Shown here piece after piece: positions 1 through 64,000 of a stretch of DNA of 64,000 bases. The stretch spans positions 8,246,001 to 8,310,000 of the forward strand of contig CM060734.1 of assembly GCA_030704615.1 (NCBI GenBank), given 5' to 3'. The first letter of the stretch is position 1. Every line of letters starts with the position of its first letter. The position numbers and the translations under genes were made by a program. The notes below the pieces were generated by a model. It was not told the origin of the DNA. It worked only from the letters and a program-made list of their open reading frames with translations, and ran no database searches. Source of the DNA: Takakia lepidozioides (lineage: Eukaryota > Plantae > Bryophyta).

Positions 1-216
1 GATGACGCGTTACCTTCAGCCTCCCACCAACAAACATGAGATCATTTCAGAAGCGCTTCAAGTGACGAACGAAATGGTTCATCTGACATCATCCAAATGT
101 TGAACATGCTGAGGTCTTCTGTAATGTGTTCTGCTTCATAATGCGGTGCTTCTCTTACACACACCTATTTGTTCCATTTTGCACTAATCACACTTTCATG
201 CTATACGCATTGCAAG

Positions 217-686
217 GTTTCTTGCAACTATTCCAAACAAGGCCTTCTGGTTTGTCCAGTATGAAGCGAATCAAAGAGATGGAGGATCTACGAGTGAAGA
301 GCACTACGATACTACAGAAGCAAACAATTGCCACTCCACAGGTAGTGCAGCTGTTGAAAGACTTGAGGTTGGAGGGACTGTTGCACAAAGAATGGTCTTT
401 GCATCATCGAGATTTGATGATCCAGTTCATCAAGAACTTTGAGCCAAAGACAGGAGCTACGCAGGTGAAGGGTGTGGATATACAAGTTACTCCGCAGTAC
501 TTGCAGCAGCTTTTTTATTTACCATCTGGTACAGTGAGCGTGGATGAGCACAGGGCAAGATTGCAAATGGTGAATCTTTTCCAAGAAAAGAAAATTTTCA
601 AGACCCAGGGATATACTTGCACAAAAGCCGAGTATCCAGGTTTGAGGGAAATAGGCCAGATACTAAACAAAAAAGAAAAAGTTTGA
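217..686 (+). pseudogene. Transposon-associated protein fragment (putative plant transposon protein-like)
   Basis: LMIQFIKNF...VKGVDIQVTPQYLQQLFYLP resembles the L..EF..NF...V.G..I..T...I...L.LP pattern of plant TE accessory proteins. It is convergent with the MULE transposase. Confidence 0.4.
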
Positions 687-1313
687 CGCCTTCCGAAGGG
701 AGCGTAACTTATGGTGTCACTTCACCACAAAGAGCTACTGCCTTCCAACTGAAAGGTGGACACCTTCATGCTGCCAGTATGCTGGGACGTGTCCTTTGTC
801 GTATGGATTGCTCTGTGTACAAGGTGCAGTATGCGAATACTGGAATGTGCAGTAGGACCCTTCCCACTGGGACACAGAACTTGCAATCTTGTAAAGACAT
901 CACATTTGCAGAACAGTGTCAATGTATTGGTAGCAAATCGGAGTCTTCTCATAAAGGTGGACGAAAACGCCAGGATAGGCTGCGAAATCACCACAAAATG
1001 AATGAAGAACAGTAACAAGGAAGCACTATGCAGTATACAGACCAATAACGGCGCTGAAATAGGCCACAATGCCCGTGTATCTCCACACAATGTATGCTTT
1101 CCTCGGATCCATTAATAGACATAACCAAAATTAAAAAAACATGCCCATGCCATTCACGGCCAAAAACCACATTCTCATGTATTGCGGCACCAAAATGCAC
1201 CTGAAGCCATGGCGGTATGGCACCACCAAATGTATAATTCATGACAAAAAAAATAGGGTGCAAGAAGATGAATGTAATATAATTGCCACTTTCTCCTTCC
1301 CGAATGTGGAATG

Positions 1314-4300
1314 TCAAGCAGTCCGACCTGTATCCTGCCGTAGGGCCTTGTGCAGCTCGTTGAAGCTCAATGTTGGAACATGGATGAAGACGTCCACTGC
1401 GGATATGCAACTCATGCACTTCAGAAAAATGTAATAAAGGTGTTTGCAGGGGACGTATGCTGCATTCTTCGATTCCATAACAAGGAAGTCCTCACAGTTG
1501 CAGGCTGGGTACTGAGAAACCGTGATTGCATACATGACACTGCGCGCAGCAGACCCGGCTGTTGACAACTGAAATATGCGCCCCATCCCGGGGTGAGAAA
1601 CATCCTTGCAACCTTGCACTATGCAGGGCATTGCAAGAGCGTTGGCCATCCTGGTGTCGTTTGCCTTTGTTGGTGGCCGCCGTCTTTTCAGTTTCCCCCA
1701 CCGATGGGTGGGCCAAGCTGCGGGGTCACCCACCGGTATGCGAGGTGAAGAGTTTCTTGTGGGAGGAGGATGACGACTGGGAATTGGATTTCGCGGAACG
1801 TCTGTCCTCTCCACCAGTCGAAACCCCGCACATCCTAGAGCGTCTGCCTCCTCCAGGATAAGATCTGTACCAGTTGCCACATGCTAGACTGCTGGTGGTT
1901 CAGGCATGCCTTGTACACCATACTTGGGCTTGCCGAACACACACGACATGATGTCGTGCTTGCAGAACCAGAACTCCTTCAGTGTGGCCTCCACAAACTT
2001 TGCACACACAAATCTCCTTGTGAAGCAAGGGGCAGGCACACCACCTTGCGGGCTCCTCCGAATCATCTCATTGCATCTCTAGTTGGTGTCGACACGAACA
2101 GTACAACATTTGCCACGAAATGACGGACGGGTCCGTGCAATTCTCCACTGCGAGGCCGACACATCTTGCTCCATGACTGGGATGCTGTATTGGGTAACGA
2201 TAATAGGAGCAACATGCTCATCCTTGGGATGTTGTCCCGAGTCTCGCAGCGATTCCATGGATGTTGCAGGAGAGGGGGTATGAGTCCTGTTTGGGAGGAG
2301 GCGTGGGACGCAACATCGTTGCGCCCTGAGGTTGAGTGCGGATGTTCATATCTGATCTCCATGAATCGTCGTCGCCTCCGGGCATGTCTTCAATTCTTCT
2401 CTTCACCGGCCGGCTGCGGACATCGCCCTCCAAGCAGTTCCCCCAACTGTGTAACGACATTGACCTTATTGTTTCCTGCAATGCAGCAATCCATTTTTTT
2501 GGATCGGTGGAATGATGCGCCGCCCTCATCAGCATCTCCTGCCTGTTTGGTCCGATACCCCATTGCTTTCCTCCCAGAAACTGGTAGTAACCAGATTGTT
2601 GCATGATGGCCCTCACAATATCTTCTATTGTTGCTGTCAACATGCCAACGAGATATGCCGCAGAGGAACCACGCCAGGAAGAGTGCACCGATTCGGCCAT
2701 GTTCGTCGTCGGCATATCCGTGTCATCCTCCAAGCTCATGTCTTGTTGAAGGAAATTAGAAATGTCACTCATTGTGGAGAATGTCCAAGCACAAAACAGA
2801 ACAATTGTCAAGTACAGAAATGTGTTACCTGTCTCATGTAGTCTCCAAACTGGCGGAATCTATAGTGCCACCACGCAAGCCACATTTGCAGTTCTGGCTG
2901 ATCTTTCACATCCATTGCCCCTGAAGACACCCACTAAGCGCGTATGGTTGCAAACTCGGTCTCCGCGTCGTTGATGGAATTCGCATTTTTCCACGCAAGG
3001 CATATACTGATATGATCCTGCCGGTGGCGTGACGCCACGAACCTTTTCGTATTTTGCATCAAACTCTGCATGAAGTGAAACCCGCAAGATCTCTCCTTAC
3101 CTTCCAATTGGAGTCTTTGGGTCGTCCCCATATACCCTTCTCACTGCAGCCCAGTTCGCCTGGGCATTGTCAGCCATGAAGCCCCTAAAATCGGGAGGGG
3201 GTAACTTTGCTCTTGCCATTTGCTCATTAATTCCGCGCCACATATGCAACTCTGAATCTGTGTCTTCTCCTTTCATTTCGCAGATAGCAATGGTCATCAA
3301 CTTTCTACAATGTGGGTCGTATACATGTGCCCCCATTGTCACCCAATCATGGTTGGTAATTCGCCTGATGTGGTCGAACATGACCCAGCAATTTGAGAGG
3401 TCTCCACTGGTCATCCGCTTCACCAAATCGACACTGCTCCCCGGTCTGCACATGGACATCGTAAATATGAAGCACATGTCCGTCTCTGAGCCTTGACCAG
3501 GAAAGAAGCTGCCCTGGATGAAGTCGTAGCCGCATGTGCGCTTCACTTCCAAGATGGAGTGCATGTCTGATCCTCTTCCAATTCGTTTCTTGCAGCCGAC
3601 AATGTGGTTCCTGACATTGGGGCTGCATACATGGGAGACAGCTTCCAGCAGCTCCTTCATATCCCCCTCGCCCAACTTCTCTCTTGTGTTTCCGTCCTCC
3701 GACATTATTCTGCCTATTGCAATTCTATGTGCGGATGCGAGCTGTATCTGCTTTGGTTTTGCTCCCGGCCTCAACCTCACCTCCTCCTTGATAATATCGT
3801 GGGCTTGTTGAAAAGCGACTCTGCAATTGCCTCTGGCGACGGGGTGGTCATGCTTTCCGATGTGAATGCATGCTCTGGTGCACGCTGGGCTGACGGTCCC
3901 GACGTAGTACTGTTTGGCGTTGCACACTGCCATGCACGTAGGGGCTACGTTGCAATGGGCACACTTGAAAGTCCCTACAAGAACTCTACCTTGAGGCCAA
4001 AATGGGGTCGACGAATTGCCAATCCAGTCTGTTTCATTCCGGGTGCCTTTGCTCGTGTAGTGGTAACATGTGCTCGAGAAACATTTAAGATGTCCAGCAC
4101 ACAATACATATCTCACTTGAACTCCATCACCCAGATTGGACGATGAAGTTTTGGTGACACACCATGGGTGGCCGTCATGTTTCCTGTTCATTCCTACCAG
4201 CATGCGGTCTGGGCCTGCGCCTGGCGGCACTAGAGGGAACTTGTAGATAACATTCCCATCCACAACTTCAGGCAAAGTTTCCACAAAATGGATTGGAGTT

Positions 4301-5148
4301 TTGTCGTAATCAAGCCTAAGAAGGTCACTGGAGTGGGAACCCGCTGTCTTCATCCTCCACAATATGTCGATTACTGAGCGGACGGAAGTTGAGTCCGAGG
4401 GTGTGTGCTCATTGTCTGCCAACATCTGCGCACTCCTAATGACGGACGACTTCGATACATACGATGGAAGGACCATACAATCTTCATTGTCACTGGATAA
4501 GTTGTGGACGACTGTTTCCCTGCAAAGTGCACCCACTGACGAGCGATGGAGCGGCAAATCCTCGGTTTCCCTTTTCACATGTTTGGGCTTCTCTGCTTGT
4601 GAAGAGGTGCCCACATCCCTCATGGCAGACTTCACATCTTGCACGCCAGACCCTCTTGTGGAAGGAGGATCAACCAAGTTCCAGCGTGGGAACTCTTTAG
4701 GCACAATTTCACTAATTGCACTGTACCGGATGGATTCAGAAGTTGGGAGCCGCCACTCTTTGTCCTTTCCGAAATCTGCATGCAGAATGATGGCACTTTC
4801 CAGAAAATTCCCATAAGCATCCTTCGTCTCATCCTCCAAAAACACCGTTCCGGGGCGGAGCCCGAACATCACACACAAGTACTGCTCAGTGACAATTGCA
4901 AATCCTTGGTCGCAGGGTATTTTAGCTTTCAGAGAATCAGGATGGAAGTACACGTTTACCCAAACACGGGAGTCCATGTTGAAGACAACAACTCTCGGTA
5001 GGCTCCGCAGCGAAGTCCTGCAATGAGAAGAGTGTGTCCTACATAATACCACAATCATTTTCTGGAGGATTCTGTATCCAACAGGATGGGTGATCAGTGC
5101 AGGTATGGATGAAGGTGTGTAATGTACTTGACAAATACGGACGACCAC
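1314..5148 (-). mobile_element. Mutator-like (MULE) transposase gene, frameshifted, with N-terminal GCM/WRKY-like Zn domain and C-terminal SWIM finger
   Basis: Motifs in order: DGHPW..C.G.L.C..C and HIGKHDHP (GCM-like); WVMFDH and FMADNAQAN (D, D); CGFHFMQS (CxxH, shifted frame near 3085); PTTNMAESVH (E, near 2700); CNCEDF...PCKHLY (SWIM, ~1430-1510). Confidence 0.85.
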
Positions 5149-5159
5149 AGCAAATTCAC

Positions 5160-5615
5160 ATCGGAAATTGGGTGCCTGAATTGTGATGTACCATCAGTTG
5201 GGCTTCAATAAATCAGGCCTTCTCATGAATTTCGGCACCGAAATCCGGATGAACATGTCTGTCATGTAACAGTTTTGGAAGCGACGGGATGACTTCTGGC
5301 GACGAAATTCGGAATTAGTTCACCTCATGAAACTGAGCTAGCACCCGATGGATGGATTTCGGTGCCGAAATTTGGATGAACATGTTCTTCATGAAATTGT
5401 TTCTGCACATAAATGATGAATTTTGGCGTCAAAATATGGATGAATGTGTTCATGATGAGAGTCATGATTCACCACGTGTAAGGATTTCGGTGCCGAAATC
5501 CGGATGACAGTAACCCTGAAACGACAATAGGGATGAATTTCGGCACCGAAATTCATTGTTCGCATGGAAAAAATATTATTGGAGGGAGGACGGTGGATGA
5601 ATTTCGGCGCCAAAA
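5160..5615. repeat. Subterminal array of near-palindromic ATTTCGGCACCGAAAT motifs upstream of the MULE transposase
   Basis: About 7 copies in both orientations (~5229, 5356, 5419, 5484, 5537, 5601), often followed by GGATGAA. Confidence 0.75.
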
Positions 5616-5619
5616 ATCA

Positions 5620-6030
5620 TTCTTCTTCTGCTTGGCTGCCTCATCAGTAATACAATGGGCTTATGCCAAAGCATGGGAAGGGGAGCTGGCAAATACCCAT
5701 GCAGAGATTGAAGACGACTTCCATGTTTGGAACATGGTCACAAGCCATGAGGAGAGAAGGAAGTTAAAGGAGGAAGTGGGCAGAGTCAATCAAATCTCAA
5801 TAGATGAAGAGGATGGAGCAACTATTCGCTGGTGCAGTTTACGTGCCAGAATCACCCTGAGTCAAGAATTGTCAGATCTGCAGAGAAAGGATCTGGAAGG
5901 TTTGCTTCACCAAAACCAAGACTGCTTTGCTCTCAGTAAGGCAGACCTAGGTTTTTGCTCAGTTGTTGAACATGTCATTGATACTCAAGGGTTTCCCCCT
6001 TGTAGAAGTCAGCCCAATCGCCTGTCTCAG
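5620..6030 (+). mobile_element. Ty3/gypsy pol fragment (protease-RT linker)
   Basis: QRKDLEGLLHQNQDCFALSKADLGFCSVVEHVIDTQGFPPCRSQPNRLS matches the typical L..LL....D.FA....DLG.....H.I.T....P....PYR segment just before gypsy RT. Confidence 0.75.
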
Positions 6031-6034
6031 TTAG

Positions 6035-6830
6035 CTACAACAGGATGAGGTTTTTTCGACTGTCTGTTTCACTATTTTCATAGTCGTATCAGGCATGTTT
6101 TACTACACCCTGCATAGTCGAACTAGGCGAGTCGAAACAGGCATGCAGTGAAACAGCTTTCACTGTGGTGGAGCCCACTATTTTTTCGGGTAGGATGTCG
6201 GGCAGTGAAACGTTTCACTATACCAATACAGTAAGAAGTTTCACTATGGAGTTTTACTATGACGTGTATTAACGTGCCACAATACCATTACACGTTTAGT
6301 TGACAAAAATACTACATAGTGGATAATGGTGTTGTAACTTTCACTATATAGTGAAACATAGACACCTAGTGTCATTTTACTACTATGGAGTTGTGATTTC
6401 AGGTCATTGATTTCAATTTTACTATGACGTGTACTAAACGGAGCCACTACATCAATACATGTGGACATACTTGTAGTTGAAAAAATTACTATATAGTGGA
6501 TGATTGGGTAATCACTTTCATCGTGTAGTGAAACAGATATATCAAATAGATAATTTTACTACTATATTGTTAGGATTTGGGTTATTCCTTTTACTATATA
6601 GGGAAATATTTTGACTGTGTAGTAAAATAAATTGCTTATAAATACCAACCCGGTTGACGTGTAGTCGTACTTATTACCTTGTAGTGGCTACATATATATA
6701 GAGAGAAGACTCCGGCCAAAGCCAGCGTAACTAAGAGCCACTTCGCCTTACGGCTACTGCCCCCTTTCGGGGGTGGGCCCTATATATATATATATATTGA
6801 GTATGGTTAATTACCAACAAATGTTGTAGT
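6035..6830. mobile_element. Degenerate non-autonomous CACTA-type element
   Basis: The left end ctacaacagg...ttttcgact resembles the CACTACAA..TTTTCGACT terminus at 43353. It carries many TTTCACTAT/ATAGTGAAA subterminal motifs like those at 37520-38000 and 42700-43353. An inverted tgttgtag lies at 6822. Confidence 0.5.
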
Positions 6831-7029
6831 CAGGAATTAATACTGCATAAACCAGTGACAAATGAAATGGTCTTTTATAGAAATGAAATGAAACAAAATG
6901 GTACTTTATAACGTTTGCGGAAAGCTCAAAGAGCTTATGGGACAAAATGGAAAAAAACAAGAGAGAACCCAAAAGCAACTACTGCTCAGGGGATTGCCTA
7001 AGGGTCAAGGCCTTGTGCAAATAAGCTGC

Positions 7030-7533
7030 CAAGCATTTCTGATCCTAGCTTCTCCTCATCTCTGTTACTTGTTTTTTTTGATATTTTTCTGTTGTCACAT
7101 TGGCAGTATCATGTCAAAGTCACTCCAAACTAGATTTACTCAACCAACTAACTTGCAGAATTCAACATAGAAATTTAGGGCCGATTCTGATAAGAGGGAA
7201 AAACAGGGTGAAATGTGCTGAAGAAGATGCCTTTCATTAGCAGTGCCTGATTTTATCAATTGTGTTGCTGTTGCCAGTTGACCATCTACCCATGCAGGTT
7301 TCTTGTAGCTATTGATCCACAGGGAATCATAGGTAATCTTGTGCTTGAAATCTGGCCCTCTTGGATGAATCTAGACCCACACTCTATCTCTGCTCCTTCA
7401 GCTATCCAACTCACCTTCTCACACTAGTTCCTATGCTCAATTGCATATGCTACTCTCTGTAATCCAATAGGCATTCACCTTTTTGCCTCGATTGGGCCAC
7501 CATTGACTGGGGTCAGAAAAATATTCATTCCAG
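7030..7533 (-). pseudogene. Fragment of a gene with an OSB-type PDF motif
   Basis: Minus strand reads WNEYFSDPSQWWPNR...HPRGPDFKHKITYDSLWINSYKKPAWV, matching the W..FF.NP..WWDNR...PDFKHK...ALW....P.WV motif of organellar ssDNA-binding (OSB) proteins. Stop codons are present. Confidence 0.7.
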
Positions 7534-7534
7534 T

Positions 7535-8089
7535 ATGGACCAAGGCACCCCCCGCCCCATTACCCTACACAATATAACCTCCTATGACGCCTCCCCGGTT
7601 TACCTGGGGCTTACTTCCCCCAAATACCCCCCACTCCATTCACACTACACAGATGGCTCCCACTCTGGCTCCCATGCCGGATATGGCGTATACCATGCCG
7701 CCACTAACAAAGGGACTGCCCACCGTCTCCCCGGCCCCGCAACCATACTTCGTGCCGAACTTATGGCTATTTTTGAAGCTCTCTCACAATTAGCCTCGTT
7801 CCCACCACCATACTACATTTTCACGGATAGCCTAACCTCACTCTTCATACTTCGTAACCACCTTGCTTGTCCTTCCTCCCACCACCACCACCCCAATCGA
7901 GACCTTATCTCCGCAATCATCAACCTCGCTATCTCCATCGATAAACCCATTCATTTTCTCAAAGTTCGATCACATACTGGTATTAACGGCAACGAGGAGG
8001 CAGACCTCCTCGCCCAGCTGGGGGCCTCCAAACCCCCAGTTGAACCTCCGGCCGACCCCATTCACATTACTCATGCACATCCTTTCTAG
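7535..8089 (+). mobile_element. Non-LTR retrotransposon RNase HI domain fragment
   Basis: YTDGS, RAELMAI, IFTDSL and KVRSHTGINGNEEADLLA give the full RNase H catalytic set with LINE-type spacing. Confidence 0.85.
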
Positions 8090-10679
8090 CTGATTCACCC
8101 GGTGCTTGACCCCCCAGAACCCCGGCCAATCCGGAACCTTCTTACTACCCTGACTAAAGAAGCCAACAGACAAGCCTCAGCTTCTCTCAGCCAAACTACA
8201 TATCCAAAAATGGACCCATTCCACTGTACTCCACCACAAAACACTTTGTAGGCCTTGGAGCCATAGAGTTTATAAAGAAGGATTTCCATATCACTTCGAA
8301 GCTATCGCCAATTATTTCACGTTTTAAGCTCGGAAGCTAAGTGGACTAACCCCCATAGGGTCCTAGGACCATGGGGATTCATTAAATCAACTAAAAAGAG
8401 CATTAGCTAAGAGTAAGGGCTGCCCAAAAGGGGCATCCACCCAAGCTAAAAGGAGGGCGATCTTAGGCGCCTTAAGGTGGTATTTTCCCTCACCTTGATT
8501 TTTGGTGCACTATTCATGTTCTTCCCTTAGCATGTGGGGGTAGGGGAAGGTTAGCTTAGCACATGTGAAAATTGAAACCATTGGAAAGGCCCCACTAAGG
8601 CTGTCATTTTGAGATGTCTCCCGGAGCCTGAGGAGTTGCGGCCCGGGAGTTCTTGCATAAGACAGAAAGGTATAGCCCAAAGACCAAGTGGGAAAGGCTT
8701 CCCTTGGGGTTAGGAGGTTGAAGATGACCAATTTTAACACCAACATGCCTATAGGATACATTAGTTTATGGTAGATGAGGATTCGAGAGCTAGGAACCAC
8801 TCAATTGGTTTAAATATTATTTTTTTGTTGCATAAGTGGTTGTTGGATGGGCCATTATAACTGCTATTTCATTCGTCCAAGGGGGGCATTGACCCCTTGG
8901 TCAACGTATTAACGAACAAGAATTTGGGGCGCTCCCATTGAGGAGAGCGGTTCCCCACCGTTCTCGGGTTAGGAGCGCGTTCCCATTACCCCTGGAGGTA
9001 ATTCTGGTATCTCTGGGATCCCCTGGAGATTCTCCACCTTTGAGAATTTTCTTACTTTTCCTTCTTTTAATTTTTTTTATTGGTTTTCTGCCACTGTATA
9101 AATCTGGAAATTAGCCAATATGGTTTAGGAGTTTCTAACATCTCCCTTAAAGTTGTGAATTGAGTCTTTAAGGGGATTTAGCCCTTCGTAGGGGTGGTTA
9201 TCCAGGAATTGGAGGGGCAGTGGGAAGAGGTGCCCCCTCTTCCTCCCTAAATTCGGTAGACGCCTTGTGAAGGGACCACAAGAGGATCCCGGCTATAGGC
9301 ACCTCGGGAATTTAGGCCTGTAGGAACTTTTAGCAAATAAGTACGACTTGGAAGGCAATTCATATATATAAAAAACCATAAACAGACCGTAGGACGTAGG
9401 AACGCAACTTGCCCTGTGAAGAAGATTGAACTTTTCTTTGCCAGTAGAATTAGAATTTTGTTCACCGATTCCGCCACTAACACGCCGCGGATCCCCTGCA
9501 CTAACCGCAGTCGGGTGGGCGTTCGTCGAGCCCAACCCATTCCGCTACACACCTTGACCCCTCCTAGCTAGTATGTTGTCGCCCTAGCCGCGCTCGTCCA
9601 GGGCTCGTCAGATACCGTGAGGGAAATTCATACATAGACTGTGAGAAGACTGAAAATGGAAAGACAGCCCAAAACTAGAATTCAGATCTCATCGCTGACA
9701 AGAAAACCTAGTACACAACGATAAGTATGGGTGATACAAGAAACCAAAGGGAAGACTCACTAGCAAGCAGAATGGAGAATGTTGCATGGATGGAAATAAA
9801 AACAAAAATGAAAGCAAAGGAAAAAAAGGACATCTGCAGGCATGACATCAACACTATTCAGTGTACGCTAGATCAGAGCCAGTGGACAAAAAAAGATGGA
9901 AACCTAAGAGCAAGGCAAGACAAAGGATCATCATGGAGCAAGATGGGATAACAATGTTGCATCCTACCAATGTTTGAAAAGTGTGGATAAAAGACAAAGG
10001 CAAGGGAGAGTTTCATGAGCAGAAACCAGCCTACATTCAGGAGGTGGGGAGCTGGACAACTGAGAATGAAGCGACCCATTGGATCACCCTTGAGCAAAGG
10101 CATGTAACAATACTGAATAGATTCAACTTTGCCAAGGCTCTGGATGGTTGTGGAAAAGTAAAAGGAAAAAGAATTGCTGGACTGAACACTTATCTTTGTG
10201 GAAGTGATGAGAACATTTGCATAGTGGGCATCCATACAGAACTGCACATGTAAGCATTCAAGAATATTGCTATCTCCACAAGTGTGTCAGAAAAATGACA
10301 GCCCTCTTCACTCCACATGGTGCAAACTAGACCTGGAGTCACTAGTAAGAGAAATTTGGAATATGCTCTGAAACAAGATGAAAGAGATTAAATCAACATT
10401 TCAAGAAGCTGTGATGAAGCAGGAAAATGGTGTCTAGTGAACAAGCACAAATGACGATGTTGAATAGTTCAAGTTCTATAAGGATTCATGATGGGCTGAA
10501 AGCAGGTCAGGAAGTCTGTCTTTGGGAGATCATCTGTGAAAAACAGCCAGCACATTGCAGTAAGAGATAAAAAGGAGAGATCAAGGGACAACCAATACAA
10601 CAAGAGAAGGGCATCAAGGGTAAAGATGGCTTACCACAAAGGGATAGAGCACATCTTCACCAGCAAAACACCCCAACCC

Positions 10680-10975
10680 TAATTATTACAATAGTTCCAA
10701 TTCTGAATTGCATATGCTTTTCTCTGTAGGCATTCATCTGTCTCCATTGTCCCGCCATTGACTGGGGTTGGAAAAGTGTTCATTCCAAAGCTTCTCCTCA
10801 TCTCTCTTACCTGTTTTTGGATAGTTTCATGTTGCCACATCGGCAGTAACTTGTCAAAGTCACTCCAAACCACCATAGATCCACCCAACGAGCTAACTTA
10901 CAAAATTCATTATGCATCTCACGGCCGAGTCTGATGAGAGGGCAAAACAGGCTAAAATAGGTCGAAGAAGAAGGT
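10680..10975 (-). pseudogene. Second degraded copy related to the PDF-motif fragment at 7030-7533
   Basis: 10745-10788 matches 7491-7532 (ccattgactgggg...ttcattcca) and 10850-10970 matches 7103-7227 (tgtcaaagtcactccaaac...gaagaag). Confidence 0.6.
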
Positions 10976-11159
10976 GCCCTCACCACATTGTCCTTGACCT
11001 TGTGACATGACCTATGGAGGATTTAACCGACCATCAACCCAAAATGACCTCTTGTGTGTGCTGCTCGTGTCTGTAGTCAGGTAATGTCGGATTGGTCTGT
11101 GAGAATCACCACAGTGCAGCTAAGCAGGCAGAGATTGAAACACGGCCTGCTTTCATTTG

Positions 11160-14040
11160 ATGGCTCAACGTATATGAATTTGGTTGGTTTTGAGACTTGG
11201 CCAGTATGTTCAATGTAAGAGGCCCCAGGGTAATATAAGATCAATCAAAATTTGTTCAATGGGCCAACGGATGGTTGCCCATCCAAATGATTTTCGTTCG
11301 CTTTGAGACTTGGCCAGTGTGTTCAATGTAACATCTGATAGGTCCCAGTGTAATATGAGATCAATTGAAACTCGTTCGATGGGCCAATGAGGCTTTCACT
11401 TGTCATCTAGTTTTTGTTCATTGCGAAAAAGAAATCCTGCAATGCGTGCACGGCTATTGCACCCATTGAACGGATGTGGTTGAAGCCCTTCTTTTGCCCG
11501 CATGTGCTTGAACATGTGTGCGACACATGTGCGGTTCTTCATAAAGAGTTTTGCAATAGTGAGCGAAGAGAACATTTTTTTTTGGGGACATTTTTTATTG
11601 GTCCAAATTTTGGCAGGGGAGTAGCGGTGGGATGCTTGAAGCCACAGAACAAAATTGAGCCAAAAAAAAATCGATACGTGCCAGAAACCCCCGATGAAAG
11701 GCAATGCAAACCTATTTATTGGCTTAAAATTAATTTAAATTCAATTAAATTCTAGAATGGCTTGAGGGGTGAGCGCGTCGATGGGGAGGCAAATGAAGTA
11801 GAACACAAATAAAAGTTTGGAGTGCAAAACAGGGAAGAAATTGTGGTTTTGGTCCAAATGAATTTTGTTCGCTCCCAAATTTGGCACGCATGTTGCATAT
11901 GGAGTCATTACACGCCCCATTCAGCCGATGTTGTGTCATGGAACGCGATGATCGCAGGATATGCAGGGGCGTGGGATGGAGGCTTTGCAGACGTATCCTT
12001 GAGCAAATGATGCATGAAGGAAAAGTGGAGGAGGAGAGGATACAAGGAGAAGCTCACAACATTCTTGCGAGCTCACCGTTCTTGGGAGAGTCAGCTTGGT
12101 CTTTTCGATTGATCTCATATTAGTTCGGGATCTGTGAAAGGGCGTCTCAAACGTACTGGCTAAGTTTGGAAGCAAACAAAAATGATTTGGATGGGCAACC
12201 ATCCATTCACCTGTTGAATGTATTCCGTTGGATCTGCTATTACTTTGGGACCTATTGGACTGCGTTTCGCGTGCTTATGATTTTTTTTTCAGTCCATTTT
12301 TTAATGGGGCGTATAATGGCTCCATATGCAAAACAATGGCTCAATTTTGTTCTGCGGCTTCAAGCATCCCACCGCTACTCCCCCGCCAAAATTTGGACCA
12401 ATAAAAAATGTCCAAAAAAAAAAGTGTTTTCTTCGCTCACTTTTGCAGAACTCTCTATGAAGAGTGCATGAAATATAACACAAACCAAGTTTGGGTGCAA
12501 AACAGGGAAGAGACTGTGGTTTTGGGTCCAAATGAATTTTATTCGCTCCCAAATTTGGCACGCACGTTGCATATGGAGTCATTACACGCCCCATTCAAAA
12601 ACAGAATGAAAAAAAAATCATGAGCACACGAAACGCAATCCAACAGGTCCCAAAGTAATAGCAGATCCAACGGAATACATTCAACGGGTGAACGGATGGT
12701 TGCCCATCCAAATCATTTTTGTTTGCTTCCAAACTTTGCCAGTATGTTCGAGACACCCTCTCACAGGTCCCGGACTAATATGAGATCAATCGAAATTCAT
12801 TCGATGGCTCAACGGATGGTTGGCCATCGAAATGATTTTGGTTCGCTTTGAGACTTGGCCACTATGTTCAATGTGCCATGTAAGAGGCCCCAGAGTAATA
12901 TGAGATCAATCGAAATTCGTTCAATGGGCCAACAGATGGTTGCCCATCCAAATGATTTTTTTTCGCTTTGAGACTTGGCCAGTGTGTTCAATGTACCATC
13001 TGATAGGTCCCAGTGTAATATGAGATCAATTGAAATTGGTTCGATGGGCCGATGAGGCGTTCACTTGTCATCTGGTTTTTGTTCTTTGCGAAAAAGAAAT
13101 CATGCAATGCGTGCACGACTATTGCACCCATTGAACGGATATGGTTGAAGCCCCTCTTTTGCCCGCATGTGCTTGAACATGTGTGTGACACATGTGCGGA
13201 GACACAACAGACGAATAAATCATTTGCCTCCCCATCGACGCGCTCACCCCTCAAGCCATTCAAGAATTTAATTGAATTTAAATTAATTTTAAGCGAATAA
13301 ATATGTTTGCACTCCCTTTCATCGGGGGTTTCTGGCACGCATCGATTTTGTTTTTGGCTCAATTTTGTTCTGCGGCTTCAAGCATCCTACCGCTACTCCC
13401 TCGCCAAAATTTAAACCAATAAAAAATGTCCCAAAAAAAAAGTATTCTCTTCGCTCACTATTGCAGAACTCTCTATGAAGAGTGCATGAAGTAGAACACA
13501 AATGAAGTTTGGAGTGCAAAACAGGAAGAAATTGTGGTTTTGGGTCCAAATGAATTTTGTTCGCTCCCAAATTTGGCACGTGCGTTGCATATGGAGTCAT
13601 TACACGCCCCATTCAAAAATAGAATGAACATGAGCACGTGAAACGCAGTCCAACAGGTCCCAAAGTAATAGCAGATCAAACTGAATACATTCAACGGGTG
13701 AACGGATGGTTGCCCATCCATTATTTTTGTTTGCTTCGAAACTTTGCCAGTACGTTTGAGACACCCTCTCACAGGTCCCGGACTAATATGAGATCAATCG
13801 AAATTCATTCGATGGCTCAACAGATGGTTTGCCATTGAAATGATTTTGGTTCGCTTTGAGACTTGGCCAGTATGTTCAATGTACCATGTAAGAGGCCCCA
13901 GAGTAATATGAGATCAATCAAAATTCGTTCAATGGGCCAACGGATGGTTGCCCATCCAAATGATTTTTGTTCGCTTTGAGACTTGGCCAGTGTGTTCAAT
14001 GTACCCTCTGATAGGTCCCAGTGTAATATGAGATCAATCG
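11160..14040. repeat. Complex direct/inverted repeat cluster (~120-bp units within a ~1-kb higher-order duplication)
   Basis: The unit gatgggccaacggatggttgcccatccaaatgatttt..gagacttggccagt recurs at ~11260, 12800, 12920, 13810 and 13930. 11535-11793 is inverted at 13222-13478; 12106-12330 is inverted at 12560-12792 and 13580-13800. Confidence 0.9.
11925..12022 (+). pseudogene. PPR (PLS-class) gene fragment
   Basis: DVVSWNAMIAGYA..G.GMEAL..Y.EQMMHEG with frameshifts. Confidence 0.75.
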
Positions 14041-14758
14041 AAATTATTTTGTGCTACGAGAACTTTGTGGGTATGTTCGTCATACATAGAAAGATCATAG
14101 ATTTTGCGAAATGATTATGAAATACGCAGGGACCAGACGAAATTTGTTTGGAAGACGACCGTTCGTAACTCGTTATAACTTATTGGTTAACATCAATTTT
14201 CCTTGTTCTCCAGCTTTCGGAGTTCATTGCAGATACCCACATACACGTTCTGACCAAATATGACACCATTGTAAATTTGTTTACAGGGTGAACCAGTTCT
14301 TCCCCATCACATGAGTGTAAATGTGAAGAAAACGCTACTCATGCAATTGAAATTGGCAGGTGCCGCACATGTGCATTGTGTATTAACAAAATTGGTGATA
14401 TACAAAATTGACGAAATGCTATCACTGTGTTTTCCAACAATATTCAAGGTACAACAAGAATGCACATTGTCTATATATTATGCTGCCAGTCATTAAAAGC
14501 CTAGTCGTCACTGTCCGAGGACAAGGAATGTGATGCTGTGGCCTGATTTGCACTGCTAATACGGAGAGCTTGCGACCGTGATCTCGTGGTCAATGAGGGG
14601 CCCAATGACATGTGATCAATTCTAGCCTGCATCCGCCTACTTTGCGGCGAAAGTTGACTTTCTTCTTCACTCTCACGACGTGGCGGAGGTGGATCGACAA
14701 CAAGTGCTCGGGCTACATGCAAATTGGCAACGAGGCCGTAATCCTTGCGTTCCTCATA

Positions 14759-15163
14759 CTAGCAGTTTGTCAATTCACTGGACGCAAGAGTATGACCTCC
14801 ACGTACAACATGGCTGCCAAGGTGTACGGGATTTGGCTCTTTAAGAGAGGTTGATCCCACAATGCAATGCACCTCATTCGCCCTATGCTGGAAATGCAAG
14901 TTCATGCAAGACCTGGACTCTGCGTAATTGTTTCGGGTTTGCACGTCATGCCTATCTAAAGGCCACAATCGATTGATGTGGTACCACTTCACGAATTTTT
15001 TGCATCTCGTCATCGGCCACCTGCCCTCTTCTGCTAGTATGCTAGGCTCACCATATACTTCCCAATTTAAGTCTTGCCTTGACCCTTTGATTTTCTTAGG
15101 GGGCGGTCCATGTTCATTGGGGTCATCTCTTCCATGACGCTCATCGTCCTGACCCTCTGCCAT
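14759..15163 (-). CDS. Unknown ORF, probably TE-borne, with an NLS-like PPPKKIK
   Basis: ATG-initiated 134-aa ORF with protein-like composition next to the hAT repeat arm; no family recognised. Confidence 0.3.
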   Translation of the reverse strand: MAEGQDDERHGRDDPNEHGPPPKKIKGSRQDLNWEVYGEPSILAEEGRWPMTRCKKFVKWYHINRLWPLDRHDVQTRNNYAESRSCMNLHFQHRANEVHCIVGSTSLKEPNPVHLGSHVVRGGHTLASSELTNC

Positions 15164-15429
15164 TTTGCAACAATCGGAGCAACACTAAACGAGGTTTACT
15201 AATAAGACGTAACTCTAAACCCTTCACCCTAAACGAGTTTGAGTATAGTTCCTAAAAGCTAATTTTGTAGAATAAAATGATCTTGAAAGCCAGAGGATGG
15301 CATATGGGAGTATTCTGCAACAATATCACAGAAATCGCGGCAAAAAATACCCCCCACCCAACCAATGGCCTCCTTCTCCACGTGATTACGTGTCGTGGAA
15401 TAATGAAATGCCACGCACACAGAAGTTGT

Positions 15430-16600
15430 GTGGAGAGGAAGTAAGGGGAGAATGAGCCTCCCTTGGCTTATATGCACCCCCCCCCCCCCCCCTTTCTCAG
15501 GCCACGCGCAGGACAAACCTTCTAGAAGCGACCACCCACTTGGCGGTCGCTCCATTTTCCGAAAATAAAATAAATAAGCGACCACCAGCATTCGCGGTCG
15601 CTACATTTACAGTGACATTAAGAATTAAAGCGACTGCCAGTAATGGCGGTCGCTTCATTTCGAAAGAAATTGAAATAAAATCGTCATTTATAAAACTAAA
15701 ATAATTTACAGCGACCGCCAATAATGGCGGTCGCTCCATTTTCAAAACAATTAAAATAAAAACAACCACTAGTAATGGCGGTCGCTCCATTTCCAACAAA
15801 ATTAAAAAAAAACGACCGCCACTAATGGCGGTCGCTTCATTTCCAAAATAATTAAAATAAAAACGACCGCCAGTAATGGCCGTCGCTGTATGTACAAAAA
15901 ATGTATTCCCCCCCCCCCCGCCTCATTCCTCGCTCCACGCGCAGGGCAGACCTCGTAGAAGCGACCGGCACCTTCGCGGTCGCTCCATTTAAAAAATAAA
16001 TAAAAAATGATCGTCACTAATGGCGGTCGCTCCATTTCGAAAATAAAAAAAATAAAAGCGACCGCTAGTAATGGCGGTCGCTGCATTTTCTAAAAAAAAA
16101 AAACTTCAAGCGACCGCCAAGTAATGGAAGTGAGGGGAGAATGACTCAGAGCTTATATGCCCCCCGCCCCCCCCTCATTCTTCGCTCTACGCGCAGGGCA
16201 GACCTCGTAGAAGCGACCGCCACATTGGCGGTCGTTCCATTTAAAAAACAAAAAAAAACGACCGCCACAAATGACAGTTGGTCCATTTCGCAAAAAAAAA
16301 AAAAAAAACGACCGCCAGTAATGGCGGTCACTGCATTTACAAAAAAAAAAAAACTTCAAGCGACCGCCAGTAATGGAAGTGAGGGGAGAATGATGGCGGT
16401 CGCTCCATTTAAAAAACCCAAGAAAATGACTGCAAAATATGGCGGTTGATCCATTTTCCAAAATTAAAAAAAAAACGACCGCCAGTAATGGCGGTCGCTG
16501 AATTTACAAAAAAATAAAAAACGACCGCTATTACATCGCGTTCGTTGCATTTTCAAAGAATAAAAAATAAATGCGACCGCCAGTGATGCCAGTCGCTGCA
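15430..16600. repeat. Left array of GCGACCGCC-N5/6-GGCGGTCGC hairpins with A-rich spacers
   Basis: Roughly 18 palindromic units at ~50-60 bp spacing. A higher-order unit (poly-C...cgcgcagg..tagaagcgacc) recurs at ~15477, 15907 and 16160. Confidence 0.9.
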
Positions 16601-17545
16601 TTAAAATAAAATGAATGCAGAGTTGGAAGCATTGGCACAATTGTTCTTCATTCGACAAGCAAATCACCGAAAACAAACATAAGCAAGTGATGGTGTCTTT
16701 GGCCGACATTTTGGCCGATATACACATGGGCAACATCTTTTATTTCCCAACACATACACAACAGCAATACAAATACTCATAGTGACAATGATCACACTAA
16801 TATTACTTCACTACAGAAATGTAAACATGTCCACTAAAATGTGCTGATGCATGCCTAGAGCTGTTTTGCTTCAATTCCTTCTCCTGCTTCGACGGCAGAA
16901 CGAAGAAGATCCTAATCCTGATGCTCCGATGGGCTGAAAATCCGAGTCACCCTCGACTTCACCACCATTGCCATGATCAGTGCTGGAATCGTCCTCCCTA
17001 TCCGACCTCAAATGTTCAGGCCTTGAATCTGCAAGCGACCTCGAACCACATTTAGTTCTATCTGAGGTCGACTCCCACTCCGGTCTTGATTACCATCCAC
17101 GGTATCTGGCCTGTTTGTGGGCCGATCGCCTACAAAAGGTTGGACTGTTCTCTGTCATTTATGGACTTGGGACGCAATCGAAGGTGGTCTCGAAGGAGGT
17201 ACCGGAGGGGGGTCTGCCCGAGATGGACCGGCATTAGATGGTCCGACATGTGAGGAACCACGGGTCTGCTGCGCAACACGACGGTTAAGGTGGAATTGTA
17301 GTGACAGGTTGTCTTCATCCGAGGCTTCAACTTCCACCCGGTCCAATGCAGCAGAATGATGCATGCGTGTGGAAAACAGATCAACCCTGTTGCTTCTTAA
17401 TGTCCGTTGTGTTGATGAGGAGTTGGATCGGTTTTGGCATTGTGGTGGAGCTGGTCGTATCGGTGAGGCATGTTCCCGTCCCGTCAACTATACAATGGGT
17501 TCGACACCATCGTTTATATGAACAGGGTGCGTACGTCGCTCGGTC

Positions 17546-19850
17546 CTAGAAGTTCATCACCCTTAAGCTCCATTGGGGCACTACCGGTGGCTTCAGCGTG
17601 TAGTGGGGGGCGAGGGTCGACCCCAACTTCATTCTGAGGACCATGTTCTGGGGATGACACAATTGCAACTTCACCTTCATCTGCGACACGTACTTCCTCA
17701 AGAAGGTCATCAAAGGTCGGCTGGATATAAGCATCCTGCTCTGTGAACGTAAATGGGTCATACGCATTTTTGGGAGCATCATCGGATCCATCTTCACTAT
17801 CAGAGGCAGATGATTTCCTCTGAGATGATCTTCCCTCTGAAACTCAGTATCATCACTCATCGAATCTACCTCAGAAGCAGAGTCTTCGGAATGCAAATTC
17901 CTCTCATACCATGCTGCATCATCATCCGCTGCCCTCTCACGGAGCAGTCGGCAATTGGTATACACATACACCAATTTGTCAGCCATCGCGGGATTCAACC
18001 TGTTGCGAATCTTGTTGTGAACAAATGAGTAACTGCTCCAATTGCGTTCGCAAGATGAGGCAGAGCACACTTGAGCAAGAATACGCTTCGCAATGGGAGC
18101 CAATGTTCTTGCTCCAGCTCCAATCAGATCCCACCATTCATGTGACAACATATTGAGCTCTTTTGGATCCGGCATGCCCTCAAAAGAGTCGCGGCGATCT
18201 GAGAAGCATTGGTACTCGGATATAGCTATCTCTGCAATGTTCGGCGGAGTCAGTCACATGAGCACTCGCATGAGGCCGGCCTTGGCATCAGCGTCGTCTC
18301 GGAGCATGGTATTATCGAGCAAAAATGGATTGAGCAAAACACCCGCATAATTAAGTCTGTTCGATCCATCGAACGACGGTCATAAAATGCATCCGAAGCA
18401 CTGTCCGCAAGTTCAGGTTCCAAGGAGAATGGAGGATGCTTCAAAGATTGGACGTGCTTATCAAGATTTTGCATTAGTAACCATGCCTTGCCCATTACTG
18501 ATTGCTTTCCATCAAACTCCCGCAAGACGATTAACACCGGCTCTACCATATAAACAAAATTTTCACATTTCTTCTAGAAATCATCGCTCCGAATGCTATT
18601 CCGAACTTTTCGACTTTTGCCCAATGACTTGGCTTATCTGGAGTCCCGCAATGTCCGTGTGTACGCATCCCATTGAGGATCGATGATGGTGTGCTCTAGA
18701 CTGCTCTTCACCGTCACCAACCGATCCACCATCAAGAAGTTAGTGACAAAACAAGTTTCGTCTGGATTTCCTATATATTGCCAAAGGGACAGTGTGCGGA
18801 TGAATGACACAACGGTCTTTGCTCGCTTGACAAGTTGTTTCACCCACTGTTCTTTTCCCCAATCTACCAAAAGGAGGTCAAAGAGCAGCACAACCTTGAT
18901 AGTACATATGAGGATAACGTGCCAACAACATGTCTGCAGTGTTTCTCATGTTAGCGGCATTGTCTGTGCATATTTGCACGATTCTATCACGTCCGACCTG
19001 TTCGATGAAGTCCGTCAATAGTTGACATTGATAATGTCCATCTTTCTTCTTGCCGCTAGTGTCGACCGATCTCAAGAATTGTTCCCCAGCTGGACATACA
19101 AACATGACATTGAACAATGGTCTGTTTGTAACAGAACTCCAACCATCGGCACATATAGTGCTTCCACATTTTCTGATGCACTCGCCCGTCCTATCGTTGA
19201 CCTTTTGGGTAAGCTCGGTCATGACGTCTTCTAGCAATCATGTGCGGAGATTATGATAAGTCGGAGGCACGTACGTGGATCTGGACTCCGAGGTTGTTCT
19301 AACGGCAGAAACAAATGTTGGAAGCCTTGCCATATTAAATGATATGTTGGTCTCGAAGAAAAACAACGCCTATTTTTTTATCCAACTGCCTTTTTACAGA
19401 CAAGTTAAGACCTTCTTGCATGGATTGCTGCCGTAATCCTCTACTCCGTTGAAGTGTAGGGGTACAAAGATGTGTTGAAGCAGGTGTTGCTCCGGCTCAA
19501 CCCACTTGTCCAAGGACACCTGAAGCCTCACAAAAGTCGCCTTAGGTACTAATCGGGGCATCCTGACGGGAAGATGAAATGTTCTGCTCAGAGGTCATGT
19601 CCAGATCCAGAGACATTGGAATATTGCCTCCACACTGGGCAAAGTGGTTTTTTACCCGCATAGATGTTTTATGGCATAAACCCACCCCAGCGCTTTTCAC
19701 ACCTCTATAGCCGATGTGAGCGAACAACCGATCCTTACGATAAGAAAGCTTTAATCCACATAGGTTGCACTCAATACAACCAGTGATACTGATAGTGTTC
19801 GAGATTGCCGTATACCAAGGGCTCCAATCCTCCCTCATCTTCACCCAATA
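17546..19850 (-). mobile_element. hAT transposase pseudogene (BED finger, DUF659 core, C-terminal dimerisation domain)
   Basis: CNLC...RLFAH (BED finger); TICADGWSSVTNRPLFN, QICTDNAANM and CAA (DUF659); WWDLIG..LAPIAKRILAQVCSASSCERNWS (hAT C-terminus). Several frameshifts and stops. Confidence 0.92.
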
Positions 19851-20269
19851 TCCACTCCCCTGGGCCCTAGCGATGTAAGCAACAAAAAAACAGTCACCTA
19901 TAAATGAACGTGTTGTGAATGTAGAGTGCAATGCGATAGCCCAACACTTCTACACCTGTCAGCAACCCAAGTGGGTCGATGCGGGTTGTTTTGAGCTTAT
20001 ACACAATCTGCTGAAGTGGCTTTGGTGGAAGCCATAACGACAAAATGTGCGCACCCTCTTCTTGGGCTACACTCACGTTCAATAGAAGAGAACATCCAAA
20101 GCAACCTCAAGTGTTTGCGCCAAAAGAAGTGAGGAGCTTGGTGACCCTGCTCCCTTATATATGATCCAGGAAGGATGAAAGTTAAATGAAAGTGAAATGA
20201 ATAAAGGACGAACCAATAGCGCCCACCCGAAAAAGGCGGTACAACCATATTTGTTATAATTTTGAAATT

Positions 20270-20950
20270 AAGCGACCGCTAATACTGCGGTCGTTATTTT
20301 AATTTTTATGAAAAACAAGCGACCGCCACTATTGCGGTCGCTTTTATTTCTTTTCATTTTGTGAAATATTGCGGTCACTTCTATTTTGTATATTTTTAGA
20401 TTTAAGCGACCGCCCGTATGGCGGTCACTATTGTTTTTTATTTCAAAATATAATGCGACTGTCGGTATGGCGGTCGCTTCATTTGTTTATATATTTAAAA
20501 TAAAGCGACCGCCAATATGGTGGTCGCTTTTATTCTTAATATTTTCTTAAAAACGCGACCGCCAGTAAGGCGGTCGCTTTTAATCTTTATATTTTCAAGT
20601 TTAAGCGACCTCCAGGCTGGCGGTCACTTTTACTTTATATATTATTAAATTAAAGCAACCGCCTGTTTGGTGGTCGCAAATATTATATTAATTTAAAATA
20701 AGCGACCACCGGTGTGGCGGGTCGCTTTTATTTTCATATGTCGCTTGTTTTTTTTATATAATTTTAAATTTACCGACCGCCATATGACGGTCGTTTGTTT
20801 TTCTATATATTTTTGAAATCAAGCGACCGCCAAATGGCGGTCGCTTGTTTTTTTTTAATATTTTTGAAATTATCCGATCGCCATATGGCGGTCGCTTGTT
20901 CTGTATATATTTGCAAAATTGTGCGACCGCCAATACGACAGGCGGTCGCG
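20270..20950. repeat. Right array of GCGACCGCC..GGCGGTCGC hairpins with T-rich spacers
   Basis: About 13 units with the same core as the left array and mirror-image spacer composition. Confidence 0.9.
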
Positions 20951-21579
20951 TTCATTTTGTTGATTTTCAAAATGTATTTGCCACCGCCACCGTGTCGGCG
21001 ACGTGGCTGCTTAAGTAGCAGTATTTTACCTGGTACTATTTTTATCAGAATATTCCCCGAACTTGACGTGACGGAGGTCCCGTCAACGTCAGGTCTGACA
21101 TGACCTGACGCTGACGAACGGACGTGACGTTGATAAGCAGGAGTCCCACCATGTCAGGCCCTCAACAGATCGAACGACTTCAAGGCAGTAGTTGTCTTCT
21201 CGAGATTGCTGACAGGCTCCTGGTGCACAGGTGCCCCGGTTGCTCGACCCCTCAGCTGTTCCTACTCCCAAGAAACCACCCACCAAATAAAAGCTTTCAG
21301 CTCCCTTACAAGGTAAGAGGTGACAGTGCCTCAAGCTGTGTATGCCCCATGCTTTATCCTAAGCATCACAAGCTGACCCTTTATCACTCTGTGGAGCGTC
21401 TTAGACTATATGCGTTCGCGCCGACGCTGTTCAACCTTGCTGCGGATTACATCAACACGGACCTCCCTGGACAGGCTTTGCTACTCTCTCTCCAAAGGTA
21501 CATGTATAATTTTCAACATAGGTATAAATCTCACCCCCCCTTTCTGGAGACACCTCCCCCCATCTGTATCTTGTTTATC

Positions 21580-21940
21580 AAGATGATTGCAGGATGTGGT
21601 CTGCATGGTCATAGTCATGGTGCTTTCGAACTCTTTTGGCAAATACAAAGAGAAGGCATAAAGGCAGATAAGGTCATTTTTATTAGTATCCTCGGCGCAT
21701 GTGCCAGCCCAGCAGTTCTGGAATATTATAAATGGAGCAATTCGGACACCATCAAAGTTGGAATATTTGAGTCAGATTTTGCTGTGGAGAACACCCTTGT
21801 CCACATGTACTGGAAATGTGGGAGTGTGGCCGAAGCTCGACTAGTGTTTGACAGAATGCCTGAGCGAAACATTTTCTCCTGGAACGCCATAATTGCAAGG
21901 ATTTCTCAGCAAGGGCATGGTGCAGAGGCACTTGAACTAT
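21580..21940 (+). pseudogene. PPR (PLS-class) gene fragment
   Basis: MIAGCGLHGHSHGAFELF.QIQREGIKADKVIFISILGACASPAVLE...NTLVHMYWKCGSVAEARLVFDRMPERNIFSWNAII. Confidence 0.88.
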
Positions 21941-21944
21941 CAGA

Positions 21945-22076
21945 TATACTTCAGCTGGCTGCAACCACACCCCAACGAAGCATCTTCTATGGAGGGAGCA
22001 TTCATCCCTGCTTTGAGATGACCCCTGGTTTCTCACAAATGAGCATCAAATTGGTGGGCGTCTCTATTGAAACTGA
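21945..22076 (+). pseudogene. DUF2921-family gene fragment fused in frame to the PPR fragment
   Basis: LQLAATTPQRSIFYGGSIHPCFEMTPGFSQMSIKLVGVSIET is clearly homologous to 54860-54983. Confidence 0.6.
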
Positions 22077-22784
22077 GTTTAATTGGCAAGAGCTTTGTCA
22101 TATCATAGGAATAATCTCCCTCTAGAAAATATTATGGACTTGGAAGGAAATTCATCATGCAATCCCGTTATGCAATGTTATTTAAAATATCCGGCTTTCG
22201 AGTTCATCTATAGGAAAGAGGGGCAAACCACGCGCAATTCAATCTGAAAAAAAAATTTCCAAAAAAATCAATCAGAGGATGAGTTGCAGTTTTTGCGAAA
22301 ATGAAATCCACATTGTGCAAATGCGGCGCCGCATTTGCACGCTGAGGCCCGAGTAATGGTCGTTAGTGGGCCTAAAACCGCAAGATCTGCACCTATTACC
22401 GCGGAATGCGGTACCTTATTTCCAGGACCTTGATCCAATCACCCCACATCTGAGTGATTTTTCTATGAGCGCAAATATATATTCATGTTGCGCACCTCAC
22501 TTCGGTAAACTCCCCTTCAAGTCGTATTTACTTGCTTTGATGTGCTCTCCTAACTTCCAAATTGGCCGCTGGGCCAATTCGGAGCTTTGGCTGCTCACCG
22601 GGACATAACTGTCCGTCTTGCTCCTCCACTAGACCCTTGAACTATGGGGCCCAATGGAAATTCCCTTCAATTGTTATAGGCAGTCCGGAATAGCTCCCCA
22701 CACTTTGGTCGCTCTCCGGCTCGCTCGCTTGTTCTCTAGCTTTTGGTCACTTAACGGGTTTGCACTGTTCTTGGGGGTTACTAC

Positions 22785-24290
22785 TCCCTGTCAAACACAT
22801 GGTGTCTCCAACAACTTTGTTAATGAGCTAATTTCATTATTACACAAAGAACTCTTGCCTATTGGAAATTGTTTGCCCAAATCCCACTATGAGGCAAAAC
22901 AACTCATAATGGAGTTGGGGCTTACTTATGACAGTATAGATGCATGTCCGAAGGGTTGTGTGTTATTCAGGGGAAAAGAATTGGAGAAATTGGAGGCGTG
23001 CCCAAATTGCCAGTCCAATCGGTATCGAGTGGGGACAAAGACACGGGTTCCATGTAAGGTTCTTCGTCACTTCCCTGTCATTCCAAGGCTTCTACGTATA
23101 TACAAAGTAAAATCAATTGCAGAGTTGATGACCTAGCACTCTACGAACCGAAGTGAGAATGGGTTGGTGAGGCACCCAACAAACAGTAGAGCTTGGGCAC
23201 ACATTGACCAGACTTGGCCGGATTTTGTGGCGGAACCCAGAAGTATTCGATTGGGTCTTGCTCTGGATCTGGATGGAGTAAATCCATTTAGTGACACATC
23301 AACCAAATGGTCGACATGGCCTGTCCTTATCATCAATTACAATCTACCCCCGTGGTAATGCACCAAGGTTTTTTTTACAATGCTAACTCTCTTAATACCC
23401 AGGTCAGATTCAACTACGAACGCCAACGTAGACGTGTATCTGCAACCCTTGGTGGATGAATTAAAGTTGTTGTGGGAGGTGGGTGTTCAAGCAGTAGATG
23501 GATCGAAGCAGGTGGGAGAACAAACATTCTTCATGAGAGCCATTCTAATGTGGTCAATACATGACTTTCTAGCGTATGGGTTGTTGGCGGGGTGCAAACA
23601 TGGTGGATACAAGGCATGCCCAACTTGTGGCCCAACTGTTGATTCTAGGTACTCCAAGGCCTGTTCTAAAATGTTGTATTTGGGTCGTAGAAGGTATTTG
23701 CCTGCGGATCATCCGTTCAGATTTGATACTACATATTTCAATGGGGCTACAGAACATAGACCAGCCCCTATAATTGTGACTGCAAGGGAGCAATTTGATC
23801 GTGGCACAGATACTGCATTGTACATTGCAAGGGGCGGAGCACCTAATGGGCAATTCTTCCAAGAAACATGGGATGAAGCGTGCCACAGTGTTGAATCAAT
23901 TGCCCTACTGGAAAGAACTTCTGATCCGATACACATTGGATCCTATGCACTGTGAAATTTTTTTGTGTGAAAATGTGTTACAAACTATTTTTGGAGACAG
24001 ACGCAGCTACGTCAAGGAAAGATATGGAATTATGTGGTATTCGTCCACATATGTGGCTGAAACCTCATCCCACAGCAGCAAACAAGCTCGTAAAACCGCT
24101 GGCCCCATATGTGCTCACTGAAAATGACAGGAGCATCTTTTTGGAAATAATATCTACCCTAAGAGTGCCACTGGTTATGCTGGTGCGTTCTCCAAGCATG
24201 TGGCAAAGGGCAAGTTGTCTACCATGAAATCTCATGACTACCATGTCATGATGCAGCGAATTCTACCATTGGGCATTCGTGGGCTACCGT
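22785..24290 (+). mobile_element. CACTA/EnSpm TnpD (Transposase_21) pseudogene
   Basis: LPKSHYEAK, IDACPKGCVLF, KVLRHFPVIPRL, LGLALDLDGVNPF, STWPV..NYNLPPW, DVYLQPLVDEL, WSIHDF.AYG, LDPMHCE and MKSHDYHV. Contains stops and frameshifts. Confidence 0.93.
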
Positions 24291-24562
24291 TACTATAGTC
24301 CTCATTGAAGTAGTTGGTTAATTCATTTGTTAGCAGATATGCATCATCCATGCATTTGCATTTGCCCTTTTGCTGGTTACTAACATATTCCTTTAGGAAT
24401 GGCAAACGAAACTCACAAACAGGAATCTCTCCTCCGTTACATACCTGCATTGTGGTTCGGTGTTAGTAAACGCAAAGGAGGCTCGTTACGACGTTACTAA
24501 GCAAAGGTGGAACTAGTTAGTGGGAGTAGTATGTACTTTTACTAGTAGGCTAGTAAGTAGGT

Positions 24563-24616
24563 AAAAAGATAAAGATAAAGTTTCTTTAACGTCCAGTGAA
24601 TTTACAGAGCCTACTG
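24563..24616 (-). mobile_element. 5'-truncated SINE/LINE 3' tail
   Basis: Reverse complement of 37693-37747 (cagtaggctctgtaaattcactggacgttaaagaaactttatc...). Confidence 0.7.
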
Positions 24617-25588
24617 CCAGGTAGAGAGTAAAGAGCTGAACACCTGACACGTTGCCTCCTACATTAAGTATCGATGCTATTTATACCTGCTCCACCATGT
24701 TACCCTAACTAAATTTTACTTTTAATTAATTCTTAAACTCGCCCTGAAATCGAAGGTACTAAATCCAATAAAATTATTGAAAATATGAGTGTAAGAAGAT
24801 TGCACTGGGCCTGCAGCAACGGCAACTTAATGTTGCCGCCACTAACTGGGCACACACAAGGCTAAGTTAGATCCAGGTACCTATTTTCAGAAATGGCATT
24901 GAAGAAGCGCAGGGCGAAATGAGCCGAAAGGATTGAACTCGCGACAGGTCGTTGTCGATACGAGCGTTCTTGTCCGCTAGCAGCATTCTCGTCTTCCCTC
25001 CGCGCTCCCGCACAAATGCATGGTCGCTTGCACATCGCTGCGTGCAGGCAGAGTTCCGACGCCGTGCCAGCGCTGCATTGTTGCTGTATGTGAAGGGGGA
25101 GAGGGCGGAGGTTCTTCTTCGCTTGTCTTGCACAGTGTGGCCGTGATATTATTTTTTGTTCTTCTTCGTTTTCCGAGTGAATACATTTTCGTTCCTTGCC
25201 ACCACATGTTTGTATCTGTAACGACAATGCAGGTGTGTGGAGGCAGGTGAAGAGTGTGACGCGAATGTGTAATAGGACGACGGGGGTTCTTTGTTTGTTT
25301 TGTAGATTGTGGCCGTGTTTTTTTATTGTGTTTGCGGAGGGAAAGATATTTTAGATGCGGCCACATGTGTGTATCTGTCAAGGCAATATAATGTATCCCG
25401 GCAGGTGCAGTGAACGACTGGCAATCGAGGTCGGGGGTGCACGGGTAGGGAAGGCGTCACAATGTCCAAGCATTGCCTGTGCGGTAGGGGGTTCCGGGAT
25501 GACGGGATGAAGCCGAGGAACTTAAAGAAAGAAGAGGTGTAGATCTTCGTCGAGAGGAAGATATCAGAGTAGCGTACTTGGAGCGGTG

Positions 25589-28348
25589 ATGGAGGGAGGC
25601 ATGGTATCTGTCAATGGCAGCATTGCGTCGTCAACGAGTGCTTCTTTTAATCTCCATGGCCAAGTCAGAAACCTTGTCTCTGGACTTTTCTTCTCTTTGA
25701 TATCTTTCTCTTCATTCTTCTACGGATTCTGTTCTTGTTACTTATCGGTATGCTATCTTTGCTTTGGTCTGTGGGGTATGTTGGCCGTCAATGTGGCCGC
25801 CCCACTTTCACACGTAGGATTGCAAGCTCTGTTCGCAGATAATGCATCCAAGACAGCTCTTTTTATCGCTAAATTTATGCGGATTCTATCGGACGTTAAC
25901 TAGAGTATTTTGAGTCTGCTCTTGTTGTCTCGCGATACTTTATCACGTTTGCTCTCCTTCAGTAGATTCCTGGATATTAGCCGCTTGGCAAGCTGTCTTT
26001 CACTTTATGCTTCTTTTGCATTGTGCATCCCTTTCAGACATATCCTTCTCTCGTTTCCTTTCTCAAAAAGTCCCAAGGACGACTCCTCGTAAATTGTCTC
26101 GTTCTGAAACTGTTGCATCCTACGTACCGGATTCCTTTTAGGCCGCCTGGAAATAAATTGAGGCTGGAATGGTTTGCTTGCCTTACTAGTCCTCAAAGGA
26201 TGCCTTGAGAAGCGAGATAACGATGTGTGTGTAGGAGATCTCGATAATGTCCAGGAATGCAGGTGCCCGGATCCCAAAAACTGCTGTGAAAGGCCCTTAG
26301 TTTGTTACTCGCAGTATCCTTTTGTGTGGTAGATGGGAACTGTGGGGTCTGTTAGATGCTGAAGTTTTCTGCCTGCTACATGATTAAAGAGCGCTTGCAT
26401 TTGGAGCAAGTCTCTTTCTGCGGTGTCATGCCTAAGCCAAAAGTTGTTTTTTTCCTTAGTGGCACGTTTTCAATGCTGTGTTATGTTTTTCTACTCAGGT
26501 CTTCTAGCATCTGCAATCCTGAAAATCTCATCTTAGAAGGGAAAGCAAGCGCTCAGACTCTTCTCGTCAGTTTGATTTGTCCATGTAAAGAAACAGGGCA
26601 TCTGACCTCATACATTGTTTGTCCACAATCAACAAAGATGAGGTGCCTGGAGTTCTTCATCTGATTTGTTAGAAGTCTGCCTGTGGTTTGCTCATTGACC
26701 TTACTAAATCAGAACCTGATTATGAAGGTGTATGAATCACACAATTTTGGAAGAAGTGTATATTGTGTTCTGAGTAAATATTACTTCATCAAACTAAGAT
26801 AGTCTTCCTCCTCTATTTGTTCAGTGCAAGGAAGAGCTTATCTTGCAGTGGATTGTTGTTTGTACCCTCCTGAGATAGTGTCTGGTATGAGCGGTAATTT
26901 CTTGGTAAGTGTGTTAATGATGGAGTGTGTGCACACAGAGTTTCGATGAGATGAGGGATTTGCTCATGTGTGCAACAATGGAACTGGAATCAGCACGAAC
27001 AGCAGCAACAGCTCAGGGCCAACTTCATGAAGCGCGCGTGCGTCATTTGCAGGAAATTTTGAAGACAACACGGCGGGAGAGGGATGAGGCACGCAAGCAG
27101 TATCACCAGTTGCAGGAGCAACTCTTGCGTTCACCTAGCTTGAATGGCTCTGGCCTTAGTGACAGTCTGCCGAACACAGGATTGGCAGCTGTGGTTGAAT
27201 CAGCAGCAGATGCACATCATCACCTAGAAGAGCTTGAGGAGCACCTGGAGCTCAATGAAACCCACCATTCTTCCTCGCATGCACCCCTGGTGCACCATGA
27301 CCAGCAACTGGATCATTTGGAGGACCCTGTGCAGGTTCTCCATCACCTGGACCTTCCATCCCCAGATGCACATTCATCGCTACCTCCTCTGCCCCCACTG
27401 CCCCCGCTTCACTGCCCCAGTGAGCAGTGCTCCTTGCATAGCTTGGATGACCTCCAGCAATCCTCTTCACCAGTAGCTCTGCAGCACCAGCAAGGACAGC
27501 ACAGCTTGCAGCGCCACCACCGTCACCGCCATCAACTTCTCCAGCACAGTTCAGATGAAGAACTTGAGCATGAGTCTGAGCAGCTCTTGTTGCAGATGCA
27601 GCAACAGAGCGAGCAGCAGCTGCAGTCTGGGCAGCAGGTCCTAGTGCACCAACAAGCCATGCATGAGTCGCTAGTCAGTATGGGTGCCATGTCAGTGCTG
27701 CAGCATTCGACATGGCAATCTCTACCTGGTGGGGGTGCTGGATTTCCTCAACCAGGCATCTGCTCACCACCCCTTTCAAGTCTAGGGTTGCAAACTGCTT
27801 GCCTTCACAGTGGCTCTGCAGTGGCCTCCTTGTTAAGCCCCCTCAAACCATATAAAACTGTAGGCTCGGGTCCAGTGCAGCTGCATCTTCCAGAGCCACC
27901 AGAAGCAGACCTGCAGGTGATGTTGAAATCCTTGCCAGAGAAAGGGAAGCTCCTGCAGGCAGTGATGCAAGCTGGGCCTCTTTTGCAGACTCTGCTGGTA
28001 GCTGGCGGCCCCCTTCCGCAATGGCGACATCCCCCTCCAGCACTAGATACACTGGACATTCCCCGTGTGTCCATGTCCTCCTCAACTCCTTGTGATTCCC
28101 AGCCCTCAGTCAACAACATCGGTCGAATGACCACCGGTACTCTTGAGCAGCATGGTGGCATTCATCCCTCACCACCTATCCCCTCCCAAGAAAGTAGCCT
28201 CTCTCACCTTTCTGTACCCCTTTCAGTTCCAACCACCCCAAATAGTTGCTTTGCTTCTCAGGGCATCCTCCGTGTCAGCAGCATGGGCCACTTGGCCCCA
28301 GATATGAGGCTGTTAAATCCACCCCTGAAGTATGCTAAGATTCACTAA
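25589..28348 (+). CDS. DUF1635 family protein, join(25589..25663,26939..28348), 494 aa
   Basis: N-terminal coiled coil (SFDEMRDLLMCATMELES...RERDEAR) and C-terminal LPEKGKLLQAVMQAGPLLQTLLVAGGPLPQWRHPPP are DUF1635 hallmarks. A phase-0 GT..AG intron (25664-26938) joins both exons in frame without stops. Confidence 0.9.
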
Positions 28349-30584
28349 GCCTCAGCTTGTACATCTACTCTAACTGCGGACCGTGCTCAAGCTGATTACT
28401 TCTGCGTTGGACAACCTGTCGTTTCGCAAAGGTGACATTTTTGCTAGCACTGGGTACGTTACACTTCCAACTGTCAATCTATGTAGCACAGAAAAAAATA
28501 CTTGCTCAATGGTGTCCCATTGGATGCCGCTGCCCAGCATAATGACATCAGAGCATTAAATTACTGTTGTACAGTAACTCTGATGCAGTTAGCGGCGGAG
28601 CTGGTTAGATGCAGACACTTTTGTGATTAGTGTTGTACTTTTAGCTCTTTGAGACAATTTATAATTTCTCAATGTTGAATCAATTCTTGCCCCTTATCAG
28701 ACCTAAATGTAGCCTGAATTGGATGTCAGTTTGCATTCTCGCCAGTGGTGTGCTCTATGATTGGGAGTTCAAATGCCGTCCCTCTTCTGAAGTTGTTTCT
28801 TGTTGCTGTGCTTTGTCCCGTAGGCCCTGGGCGAGCCCAATGGACATCATAATTTTGTTGCCTTTCACAACAGTTGCTACTTTCTTTTGACTTTTCATCG
28901 CCATAGGCTCTCTGGGCTTCGGTAGAGCTTGGGAAGCTTTCTGTTGGTGCAAATGCTTTTTGGTAGCATCAGGATGTTGCTTGATGGGTCCTCAGGTTTG
29001 TGTTGCGAAAATGGTGATTGGAGTCCCGCTTGGACATGAATCAGACATTGTCTGTGGCAGGATATGTGCTGCCAGGCAGGTACATACCAGGATGCATACC
29101 TGCATTGTGGCAAGGTGGATACTTCCATTGAGAGAGAGATCTTATCATATTTTAGAGAAGGAGACCATTATGGCACTCTTCCAAATATTTAAAACATCGC
29201 CCTTTCGCTTTTTCTAAACCATACCCCGGTGACCTGGGGTTTAATCCTTTTAACCCTTAAGCGCCCACTGGTCCCCGGTGACTTTTTCCAAAAACTTTAA
29301 AATGACAATAACATTCAGGGAAAAACCAATTTCCAAAAACCGATTGCACATTACCTGGCCACCTACCTCCTGCATGCACCTGCCAATTTTCAGGGCAATC
29401 AGATAAGATCCCGCCCGTTCAACGTGGGCCCATTTTTGGGCCCCTTTGCAATAGAAAATAGTTTCCAGGGAGCTTTTTGGAGTTTGGGGTGACGGGATGA
29501 AAGCAGAATCAACAATCTGCTGATTCTGCGACAACATCATCCCTGTGACATCCGTCATCCAGCGAACCAGTTTTTAGTGAATTTGGACATGAATTGTGGT
29601 GTTGACACTTGGCAAACGTCAATTTAGCTATGTTTTGTCAATTTAGCTATGTTTGAAGCAAGGTGAAGCAAGGTGTTTCCTTGTCTATGTCAAACCTGGA
29701 ACAAACACCTAGGAACCTGGAAACACATAGCAAAGCTGAAGCACAAAAAGCAGAGAAGATGGCACAAAGTGGGACCAGCAACGATTCTCTCAATTTCGAG
29801 ACCTCAGACTTGCCAAGCATTCAACAATTTGGCACATATGTGACAACATGGACAGTTCAGGGAGTCCCTATATCTGTCACAGCATCAATGCATGAGTGGG
29901 AGTTGTACCCATACACTACCCCAGCCGGCAGTTCACACATGACCAAGGGGGGAGATCCCCCCCGTGCACCCCCACTTGGCCATGGGACTAACACCTACGG
30001 AAAACTAGACAGAAGGAAAGAAGCAGAGCCAAGTGTAAGTAAGGAAAAATGTCACATTGAACTACAATGCAAACCTGAATTACGCGCTAAGGCTTCAAAG
30101 AAAGCACCAGCATAAAGCCACATACACCCAATGTAGTTAGTGTATTCAAATGAGATAGACACACCACAAAACGTAAATTGAGCGGGGAAGACACCCCTAG
30201 GGAATTCCAAAAAGGCCTTGATGTGAAATGCAGCGCAATTCACTTGATCAGATGCCAATTCAATTGAATTGCGATGCCATTCAATTGAACTAACCCTAAT
30301 TTGCAATTCAATTGAATTGCTGACTGCAATTCAATTGAATTGTTAATCTATAATTTTTAACGCAGTTTTGGTATATAATATATATAATATATATTAATAT
30401 ATTATCATGTATATGTATATGTATATGTATCGTATACAACATATACATACGAGAGTATAAGCTGAATATACATGCTGGCCCGTCTATTCCTGCTGCCCGT
30501 CCATCCTTTGCTTGTGGTAAGGCCTAAGTCACGACATGAGTCGCGTAGCCTAAAGAGGATATATACTACACATATATACTAGTA

Positions 30585-30840
30585 GAGGTATCGTCATTAG
30601 GTTGTAGCCCTGTTTGATATATCTACAGAGGTATAGTATATTTCATTTTACAAGAAAAGTTGGCCAAATTAATCTATATTTATGCGGAGGTATCGTCATG
30701 AGACAGTAGCCCTGTTTAGTATACCACCAGAGGTATAGCGCCTGACTTACAAAGAAACCTGGTCAAATCAGCCTATATGCAGGTTGAGGTATCGTTATGA
30801 GGTAGTTGCCCTGTTTAGTATACCTACAGAGGGATTGGCA
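30585..30840 (+). repeat. Three ~100-bp subterminal direct repeats
   Basis: gaggtatcgtcat.ag...tagccctgttt...ata..tacagagg at ~30585, 30688 and 30787. Confidence 0.75.
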
Positions 30841-31639
30841 ACGTACGCATTCTTATCTCTGTTTTTATCCCAGTCCTCGCTTGTTAGATTCTACAGTTGT
30901 TCATCGCGTAGCACTTGGCTACATGATTGTCTATTGTTTCTGGTTTACTCAATAAGAAGAGTGGGATAGAAATGTCAAGTGAGTTTTTCATGGTACGTGT
31001 CATGGTTGGGTGGACAGGAAGAGGCCAAGGAAGAGGCAGCAGCAGAGCTGACACATTTTGGTAAGGCAACCGTGTCCATCCTGAGTATGAAGGATGCTGC
31101 ACCCTCGGAAATACAATGCTTCAAGTAAGTTCAAAGAGCTTTCTTCTCTTTCTGGTGTGCTGGATATGTATGCGGAGGACAACTAATATCACCTTAGGTG
31201 CCAAGGGAGAAACAAACAACCAGACCCTATTTCATTTCATTTCTTTCTCTCTCTCTCTCTCTCTCTCTCGTGTTTCTCCCTGTCCTCTAGGAAGCCTATT
31301 GACATTGGGTGGACTTGAAACGTGAGTACATTAATGTCTCTGTCACTAAATGTCGGCCTTCTGACCTCGTGTCCTTGTTTGTTTCGACCTTAAGCGTTTT
31401 GCTTCAGGTAAGGTAGTGCATTGGATTTAGTTGGAAAGCTTGGGGCCTTTCCCTCTTTAGAATATGCCTACACGGGCCATTCCCTGCAACTCCCTGGAGT
31501 GTGATCTCTGAATGGTAACAAGCGGACTCCTACCGCTTGGGGGCAGCCCCTCCGCCCAAATTGGGCAGTCGTATGCTCTGTCTAGCATACTCGGCACTTC
31601 GGCTCGGGTTGGTTCCTGTGCTTAAACTTATGGCCTGCG

Positions 31640-32890
31640 AAAACAATCAAAAATTTAGCTCCTATCAACATCAACACTCCTCAGGGTGATCCCTGGGAAT
31701 TGGTTACTTATGCAAATCTAGGGCTTCATGTGTAGTTTTTGGGGTGAATCCCAGGATGGACGATGTGTCCTTTAAAACTACATGCTCTACCTTAGGCTTG
31801 GATTTCATGGTTAATGGTACCATCTCGAGACTTGATAACAGGGGTACGTTGAAGTTGCAATGACCAAAAGTGCTTCTAATAGAGTCCCCATCAATTCAAT
31901 CTCAAATAAGTTCGTCCGTGATTTCTTGTTTGACAATTGTGAAATTATCAACAAGGGTTTGAGGTACGAGCATAGTATCTGGCTAAAACTGAATTTGAAG
32001 GGCGGCATGAGTACTCTGCTGGACCTCTTTGTCCGTGTGTTTACATGCCCACAGAGGGACCCTGTGTGCTGACGCAGACAAGGCCTCACAAGTTTTGAAG
32101 CTGGACTGTGCTTCGTTCCTTGCCAAAGGTCAGGACTTCAATGCCTGGGTGGGCAAAGGGATCCATCAGGACGATATCATTGGACCTTTTGGTGAGGACG
32201 AGCTGAATTCTAATGGCAGACGGTTAATTAACTGTCTAGAAGAGCTTCAGCTTTTGACCTTGAATAACAGGACAAGAGGTGACCAAGTGCAGTGGACTCG
32301 TGAGAAACCCCAAACTGGGGAACGTTCCATTGTGGACTATATCATAATGGACAAATTTTGTTCCCCCAGTGTGCCGATGTGTTGATCGACAGAACTGATA
32401 TTGGTACCTCTGACCACTTGCTGGTTTGGACTGACATCAAAAGGTGTTTTCCCACCACCAAGAGATCTGTGAAACGTTCGATTCGGAAGTGGCGCATAGA
32501 AAAATTCCACAATGAGGAGGTCAAGGCTGAGTACGTCCAGGCCTTGCAAGAGGCTCTCCCTCATTTTGTCCAATCGCTCCAAGAACTTCAGTCACGCTCT
32601 GTTAACAATAAATGAAGTCGAAAGAGCAGTGGACTCTTGGGAGAGTTTCGTTTCCTCCGTGGCTGACAAGATCATTGGGAGGAAACTAATTGTCTGCGGT
32701 AGAGCAGTTTTTGGTGGACTAATGAGATTAAACTCAAGATAGCTGAGAGGAGCCCTCTATAAAGTGCTGCAATTTGGAAACCAACAGAGAATTGTGGGCG
32801 AGGTACTACCAGCTCCGTAAAGATATCAATCAGCTTGTTAGGTCTCAGAAAAAATTATACTGGGACAAGTTATACAGTGAAATAAAAACC
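31640..32890 (+). mobile_element. LINE ORF2 AP-endonuclease region (degraded), nested in the IS3EU-like element
   Basis: ININT at the start; DFNAWVG, NSNGRRL, SIVDYI and SDHLLV endonuclease motifs. Confidence 0.85.
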
Positions 32891-34009
32891 AAACCACCAT
32901 GGTGGTAATGACAAGAAATTATGCTTGGCCCTTCAACGTTTGTAGTCACGCTCTGTAGAGGTATTGAGCACAAGGGGAAGCAATATAACTTGGCATAGGG
33001 GCTGATATGGACTTGACATTGATCTTCCATGTGCACACCTCTCTCCATGTGCTGCTCATCCACCACTCTACCCACTGCCTGCGTATCGCTGGTTTGACTA
33101 AGTGACTGGTCACTAGATCACCAGTCACACCTTCATAGGAGTGGGCATGTGGCTTGCAAGTGTTGGGCTGCCAATAACAAACCCACTACAACGTTGCACT
33201 ACAACCATAATCTCATCACTATTGCAAAACTCAGCATTCATGCTCTCGATTCCCACTCCAGCCTTTCAAATTCCTCAACTTCCATTCAGCATCCCATGAA
33301 CCCCACATGCAGCCCGAGTGTTATTACAAGCACGTTATGTGCTTTGGTAAATACTGTTGTTGGAATGAGGCAAAGCCCTCAAACCTTGGCCAAATTTATG
33401 CAAACCTCCTTAAACTGCTTGTGAGCTAAATGGGTTTGATGTGCATGCCCAGGGCTAGCTCCATCTCATTTTTTGGGGGACCCTTTGGGAGACAGATGGC
33501 TTACTCAGAAGTGCTTCAGCTTCCTCTGATTCACTGGCAAAAGAAATATGGCTAGCTCTGAAAGAAACAGACAATTTCAAACCTCACAATTGATGAATGG
33601 CTTCCCCTGCATCATCATGTACTCCCCTGGCACTAGTATCTGGCCCCCATGACACAACCCCAGAGAAAACAAAAGACATGTTCATTTCGAGAATTATCTC
33701 CAATAATCTTGTTTCGATACCCTTACAAAGGTATCATGTTGCAATTGGGCTGTGTGTTCGATAGAGAGTTTAATATATCAACTCTTAGACGTTGATACTC
33801 TTACAGTGGTATCATGTTTGGTATATGTACATAGCCATATATTGGCACTATAAGGGCTTGGCAGTATGAAATTGGTTAGTGTCTCAAGGTGCAGATGAAA
33901 CATGCTAACATATTTAGATTGTAAGCAACACCCACCAGTCAAACTCATCCTCAGAAGAGATTGATACACAAAAATTTCTCAGGGTCGTTGGTGCGCAGGC
34001 TTTTGTCAA

Positions 34010-34090
34010 GGGCTTGATATCATCATCGGTCAACTCAAAGTCAAAGACATCAAGGTTCTACTTCAATCTCTCCATCTTGTCTGACTTAGG
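34010..34090 (-). pseudogene. Aldo/keto reductase C-terminal fragment
   Basis: PKSDKMERLK*NLDVFDFELTDDDI matches the IPKS...ER..EN..VFDF.L motif. Confidence 0.75.
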
Positions 34091-34434
34091 ATTTTTATTA
34101 CTGTATGCAAAATTCTTAGATTATGAATAGAGGGTTCTTGAAAATGAGGCAAGTTGGTCATCATTGTCTCATATGTGGGGCAGACAAAGATTGTTGGAGA
34201 TAAAAGGCGGCCTCATGAGCCTCACGCTGTGCACTTCCCAATGAAACCCAACAATTTCACAACCCTCCAAAGATCGTACAACCCAGGCCCTGCCCCCAAG
34301 TAGTATGGTTTGATGTTTAGGGTGTATGGTTCAATATGGACAATGGATATGATGATGACATTTATTTAACAGAAATCCTCAAAGTACGTGACATAAAATA
34401 ATTATCTTTGAATGTGATTGTCCCACTTATTCAG

Positions 34435-36173
34435 TTAATCACAATTACATACAAGAGCTTGTGTAATTAAAAGTTGGAGAGCTTCCCTACTTAACACGGT
34501 ATTACCAATGAGGTCCAATTGATCAAAATATCTATGTTCATGCGTTGCCAAACCCACAATACCGAGACATGTAGTAGTGGAGATGAAAACAAGAGATCGA
34601 ATCCTTCCCAACCTTTCCAATTTCATAAGCTTGTGCACGGACACGAACCATGTCAGGAATGAGTTCAGCTCCTTTGGTAGGAAGGTCATGCAAACCACCT
34701 GCACATCGCCACCTTTGATTCCCACGAGGCCCCAAGTCTTGGTTACCAATGTGTCGGGGGTCTTCCCTGAATCGTGGGTCATCAATAAGGTGGCTGGTCC
34801 ATCTACATGATCAAACACATCACACACATTAGAATAACATTCCAATGTAAATTGTAGCTTAACAAATGAAAGTACAAACAAGAGAAAACCATGAGCTTAC
34901 CCATGCAAACGTTCATACTCACGAAAGAAACGAGCAGGAACATGTGATCGACGATATCGACCGTTTTCATTAATCGTGCGAACTCGATGTCCATTCCAAA
35001 TCTTCACGTATTCATCAACAGCTTCTTGTAGTATGGGCATATATATGTCAATAAAAGATTCTCGTTGCCACGGATCGTCCATATCCAATAATCCATCATT
35101 GACCATTGCTTGGAAGCAATTTTTGTAGTAGAACATTACCTTCTCCCATAGATGCCGCCAAAAGTGTTCAATCCTCTAACGTGGTGATTACACCACACAA
35201 AGTATTAGGAATATGCACAACATTACACACTCAATGATTAATAAAGATGAACCAAGAAATATGACAGAAATGTAAAGTTGATATGCAAGATATAATTGTA
35301 TAGAACACTAACCTGATTGTGTGTAGAAGACCCAGTCAAGTACGGATTGGGTGTTTCAGAACGTGTGGCTTCAATGTGTTGTTTTATAAGAGAGTGCTCT
35401 ACTGCAAAATCAGATCGAATTCGTAAAGGTGCTCCAAACTTGGAAACTGCATCGTGATATCATTTGAAAATGGTTTTTTCTTTCTTGTTTCTTGCAACGT
35501 TCGCCCATAAAACAAAATGAGAGGCCCCATCAATGCCAGCATGTACTCGAAGTCCAAACATAACCAATTTGTCATAAGCTGCACCACGAATTGCACACAT
35601 GTTTTAGTTTGCCTACAATTTTGTGCGATATGTAATGCAAGAAAACGTCTTGCATGTGCATCTTCAAAGAACATTAAGATGCATGAGATAAAATACTTAC
35701 AGTCAATGTGCCATAGAGCCATAGGCATTGTCACATATACTGAGTCCTCCGAATTGCCTGTGCCCTTCTCCTACGCTCATAATGGTAGGGTGAGATGATT
35801 TTCAAAGCTTCCCCCACCTTCCTTCGAGGAATCCGCCAATTTGACCTCCTTAAGGCAGATTGCACTGTTCTCATTCCCCAATTTGTCCCATTCTCTTCAA
35901 TAGAAGTAACTCTTGAATCTTTTCACACAAGCGTTGGACACTCAATTGATGATGAACTTTGAAAGGAGACCCTTGGACTTCTGATAGCAATCTTCTCAAT
36001 GGTCGTACATCATCAAAAGAAAGGGCAGTGGCGATTGATTTCATTGTGGCACCCTCATTCAACATTGCTTCCACATAAAGTACTAAATCATCCACTACTT
36101 TGTCACCATCCAAATGGTTGTTTTCCATGCTCACATGATCTGTCTTATCTCTGCTTAATAGCCCCAGTGCCAA
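34435..36173 (-). pseudogene. IS3/rve-type DDE transposase (IS3EU-like) with spliceosomal introns
   Basis: Splicing GT-AG introns 35579-35700 and 35176-35312 gives LWHIDSYDKLVMFGLRVHAGIDGASHF...GAPLRIRSDFAVEH...GSSTHNQRIEHFWR...WNGHRVRT. One in-frame TGA near 35460. HTH-like N-terminus at 35871-36173. Confidence 0.85.
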
Positions 36174-37566
36174 TGCCTTCGACCTTGCCTTTGTTGTAAT
36201 TGTTTGTTGTTAATTCTGTAGTCACTGCATCCACTCACACATTCCCCATAGGACTTACGTCACTAAAGTTCACATAGGCTATCAAGTAGATGAACCAAAT
36301 GTACTTTGAAACAACAACTACTCTATCCTAAAATGTATTAGCAAACCACAGTACACAGTGTGGGCAGGTTGAAGACAAACCATGTGATCAAGCTCTTTCT
36401 TTCAGTGTGTGTGTTGAGGAGCGTTTGGTAACCCACTCTACTACCCCTAAAGTTCTCTCCTCAAAACTCATGAGTCACCTGCACGTACACAAGAACTACA
36501 GCTTTAGCTAAAATGATATCTTTATCAATGATTGGGGGAACTCATGCCAATATGGGAATGTGCTTACTCATGGGCAGATCTTGTCATTTGGTGATCCAAT
36601 AAGGCTTCCATCATACATAGCGCCACCACCGCTCCACCACCGCTCAACCCTAAACTTGTTGTTGCATTCTTCTCTCGTTACTTCTCTCTCCTCCAACTGA
36701 TTTGATCCTTTCACTTTTAGGGCACCTCTGCCCTAAAAACCCTTCATCACTTCATTTCTCTCTCCCTTTTCCTCGCTCTCGCTCTCTCTCTAGTATATAT
36801 CTCTCCTTTAGGCTACGCGACTCATGTCGTGACTTAGGCCTTACCACAAGCAAAGGATGGACGGGCAGCAGGAATAGACGGGCCAGCATGTATATTCAGC
36901 TTATACTCTCGTATGTATATGTGTATACGATACATATATATATATACATATACATGATAATATATATTATATATTATATACAAAACTGCGTTAAAAAATT
37001 ATAGATTACAATTCAATTGAATCGCCAGTTGGCAATTCAATTGAATTGCAAATTAGGTTTAGTTCAATTGAATTGGCATCGCAATTCAATTGAATTGGCA
37101 TATGATCAAGTGAATTGCGCTGCATTTCACATCAAGGCCTTTTTGGAATTCCCTACACCCCTTGTGCGGATGGATCCTTCACAACTCTGCAAATCAAAAC
37201 AACCCCATGGTAGTTAGAGTATTACCAACATGAATGCATACATTTACCGCCATCAATGCATGCTGTGACGCTTCACAAAACAGGTACCCAAACACACAGC
37301 TATGTCTCCACGGGCTTGACAATAGTACTTTTGTCTGCAACCACACTCCACACACTTTCTTCGCCTAGAACTTTTTAAGGAGCAATGTAGAGCTCCTAGT
37401 TTTGGGACTGAACTCCTTGGCTGGACTGTTGTCTTGGGACCAACCCACCCACAAGTCAGTCCATTGGTAACCTCTATGTTGAAAAGAAGATGTGATCTAG
37501 GGATGCGGCCCCTTCTTTTCACTACAACACCCCATGGGATTTCTAACTAGCGAGGTTTCACTATCA

Positions 37567-37749
37567 CTTGAGCAGGTAGCCGAGTGGTTGGGTGTTTGTG
37601 CCTGCCTGTGCATAACCTAGGTGATCCTGGGTTCAATCTTTCAACATGTTCCTTCAGACCGTCCATTGGGCCCTCCATGGCCTGTGTATTGAGCAGTAGG
37701 CTCTGTAAATTCACTGGACGTTAAAGAAACTTTATCTTATCTTTATCAT
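37567..37749 (+). mobile_element. tRNA-derived SINE
   Basis: A box TAGCCGAGTGG (~37577), B box GGTTCAATC (~37630), (TTTATC)n-like tail, and flanking TTTCACTATCA direct repeats (37556-37566, 37750-37760). Confidence 0.75.
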
Positions 37750-38002
37750 TTTCACTATCAACACATTTCACTATTATTTTCACTATATAGTTAAGAATTG
37801 CTGAAAAGACACTAAACTCACTATGTAATAGTTACACATTTCACTACAGTAATGAAATGTGTAACTATCTGGTTTCCTGACTAGACAGTGACATGTGTAA
37901 TTGACAATAATATAATTAAAAATATTGAATAATTTCAGAAAACACCAGTGAAAATGTTGACTGCAGTTTGACTAGAATGGCACTAAACTTGTGAAATGGT
38001 TG

Positions 38003-38436
38003 TAGGTTGGTAAATAACAGTAGGAAAAACAACTATAAATTAATGGTATGACATGTCGGGTGAATCTCAGTGAAATTGACCGCCAACTCATAACTTCTGA
38101 TATTTATGATATTTCAATAGCTAATTGTAGTGGCAATTTTTTCAAAGCAATGTGATTTAAATATATATAAACATTTGGATATTTTCAACTAAAGACCACA
38201 TGTGGCTTAAATAATACTTAGGTTGGTAAATAACAGTAGGAAAAACAACTATAAATTAATGGTATGACATGTCGGGTGAATCTCAGTGAAAATGACCGCC
38301 AACTCATAACTTCTGATATTTATGATATTTCAATAGCTAATCGTAGTGGCAAATTTTTCAAAGCAATGTGATTTAAATATATATAAACATTTGGATATTT
38401 TCAACTAAAGACCACATGTGGCTTAAATAATACTTA
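38003..38436 (+). repeat. ~217-bp tandem duplication
   Basis: taggttggtaaataacagtagg...ggcttaaataatactta occurs twice head-to-tail with few mismatches. Confidence 0.92.
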
Positions 38437-40610
38437 AGCAGTTCACACATTCAAAGTGACAATATATCAAGGAATAAACCATTGGAAAAATCCATAGATT
38501 TTTGGTCGAAGGCCAAAAATGAAAACTAGGTATGGATGGGCAGTATTGTGAGTATTGTGAGCCCTCTGGCTATTCCCTCAAAACCTACGTTAAATAGGTG
38601 TCATATGACCAAGATATGGCCAAACTGACAATGTATAATTTAAATCTGACCTTATGAATTTAAAAAAATTAAACAATAAATGTTTAAAAAATGTTAATTC
38701 CGCATTCATTACAGTAATTTGAAATTTTGGCTTAGAATCATATAATTGACTAACTACTAAAATCTTTCATTATACCTAGGGAACATGACTCACCTATACA
38801 CGTGGCACAATATGAGTGGATGAAGAGTGCGTGGTACTAGCTACATGGGATACACAATCATGGACACTTTTTTACTTAACCTCTTCCTCTTCAGTTTAGC
38901 GAAGTCCTACATGTGCAATCTTATGTGAATATCTGTATGAGCGGCCGTACCACACCAGGGGCACACCAACGGCACGGACGTGGACGTTGCATGCTAGGGA
39001 TTGTTGGATGATATAGGTCCATGTCACCAAGCGGCAATGAACTGGCTATCACACTGTAGCAGCAGCCCAGCGGCCAAAAACTCGGTAGGGGAGCACGAGG
39101 GGGTGGGAGAGCACAGCTTCGCCATGGCGGGAGAATCACTTCACGACAAAGTGTTTTCCTAAAATTGTGGATTTCCAGGGAACACTGCCTGGAAATCCGT
39201 ATTTCACGGTAATGTGACATGTAGGCGCCAGGTGGGAGCCTCTCCGTCGGCAGCAGCCGCTAGTGTGGTAGGCAGAGCGACACACTGCCCTCCCTTAAAC
39301 CAATAGGAGGGCCCGAAATTGAGTGCCCCTCTTGCCGCTAGTGGCCCTTAAGTCCTAGAATGTGTGGTTCATGGATAGTGTATTGTGTGTGTAATCTTTG
39401 AAGGTGGTTGAGCTAGCTTTTCTCATGCACAGAAGAGTCTGTTGTCACTCTATCACAAACCGCAACATAACTAGGGTTTTGTAGATTTTGAGAGTTGGTG
39501 GATAGTGGTGCAGCAACTATGTTCGGTCCTCAAGAGCATCGTGGCTTGATGAGAATACCACAAGGATGAAGGGGCAACGCTTTGGAGTAGAAGACAGGTA
39601 GTCCATCTTACAAATGTGGGCTCTTGATCCTATATCATGGTTTGATATATTTTTTAATTCTTGGGAGGGTCAACTTGGTCTTAGGAGGCCAAGTTTCTAT
39701 GGCAAATGGCTGCTCAGCTGCACCGAACTTCATGCAAGTCCGTCTGAAGAACAGTTTCGATATCAAGGTTGAACTTCCAAGAGGAGTTCTTTAAAGAATC
39801 AACTGAAGTAGCTCTTTCCGGTTCACACATTTCAGCTCGAATTTGTCCTGCTTTGTATCCAGTGCCACCCTAAATAGACCAAACCAACAGCTGTTGTCAC
39901 GAAGAAGCTCATTAGCAAGATTGAAGCGCCAAGTGCCGCCAGTCTAAAAGGATTCGTTCTCTAATCAAGGCAACAACCATCGCCGCCCATGTATGATCGT
40001 CGTCTCCATCTTAAAGTCCTTCGCTCTTTCACAAGGTTTATCCTCCATTTTTCATGTTAGATGCCAGTACCCATCGTTGATATTGTCTACCAAGTGTGTG
40101 CTCCTGGTGCTTTCAGGAAAGCGAATGCTTCCTTCACCATAGAACCTTCTATTTTATGAATCTAGACATCCTTCATAGACACTATTGCAATTCTATCAAC
40201 AAACTTTCCTGCATGCTCTTGAAATTCCTCAAGAGATAAGAGATGGTGCAAGTTGATTAGGTTTATTTCCTAGTTTTACAAACGAGGATCAGCGCACTTT
40301 GTCTCAGGAGGCCAAGTTTAAATGTATGGCTACGCCTTATGAGCTGCACCACACGTGGTAATATTTCTCCCCGTGCAGGCTGACAAACTGAGATCAGCTT
40401 AGTATAGACACAAACAGCACACACAAGAGGTCATTTAGGGTTGATGGTTGAATGTCGAATCTTTCTCCATGGTTGAAAGATAAACGAGCTGTTTTCTTGA
40501 GACGGGGTCAAGGACAATGTGGTGAGGGCACCTTCCTTATCAACACATTTCAGCCTGTTTTGCCTTCGTATCAGAATCGTCCCTATTTTCTCATTCTATA
40601 TGGATATATG

Positions 40611-40670
40611 GAGTGTATGTGGATTCAGATCCATCCCAAATTAGGACCGGATTTCAAGCACAAAATTACC
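40611..40670 (+). pseudogene. OSB-type PDF motif micro-fragment
   Basis: IHPKLGPDFKHKIT, homologous to 7330-7380(-). Confidence 0.6.
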
Positions 40671-41811
40671 TGAGCTCTTGGGACTTCAAAGCTGACTAAG
40701 ATGTGTTGCGAGCCTGAAACTTCCTCATCTGTAGGCAACTGGGTGTGTGATTCCTTGCATAGATCCATAGCGCATGATACGATGGTCACGAGAGTACAAG
40801 GGAGCGGAGGGATAGTGAGCTGGAAGACAAGGCAGCTGTAGAGATGAAGGAGTAGGAGGTGGCGCACACAGAGAAGAACTATTGACTTACGTATTCTTAT
40901 GAAGAAAAAGTTATCACTGATGCAGATTTTGTGCACCTTCAAGTGGTCACTGTTTATTCCTTGTGGATGGTATCTTGTCAGCAGTAGCATTCAGGTGTAG
41001 AATTATGATAACTGAGCCGGAAGGCCACTGGAGAATAGTGTACAGTCTAATGAGTTGAGAGTTATGGATTTTCAAAGATGAGGGTTCAGGACTGTGATCC
41101 TGCATTTCACGTGCTTTTAAGGACCTACGGATTATTCCTGACTGATGAATTATTCTATCCATTTCCGTTTTAGTGTAGTATCACGATATATAAATTGAGA
41201 GAAGGATTATGGTGAGCAGTCAGCTCGTTTGGTCAAGAGTATCGGAATTTCAAAGACGCCAGTTTAATACTGTGACAGCAGTTTACATGACAGTTTACTA
41301 AGTCGATTATCAAGAGAGATAGTCAGCGCTTCCTGAGATTCTCTGTTCTGAAGAGAGAGAGAGGATAGGGCAGTGAGAGGGTATGCTTTGGGTACATAAG
41401 CATAGTTCAGCATTTCCAAATAGACATTAGTGACACTAGTAATGCCCTATGTCTGCAAGGCTGATCTTTGGAATGTGGGAATGCCCTCTTGAAAGTCTGG
41501 ATGATCTGTGCATGAGGGAAGGAGAAAATCAGAGAATCCTCACAATCTTACGTCATAAGGAGGCATTGACCATTGAGATGCTAGTATCTGTTGGCACCCA
41601 CTGGCATAACACCAGCAAGGGGTACCTACTGTAAATGAGGAGGGGAACGCTGTGGATATGCAATCACGAAATCACTACGAATTGAGAAGGGACATCGTGC
41701 CATTACTGTCTTCTCTTCCGTTGCGGCAATTGTGGCACCAATCAATGGTTGGAACTTTGAACGCATAGTGGGAAAAGGTAGGGTGTACGTGAGAGCCCTG
41801 TTTTCACACCA

Positions 41812-41908
41812 CAATGTGACAATTGCAGGATAATATTCCTAGCATGGATATGGGATGGAGGCTTTGGAGACCTACGAGCAAGTGATGCAGGAAAGGGTGA
41901 AACCTACA
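41812..41908 (+). pseudogene. PPR micro-fragment
   Basis: IAG.YS.HGYGMEALETYEQVMQERVKP. Confidence 0.65.
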
Positions 41909-44882
41909 AGTATGATCGTCTTGTGTGGTCCGTATTGTACCCCTAGTTGTTGAGAGAAGTTAGAATCTCGCTTTGCTCTGCAAAAATTGCTTTTACTGTT
42001 CGTATCAAGGTCTTTTCCTTGGAGTTAGTAAGGTACTTAGGAGGGTTGAGAAACTGTGGTGTTCCCTGGTTGAGGTTACAGATCACTACTCCAAAATCTC
42101 TAGACTAGAGACATAAGTTGGTTTAACATCTGTGTAAGTTTCGACATGTTCATATGTTCATCATTGTCACTAAAGTCCAATGGAGCCCAAAGTAACTTGC
42201 ATGAATGTTGTTGAAAGCTTACTAACATTCATTTGTCACGAACTAGGTTAACAGGCATAATCAAGGCTGGAAATAGGGAGTCATACCAGAAGCTGAAGAG
42301 ACTTATGACTAAGCCAAGGAAGCAAAACAATTAAAATGCGACTGACATACTAGTATACATGTTGGGAAATGCTGTAGAGTTTGGAAAATGTTGTGGTGTA
42401 GATGCTTATATGCATGTCTGCTGACTAATTGAAAATGAGTGGCCGTGCTTTGAAAAAACAATGAGGAGGCTATCAAGGAAGATCATGTTGGTTCACAGGC
42501 TCTATGGAAGTTCAAACATTTGAGCTAGATGTGAAGATATCTAACATGCAGCACTATAGATGATGGTTTGGGATAACATATTAGGATCTCTTGCTGACAT
42601 TTTAGGTGCATTAATTTCTATAAAACAATTGTAAACCAAACATTTGCATATTTAATTATTGACTGTACAGTCAAATTTTGGCACTATGGTCTTCTTTTGT
42701 AGCGATCTGCATGGTTATTGTATTTACTATTGGATGAAATTTATAGCTATAGTGCGAGATTTATCTACTATGGATAGTTATGTGTTTCACCCAAGCTTGT
42801 GCAGTCAAATATTTTATTATATACCTCCCACTACCGCGTTCATTTCAGTGAAATTTTTATATAATCATAATGAAATATTTTCTCCCTACATTATACGATG
42901 GAATTTTCAACTAAGCCATTTCACTATATAGTGCTACATATAACAACAATTGCATACCTCACAGTCAAAAATTTCATTATCAGTATTATTCATAACCACA
43001 ATAATAGACTTTCTTACTAAATAAGAGTATGACACGTGGAATTTTACTCAACCACCATAAACCACTCATAGTTTCAATATTCACTATCGTAATCTCACTC
43101 ACATGGTAATTAGTTGACATGTGGCTCGTGTAGTGAAGTTGTTCACTATATGGATAGTGAAATATTTTACTATATATTACTGACCCAGCTAGACCACAGT
43201 GAAATAATTTCACTGGCACATTCGACTGTCTTTCCTTCACTGCATGCCCGAAATGACTCGCCCTTTGTCACTATCTGGTTTTATGGTAAAAATGGTACTT
43301 TCGACTATTTTGGCAGTGAATCAAATAGTCGAAAATCCCGCATCATTGTAGTGTTTCATGAAAGCAAGGTATATCAGGTAGGAGTTGACTAAGGCCGTAT
43401 CCACCGAGTGGAAGTACAACCTGTGCCACCACTTGTGGTCTTGCTGGATGGGTGTTCACATACTTGTGGGGATCAAAAAGTGTCCTAAGTCTAGATATTA
43501 TTGGAAGGCCACAAGCGAATTCTTCAAATGTCCTGCCATAACTTACATTATGAGTCATAATCGTTGTGAGGGGATTTTGCGTTGTCTTCATCTTGTTGAT
43601 AATGCTTCGGTGGTTGTAGATAGTACAACCCTTGGTTATGATAAGTTGGCCAAGACAAGGTGGTTGATAGATGCTCAAAATTTCTTGTATGCTTATCAAG
43701 TTTGGCAACCCGAGCAGAATCTGTGTGTAGATAAAATGATGGTGAAGTATAAAGGTAACTTGGTACTCTAAACTACAACAATACATGAGCAAGAAGCCTG
43801 TCAAGTGGGGAATTACATTTGGTGTTTGGCTGGAGGTACTTCAAGGTATGTGCATCAAATGGAGGTCTATCTTGGTAAAGAAGAAGATGTGGACTTGGCA
43901 CATGATATGGGATACTCTATGGTGATCAGGTTGTTGTCTGGATTTGAGGTAAAGGACCATATTGTCACAATGGACAATTTTTTCTCCAGTCCCTTATTGT
44001 TTTATGACCTTCCTGCAATTAGCATATATGCTACTCGTAGTGTGAAGACAATTTGTGTGGGATTCCTTTCATGTTTGAACTTGGGGAAAAGAGGAGAAAG
44101 AGGCAGACTTATGTACCAGATGCATATATCTAACAAGCTGGCTACATTATCTTGGTTTGATAACAAGTGTGTGAATCTTTTGAGCACTGCTGTAAGCCCC
44201 GTGGCTGAGAACTGCTTCATTGAGCGGTGGCACAATGGTGCCCGCCGTCTAGTCCCCACCTCCCCCATTGTGAAGCATTACCAGCAACACATGAGTGCAA
44301 GACGTGCAAGACCAGTTGCGGAGGTATTACTCAGAAGGGTTGCAGCCAACTTACTGGAAGAACACCCTTCATGCAGAGGTTTCAAAGCTTGCTCCTCGAA
44401 ATGTTGGGCAGAGGGGCCAAGGTCACATTGTTGGGAACCTGCCACCGGCTCGTGCATATTGTTGGCACTTGATCCATGCTTGCGAAGGTTTCATGCAGCA
44501 ATCGGTGCATGTCCACGCATTCATCGAGAGTCCCTGTGGCCCGCAAAGCGTCCTCCCCACAATTGCCATTTTCCTCTTCTGAGGAAGTATGTCCACTACT
44601 TTCCTATCCACCCGACTAGAAATGTCAATACATCTTTGTGAATGTGCAGAAGACATAGTATAACCACATGGCACGTTGCACAAATATCCTCACACCGCGT
44701 GGCAACCTGTAAAGCCAAACCTGTGAAATATTATACACTGATATAAGTTTACTCACACCCTTGGTGATTTCCCATAGTACGTGGAAATTGCCACAGTGGA
44801 CATGTAAGCAATTTCACACATGTATGACATATTTGACACTATCTAGTGTCCAAATGTCAATTCATATCCACGTGGCAATATA

Positions 44883-45065
44883 CACTATAAGAAAAATGGG
44901 GGGTTAGCGACGCCGTGGCGTCGCTAAAGCCCCCTTTTGGGGCGGGGTAGAAACCCCAGATTACGATGCCAGGGCGTCGCAGAGGCGTCACTAGAATATC
45001 ATCGCTAATTTGCGATGTAGGGGGTCGCTAGGTAACGTCGGTGCGACTTGCGACCCCTGGACGTC

Positions 45066-45098
<33 letters not shown>

Positions 45099-45145
45099 TA
45101 TCTGCGATACCGTATTAGCGACGTCTGGGGGGGGCGTCGCAGTTT
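44883..45145 (+). mobile_element. CACTA left terminus with GCGACG..CGTCGC subterminal palindromes
   Basis: CACTATAAGAAAAATG...TTAGCGACGCCGTGGCGTCGCTAA followed by further such palindromes. No partner end was found. Confidence 0.7.
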
Positions 45146-46479
45146 AGGGGGGTACATTTGAATTTAGGTAGGAAAATTTGAATTTGAAATTTGAATTTCA
45201 AAAACTTGTTGACCATTGACTCTAGTTCTGTCCAATGGTAGTACGTTCATTGTTCTACATATATTAGGCAATGCATACTTAAACCTAGGACCTCCACGTT
45301 ATAACATTTCTAAGACACTACAAACTAACTAACACACCTTTGATACATTCTATATATCACAAAAGCAGTCTAAGTATATATATACATATCAATATTTCTT
45401 TCAAACCACTGTCCCTTTGTTGGTGGCAAGCCCACTCCCTACCATCAACTGAGCCACGAATGCGCCAAACTCTTGAATACCAAGCCCACAACATTAGAGA
45501 CAACCCAAAAACAAAATGAAAAGCAAAGGATAGAAAATAAGGTGAAGGAAAGTGGCTCACATTTGCGTCCATGACGTCAACATTATCTCCAGTCCCCGCT
45601 TGTGGTGCAGCTGCCATAGGCCCTCTCGGAATGATGGTGGAAGCCTATCCCATGCACCCAATTGGCTGCAGCCGGCGTCCCAAAGTCTAGGGCCTTCTTC
45701 ATTGACCGTTCACGAGTACTAGGCGACGGATTTTGTAAGGGGACCCCCGCCTGCAGTCTCTCCCTCTCCTCTTCCCCCTCCCTTTCCTATTTCCCTCTTC
45801 TTCTCTTCCTCCCTCTTGCTTTCCTCCTTCTTCCACCTCATTGCGGACTCCTTCGAAGCCTTTCTCTTTTCCCAAGGTGAGGAAGAAACATTTGCCGGCA
45901 CATCTTTTTCTTTTCCAATGTACCCATCCCTATAATAAGCCCTCTTGGCTGCAGAAGAAAAGACAATGGAAGTGGGGGAAAGCTCAATCTGCACAAAGTT
46001 GCCGGCAGATTTGAGAATGCGCCTCCCCCGTAAGTGTTAGGGCCTCCATTAGCCCGTGGGGTGGCGTTTCAGCCTGAAGCTTGGGTGCACCAGCCTGAGG
46101 TTGAAGCTACCCCCTGGTGGAGGCTAATCCCCAGCCTCCTTCGAGGGCGTGGAGGCCTTAGCGGGCTTACGGCTCGATCTAACATAGCCGCCTGTAGGGC
46201 TGGTGAGTTTGGACCAAGCGGCCCGTGTCACACGGCCTTGGGTGGTAAAAGGGTTGTTAGGCCTCCCTACCTTAGCAGCAGACGATTTGGTGGCCTTGGC
46301 CGGCGCCCTCCTTGTCCTTCAGCGGCGCCTTTTAATTGTCCTTCGGCGGCCTCTTCTCCTTGTCCTTCGCCATACTCCAAGCTTATCCCTGCCACAACAC
46401 TACTACCGTGTCATTTCTCACGCCAAAAACAAACAATAAACAGCTCTCCCCCTCTTAGCCCCCTACCATTCCAAAAAGC

Positions 46480-46507
46480 AAAAAAAAAAAAAGGGGGGGG
46501 GGGGGGG

Positions 46508-46590
<83 letters not shown>
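46480..46590 (+). repeat. poly(A)-poly(G)-(AG)n microsatellite
   Basis: Directly visible compound homopolymer/dinucleotide tract. Confidence 0.97.
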
Positions 46591-46592
<2 letters not shown>

Positions 46593-46699
46593 GCTGCTCT
46601 CGACCCCCCCCCTTTCGAATATCCAAAAATTACGGGGACTTTAAATTTTGATATTGTGACCATTTTGGAGTCCAAAAGATATCCCATAGACATATGCTA

Positions 46700-48505
46700 G
46701 TGTAAATAGGGCTGTAGAAGTTACAATTTGCTTAAACCATCGATATCGGTTATTTTCCCTTTCAACGGATCTCTATGACTATATTCTGATCGTGACTTTT
46801 GGTAGCATTCTCGAGTAGAAGAATGACTCCAACACAGCAATATGGCTGATGTTGTCTTTGGTGTCATGTTGTGTTTTAATTTTGTTTTGATGTTAAGAAG
46901 TTGTATGGATGTTAGTTTGTTCAACTGTGATTCGGAGTATATCTGTTTTGGTTTTGATTAAATGTTTGCTTTACAATTGAGAAAGAAATCTCAATGTATG
47001 TGTGGTCTATTATGATCAATCAGACCATTGATTATTGATTTGTATGATCCGGTCATTTGAATATACTTATCCTAGTGACAATAGCATAGATACCCTTCTT
47101 TGTTGTTGTTCTCCTCGTGTTTGATCCCGATCCACAATGACATTCTGTATTAGATCAATCAATTGATGTTATAGATAAATCAGCTATTCAACATTTGACG
47201 CCGCTGCCGAGGAGAGCTATGAATAAGATGTTATGGGATGAGTGTTTTCAACTTGATTAAAATCTTAGTATGTGAAGTTTTGTGTTCTTGAACTTTTGTT
47301 TTTCTTTGGTTTCAATTTTTAATTTTCTTAGAAAGTGAAACAATTACATACCAATTTGAGATGTAGCAATTTGTTCCTATAACCCCTAGGGAAGCATATA
47401 TTTATAATTATTATTTGAACTTTCATAGTGTGATTCAGCAATTACAAAAAGAGAATTTTGATCTTCATAGTGAAGTAAATAGGTTGCGAGATGAAAACTC
47501 AAATCTTTCACGGTCTGTAGAGGCAAATTCCTGGATGACACATATTGAGACATATCTTGCACATCGAATTGGTTATTTAACACTTGATATTTCGAATTTG
47601 GAGGCCAAACTCAAAGATTTCGAGGAAAAGAATCATGATTTGACCGTTCAATTGAATTTGGCTCAAACGACAAATTTGGAAGAGATCTGGGTTTAAGATC
47701 TTGAAGCCAAAGCTTTGTTGCAAAGAAATGAGAAGCATTTTCAAAGTGAGATTTTGACCTTGAAGGCAAAGTTAGATACAATCTTAATGAAGAAGGAGAA
47801 ATCATTACTAAATAATATAATTTTGCAACAAGAAAATCAACTCTTATACATAAAGGTGAAATTTCTTGATGATCAAGTTGCCGAACTTTTATCTGAGAAA
47901 GTAGTTTCTTTGGAAGAGATCAATTTGGATGTGTGTTCAAATTTTGATACATTGAAGGCCATGGATGAAAAATCAAGTTGGAATGACGATTGTGACAAAT
48001 TGCTTCAATTGTGCTTACAAACAACAAAGCAAGTGTATTACCATGAGGTGATAATATTTTCAAGTGCATTTCTTTTGAAATTAATTCAATTGTGAAAGTC
48101 GTGACCACAAATAAAACCAGGATAATAGTCAATAATTATCCCATACTTGAAGAACAATTGGATCTTTTAGGTGGACGTCAGGCCAATATTGCCCAAGTGA
48201 TGATAGTGAATAATTTACAACCAATTGATCTATCTAAGAGCATCATTGATTGTGATGGACTACGTATTATAAATCAGCCAAAAAAGTTGGAAGCTGATTT
48301 TTTCCAACATACTTTCATTATGAGACTTTTTCCAAGAGTTTCCAATTTCTTTTTACAAATGGTATTTCAATTTGGGAAATTGAGAACCAATAATTTGGAC
48401 AATTATGAAGTTTCAATGGGAAATCAAGATTTTGGTAGACTATCCGAGTCTATTGGATGTACAATTGGTGAAGCAACCCGATCCATTGATTGGACAATTG
48501 AATAA
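46700..48505 (+). mobile_element. Athila/Tat-like gypsy remnant: LTR end, tRNA-Asp-type PBS and degraded coiled-coil ORF
   Basis: ...TTCAACA|TTTGACGCCGCTGCCGAGGA at 47194 resembles TTTGGCGCCGTTGCCGGGGA. AT-rich coiled-coil ORFs follow (47415-48505). The left boundary is approximate. Confidence 0.6.
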
Positions 48506-49899
48506 ACAGCTTAGCTGGTTTCACGCGCCCGCGCTCCCTCCACTATCGCGACTGTTGCAGGGGGCGCTACAGCTCCGCGCCGGCGCTCTAGCAGCAGCAG
48601 GCGAGAGAGTGAGGGAGAGCGAGGGAAAGAGAGAGAGAGCGCGAGGGAAGTTGGACTTGTCTTGTCATGACAAGGAAATGACCATTCAATAAGAAGCTGG
48701 TCAGATAATAATAATGACAAATCAGCCTCATAAAGAGGCACTATCATTAAAGAACCCGACACGAAGTTAATTATACGTAGAGGGTGGGGTGTTGGACAAG
48801 ATATCACATGGAGTAAAGAGGTATTTATAAAGGTTATGGGCCTATTCCCAATAAACCTAGTTAAATTAAACACCATCCTTTAAACAGTGTTCTTCTTTTA
48901 AAACAACTATGTGAGGAATTCAGAGGGAAGATCCCAGGGTAGGTGGTTAGGGTATTTAAAGACCCTTCAAACCCCTTGTATATTCACCATACATTGTGCA
49001 TCAGTCAAGCCTGAGCAACAGTAATCATGAAGCTGCATATATGTATAAATATAAGGACCAATCTATCATGGGCAAGACATAGCTGCATCTGATTTGTCAT
49101 AAGGTTAAAAGGTAAGATGCAGACTTTCAGCAACAAAGCATCATTCATGGGTTTACACTTCAAAGCAAACCAGAGTAGAATGAATACTATGAGAATTGGC
49201 AAGCAGTATACAACGTATAGGAATTAGGTAGACACATTTCATACACCCATCCTTCATTGTATATCTGTTTCAGACCATACACCTCTTGAAAGATTGCTTT
49301 CAAATTCAAGAAGAGTCTTAAGCCATAGCCACAAGTGAATCTGCTTCATTGTATGTCTATTACAGACAAGACTTTCCTAGAAAAATTGCTTTCAAAAATA
49401 GGAAGAGTCTTAATCATAGCCACAGGTGTACCATTTCTATAAAGCTGGAAGTTAACCAGAGAGGGGCAGTCTGCCACTGGATTAAAATGCAGCAGAGAAT
49501 CTGTTTCAAGTATTCCCACTATCCATCATTTTATCAAGGTAAAGGACCAAGCATAGGAAACTTCTAGGGCAAGTTTACCATAAATCCTTCACATGGGAAG
49601 AGGTTAGATGGATCAAGCCAACAGATAAATCATACTGTTGTTCCTAATTTCAGCCCTGGTTGAGAGGTATTCTTGTCTTGAAAGCAGCAGGACATACAAG
49701 CAGAGCTATATCATTTTGTCTTTAAGCATAGAGTCAATCAGAGTCCTATCAGATGCTCTGGAAACCTCTGGGTCGTATCATAGAACTACCCAGGAGCCTT
49801 ACAAGGACCATAGTTTTCAAAACTACTCAGTCTTAGTATGCCAAGTGCATTTTCCCATAACATAAAGCAAGGGGAGGCAGTCTTTATCCAAAAACTCCC

Positions 49900-52800
49900 A
49901 TGTTCTTCTTGCCCTTTTACAGCTTCACTTCTGCAGCATCCTGTAGTTCACCTCTTAGCTGCAACCCACAAAGCACAGGTTCATAGAAGGTAGAAGATCC
50001 TCACCTGTCGCCCGTCCCAAAACAAAACACCAAGGTGAGTGTTAGTAAGGAAGCTCGAGGTGCATAACGGATCTTCTACGTGTGCTATTGCTTTCCAAAA
50101 TGAAACTATGTTAATGCAAGAAACAACCAGAGATAAGGAGTCAAGTTCTCAGGAAACTTAGACTTTTGGACCTGCTGCTGCTGAGGTAATGACACCTCCA
50201 ATAGTATGCAATCAGTGAAGGCTTAGAGTTACAGCAGGGAACAGCTATAGAGTGTCCCAAAGTAAAACTTCTAAGCAAACCTCAAGTCAAGAATCCTTGG
50301 GCACATGAGGATAGGCTTTAAAGTAATGAAAAAAAGCAAGCCACAGTAAGGTATATCTCCATGTCATCAGTCTGCAGGGTCCATAACCCTGCCAACGAGA
50401 ATCACATTCAAGAGTGTACATTCAAGTAAGTCCTAGGGCTGCAAGAGTAACCACCTGCAGTATACCCCCTGCACTGCTTTTCACAAGCTTATTAAAAACC
50501 AGAAAACCAGAAAACAAAGAAACAGCTTGTGAAGAATCCATGTAGTGTAAGGTAAGGCTTACCTCCCTGTTATAATTCTGCAGAGTCCATAACCCTGGTA
50601 GTAAAATCAAATTCATGAGAGTACATTCATGTAATCCCTAGTGCCCCAAGGGTAAAGCATAAACAGTCCTCAAGTCAATTACAAAAAGAGAGCATGAGCC
50701 TATGAGGACAATCTATGGGCAATGAACTGATACAGAGCCACAACTAGGTTTATCTCTCCGTCATTTATCTGCAGGGTCCATAAGCCTGGCAGCAATAGAA
50801 ATTTCCATCATCGTATATTCAGGTAAGCACTAGGGTAACAGCAAAAACCAGATGTGGTATACTCCCTGCAGGGCCTTTCACCAGCTCTTTAATAAACATA
50901 CAAACCTCGCCAGGTAGTTGTTCACTCAAGGCCACTCACGCCTCTGGCTTGCCGAGCTCTCAGCTTTGTCATCGCCGTCACTCATGGGTTCAAACAAAAC
51001 TCTTGGTGTCAGATCTGATCCCTTCACTTCTCCCGTCCATGTTCCAGGCATTAATGACCTGTATTGCTCCTTCATGTTGATAACACCCTCTGCTTCCATT
51101 ACTGTTTGGACTTGCTTATTCGCTGCACTCTCATTCTCAGAAACCCTATCGGTAGAGCACTCACTGTTTGCTGCATGTTTGTGACCTGATAGATCACAGA
51201 TCTCGCACTTGCCTGCCTTAAGTGGTCTCTTCAGTTGTTGTACTGACAGTTGGATCATTTCACATGACAGGTTTCTCTCTTTTCCTTGTTACCTGGAACT
51301 ATAGTAGTTCTCTCATCCTTGTCTGATACTTCTCCATTGTTTGGCTCTTGGCTGATTGCAGTGGGAGGTAACCTTTCACTTTCTATCCATCTGTACCCTG
51401 AAACCCTAATGCAGTACTGTCATTCTTGATTTTTTTTCTTTCTCGCTGTCCTCAGGTTTCTCATCTTTGATCATATTCACTCCAGGGTATAACAACTCAA
51501 ACCTAACCCTCTTTTTCTTCGTGTCATCACTCTGGTGTTCTGCAGATTTTTCTTCTTCACTTGAGCCACTGTCCATGACTGAACTCTCAGCTACACTCTC
51601 TTGGTCACCCATGAACTTGAAGGAGAATCCTCGAGTTAAATCTGATCCTCTCACTTTGCCTGTCAATACCCATATCGTGGGTTTCATTCGTGCCTTCAGC
51701 CAGAATTTTCGTCTTGTTAGATGACTTCTGAATCGCCATGATGCCCATATAAAGATGTAATACTCCCTTTCAGCCAGGCTCTATAATATTCTAAAGTAAG
51801 GACGTCCTTCCCTTATTGCCTCAGCCTTCTCATGCCTAGATTCCTACAGTTCCTGCAAAGCATTCTCTGCCTGTACTGCCACTCTCATTTTCACCTCAGC
51901 ACTTCACCTCCCCTTTTTTGCGGCTGTCATCAGCTCCTGACCCATCCTCCTTTTCTGAACGTATGTTAACTCGACGTTCAGCAAAGGCAAATGCCCATCG
52001 CTGTCCAGCCCTCGGACTTTCAATCTATCCATCGTTGGTGAGCAAACTTTGACTTGCAGATCTCCCTTTCATTATGACTTGTCGCTTGTTGCCATTGCTG
52101 TCCCTGACGTCATTTCTAGGCTGCTGTTCGGAATGCTTTTCATCAGCTCCATCACACGCATCATCCTACTTATGAGAGTTCATACCTCTTATTGTCACTT
52201 CCAGATTTTTCTCTCCATCTTCCTTAATTTTCACATTCGCCTTTGTTGATTTGGGTACTTAGTTCTGAAACAGGTTTAGATCTGATCCCAAAACATTGTT
52301 AGCTGCTCCGTGTGATGAAATCTCATTTTCTCCCACGCCTCTTTCTTGCTGGTCAGTTGTCAACAACCCTTTACATGATGAGATACCTAGTTTCCAGACA
52401 TGATTTCTTGTGCAGTTGTGCTCCTTTCCCATTTAATTGTCTCTGAAATGGTACTTCATAGTATCACATGCAAGATAACGGTCGATCTTTCATGATTGTG
52501 CTTTCCTGTTTTCTGCTCTTCCATGGATCCACCCCTAGTCAGAATATTGTTGGATTGAGGTGCTAACCCTTTGCCCTTCGTGAAATTGCGCATCAGGTCT
52601 TGAAGCCAAGTCCACCACCAAACATAGCATGCCCATTGCTGCTTCGCAAATTTGTCTCTTCTTTGCTTCATGTGATGGCACTTGTAGAGACTCTCTAGTC
52701 TGAACTCCCCACATACTTGATATTCTGACCCTTAAATTTATCATTCTTTCGAAGTTGTTCCCGCTTCGCCTTCGTGGACTTGTTGAATTGTCATTAATTC

Positions 52801-54466
52801 GTCACTGCAGCATTCATGGTTCTCGTCTTTCCACCTCCTTTAGGTCATTATTTTGAAAATCCAATGCACTTCGTCAACTTACTCCGTCACGTACCAAGTC
52901 CACCTTCACCAGTTTTATTGATGTCCCCTTTCGTTTGGAGATTCACCAATGCCCCTAGGCTTTTTTTATTTTACCTATTGTGGGGGCCTGATTACAATGT
53001 TCATGATCCCGTGGGAGATTTCTTTTAAATAGACACACTAGACCTCCACTTCTTTGATTCTAAGTCACACTTTCTGCTACAATGATGTTATAACTCCTGT
53101 TTTAGTAGTCCCAAACAGCTCTGCTTGCCAACTTGCTCGAGGATATTTAATTGTTGGTTCATCAACTATCGTGAATAAAACCAGTATCACATAATTACCT
53201 CTTTGTCATGAGATAAGAAGGTTTGAACATGGCATGGTCCAAATGATATTGCTCGATCTCACATTTGCTCCAAACAACCCTTGCTTAAGTGCTTCCTGCG
53301 ATGCCTCCATAATTCTCCTGACTTTGGCCTGCCACAGACATGTCTCCCATCGTTTTGTCACAGACGTGCCTCCCATCAGCCGGCATGCTTCTTTCAAACA
53401 GCCTCACCGTTGATGTCATTGATTCGTGATCATGTCATGCCTTATTCTTCTCCGTTCAGATCCAGATCGTGAGCAAGTTGCATACACAATATATGCGCAA
53501 ATGGATCTGAAACTAACCAGCTTCTAAGGCATTAACTACCCCTTAAGAACAGACCCTGACTCTTTATACTTGCGATCTATGGCTCTTCTTTGCATAATTG
53601 TTCTACCACTATGTTAAATTGTGGATAGATGCAGTTGTATCATGTTGCTTCTCATCATAATGTCAACAAAGCACACATGTGGTGTAAAGCCTGCACTGTC
53701 CCATACCACTCAAGCCAAACAATACTAAGGAGATCGTAATCAAGTTAGAGTACTCATAGTAAAGCTTGTCAAACCTGTTTATATCCATATCCTCTCAAAC
53801 ATCTGTGGTTAGTCTTCTAGTGATGATCCGTATGCAGATATAGCTACATGACGAATTAAAGAAACGGTCCACGAACGTAAGCTCTGATACCAAAAAGAGT
53901 GAACGCTTCACGAGAACAACGTTGGTTCAACTTAAACAACTTAGACGTTACACTGCCGCAGCGGAAGCAAAGAAAACAATGCAACATCTGGCTACCCTTA
54001 GATTAATACAGGAATTGTACTAGCAAGCTTCTTTCTTCATTTATGATCAGTCCCTTGAATCAGCGCCGCCATGCTTTGCTATGGGTCGTGTTGCCATTTC
54101 GTCATCCTTGGCATGACATCCTTGTAAGAAACTAGACCAAGCACAAGTGAGACAGCACTCAAGGAGGCGGAGGCACTCACTAGGTGGAGCCCCGCACACC
54201 GGGTTGCGGTGGGGGTGGCTCCACAAGGGGTGGTGGTAGCTTAGTAGGACTTAGTGGGGTAGCATAAGACTCACCATGGGGCGGAGACCTTGTGGTGGGA
54301 CTGCAAGTCGGAGACTAGTTTAGCGTAGAGCAGGAATAGGGTGCCATAGTGCCACATCATCGTAACCACGCCACATCGTCGTCAGCCGCGTCATCGTCGT
54401 CATTTTGTGTGTCGGTTGTAACGGTCGGAGAGGCGATCAATCATCTCTTGTTGGTTTGTTAGGACA
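49900..54466 (-). mobile_element. Degenerate LTR retroelement with tRNA-iMet PBS
   Basis: GCTCTGATACCA (53881-53892) is the reverse complement of the PBS TGGTATCAGAGC. A putative LTR spans 53893-54466 (starts TGTCCTAAC on the minus strand). Internal CEICDLSGH knuckle-like motif. The left boundary is uncertain. Confidence 0.6.
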
Positions 54467-54539
54467 ATGCATCCGTAGAAGAAGCTGGGAGCGTGGACCC
54501 TGCGGCAATTGCAGGATATCTTATGTATTCGTGGACCTC

Positions 54540-55395
54540 ACTAGCTAGATGTCTTCGTATAGATGCCAGGCGAGGGGTTTCTCATAGTGATCTCAAGGAG
54601 ATCCTACATGGTGGATGCTGCAGAACCTTTTTTCATTTCAAAATGGGGACTGGCTGCAGTATGAGGATTCCAAGCCCATTATGCTCTACAATCCACTCCC
54701 AGAACCAAATTCGTCAAGGAGGGATTCAATTCCCAGATACCCCACTTTGAATTAATCGCATGCAACGACACCGGTGCAGCTGGCAACATTCTCGCTTACA
54801 GATGTGCAGTTGAATAAGAATGCAGGAGGTTCAAAGAACATTTTTAATGTCTCAGGTGTACTTCAGCTGGCAATTACATCCCAGAGAAGCATCTTCTATG
54901 GAGGGGGCATGCACCCCCGGTTTGTGATGACCCCTGGTTTCTCGCAAATGAGCATCGAATTGGAGGGCGTCTCTTTAGAAACATAGAAGGAGTACACGCT
55001 CTGTATGCTTGGCTGTACCCTGTTCCCAGCGAAAGAGGTCAAGAAATTGACTAAGGATTGCAACGTTATGGTGCAATTGCAGTATCCTCGCCGGCAAACT
55101 CTCATGGCCAAGTCGCCAGCATTGCAGCTCCTGGTGACAACCACTCTTTCAATCCTATCAATGTGTCATAGCAGATGGAGACATTTGCAGAGTATGAGTT
55201 AACCGCATGAGCTCTCACAGCTGGAATTTGCAACGAGACTTGTCCCATGGTTCTTCAAAGACAGATACCTACCGAGGGCCTAAGTTTTGCGAAGCTGCAT
55301 TGCAACTTATTGCTGGACAGTGGCTGGATGTTGAGCCTTTTTGGCAATGCACCCAGTCCGAAGAATTTTGTGTCAATCTGGCCCCCTTTTGGCTT
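54540..55395 (+). pseudogene. DUF2921-family (plant transmembrane protein) fragment
   Basis: SFQNGDWLQ...PIM, LATFSLTDV, NVSGVLQL, ELEGV, LCMLGCTLFP, LQYPRRQTL and YRGPKFCE...WQC..SEEFCVNLAPF follow the DUF2921 N-terminal motif order as I recall it. Disrupted. Confidence 0.65.
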
Positions 55396-55503
55396 CTAGG
55401 GCGAAACTCCCCCGTGGTCGCCTTCTCATTCAGTACCTTAGATGTGATGCCCTGGCTGATGGATTGGCTGATGGGTTTCTGGTTACATGTTTTGTCCTTT
55501 TAG

Positions 55504-57138
55504 GTGTTGTTCAGCGGCTATGCATATGGGGGACTTTCTGAGGTCCAAGAGAGCGAATTTTTTTCTTGTTCAATGGGCTCAACTATAGCCGGTGAAATTG
55601 GGGTCTTTGGGCATAATTTATCCATACTTCTGGACATGCTTGCAGGAAAACGTGCTGAGGTGGGCACCAAAGTGGGTGCTTATATGCGCACATTTTCTGG
55701 GGACTGCTCGCCAGCAGATTTGGAGACAGCTTTTCAGGTCACACCCCAGCCCTTGGCACTTGAGTTTTTAGCACAGCAGAACAGTCATCAAGGTTGGGTG
55801 GATTTTGGACAATGGTATGTTTGTACCAGTTGGGTGTTTGGTGGTTAAAACTCTCTAAATTATTACCTGAAGAAGAAGTGCTTCATGCCAGTAAGCTGCC
55901 AAGCTCTTCTACTCCTCAATGCTGAAGGTGGAAATGGATTGGCCTTAAGATATCAATAGCTGTATCCAAACAACCACTGCTGTGGATCAAAAGTTTCTCT
56001 CTTATCAGGAAACTGCCAAGACCCCAGATCAAACTGATAAGAGAAGAGTTTGAGCCACAGCAGTGGTTGTTTGGATACAGCTGAAGGCCAATTTGTTTTT
56101 GCATCATTCCTACTAGAAACACCTTTCTTTCCAAGGGAGACACCAGAGAATGTAAATTCCATTGTGAGGTCTGTAGAGAGGTTATCTGACATCAGGCCTC
56201 TGTTGTGTGAAACTTCTCACACCTTCTCTACCAGCTGTTCATAACGAGTGTGGAACCAAGGGGCTGAAGAGGTTGAACTCGTAATTCAAATGACACGAGA
56301 AGGGATTAAGGCTCAAGCACGAGATCCCTTCACTGCCTATGCCAACCGTGTTCGAGAACTCAACTATGGCAACTCCTACTATTTCAAGGTGAAAGTTCTC
56401 AATATGCAACATCTTCAGTAGTGGATGCTTGGCAGTCATTTGATTTGTGCTGTCTTCGGAGGTAGGACACCGTGATGTCCTAACCACGGTAACTGGTTTC
56501 TGGGCTTTCTGTTGGACCTCTTTCAAACACTAAAGCTCCAGCCAACTTTTGTGTGAGCTGCACTCTATGCTGATGATTAATGTGGTCTATGGTAGCATCG
56601 TCACACTATATTGCAACCATTAAAAGTGGGTGCCTTTTCTGGTGTCGTGTGCAGCCCATTACAGTCAAGGAGCTCAACAAAGTCAACCCCAAAAAGTTTC
56701 ATGGATCCATCAGCATACACAGTGGCGATTGTGGGAAACATTGATACAGCCAAGCCTTATCCTTATTGTTCAATATCTGGTCTGTGCCCTTATATCGTTT
56801 TATCTAATGCAAATCCTTCACCCGAATATTTTCTATAGTATTGTGTTCTGTTCTTCGCTTTGGGGTTTCTAAAGGTCAGGTTGTGTGCTTAACTGACCAG
56901 GAGAGCATTTGATGGATCAGGGTGGAATTCCGAAACCAGATAAGCCAGTGATGGGCTTGCCAAATACACAAGTCATTATGTCGTGCCTACAGAACCAAAA
57001 CGTCTGCGTTGTGGCGTGAGCAAATGTGGGAGTCAAAAATCTGCCGCTGAAACAAGGTGCAGGTACAGCACCGTGTGGGTTCCTCCAACGTGATGACATA
57101 AAAGCCCTACCATTTACTTTCCCGGCTGGTATTGTAAG
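55504..57138 (+). pseudogene. Peptidase M16 (insulinase, PqqL-like) exon fragments with retained introns
   Basis: Exon 55504-55737 (AG..GT) reads VLFSGYAYGGLSE...GEIGVFG...LAGKRAEVGTKVGAYMRTFSGDCSPADLETAFQ. FMDPSAYTVAIVGNID lies near 56700. Exon 56921-57138 reads GGIPKP...RDDIKALPFTFP. Confidence 0.85.
55938..56092. repeat. Long hairpin (inverted duplication)
   Basis: 28-bp perfect stem (55958-55985 / 56055-56082) extended imperfectly inward and outward, with a ~25-nt loop. Confidence 0.85.
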
Positions 57139-57584
57139 GTATGGCTGTCAATTGTTGAGACCATGTTATATATGCACATGCTACGGATGTTCCAGTGGAG
57201 GATGTGACCATCTCTGGTCGACATTCGGCCGACTGTTTGAAGGATTTGATAGAACAATTCTGTAGGTCTGCTGGCCTGACAAAATATTGCTGTGACGTAT
57301 TGTTGTGACCTTACGGTTTTCTTCGCATAACATTCTCTCATGTAGTTCTGCTGACCCGGTACACGTGGTTGTGCTGCTGATATCTACCTTCTTTTGAAGG
57401 CACTTGGTTGTCAATGTCGTCCATGTTGGTTGTATTGCTAACTTCACCACTTCAAGATCACAACTATATTGAGCAGCCATGGATTTCACTTGTATGAGAT
57501 CGCATTTTTGTTACACACAGCATGTTAGAGTGGCCCTTCATAAGATCACTCTTCGTTCAGAGTGGTTATTACAAGTTGTGGTTG

Positions 57585-57775
57585 TGGCATGGGTGTGGTT
57601 GGGAAGCCCTCCCACTATTTGAACAAATGCAACAGGAAGGCTTGAAGCCAAATGGTATCACCATTGTATGTGTTCTCTCTGCATGTACCCATGTGGGCTT
57701 GGTGGATGAAGGCTGTCACCACTTTTGATTCCGTGAGTCGGGATCATGGCGTCACCCCTACTGCGGAGCATTTTG
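57585..57775 (+). pseudogene. PPR (PLS-class, near E domain) fragment
   Basis: HGCGWEALPLFEQMQQEGLKPNGITIVCVLSACTHVGLVDEG...DHGVTPTAEHF. Confidence 0.85.
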
Positions 57776-58349
57776 TAAATTGTGCAGGTGAGGGTTGAGC
57801 CACCATCCTTCAGCTTGTTGGTGTTTCCATTCTACCTCACTCTGCTCAATCCTGGCATATTGCTGTGACCTTGGTGGAAATCCAGGTCCTATTTTTACTG
57901 GGGAGGAGGAAGATTTGCATGTGTTGTCCTGATGTATGAAACATTGGCTGTGCAGGCTGTGCTAGAGACTGTGGCCAGAGTAACTCATGACAGGTCAAAA
58001 AAGGACGGTACTGAAGAAGAGAAGTATGTGCTTTGAGACTGTTTCCTTGACATACTTTCTGAGAACCATTAAGAAGACTTTGTACCCTAGTTGTAGCATG
58101 GCACAAAGGCATATCGGTCTAGTCTGTCTCCTCGTAGCACCTGTGATTCATTTGGTGAAGTGTTCTGTGGGCATATTTGCCTTTACTGGTAAATTGGAAA
58201 CAGACAGCTGCTTCTTTTCAGGCACTTTTGTGAGGCCTTCAAAGTGCAACGAGGCTCCATTCTCACCTTTTGGGAGACTTGCTGTGTCCAACATAAACTA
58301 TAACATGGCATTTACCTTGAACCGAAATGTTCAATGTCATAAACACTGA

Positions 58350-58648
58350 GGGAAAGACTCCCTACAAATCCATTTCTATTTACCAGGGATGCCTGTGGAC
58401 CAGGTGGGAAGAGTGCCATTGTAGTTTCTGAAGTCGAAGCCACAGGAATGGCAGCTGTTGCTAATATCCAGCAGACCACACAAGTGAAAGAAGGAGACTG
58501 TATAACAGGAGTTGTGAACAGCCATGGTAGACTTGAGTATGTGGCATTTCCAGAAAGCACTTATACTGCTGCAGATGTTGTAAAAAATGTTCAGGAGGCC
58601 CCAGGCAATGTCCGTTTGCAGCTTGAGCGTCCTCTGGTACACTCTTAA
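58350..58648 (+). pseudogene. PDZ-like domain fragment
   Basis: AIVVSEVEATGMAA...VKEGDCITGV...VVKNVQEAPGNVRLQLERP has the PDZ betaC-alphaA-GD.I..V-alphaB-betaF pattern. Confidence 0.45.
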
Positions 58649-59249
58649 CTCATATTGTTTTGCAACCACCTAATAGTTGATGGACATTCTTCTCGAATTT
58701 CCATTCTGGTATTATAGGTCCAATATCAGTGAATATACATGTCTGGTCACTTATCTGCTTTTACATGTTGAAATTTGAAATCTAAAGGCAAAGAGGGCTC
58801 TACAATCTAGTACTGCTATCCATGTACTACCTACTGGTACATGTAACTCTGGAAATGGCATTAAGCCAAGACATTGCTGAAGGGATGGCCCCCAATCTTT
58901 TGATTGAAGAATGTCATATTGGATAATTGCACTTGTATCTTTCAGTCAAGTACAAACCCAACAGATTTAAATTGACATATTTCACTTTCATGGATGTGTC
59001 ATGACTGATAAAAATCTGAGATGAGCTAAATCAGGATGTGTTGATATGATTCAGGAGGATGCATCGGCTTCAAATGTCTTTGACCATGAGTTTGTGCAAG
59101 ACTGGTGGCCCTCAACAAAGACAGATTTCAAACGCCAGGCCACCTTGGCATTGCAGAACACAAGCTTTGTCCTTGCCCGTAATCTGCAGGTGCAATCATC
59201 CATCACATTCAATTGTCACAGTTGCCACTTCTTCCAACCAGAGGTTCAC

Positions 59250-60300
59250 TTAGCCTTAATTTACGTCAAGAAGACAGTATGTACTCATGTTTGCTGTAGC
59301 CTTGTGGCCATAGACCCCGCGCCCAATGTGGGCAGAACAAAAGGGAACAGACACTAACTTTGAGAGGGGCTCACTCCACTGGTGGGAATTACTGTGATAT
59401 AAACAACTGGTCCTAGCTTTCCAGATTTCCTCTAGGAACCCCCTCACACAAGCATCAATCTGCTTTGTGTGATCAGCCCAACAGTTAGACTCCAACAGGG
59501 GCAGGGCTTTAGGCTCAGCCCAAAGTGTGATCTTGAGTGCACAAAGGTGCAGGGACTATGCTCTTGATGTTCCTGAAGAGGGTCGCTCTCTGATGAGAAT
59601 ACCCCGGAAATTGTATCAGACATTGGATACAGTCGTCAGGCCGCCTGCACATTGGGCATTGACAATCTCCCTTTCCTCTCTGCATTTGTTTATTGTTCAA
59701 AGGTAGACTTCCCACCCTCAGTTTAAATTTCAGTCTAGTAGGCCCTTCAGGTCATCCTTAAGCTCCTTACCCATGTACAAGTTCAGGGAAGTTTTATGCC
59801 TAACTTTGCTTGTTTGGATATTCTTCGTGCTTTTGACATGGCCTTAGACACTTACGTCTCAAGAAGACATTGACTGCTTCATTTAGGCTGCCTGTCTGAG
59901 GGTTGCTTGGGATTCCAAGGTTGGGTATATTATTGTTGGAGATCGCCTTTGTATACCCTTTTCACTTTTATGTCGTATCATGTAAAATAATCTCATATCG
60001 GGCAATTACAATCTGGGCTTTGCAGATTTTGACATTTTTCTATAGGCCAGTTCTGAATCAGTTTGTCCGAAGTTTCCCATGTCTCTTGCCCTGCACAGAT
60101 ACGAATCCCATTTGCCTGAAGAATGTGTCCCACTTCAAAAAAATTCCTTTGATTAGTCAGCCCCAAAAAATTGAACAGTGCCAGGGCTTTAGGCTCAGCC
60201 TTGATATCTTGAAAGTTGGTGAACAGAGGTGCAGGAACCATGTTCTTGATGTTTCTGAAGAGGGTCACTCCCTGCTGAGAATACCCTGCCTCAAATAGTC
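59250..60300 (-). mobile_element. LINE ORF2 3' end remnants (two partial copies)
   Basis: LKFKLRVGSLPLN...CQCPMC (C-terminal Cys region). GYS.Q..TLFRNIK..VPAPL...AEPKAL occurs at both 59500-59610 and 60180-60290. Confidence 0.6.
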
Positions 60301-63288
60301 CTACAGAGTTTATTTTCCAACTCAAAATAACCACCTTCTTTAACATTAAACTTGGCCTGCATGCACTCAAGCTGGACAAATGTATATGGAAGAATTAGGT
60401 AGTCTAGCAAACCAGGATAACCACCTTAGATGTGCTGGTACATTATCTTTTGAGTAGGTGTACATGAGAATTCAATATTGCTTAACATTTTAGTTGTTCC
60501 TTAAGCAAAACACTATAGTAAAGCTGCATGGCCCAAGATTCAAGACCAGTGGCTACCACATACAACCAAGTACCCATATTAGACCAAAATGTTTTGTGAT
60601 ATTCAGACTGACATACTTACAAATCTCATAGACTTTCTTTGGACATATCGGCCCCAAGGATGGCATCCAATTCTTCACAGCTCGTTACAATTTGCTCTCT
60701 TTCTCACACTTGAACAATTCCCATGCATCCCCTGCCAAGCACATAGCAGAGTTTGGTGGTGGTTGCAAGATGAAGCAGCCATTAATCAGCAGCAGTGCAA
60801 ATGATAGAGAGGTGGTATTGGAAAGTGGCAGAACAAAATATCAATAAATTTTATCAAGACAAAGATTTTTATCAAAACAACTTGGGCATGTGTATAACTT
60901 CAAATAATATGGAAAGACAAAATGTTAATACGGAGAGGGATAAAATATATTTTAATTAAATATAAACAATTATGAACGTGGGATCAAATATGGATTAACC
61001 CAAAAAAACAAAGCTTTTTCATGAAACCGTGACATTAAATCAAAATCCAAGCGATTGTGAAATCTAAGCCAATTGAAAATAAAGATGAAAAAGATATCAT
61101 ATAAACAACATTCATAATCCAAATTTATTTGTTGTATCAAAACGACGTTACACCAACTGAAATATCTAGTAATATATAACAAAATTAATCGACGTACCAC
61201 AATTCAATTACATTTTTTATTTTTTTAAACAAATTACATATATGTTGACGTCATGCAACAAATCGACAATTCATCGTGTGGCATATTTGTAATTGCTTAT
61301 GCCATAGATACAGCATTCGGAATAAATCCGACAGATTCCCAATACACATTATCTGCCATCAGAACACATCTAAAATATTGCATAAACGATCGAAAAATGG
61401 ATCCGTTTCCAAAACAACATTCATAATCCAAATTTGCTTGTTATATTAAAACAAGACATAGCCATGATATCTGTCAAATGAAATCAAATGAAATAAATGT
61501 CTATCTTTTCATAAACCTTCAATATATCTCATCTATTTGGATGTTGTTATCCGAAGTTGTCATTAGTAATGTGGAGTAACTCGCAATTTTAGTTCTAGTT
61601 GCCTATGAAGGTTGGAGACTAGTTTCAATGTAGAGCAGGAATAAGATGCCATAGTACCACATCATCGTCGTAATGCCTTAAATTGCCCAGAAAAGAGTGG
61701 GGGAAAAAAAAAGATTGATGAAAATCATTTCTTACATCAATCCTTTGGTTTTGTATTTTAATTTATTAATATATTATGATAGTACGTGTATATGTTATAA
61801 ATACGATAATGGTAATAGTTAATGAGATGTCAAAATTGAAATTTGTATCTTCTATATATTTTTTGGATATTAATTAAAAATTTAGATGTATTAATATATC
61901 ATAAATACATACTAACAAACTCTATGATATATACTAGATGTATGTACATATGTTTAGTCTCTATGTTTAAATATTCTAAATTTGCTATTAAGATTTAGAA
62001 AACCCTCTATAGAACCCACAAGGAGCATTAGCCATCTATGAAATGACTCTTAATTATGTCAGCGCTAGCCAAAATCTTTTTTTATCTCTATAATAACAAA
62101 ATATCATCAACTGATTGAATATGTTTTGATTTTAAATTAATAATATTTTATAATTAAAAAAAATAATACGAATTTTAGGATCTATTGTATTTTTAATTTA
62201 AAACTTAGAATATAAATATGAATAAATTAATCAGGGCTTCAATCCATATAAAAATAAAGGAAGGGGTAAAAAAAACTCTTGTCGAAGTACACATAATTTA
62301 TGGTGTCACTTCACTCTCAATGACTATTGCCTTCCATTTGGAAAGTAAACACCTTCTAACGGTCTTAACCAAGACAATGTGCAAGGTTAACTAACTGGTC
62401 GATCCTATATATATATATATGTAACCCTATTTTAACTAAATCTGGACTTTTGGCTTAAATCCGGACCAAACTTAATATATATTTGAATTAAAATTAATTG
62501 AAATATTAATAATATCATGGTGTAATGCGTGATTGAACTTTGTGAAATTACAGGTGATGTCATACTTGTTTCAAAATGTGTCATATAAGAGATCCATTTG
62601 ACATTGAAGTGCTTGTGAAGTAGCAGTACTGAACAATTCATTGAATGTCCACTTGGAAATCGAATGATGTAATATTACATTATGTAATTTGAGGGTTTTT
62701 TTATTATTATTATTTTATTTAGACAACAGGGGACAGTGGAGGGTTTTCGACAACTGGAGAAACCTGAATGGGCGAACTCTTTGTAACTTAAAGCGGGGTA
62801 TCCTGGTTTGCAACTCTTGCATCAGAGCTATGATATCAGCTGTCACATGGATTGCTGTCACAAGGCGGTCACATTATGCTTTGGGATATGTAGCATTTTT
62901 GGTCCTAAATTATAGCCCTGTAGTTTTTGGTTTCAAGAGGGAGGGCGACAAGCTAGCGTATCCATCCGCGCACAGGGACAAATTGCAATTCAAGATAGAG
63001 GGTTCTGATCCGGAAGTAATTGAAGTTCTTTACTCGGACCTTGAACGGTTGACACCGCTGGAGTATGCTTGAATGAGTGACTTCTACATCAATCACGTTT
63101 CAATTCTGTGGGCCAAAGTTCAACAACGGGGTATGAACTTTTTATTTACTCTGGCAAACAAATTGTCTTCAGGACTGAAAGTTCAAGATGAGTGGATGGT
63201 CATGTGGAGGTTGATATTTGTATAACCGATCATGGTGGTAGATGGTAACCAGTGGCCCGTTTGTGTAAAGAATGGAAAGTGTTGCTTA

Positions 63289-64000
63289 CCAGCTCATAGA
63301 AACGGCGATGGATTGGTGTACAACATTCTGGGCAAGCGCTCATCCGCAAGGCTTGCGGGATAAGACATGTGAGATGGAACATATGTCCACATGATCCAAG
63401 CACACGACATCCCTTTGGGCCGTATGGATTCCTGCACATCGAACAAACTGTGTCATCTGATATCCATGACGGCAAAACGCCTCGTGGTATCTCCTCCCTC
63501 TCGGCCGATTTGATGTGGCTGCTCATCTTTGTTGTGGTGTCCCACTCCTCCTCTATCTCCAATTCCCAGTTTATGCTTCTGTTCGACCCCGAAATTCTGT
63601 GCTCACATCGATCGAATATAGATTCCATATATGCCCAGTTGGTATACCCGACGAACACGCTTGATGCGTTGCGGAGATCGTTATACATTTGCATGTTGTC
63701 ATAAATGTTATCCACGCTACAGTTTGACATGCGTGCGACACGTTGCAAGGCTGATAGTGCCCGCTCTACTCGTGCTTCTCTGGAGGCCAAATGGGTCGCC
63801 CATTGTACCCAATTCTCCCAATCGTCATTCAATGGGACCCATGTCTGAATCTCCAATGTTTTGGACAACCGTCATGCAGTTGTCATGGCAATGTCCCGCT
63901 GCTTTGTAATGCGATCGATATCATCCATGATATCGGATTGAATGACTACCTTTGAGCATTCCCCGGTTTCCAGTACTGGATCTTTTTCTTTTCTCCTTTT
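63289..64000 (-). CDS. RING-finger protein exon (gene extends beyond the window; possibly pseudogenic or TE-borne)
   Basis: CSMC...SCGHMFHLTC...CPEC RING-H2 pattern, followed by a GTAAG donor near 63288. Confidence 0.6.

Follow-up and report, generated by a model that had tools for sequence, protein, structure and literature searches.

A structurally complete, coding-dead transposon of probable GingerRoot (IS3EU) type with a three-intron transposase gene in a bryophyte genome

Within a 64-kb stretch of moss-type bryophyte DNA, hereafter called the window, sequence inspection and repeat search delimited a DNA transposon of 6,958 bp at positions 30198-37155. We conclude with high confidence that it is a GingerRoot (= IS3EU) class II cut-and-paste element, structurally complete and coding-dead. 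Its boundaries and repeats are as follows:

30192-30197, no strand: left target site duplication CACCCC, read directly and identical to 37156-37161
30198-30565, plus strand: left terminal inverted repeat (TIR), beginning TAGGGAATTCCAAAAAGGC (inverted-repeat pairs, alignment, blastn)
30255-30272, 30303-30320 and 30326-30343, no strand: 18-bp palindrome GCAATTCAATTGAATTGC, three copies in the left TIR (pattern search)
30546-30835, plus strand: subterminal repeat of ~100 bp in three tandem copies (direct-repeat search, 63-78% identity; blastn)
31840-32740, plus strand: possible decayed LINE-type endonuclease fragment in shifted frames (weak matches)
36796-37155, minus strand: right TIR (inverted-repeat pairs, alignment)
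37008-37025, 37032-37049 and 37081-37098: the 18-bp palindrome, three copies in the right TIR (pattern search)
37156-37161, no strand: right target site duplication CACCCC, read directly

CACCCC abuts each outer end of the element, whose termini read TAGGG...CCCTA, that is, TA...TA. A 26-nt terminal sequence occurs twice in the window, at the two element ends, with 0 occurrences expected by chance. The TIRs are ~360-368 bp long and 99% complementary over the outer 82 nt and 98% over the inner 127 nt; between these blocks lies an AT-microsatellite with indels, and overall identity is about 90-93% by alignment and blastn. The initial annotation had described near-identical TIRs of ~365 bp starting TAG, and TIRs of this kind are confirmed at both ends. 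It had also read CACCCC as a 6-bp duplication while allowing for 8 bp, and both readings hold for the window copy alone, where ACACCCCT can be taken as an 8-bp duplication with ends AGGG..CCCT. A complete relative of 8.7 kb from another assembly (L005; ENA ERZ25073694 ctg129010, locus 7293-15961) settles the matter at 6 bp, because its duplication, CAGGAG, is unambiguously of that length; its ends are TATGG...CCCTA, again TA..TA. The left TIR terminus of the window element fits a 19-nt consensus common to both elements, TAKGGAATKCCWAAARGGC. No paralogous empty site was found within the 64-kb window, and a 23-nt terminus was absent from metagenome contigs in an exact-match scan; a predicted empty-site allele would read GAAGACACCCCTTGTGCGG, with CACCCC once.

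The 8-bp duplication readable in the window copy would suit a hAT-like non-autonomous element (AGGG..CCCT, ACACCCCT) enclosing an unrelated integrase-type pseudogene, and an open reading frame with a hAT dimerisation domain does lie elsewhere in the window (17546-18175). We nevertheless consider this reading highly improbable: a hAT domain was detected in 0 of 37 translated element stretches tested, and in L005 the same 19-nt terminus flanks a transposase gene of the rva_4 family at a site where the 8-bp reading fails. The combination of an 8-bp duplication with a hAT transposase, raised at the outset as an alternative, is borne out neither by the 37 stretches nor by the duplication of L005.

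All six window matches to the palindrome GCAATTCAATTGAATTGC fall within the two TIRs (0 expected by chance), and in the left TIR the array has a 23-nt period as reported by TRF. We propose these palindromes, three per TIR, as candidate subterminal binding sites for the transposase. Further inside the element, the stretch at 31840-32740 gave Pfam matches to Exo_endo_phos_2 at E 0.14-0.16 and values of 0.84-0.86 to Exo_endo_phos clusters in a feature search, and reading by eye picked out motifs including SIVDYII and TSDH; these weak matches hint at a LINE-type endonuclease.

On the minus strand, three stop-free pieces match PF24764 (rva_4) colinearly (profile positions 18-52, 56-103 and 104-173), which bears out the earlier description of an intron-split, integrase-type DDE transposase. 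The gene resolves into six coding segments and three predicted GT-AG introns:

35701-36128, minus strand: N-terminal coding part, starting at ATG 36128 and ending ..PMALWHID (alignment to the L001 open frame)
35579-35700, minus strand: intron 1, 122 nt, GT-AG, phase 1 (junction; same position in L001 and L005)
35313-35578, minus strand: exon 4, SYDKLVMFGLRVHAGIDGASH...RIRSDFAVEH...GSSTHNQ (PF24764 profile 18-52 and 56-103)
35176-35312, minus strand: intron 2, 137 nt, GT-AG, phase 0 (contiguous in homologues)
34901-35175, minus strand: exon 5, RIEHFWRHLWEKV...ERLHG (PF24764 profile 104-173, E 4e-13)
34803-34900, minus strand: intron 3, 98 nt, GT-AG (homologue comparison)
34538-34802, minus strand: exon 6, C-terminal, WTSHLIDDP...YMSRYCGFGNA followed by a stop (BLASTP)

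Comparison with homologues, made exon by exon, supports each predicted junction. Removal of intron 1 yields LWHID-S-YDKL, which reads LWHMDSYDKL in the published GingerRoot SL_GR-020. At the site of intron 2, HNQ/RIEH is unbroken in P0001/L001 and P0004, and L005 has an intron there; at intron 3, P0010 runs RSHG/WSDHL without interruption and L005 has an intron at the matching position. Exon 4 is 54-55% identical to L001 and P0001 by tblastn, with a stop aligned inside the match, and exon 5 is 62% identical to P0001. By BLASTP, exon 6 matches P0010 at residues 70-154 (E 7e-13) and L001 at its final exon (E 5e-18). This C-terminal exon had been missed in the initial annotation, which counted two introns where we find three (35700-35579, 35312-35176 and 34900-34803). 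The three catalytic residues are all retained, with the first D at codon 35704-35702 in the N-terminal coding part, the second at 35411-35409 in exon 4 and the E at 35169-35167 in exon 5, giving a spacing of D-56-D-34-E. No zinc-finger Pfam match was found in the N-terminal pieces and their sequence contains no CX2C pair, so that an HHCC zinc-binding motif was not detected there.

An integrase-like fold and Pfam clan would also be expected of a remnant integrase gene, from an LTR retrotransposon or a Ginger-type element, caught between a local inverted duplication. For the homologue P0001, retroviral integrase cores and IstA ranked first in fold comparison, although weakly (Z 6.6; Foldseek E 0.09 or worse), a result of middling strength that also accords with the GingerRoot reading. 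An LTR-retrotransposon or Ginger origin is scarcely credible, however, given that Pfam and repeat searches of the element revealed no long direct repeats and no reverse transcriptase or protease, that the best Pfam family is rva_4 and not rve, that the motifs fit IS3EU/GingerRoot rows lacking HHCC, and that the inverted repeats stop exactly at the target duplication.

Assignment to the plant GingerRoot group, which we base on Pfam, motifs in published alignments and unlabelled database relatives, is probable, and the initial call of a complete IS3EU-type element proved structurally correct in its TIRs, TA..TA ends, duplication and PF24764 core. Compared by eye with the alignment of Kojima, the window blocks LWHID-SYDKL, HAGIDGASH, RIRSDFAVEH and TGSSTHNQRIEHFWRHLWEKV match published rows of Selaginella lepidophylla GingerRoot (for example, SL_GR-020 LWHMDSYDKL, SL_GR-009 RVRSDFAMEHD and SL_GR-005 TGSSTHNVKIEAFWRHLYEKV), and by the same inspection the catalytic motifs lie closer to Selaginella GingerRoot than to animal IS3EU. 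In a profile search, the top matches were PF24764 proteins of fish, corals, anemones, mussels and beetles; in exon 5, animal proteins reach about 30-43% identity as against 60-68% for unlabelled plant-type fragments. None of the window open reading frames was found in the protein cluster collection.

The intact, highly similar ends, the perfect duplication and the full catalytic triad would all be compatible with an autonomous, recently active copy whose transposase is essentially intact but for one stop. We judge this very unlikely, because the frame that is uninterrupted in L001 is broken in the window by two N-terminal frameshifts, and exon 4 has an in-frame stop as well (35460-35462). Residues 11-78 and residues 74-110 of the single open L001 frame align in two different frames of the window, and the WHID block sits in a third, placing the frameshifts near 35886-35901 and 35734-35742; introns are excluded as the source of these changes because the shifted frames overlap in coordinates. 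The stop noted initially is real without being the sole lesion. With two frameshifts and one premature stop, the copy cannot make transposase; with both ends preserved, it might at best still be moved if an intact relative at another genomic site supplied the enzyme in trans. The earlier description of a recently mobile lineage is not borne out by this copy: its transposase gene is broken at three places, and similarity between TIRs is no clock for DNA transposons. Current activity of GingerRoot is not demonstrated by the window copy.

Among the relatives examined, L005 is the only complete element. It resembles the window element in the 19-nt terminal consensus, in all three intron positions, in protein sequence (58-63% identity across exons 4 and 5) and in having a transposase gene broken by stops, and differs in its shorter TIRs (about 80-100 bp) and in that a HECT gene (PF00632) follows downstream of its transposase. 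A HECT remnant was sought in the equivalent 4 kb of the element in the window, where 0 of 27 translated internal stretches gave a Pfam match, and tblastx of the window element against the HECT region of L005 returned no match. No flanking TIRs were found at L001, L006, L007, L010 or L011, and the related-locus search added three weak relatives (L002-L004), likewise without TIRs.

Established DDE-transposase biology suggests how such an element would move. The transposase, with an RNase-H/integrase-type DDE core and an N-terminal helix-turn-helix-like region but no HHCC zinc finger, would bind the element ends, where the three palindromes of each TIR may serve as its binding sites, and would then excise the element at its TA termini. 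Insertion would proceed through 6-bp staggered cuts whose repair would generate a 6-bp duplication, here CACCCC. The dead window copy would, at most, depend on transposase provided in trans by a relative whose gene is intact.

A single clade with 99% bootstrap support unites IS3EU and GingerRoot (Kojima & Bao 2023, PMC10045372). Selaginella lepidophylla, a lycophyte, is the plant in which GingerRoot was described, and it was also detected in 18 species of Bryopsida; for bryophytes, the 2019 evidence consisted of read-level DDE matches and not of full elements (Cerbin et al. 2019, PMC6839031). Published GingerRoots have TA..TA termini, 6-bp duplications, GC-rich target sites and sizes of 3.9-12.9 kb, and frequently carry foreign fragments (PMC6839031). 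The window element agrees with the Selaginella elements in its TA...TA termini, its GC-rich 6-bp duplication, a size within that range and internal non-transposase DNA, as well as in the DDE-core motifs DSYDKL, ID..SH, RSDFA.EH and TGSSTHN..IE.FWRH and the lack of HHCC, YPYY and GPY. It departs from them in its TIRs, which are 100-150 bp in Selaginella (PMC6839031) versus ~365 bp with three 18-bp palindromes each in the window, and in its bryophyte host; by eye, its transposase is ~40-70% identical to the Selaginella proteins in published core blocks.

Repbase IS3EU elements of animals and fungi, members of the same clade with TA..TA ends and usually 6-bp duplications (PMC10045372), share the WHxD, IDG, RSD-type and HNQRIE motifs with the window element; at the positions of ...ASH... 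and DFAVEH in the window and in Selaginella, animal IS3EU have ...GYSR... and D.G.EN. Ginger1, Ginger2 and LTR-retrotransposon integrases have a separate origin in Kojima's tree (PMC10045372). Together with prokaryotic IS3 and IS481, they share a DD(35)E RNase-H-type core with the window element, yet Ginger1, Ginger2 and LTR integrases carry HHCC and other motifs, whereas the window pieces belong to rva_4 and not rve. Prokaryotic IS3 and IS481 have ends TG..CA and duplications of 3-5 bp or other lengths.

A DUF1635 gene in the window has its best match in Sphagnum (51% identity at 98% query coverage), followed by Ceratodon (64% at 47% coverage); on this one gene, the host is moss-like.

Having been reported in both bryophytes and lycophytes in 2019, the superfamily is not extended here to a new major plant group. 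The element had initially been presented as a notable plant lineage of a mainly animal and fungal superfamily; GingerRoot is that same lineage, already catalogued in plants through its description in Selaginella and its detection in mosses, and the window element is an ordinary example of it. We found no description of a full-length bryophyte GingerRoot in the searchable literature. The 19-nt terminal consensus and three intron positions held in common with the ~60%-identical L005 element would fit a further, less probable reading, a bryophyte-specific GingerRoot lineage of long vertical persistence, in which the palindrome arrays of the long TIRs might offer multiple landing sites and dead copies might still be moved in trans.

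To our knowledge, standard plant transposable-element libraries usually omit GingerRoot/IS3EU. The significance of the present element beyond annotation is small, and its practical use lies in annotating GingerRoot/IS3EU in bryophyte assemblies: the 19-nt terminus, TA..TA ends, 6-bp duplications and three-intron transposase gene together provide a handle for recognising the superfamily in a moss-type genome.

A chain of inverted-repeat pairs detected by the repeat finder links 30198-30565 with 36796-37155, forming the terminal inverted repeats (TIRs) of the 6,958-bp element. Complementarity between the arms reaches 99% over the outer 82 nt and 98% over the inner 127 nt; whole-arm alignment yields only ~90-93% because the middle of each arm is an AT microsatellite carrying indels. 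The element begins with TAGGGAATTCC... at the left and finishes with ...GGAATTCCCTA at the right, and CACCCC directly flanks both ends (30192-30197 and 37156-37161). An alternative reading in the initial annotation, AGGG..CCCT ends with an 8-bp duplication (ACACCCCT), is indeed available in this copy through the junction T/A. Both window occurrences of the 26-nt terminus lie at the element ends, and all six copies of an 18-bp palindrome, GCAATTCAATTGAATTGC, fall within the arms (three per arm), with zero occurrences expected by chance in either case. No additional copies or fragments of the element were found in the window outside 30198-37155. The right flank (37693-37744) matches 24565-24617, 13 kb upstream, in inverted orientation over 53 bp at 98% identity; this pair is a small dispersed repeat.

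Scanning stop-free pieces of the minus-strand translation against Pfam revealed three matches to the 'Integrase core domain' family PF24764 (rva_4); they are colinear and cover profile positions 18-52, 56-103 and 104-173. The gene model was fixed with homologues from the representative library and their contigs, all transposase searches being made exon by exon.

Features inside the element (window coordinates; introns as predicted)
36128-35701, minus: coding segments E1/E2/E3, beginning at ATG 36128, with two frameshifts (~35886-35901 and ~35734-35742)
35700-35579, minus: intron 1, 122 nt, GT-AG
35578-35313, minus: E4, with an in-frame stop at 35460-35462
35312-35176, minus: intron 2, 137 nt, GT-AG
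35175-34901, minus: E5
34900-34803, minus: intron 3, 98 nt, GT-AG
34802-34538, minus: E6, terminated by a stop codon
within 30566-34537, between left TIR and gene 3' end: three subterminal repeats, ~100 bp each
within 30566-34537: (TC)n tract
~31840-32740, plus: frame-shifted pieces weakly resembling LINE-type endonuclease (Pfam E 0.14-0.16; Atlas 0.84-0.86)

Removal of intron 1 produces LWHID-S-YDKL, the counterpart of the published GingerRoot motif LWHMDSYDKL. The position of intron 2 is spanned by an uninterrupted HNQRIEH in two homologous proteins, P0004 and P0001 (the latter from locus L001, ENA ERZ25073694 ctg131066), and that of intron 3 by an uninterrupted RSHGWSDHL in a third, P0010. 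Within the single open frame of L001, residues 11-78 match one window frame and residues 74-110 another with overlapping coordinates, so the window frameshifts represent genuine disruptions of the gene, not introns. The catalytic residues are retained (D 35704-35702, D 35411-35409 and E 35169-35167), with a spacing of D-56-D-34-E counted on the read sequence. The two-intron, one-stop gene first proposed thus survives in outline; the homologue comparison and the L001 frame add to it an intron, an exon and two frameshifts.

In L001, intron 2 is missing and the N-terminal part contains an additional interruption, so intron content varies within the group. Its GingerRoot-type transposase gene (9362-11007) has exon blocks that read without stop or frameshift and lies ~4 kb from an RPL4 gene. 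No inverted repeats were found within ±10 kb of this gene, which may have been immobilised or domesticated.

A close relative, P0005, sits on a 75-kb contig of the same ENA assembly (L005, ERZ25073694 ctg129010), where inverted repeats at 7293 and 15961 enclose an rva_4 gene and delimit an 8.7-kb element. tblastx between the window and L005 recovered the same exon blocks with gaps at the same three positions, in agreement with the junction reading, and the L005 transposase gene is broken by stops. The L005 ends read TATGGAATGCCAAAAGGGCC and TAGGGAATGCCTAAAGGGCT, and CAGGAG directly flanks both. Here the 8-bp alternative fails (CCAGGAGT ≠ ACAGGAGA), which establishes a 6-bp duplication with TA..TA ends. 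Across the window and 11 fetched loci, the degenerate terminus TAKGGAATKCCWAAARGGC matches exactly only at the four ends of these two elements. Two divergent elements thus share conserved ends around transposases of one kind, which argues that the window TIRs are the enclosed transposase's own sites. A hAT element that had captured an unrelated integrase-type gene was ruled out by the conservation of ends around the rva_4 genes of both window and L005. Elsewhere on L005, 162-1330 holds a 304-nt inverted repeat (99% complementarity, 561-nt spacer) that looks foldback or MITE-like.

The L005 element carries a HECT gene (PF00632; 13469-13924) downstream of its transposase gene, of which the window element holds no trace in Pfam scans of translated stretches or in tblastx against L005. 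The weakly supported LINE-like pieces at 31840-32740 may have arrived by nested insertion or through capture. No reverse-transcriptase part was found in them, and an endonuclease without reverse transcriptase is the reverse of the usual LINE 5' truncation, making capture by the GingerRoot element possible.

IS3EU and GingerRoot form one lineage (99% bootstrap); complete IS3EU families always have TA..TA ends and usually 6-bp duplications, and GingerRoot, whose ends are TA..TA or, in rare cases, TG..CA, also duplicates 6 bp (Kojima & Bao 2023, PMC10045372). We set the window motifs beside named rows of the supplementary alignment of that study, by eye on the published text. The window blocks LWHID-SYDKL, HAGIDGASH, RIRSDFAVEH and TGSSTHNQRIEHFWRHLWEKV resemble Selaginella rows SL_GR-020 (LWHMDSYDKL), SL_GR-005 (HGAIDASSH, RVRSDCAVEHE, TGSSTHNVKIEAFWRHLYEKV) and SL_GR-009 (RVRSDFAMEHD), whereas animal IS3EU rows carry GYSR and D.G.EN at the places matching the ASH- and DFAVEH-type blocks. 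By this comparison of motif blocks, the window element belongs to GingerRoot as narrowly defined, the plant group. Searching with a profile of window pieces and relatives brought up PF24764 proteins from fish, corals, sea anemones, mussels and beetles, all animal groups with reported IS3EU/GingerRoot elements. In fold searches with the P0001 AlphaFold model (pLDDT 75), retroviral integrase cores and IstA rank first with middling scores (Foldseek E no better than 0.09; VIA Z at most 6.6), which fits an integrase fold without deciding the matter.

The surrounding region is TE-rich. For a DUF1635 gene (26927-28348, plus; 473-aa open frame), the top-ranking proteins come from mosses, with 51% identity to Sphagnum magellanicum across 98% of the query and 64% to Ceratodon purpureus across 47%; liverworts, lycophytes, ferns and seed plants follow. 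The host is therefore a bryophyte and most probably a moss. A host PPR-repeat ORF occupies 21124-22125 (plus). Other ORFs encode a CACTA-type Transposase_21 (23380-23955, plus; E 5e-37), a hAT C-terminal dimerisation domain (17546-18175, minus; E 3e-7) and, in 278 aa, a piggyBac-type transposase domain (PF13843 DDE_Tnp_1_7; 43805-44641, plus; E 6e-15); to our knowledge, piggyBac-like elements are not usual in land-plant TE catalogues. The ERZ25073694 contigs hold plant nuclear genes, among them one for PsaD; its top PDB hit is 8htu_D, which we take to be a Physcomitrium photosystem I entry.

The initial annotation had named earlier cataloguing in plants as an outcome that would refute it, and the family is indeed already catalogued there: Cerbin et al. 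(2019, PMC6839031) described the superfamily as restricted, among plants, to bryophytes and lycophytes, with DDE matches from 18 species of Bryopsida and 3 of lycophytes, among them expressed copies in two mosses, and a 2022 paper lists GingerRoot among eight plant DNA-transposon superfamilies. In Selaginella lepidophylla, 77 intact copies span 3.9-12.9 kb, with TIRs of 100-150 bp, GC-rich 6-bp duplications and gene fragments in 29% of copies (PMC6839031). No full-length bryophyte GingerRoot element was found in the searchable literature. Collectively, the window element is a real GingerRoot/IS3EU transposon, with complete ends and coding-dead, in a moss-type genome, and its modest additions to the family are long TIRs with palindrome arrays, a conserved terminus and an intron structure.
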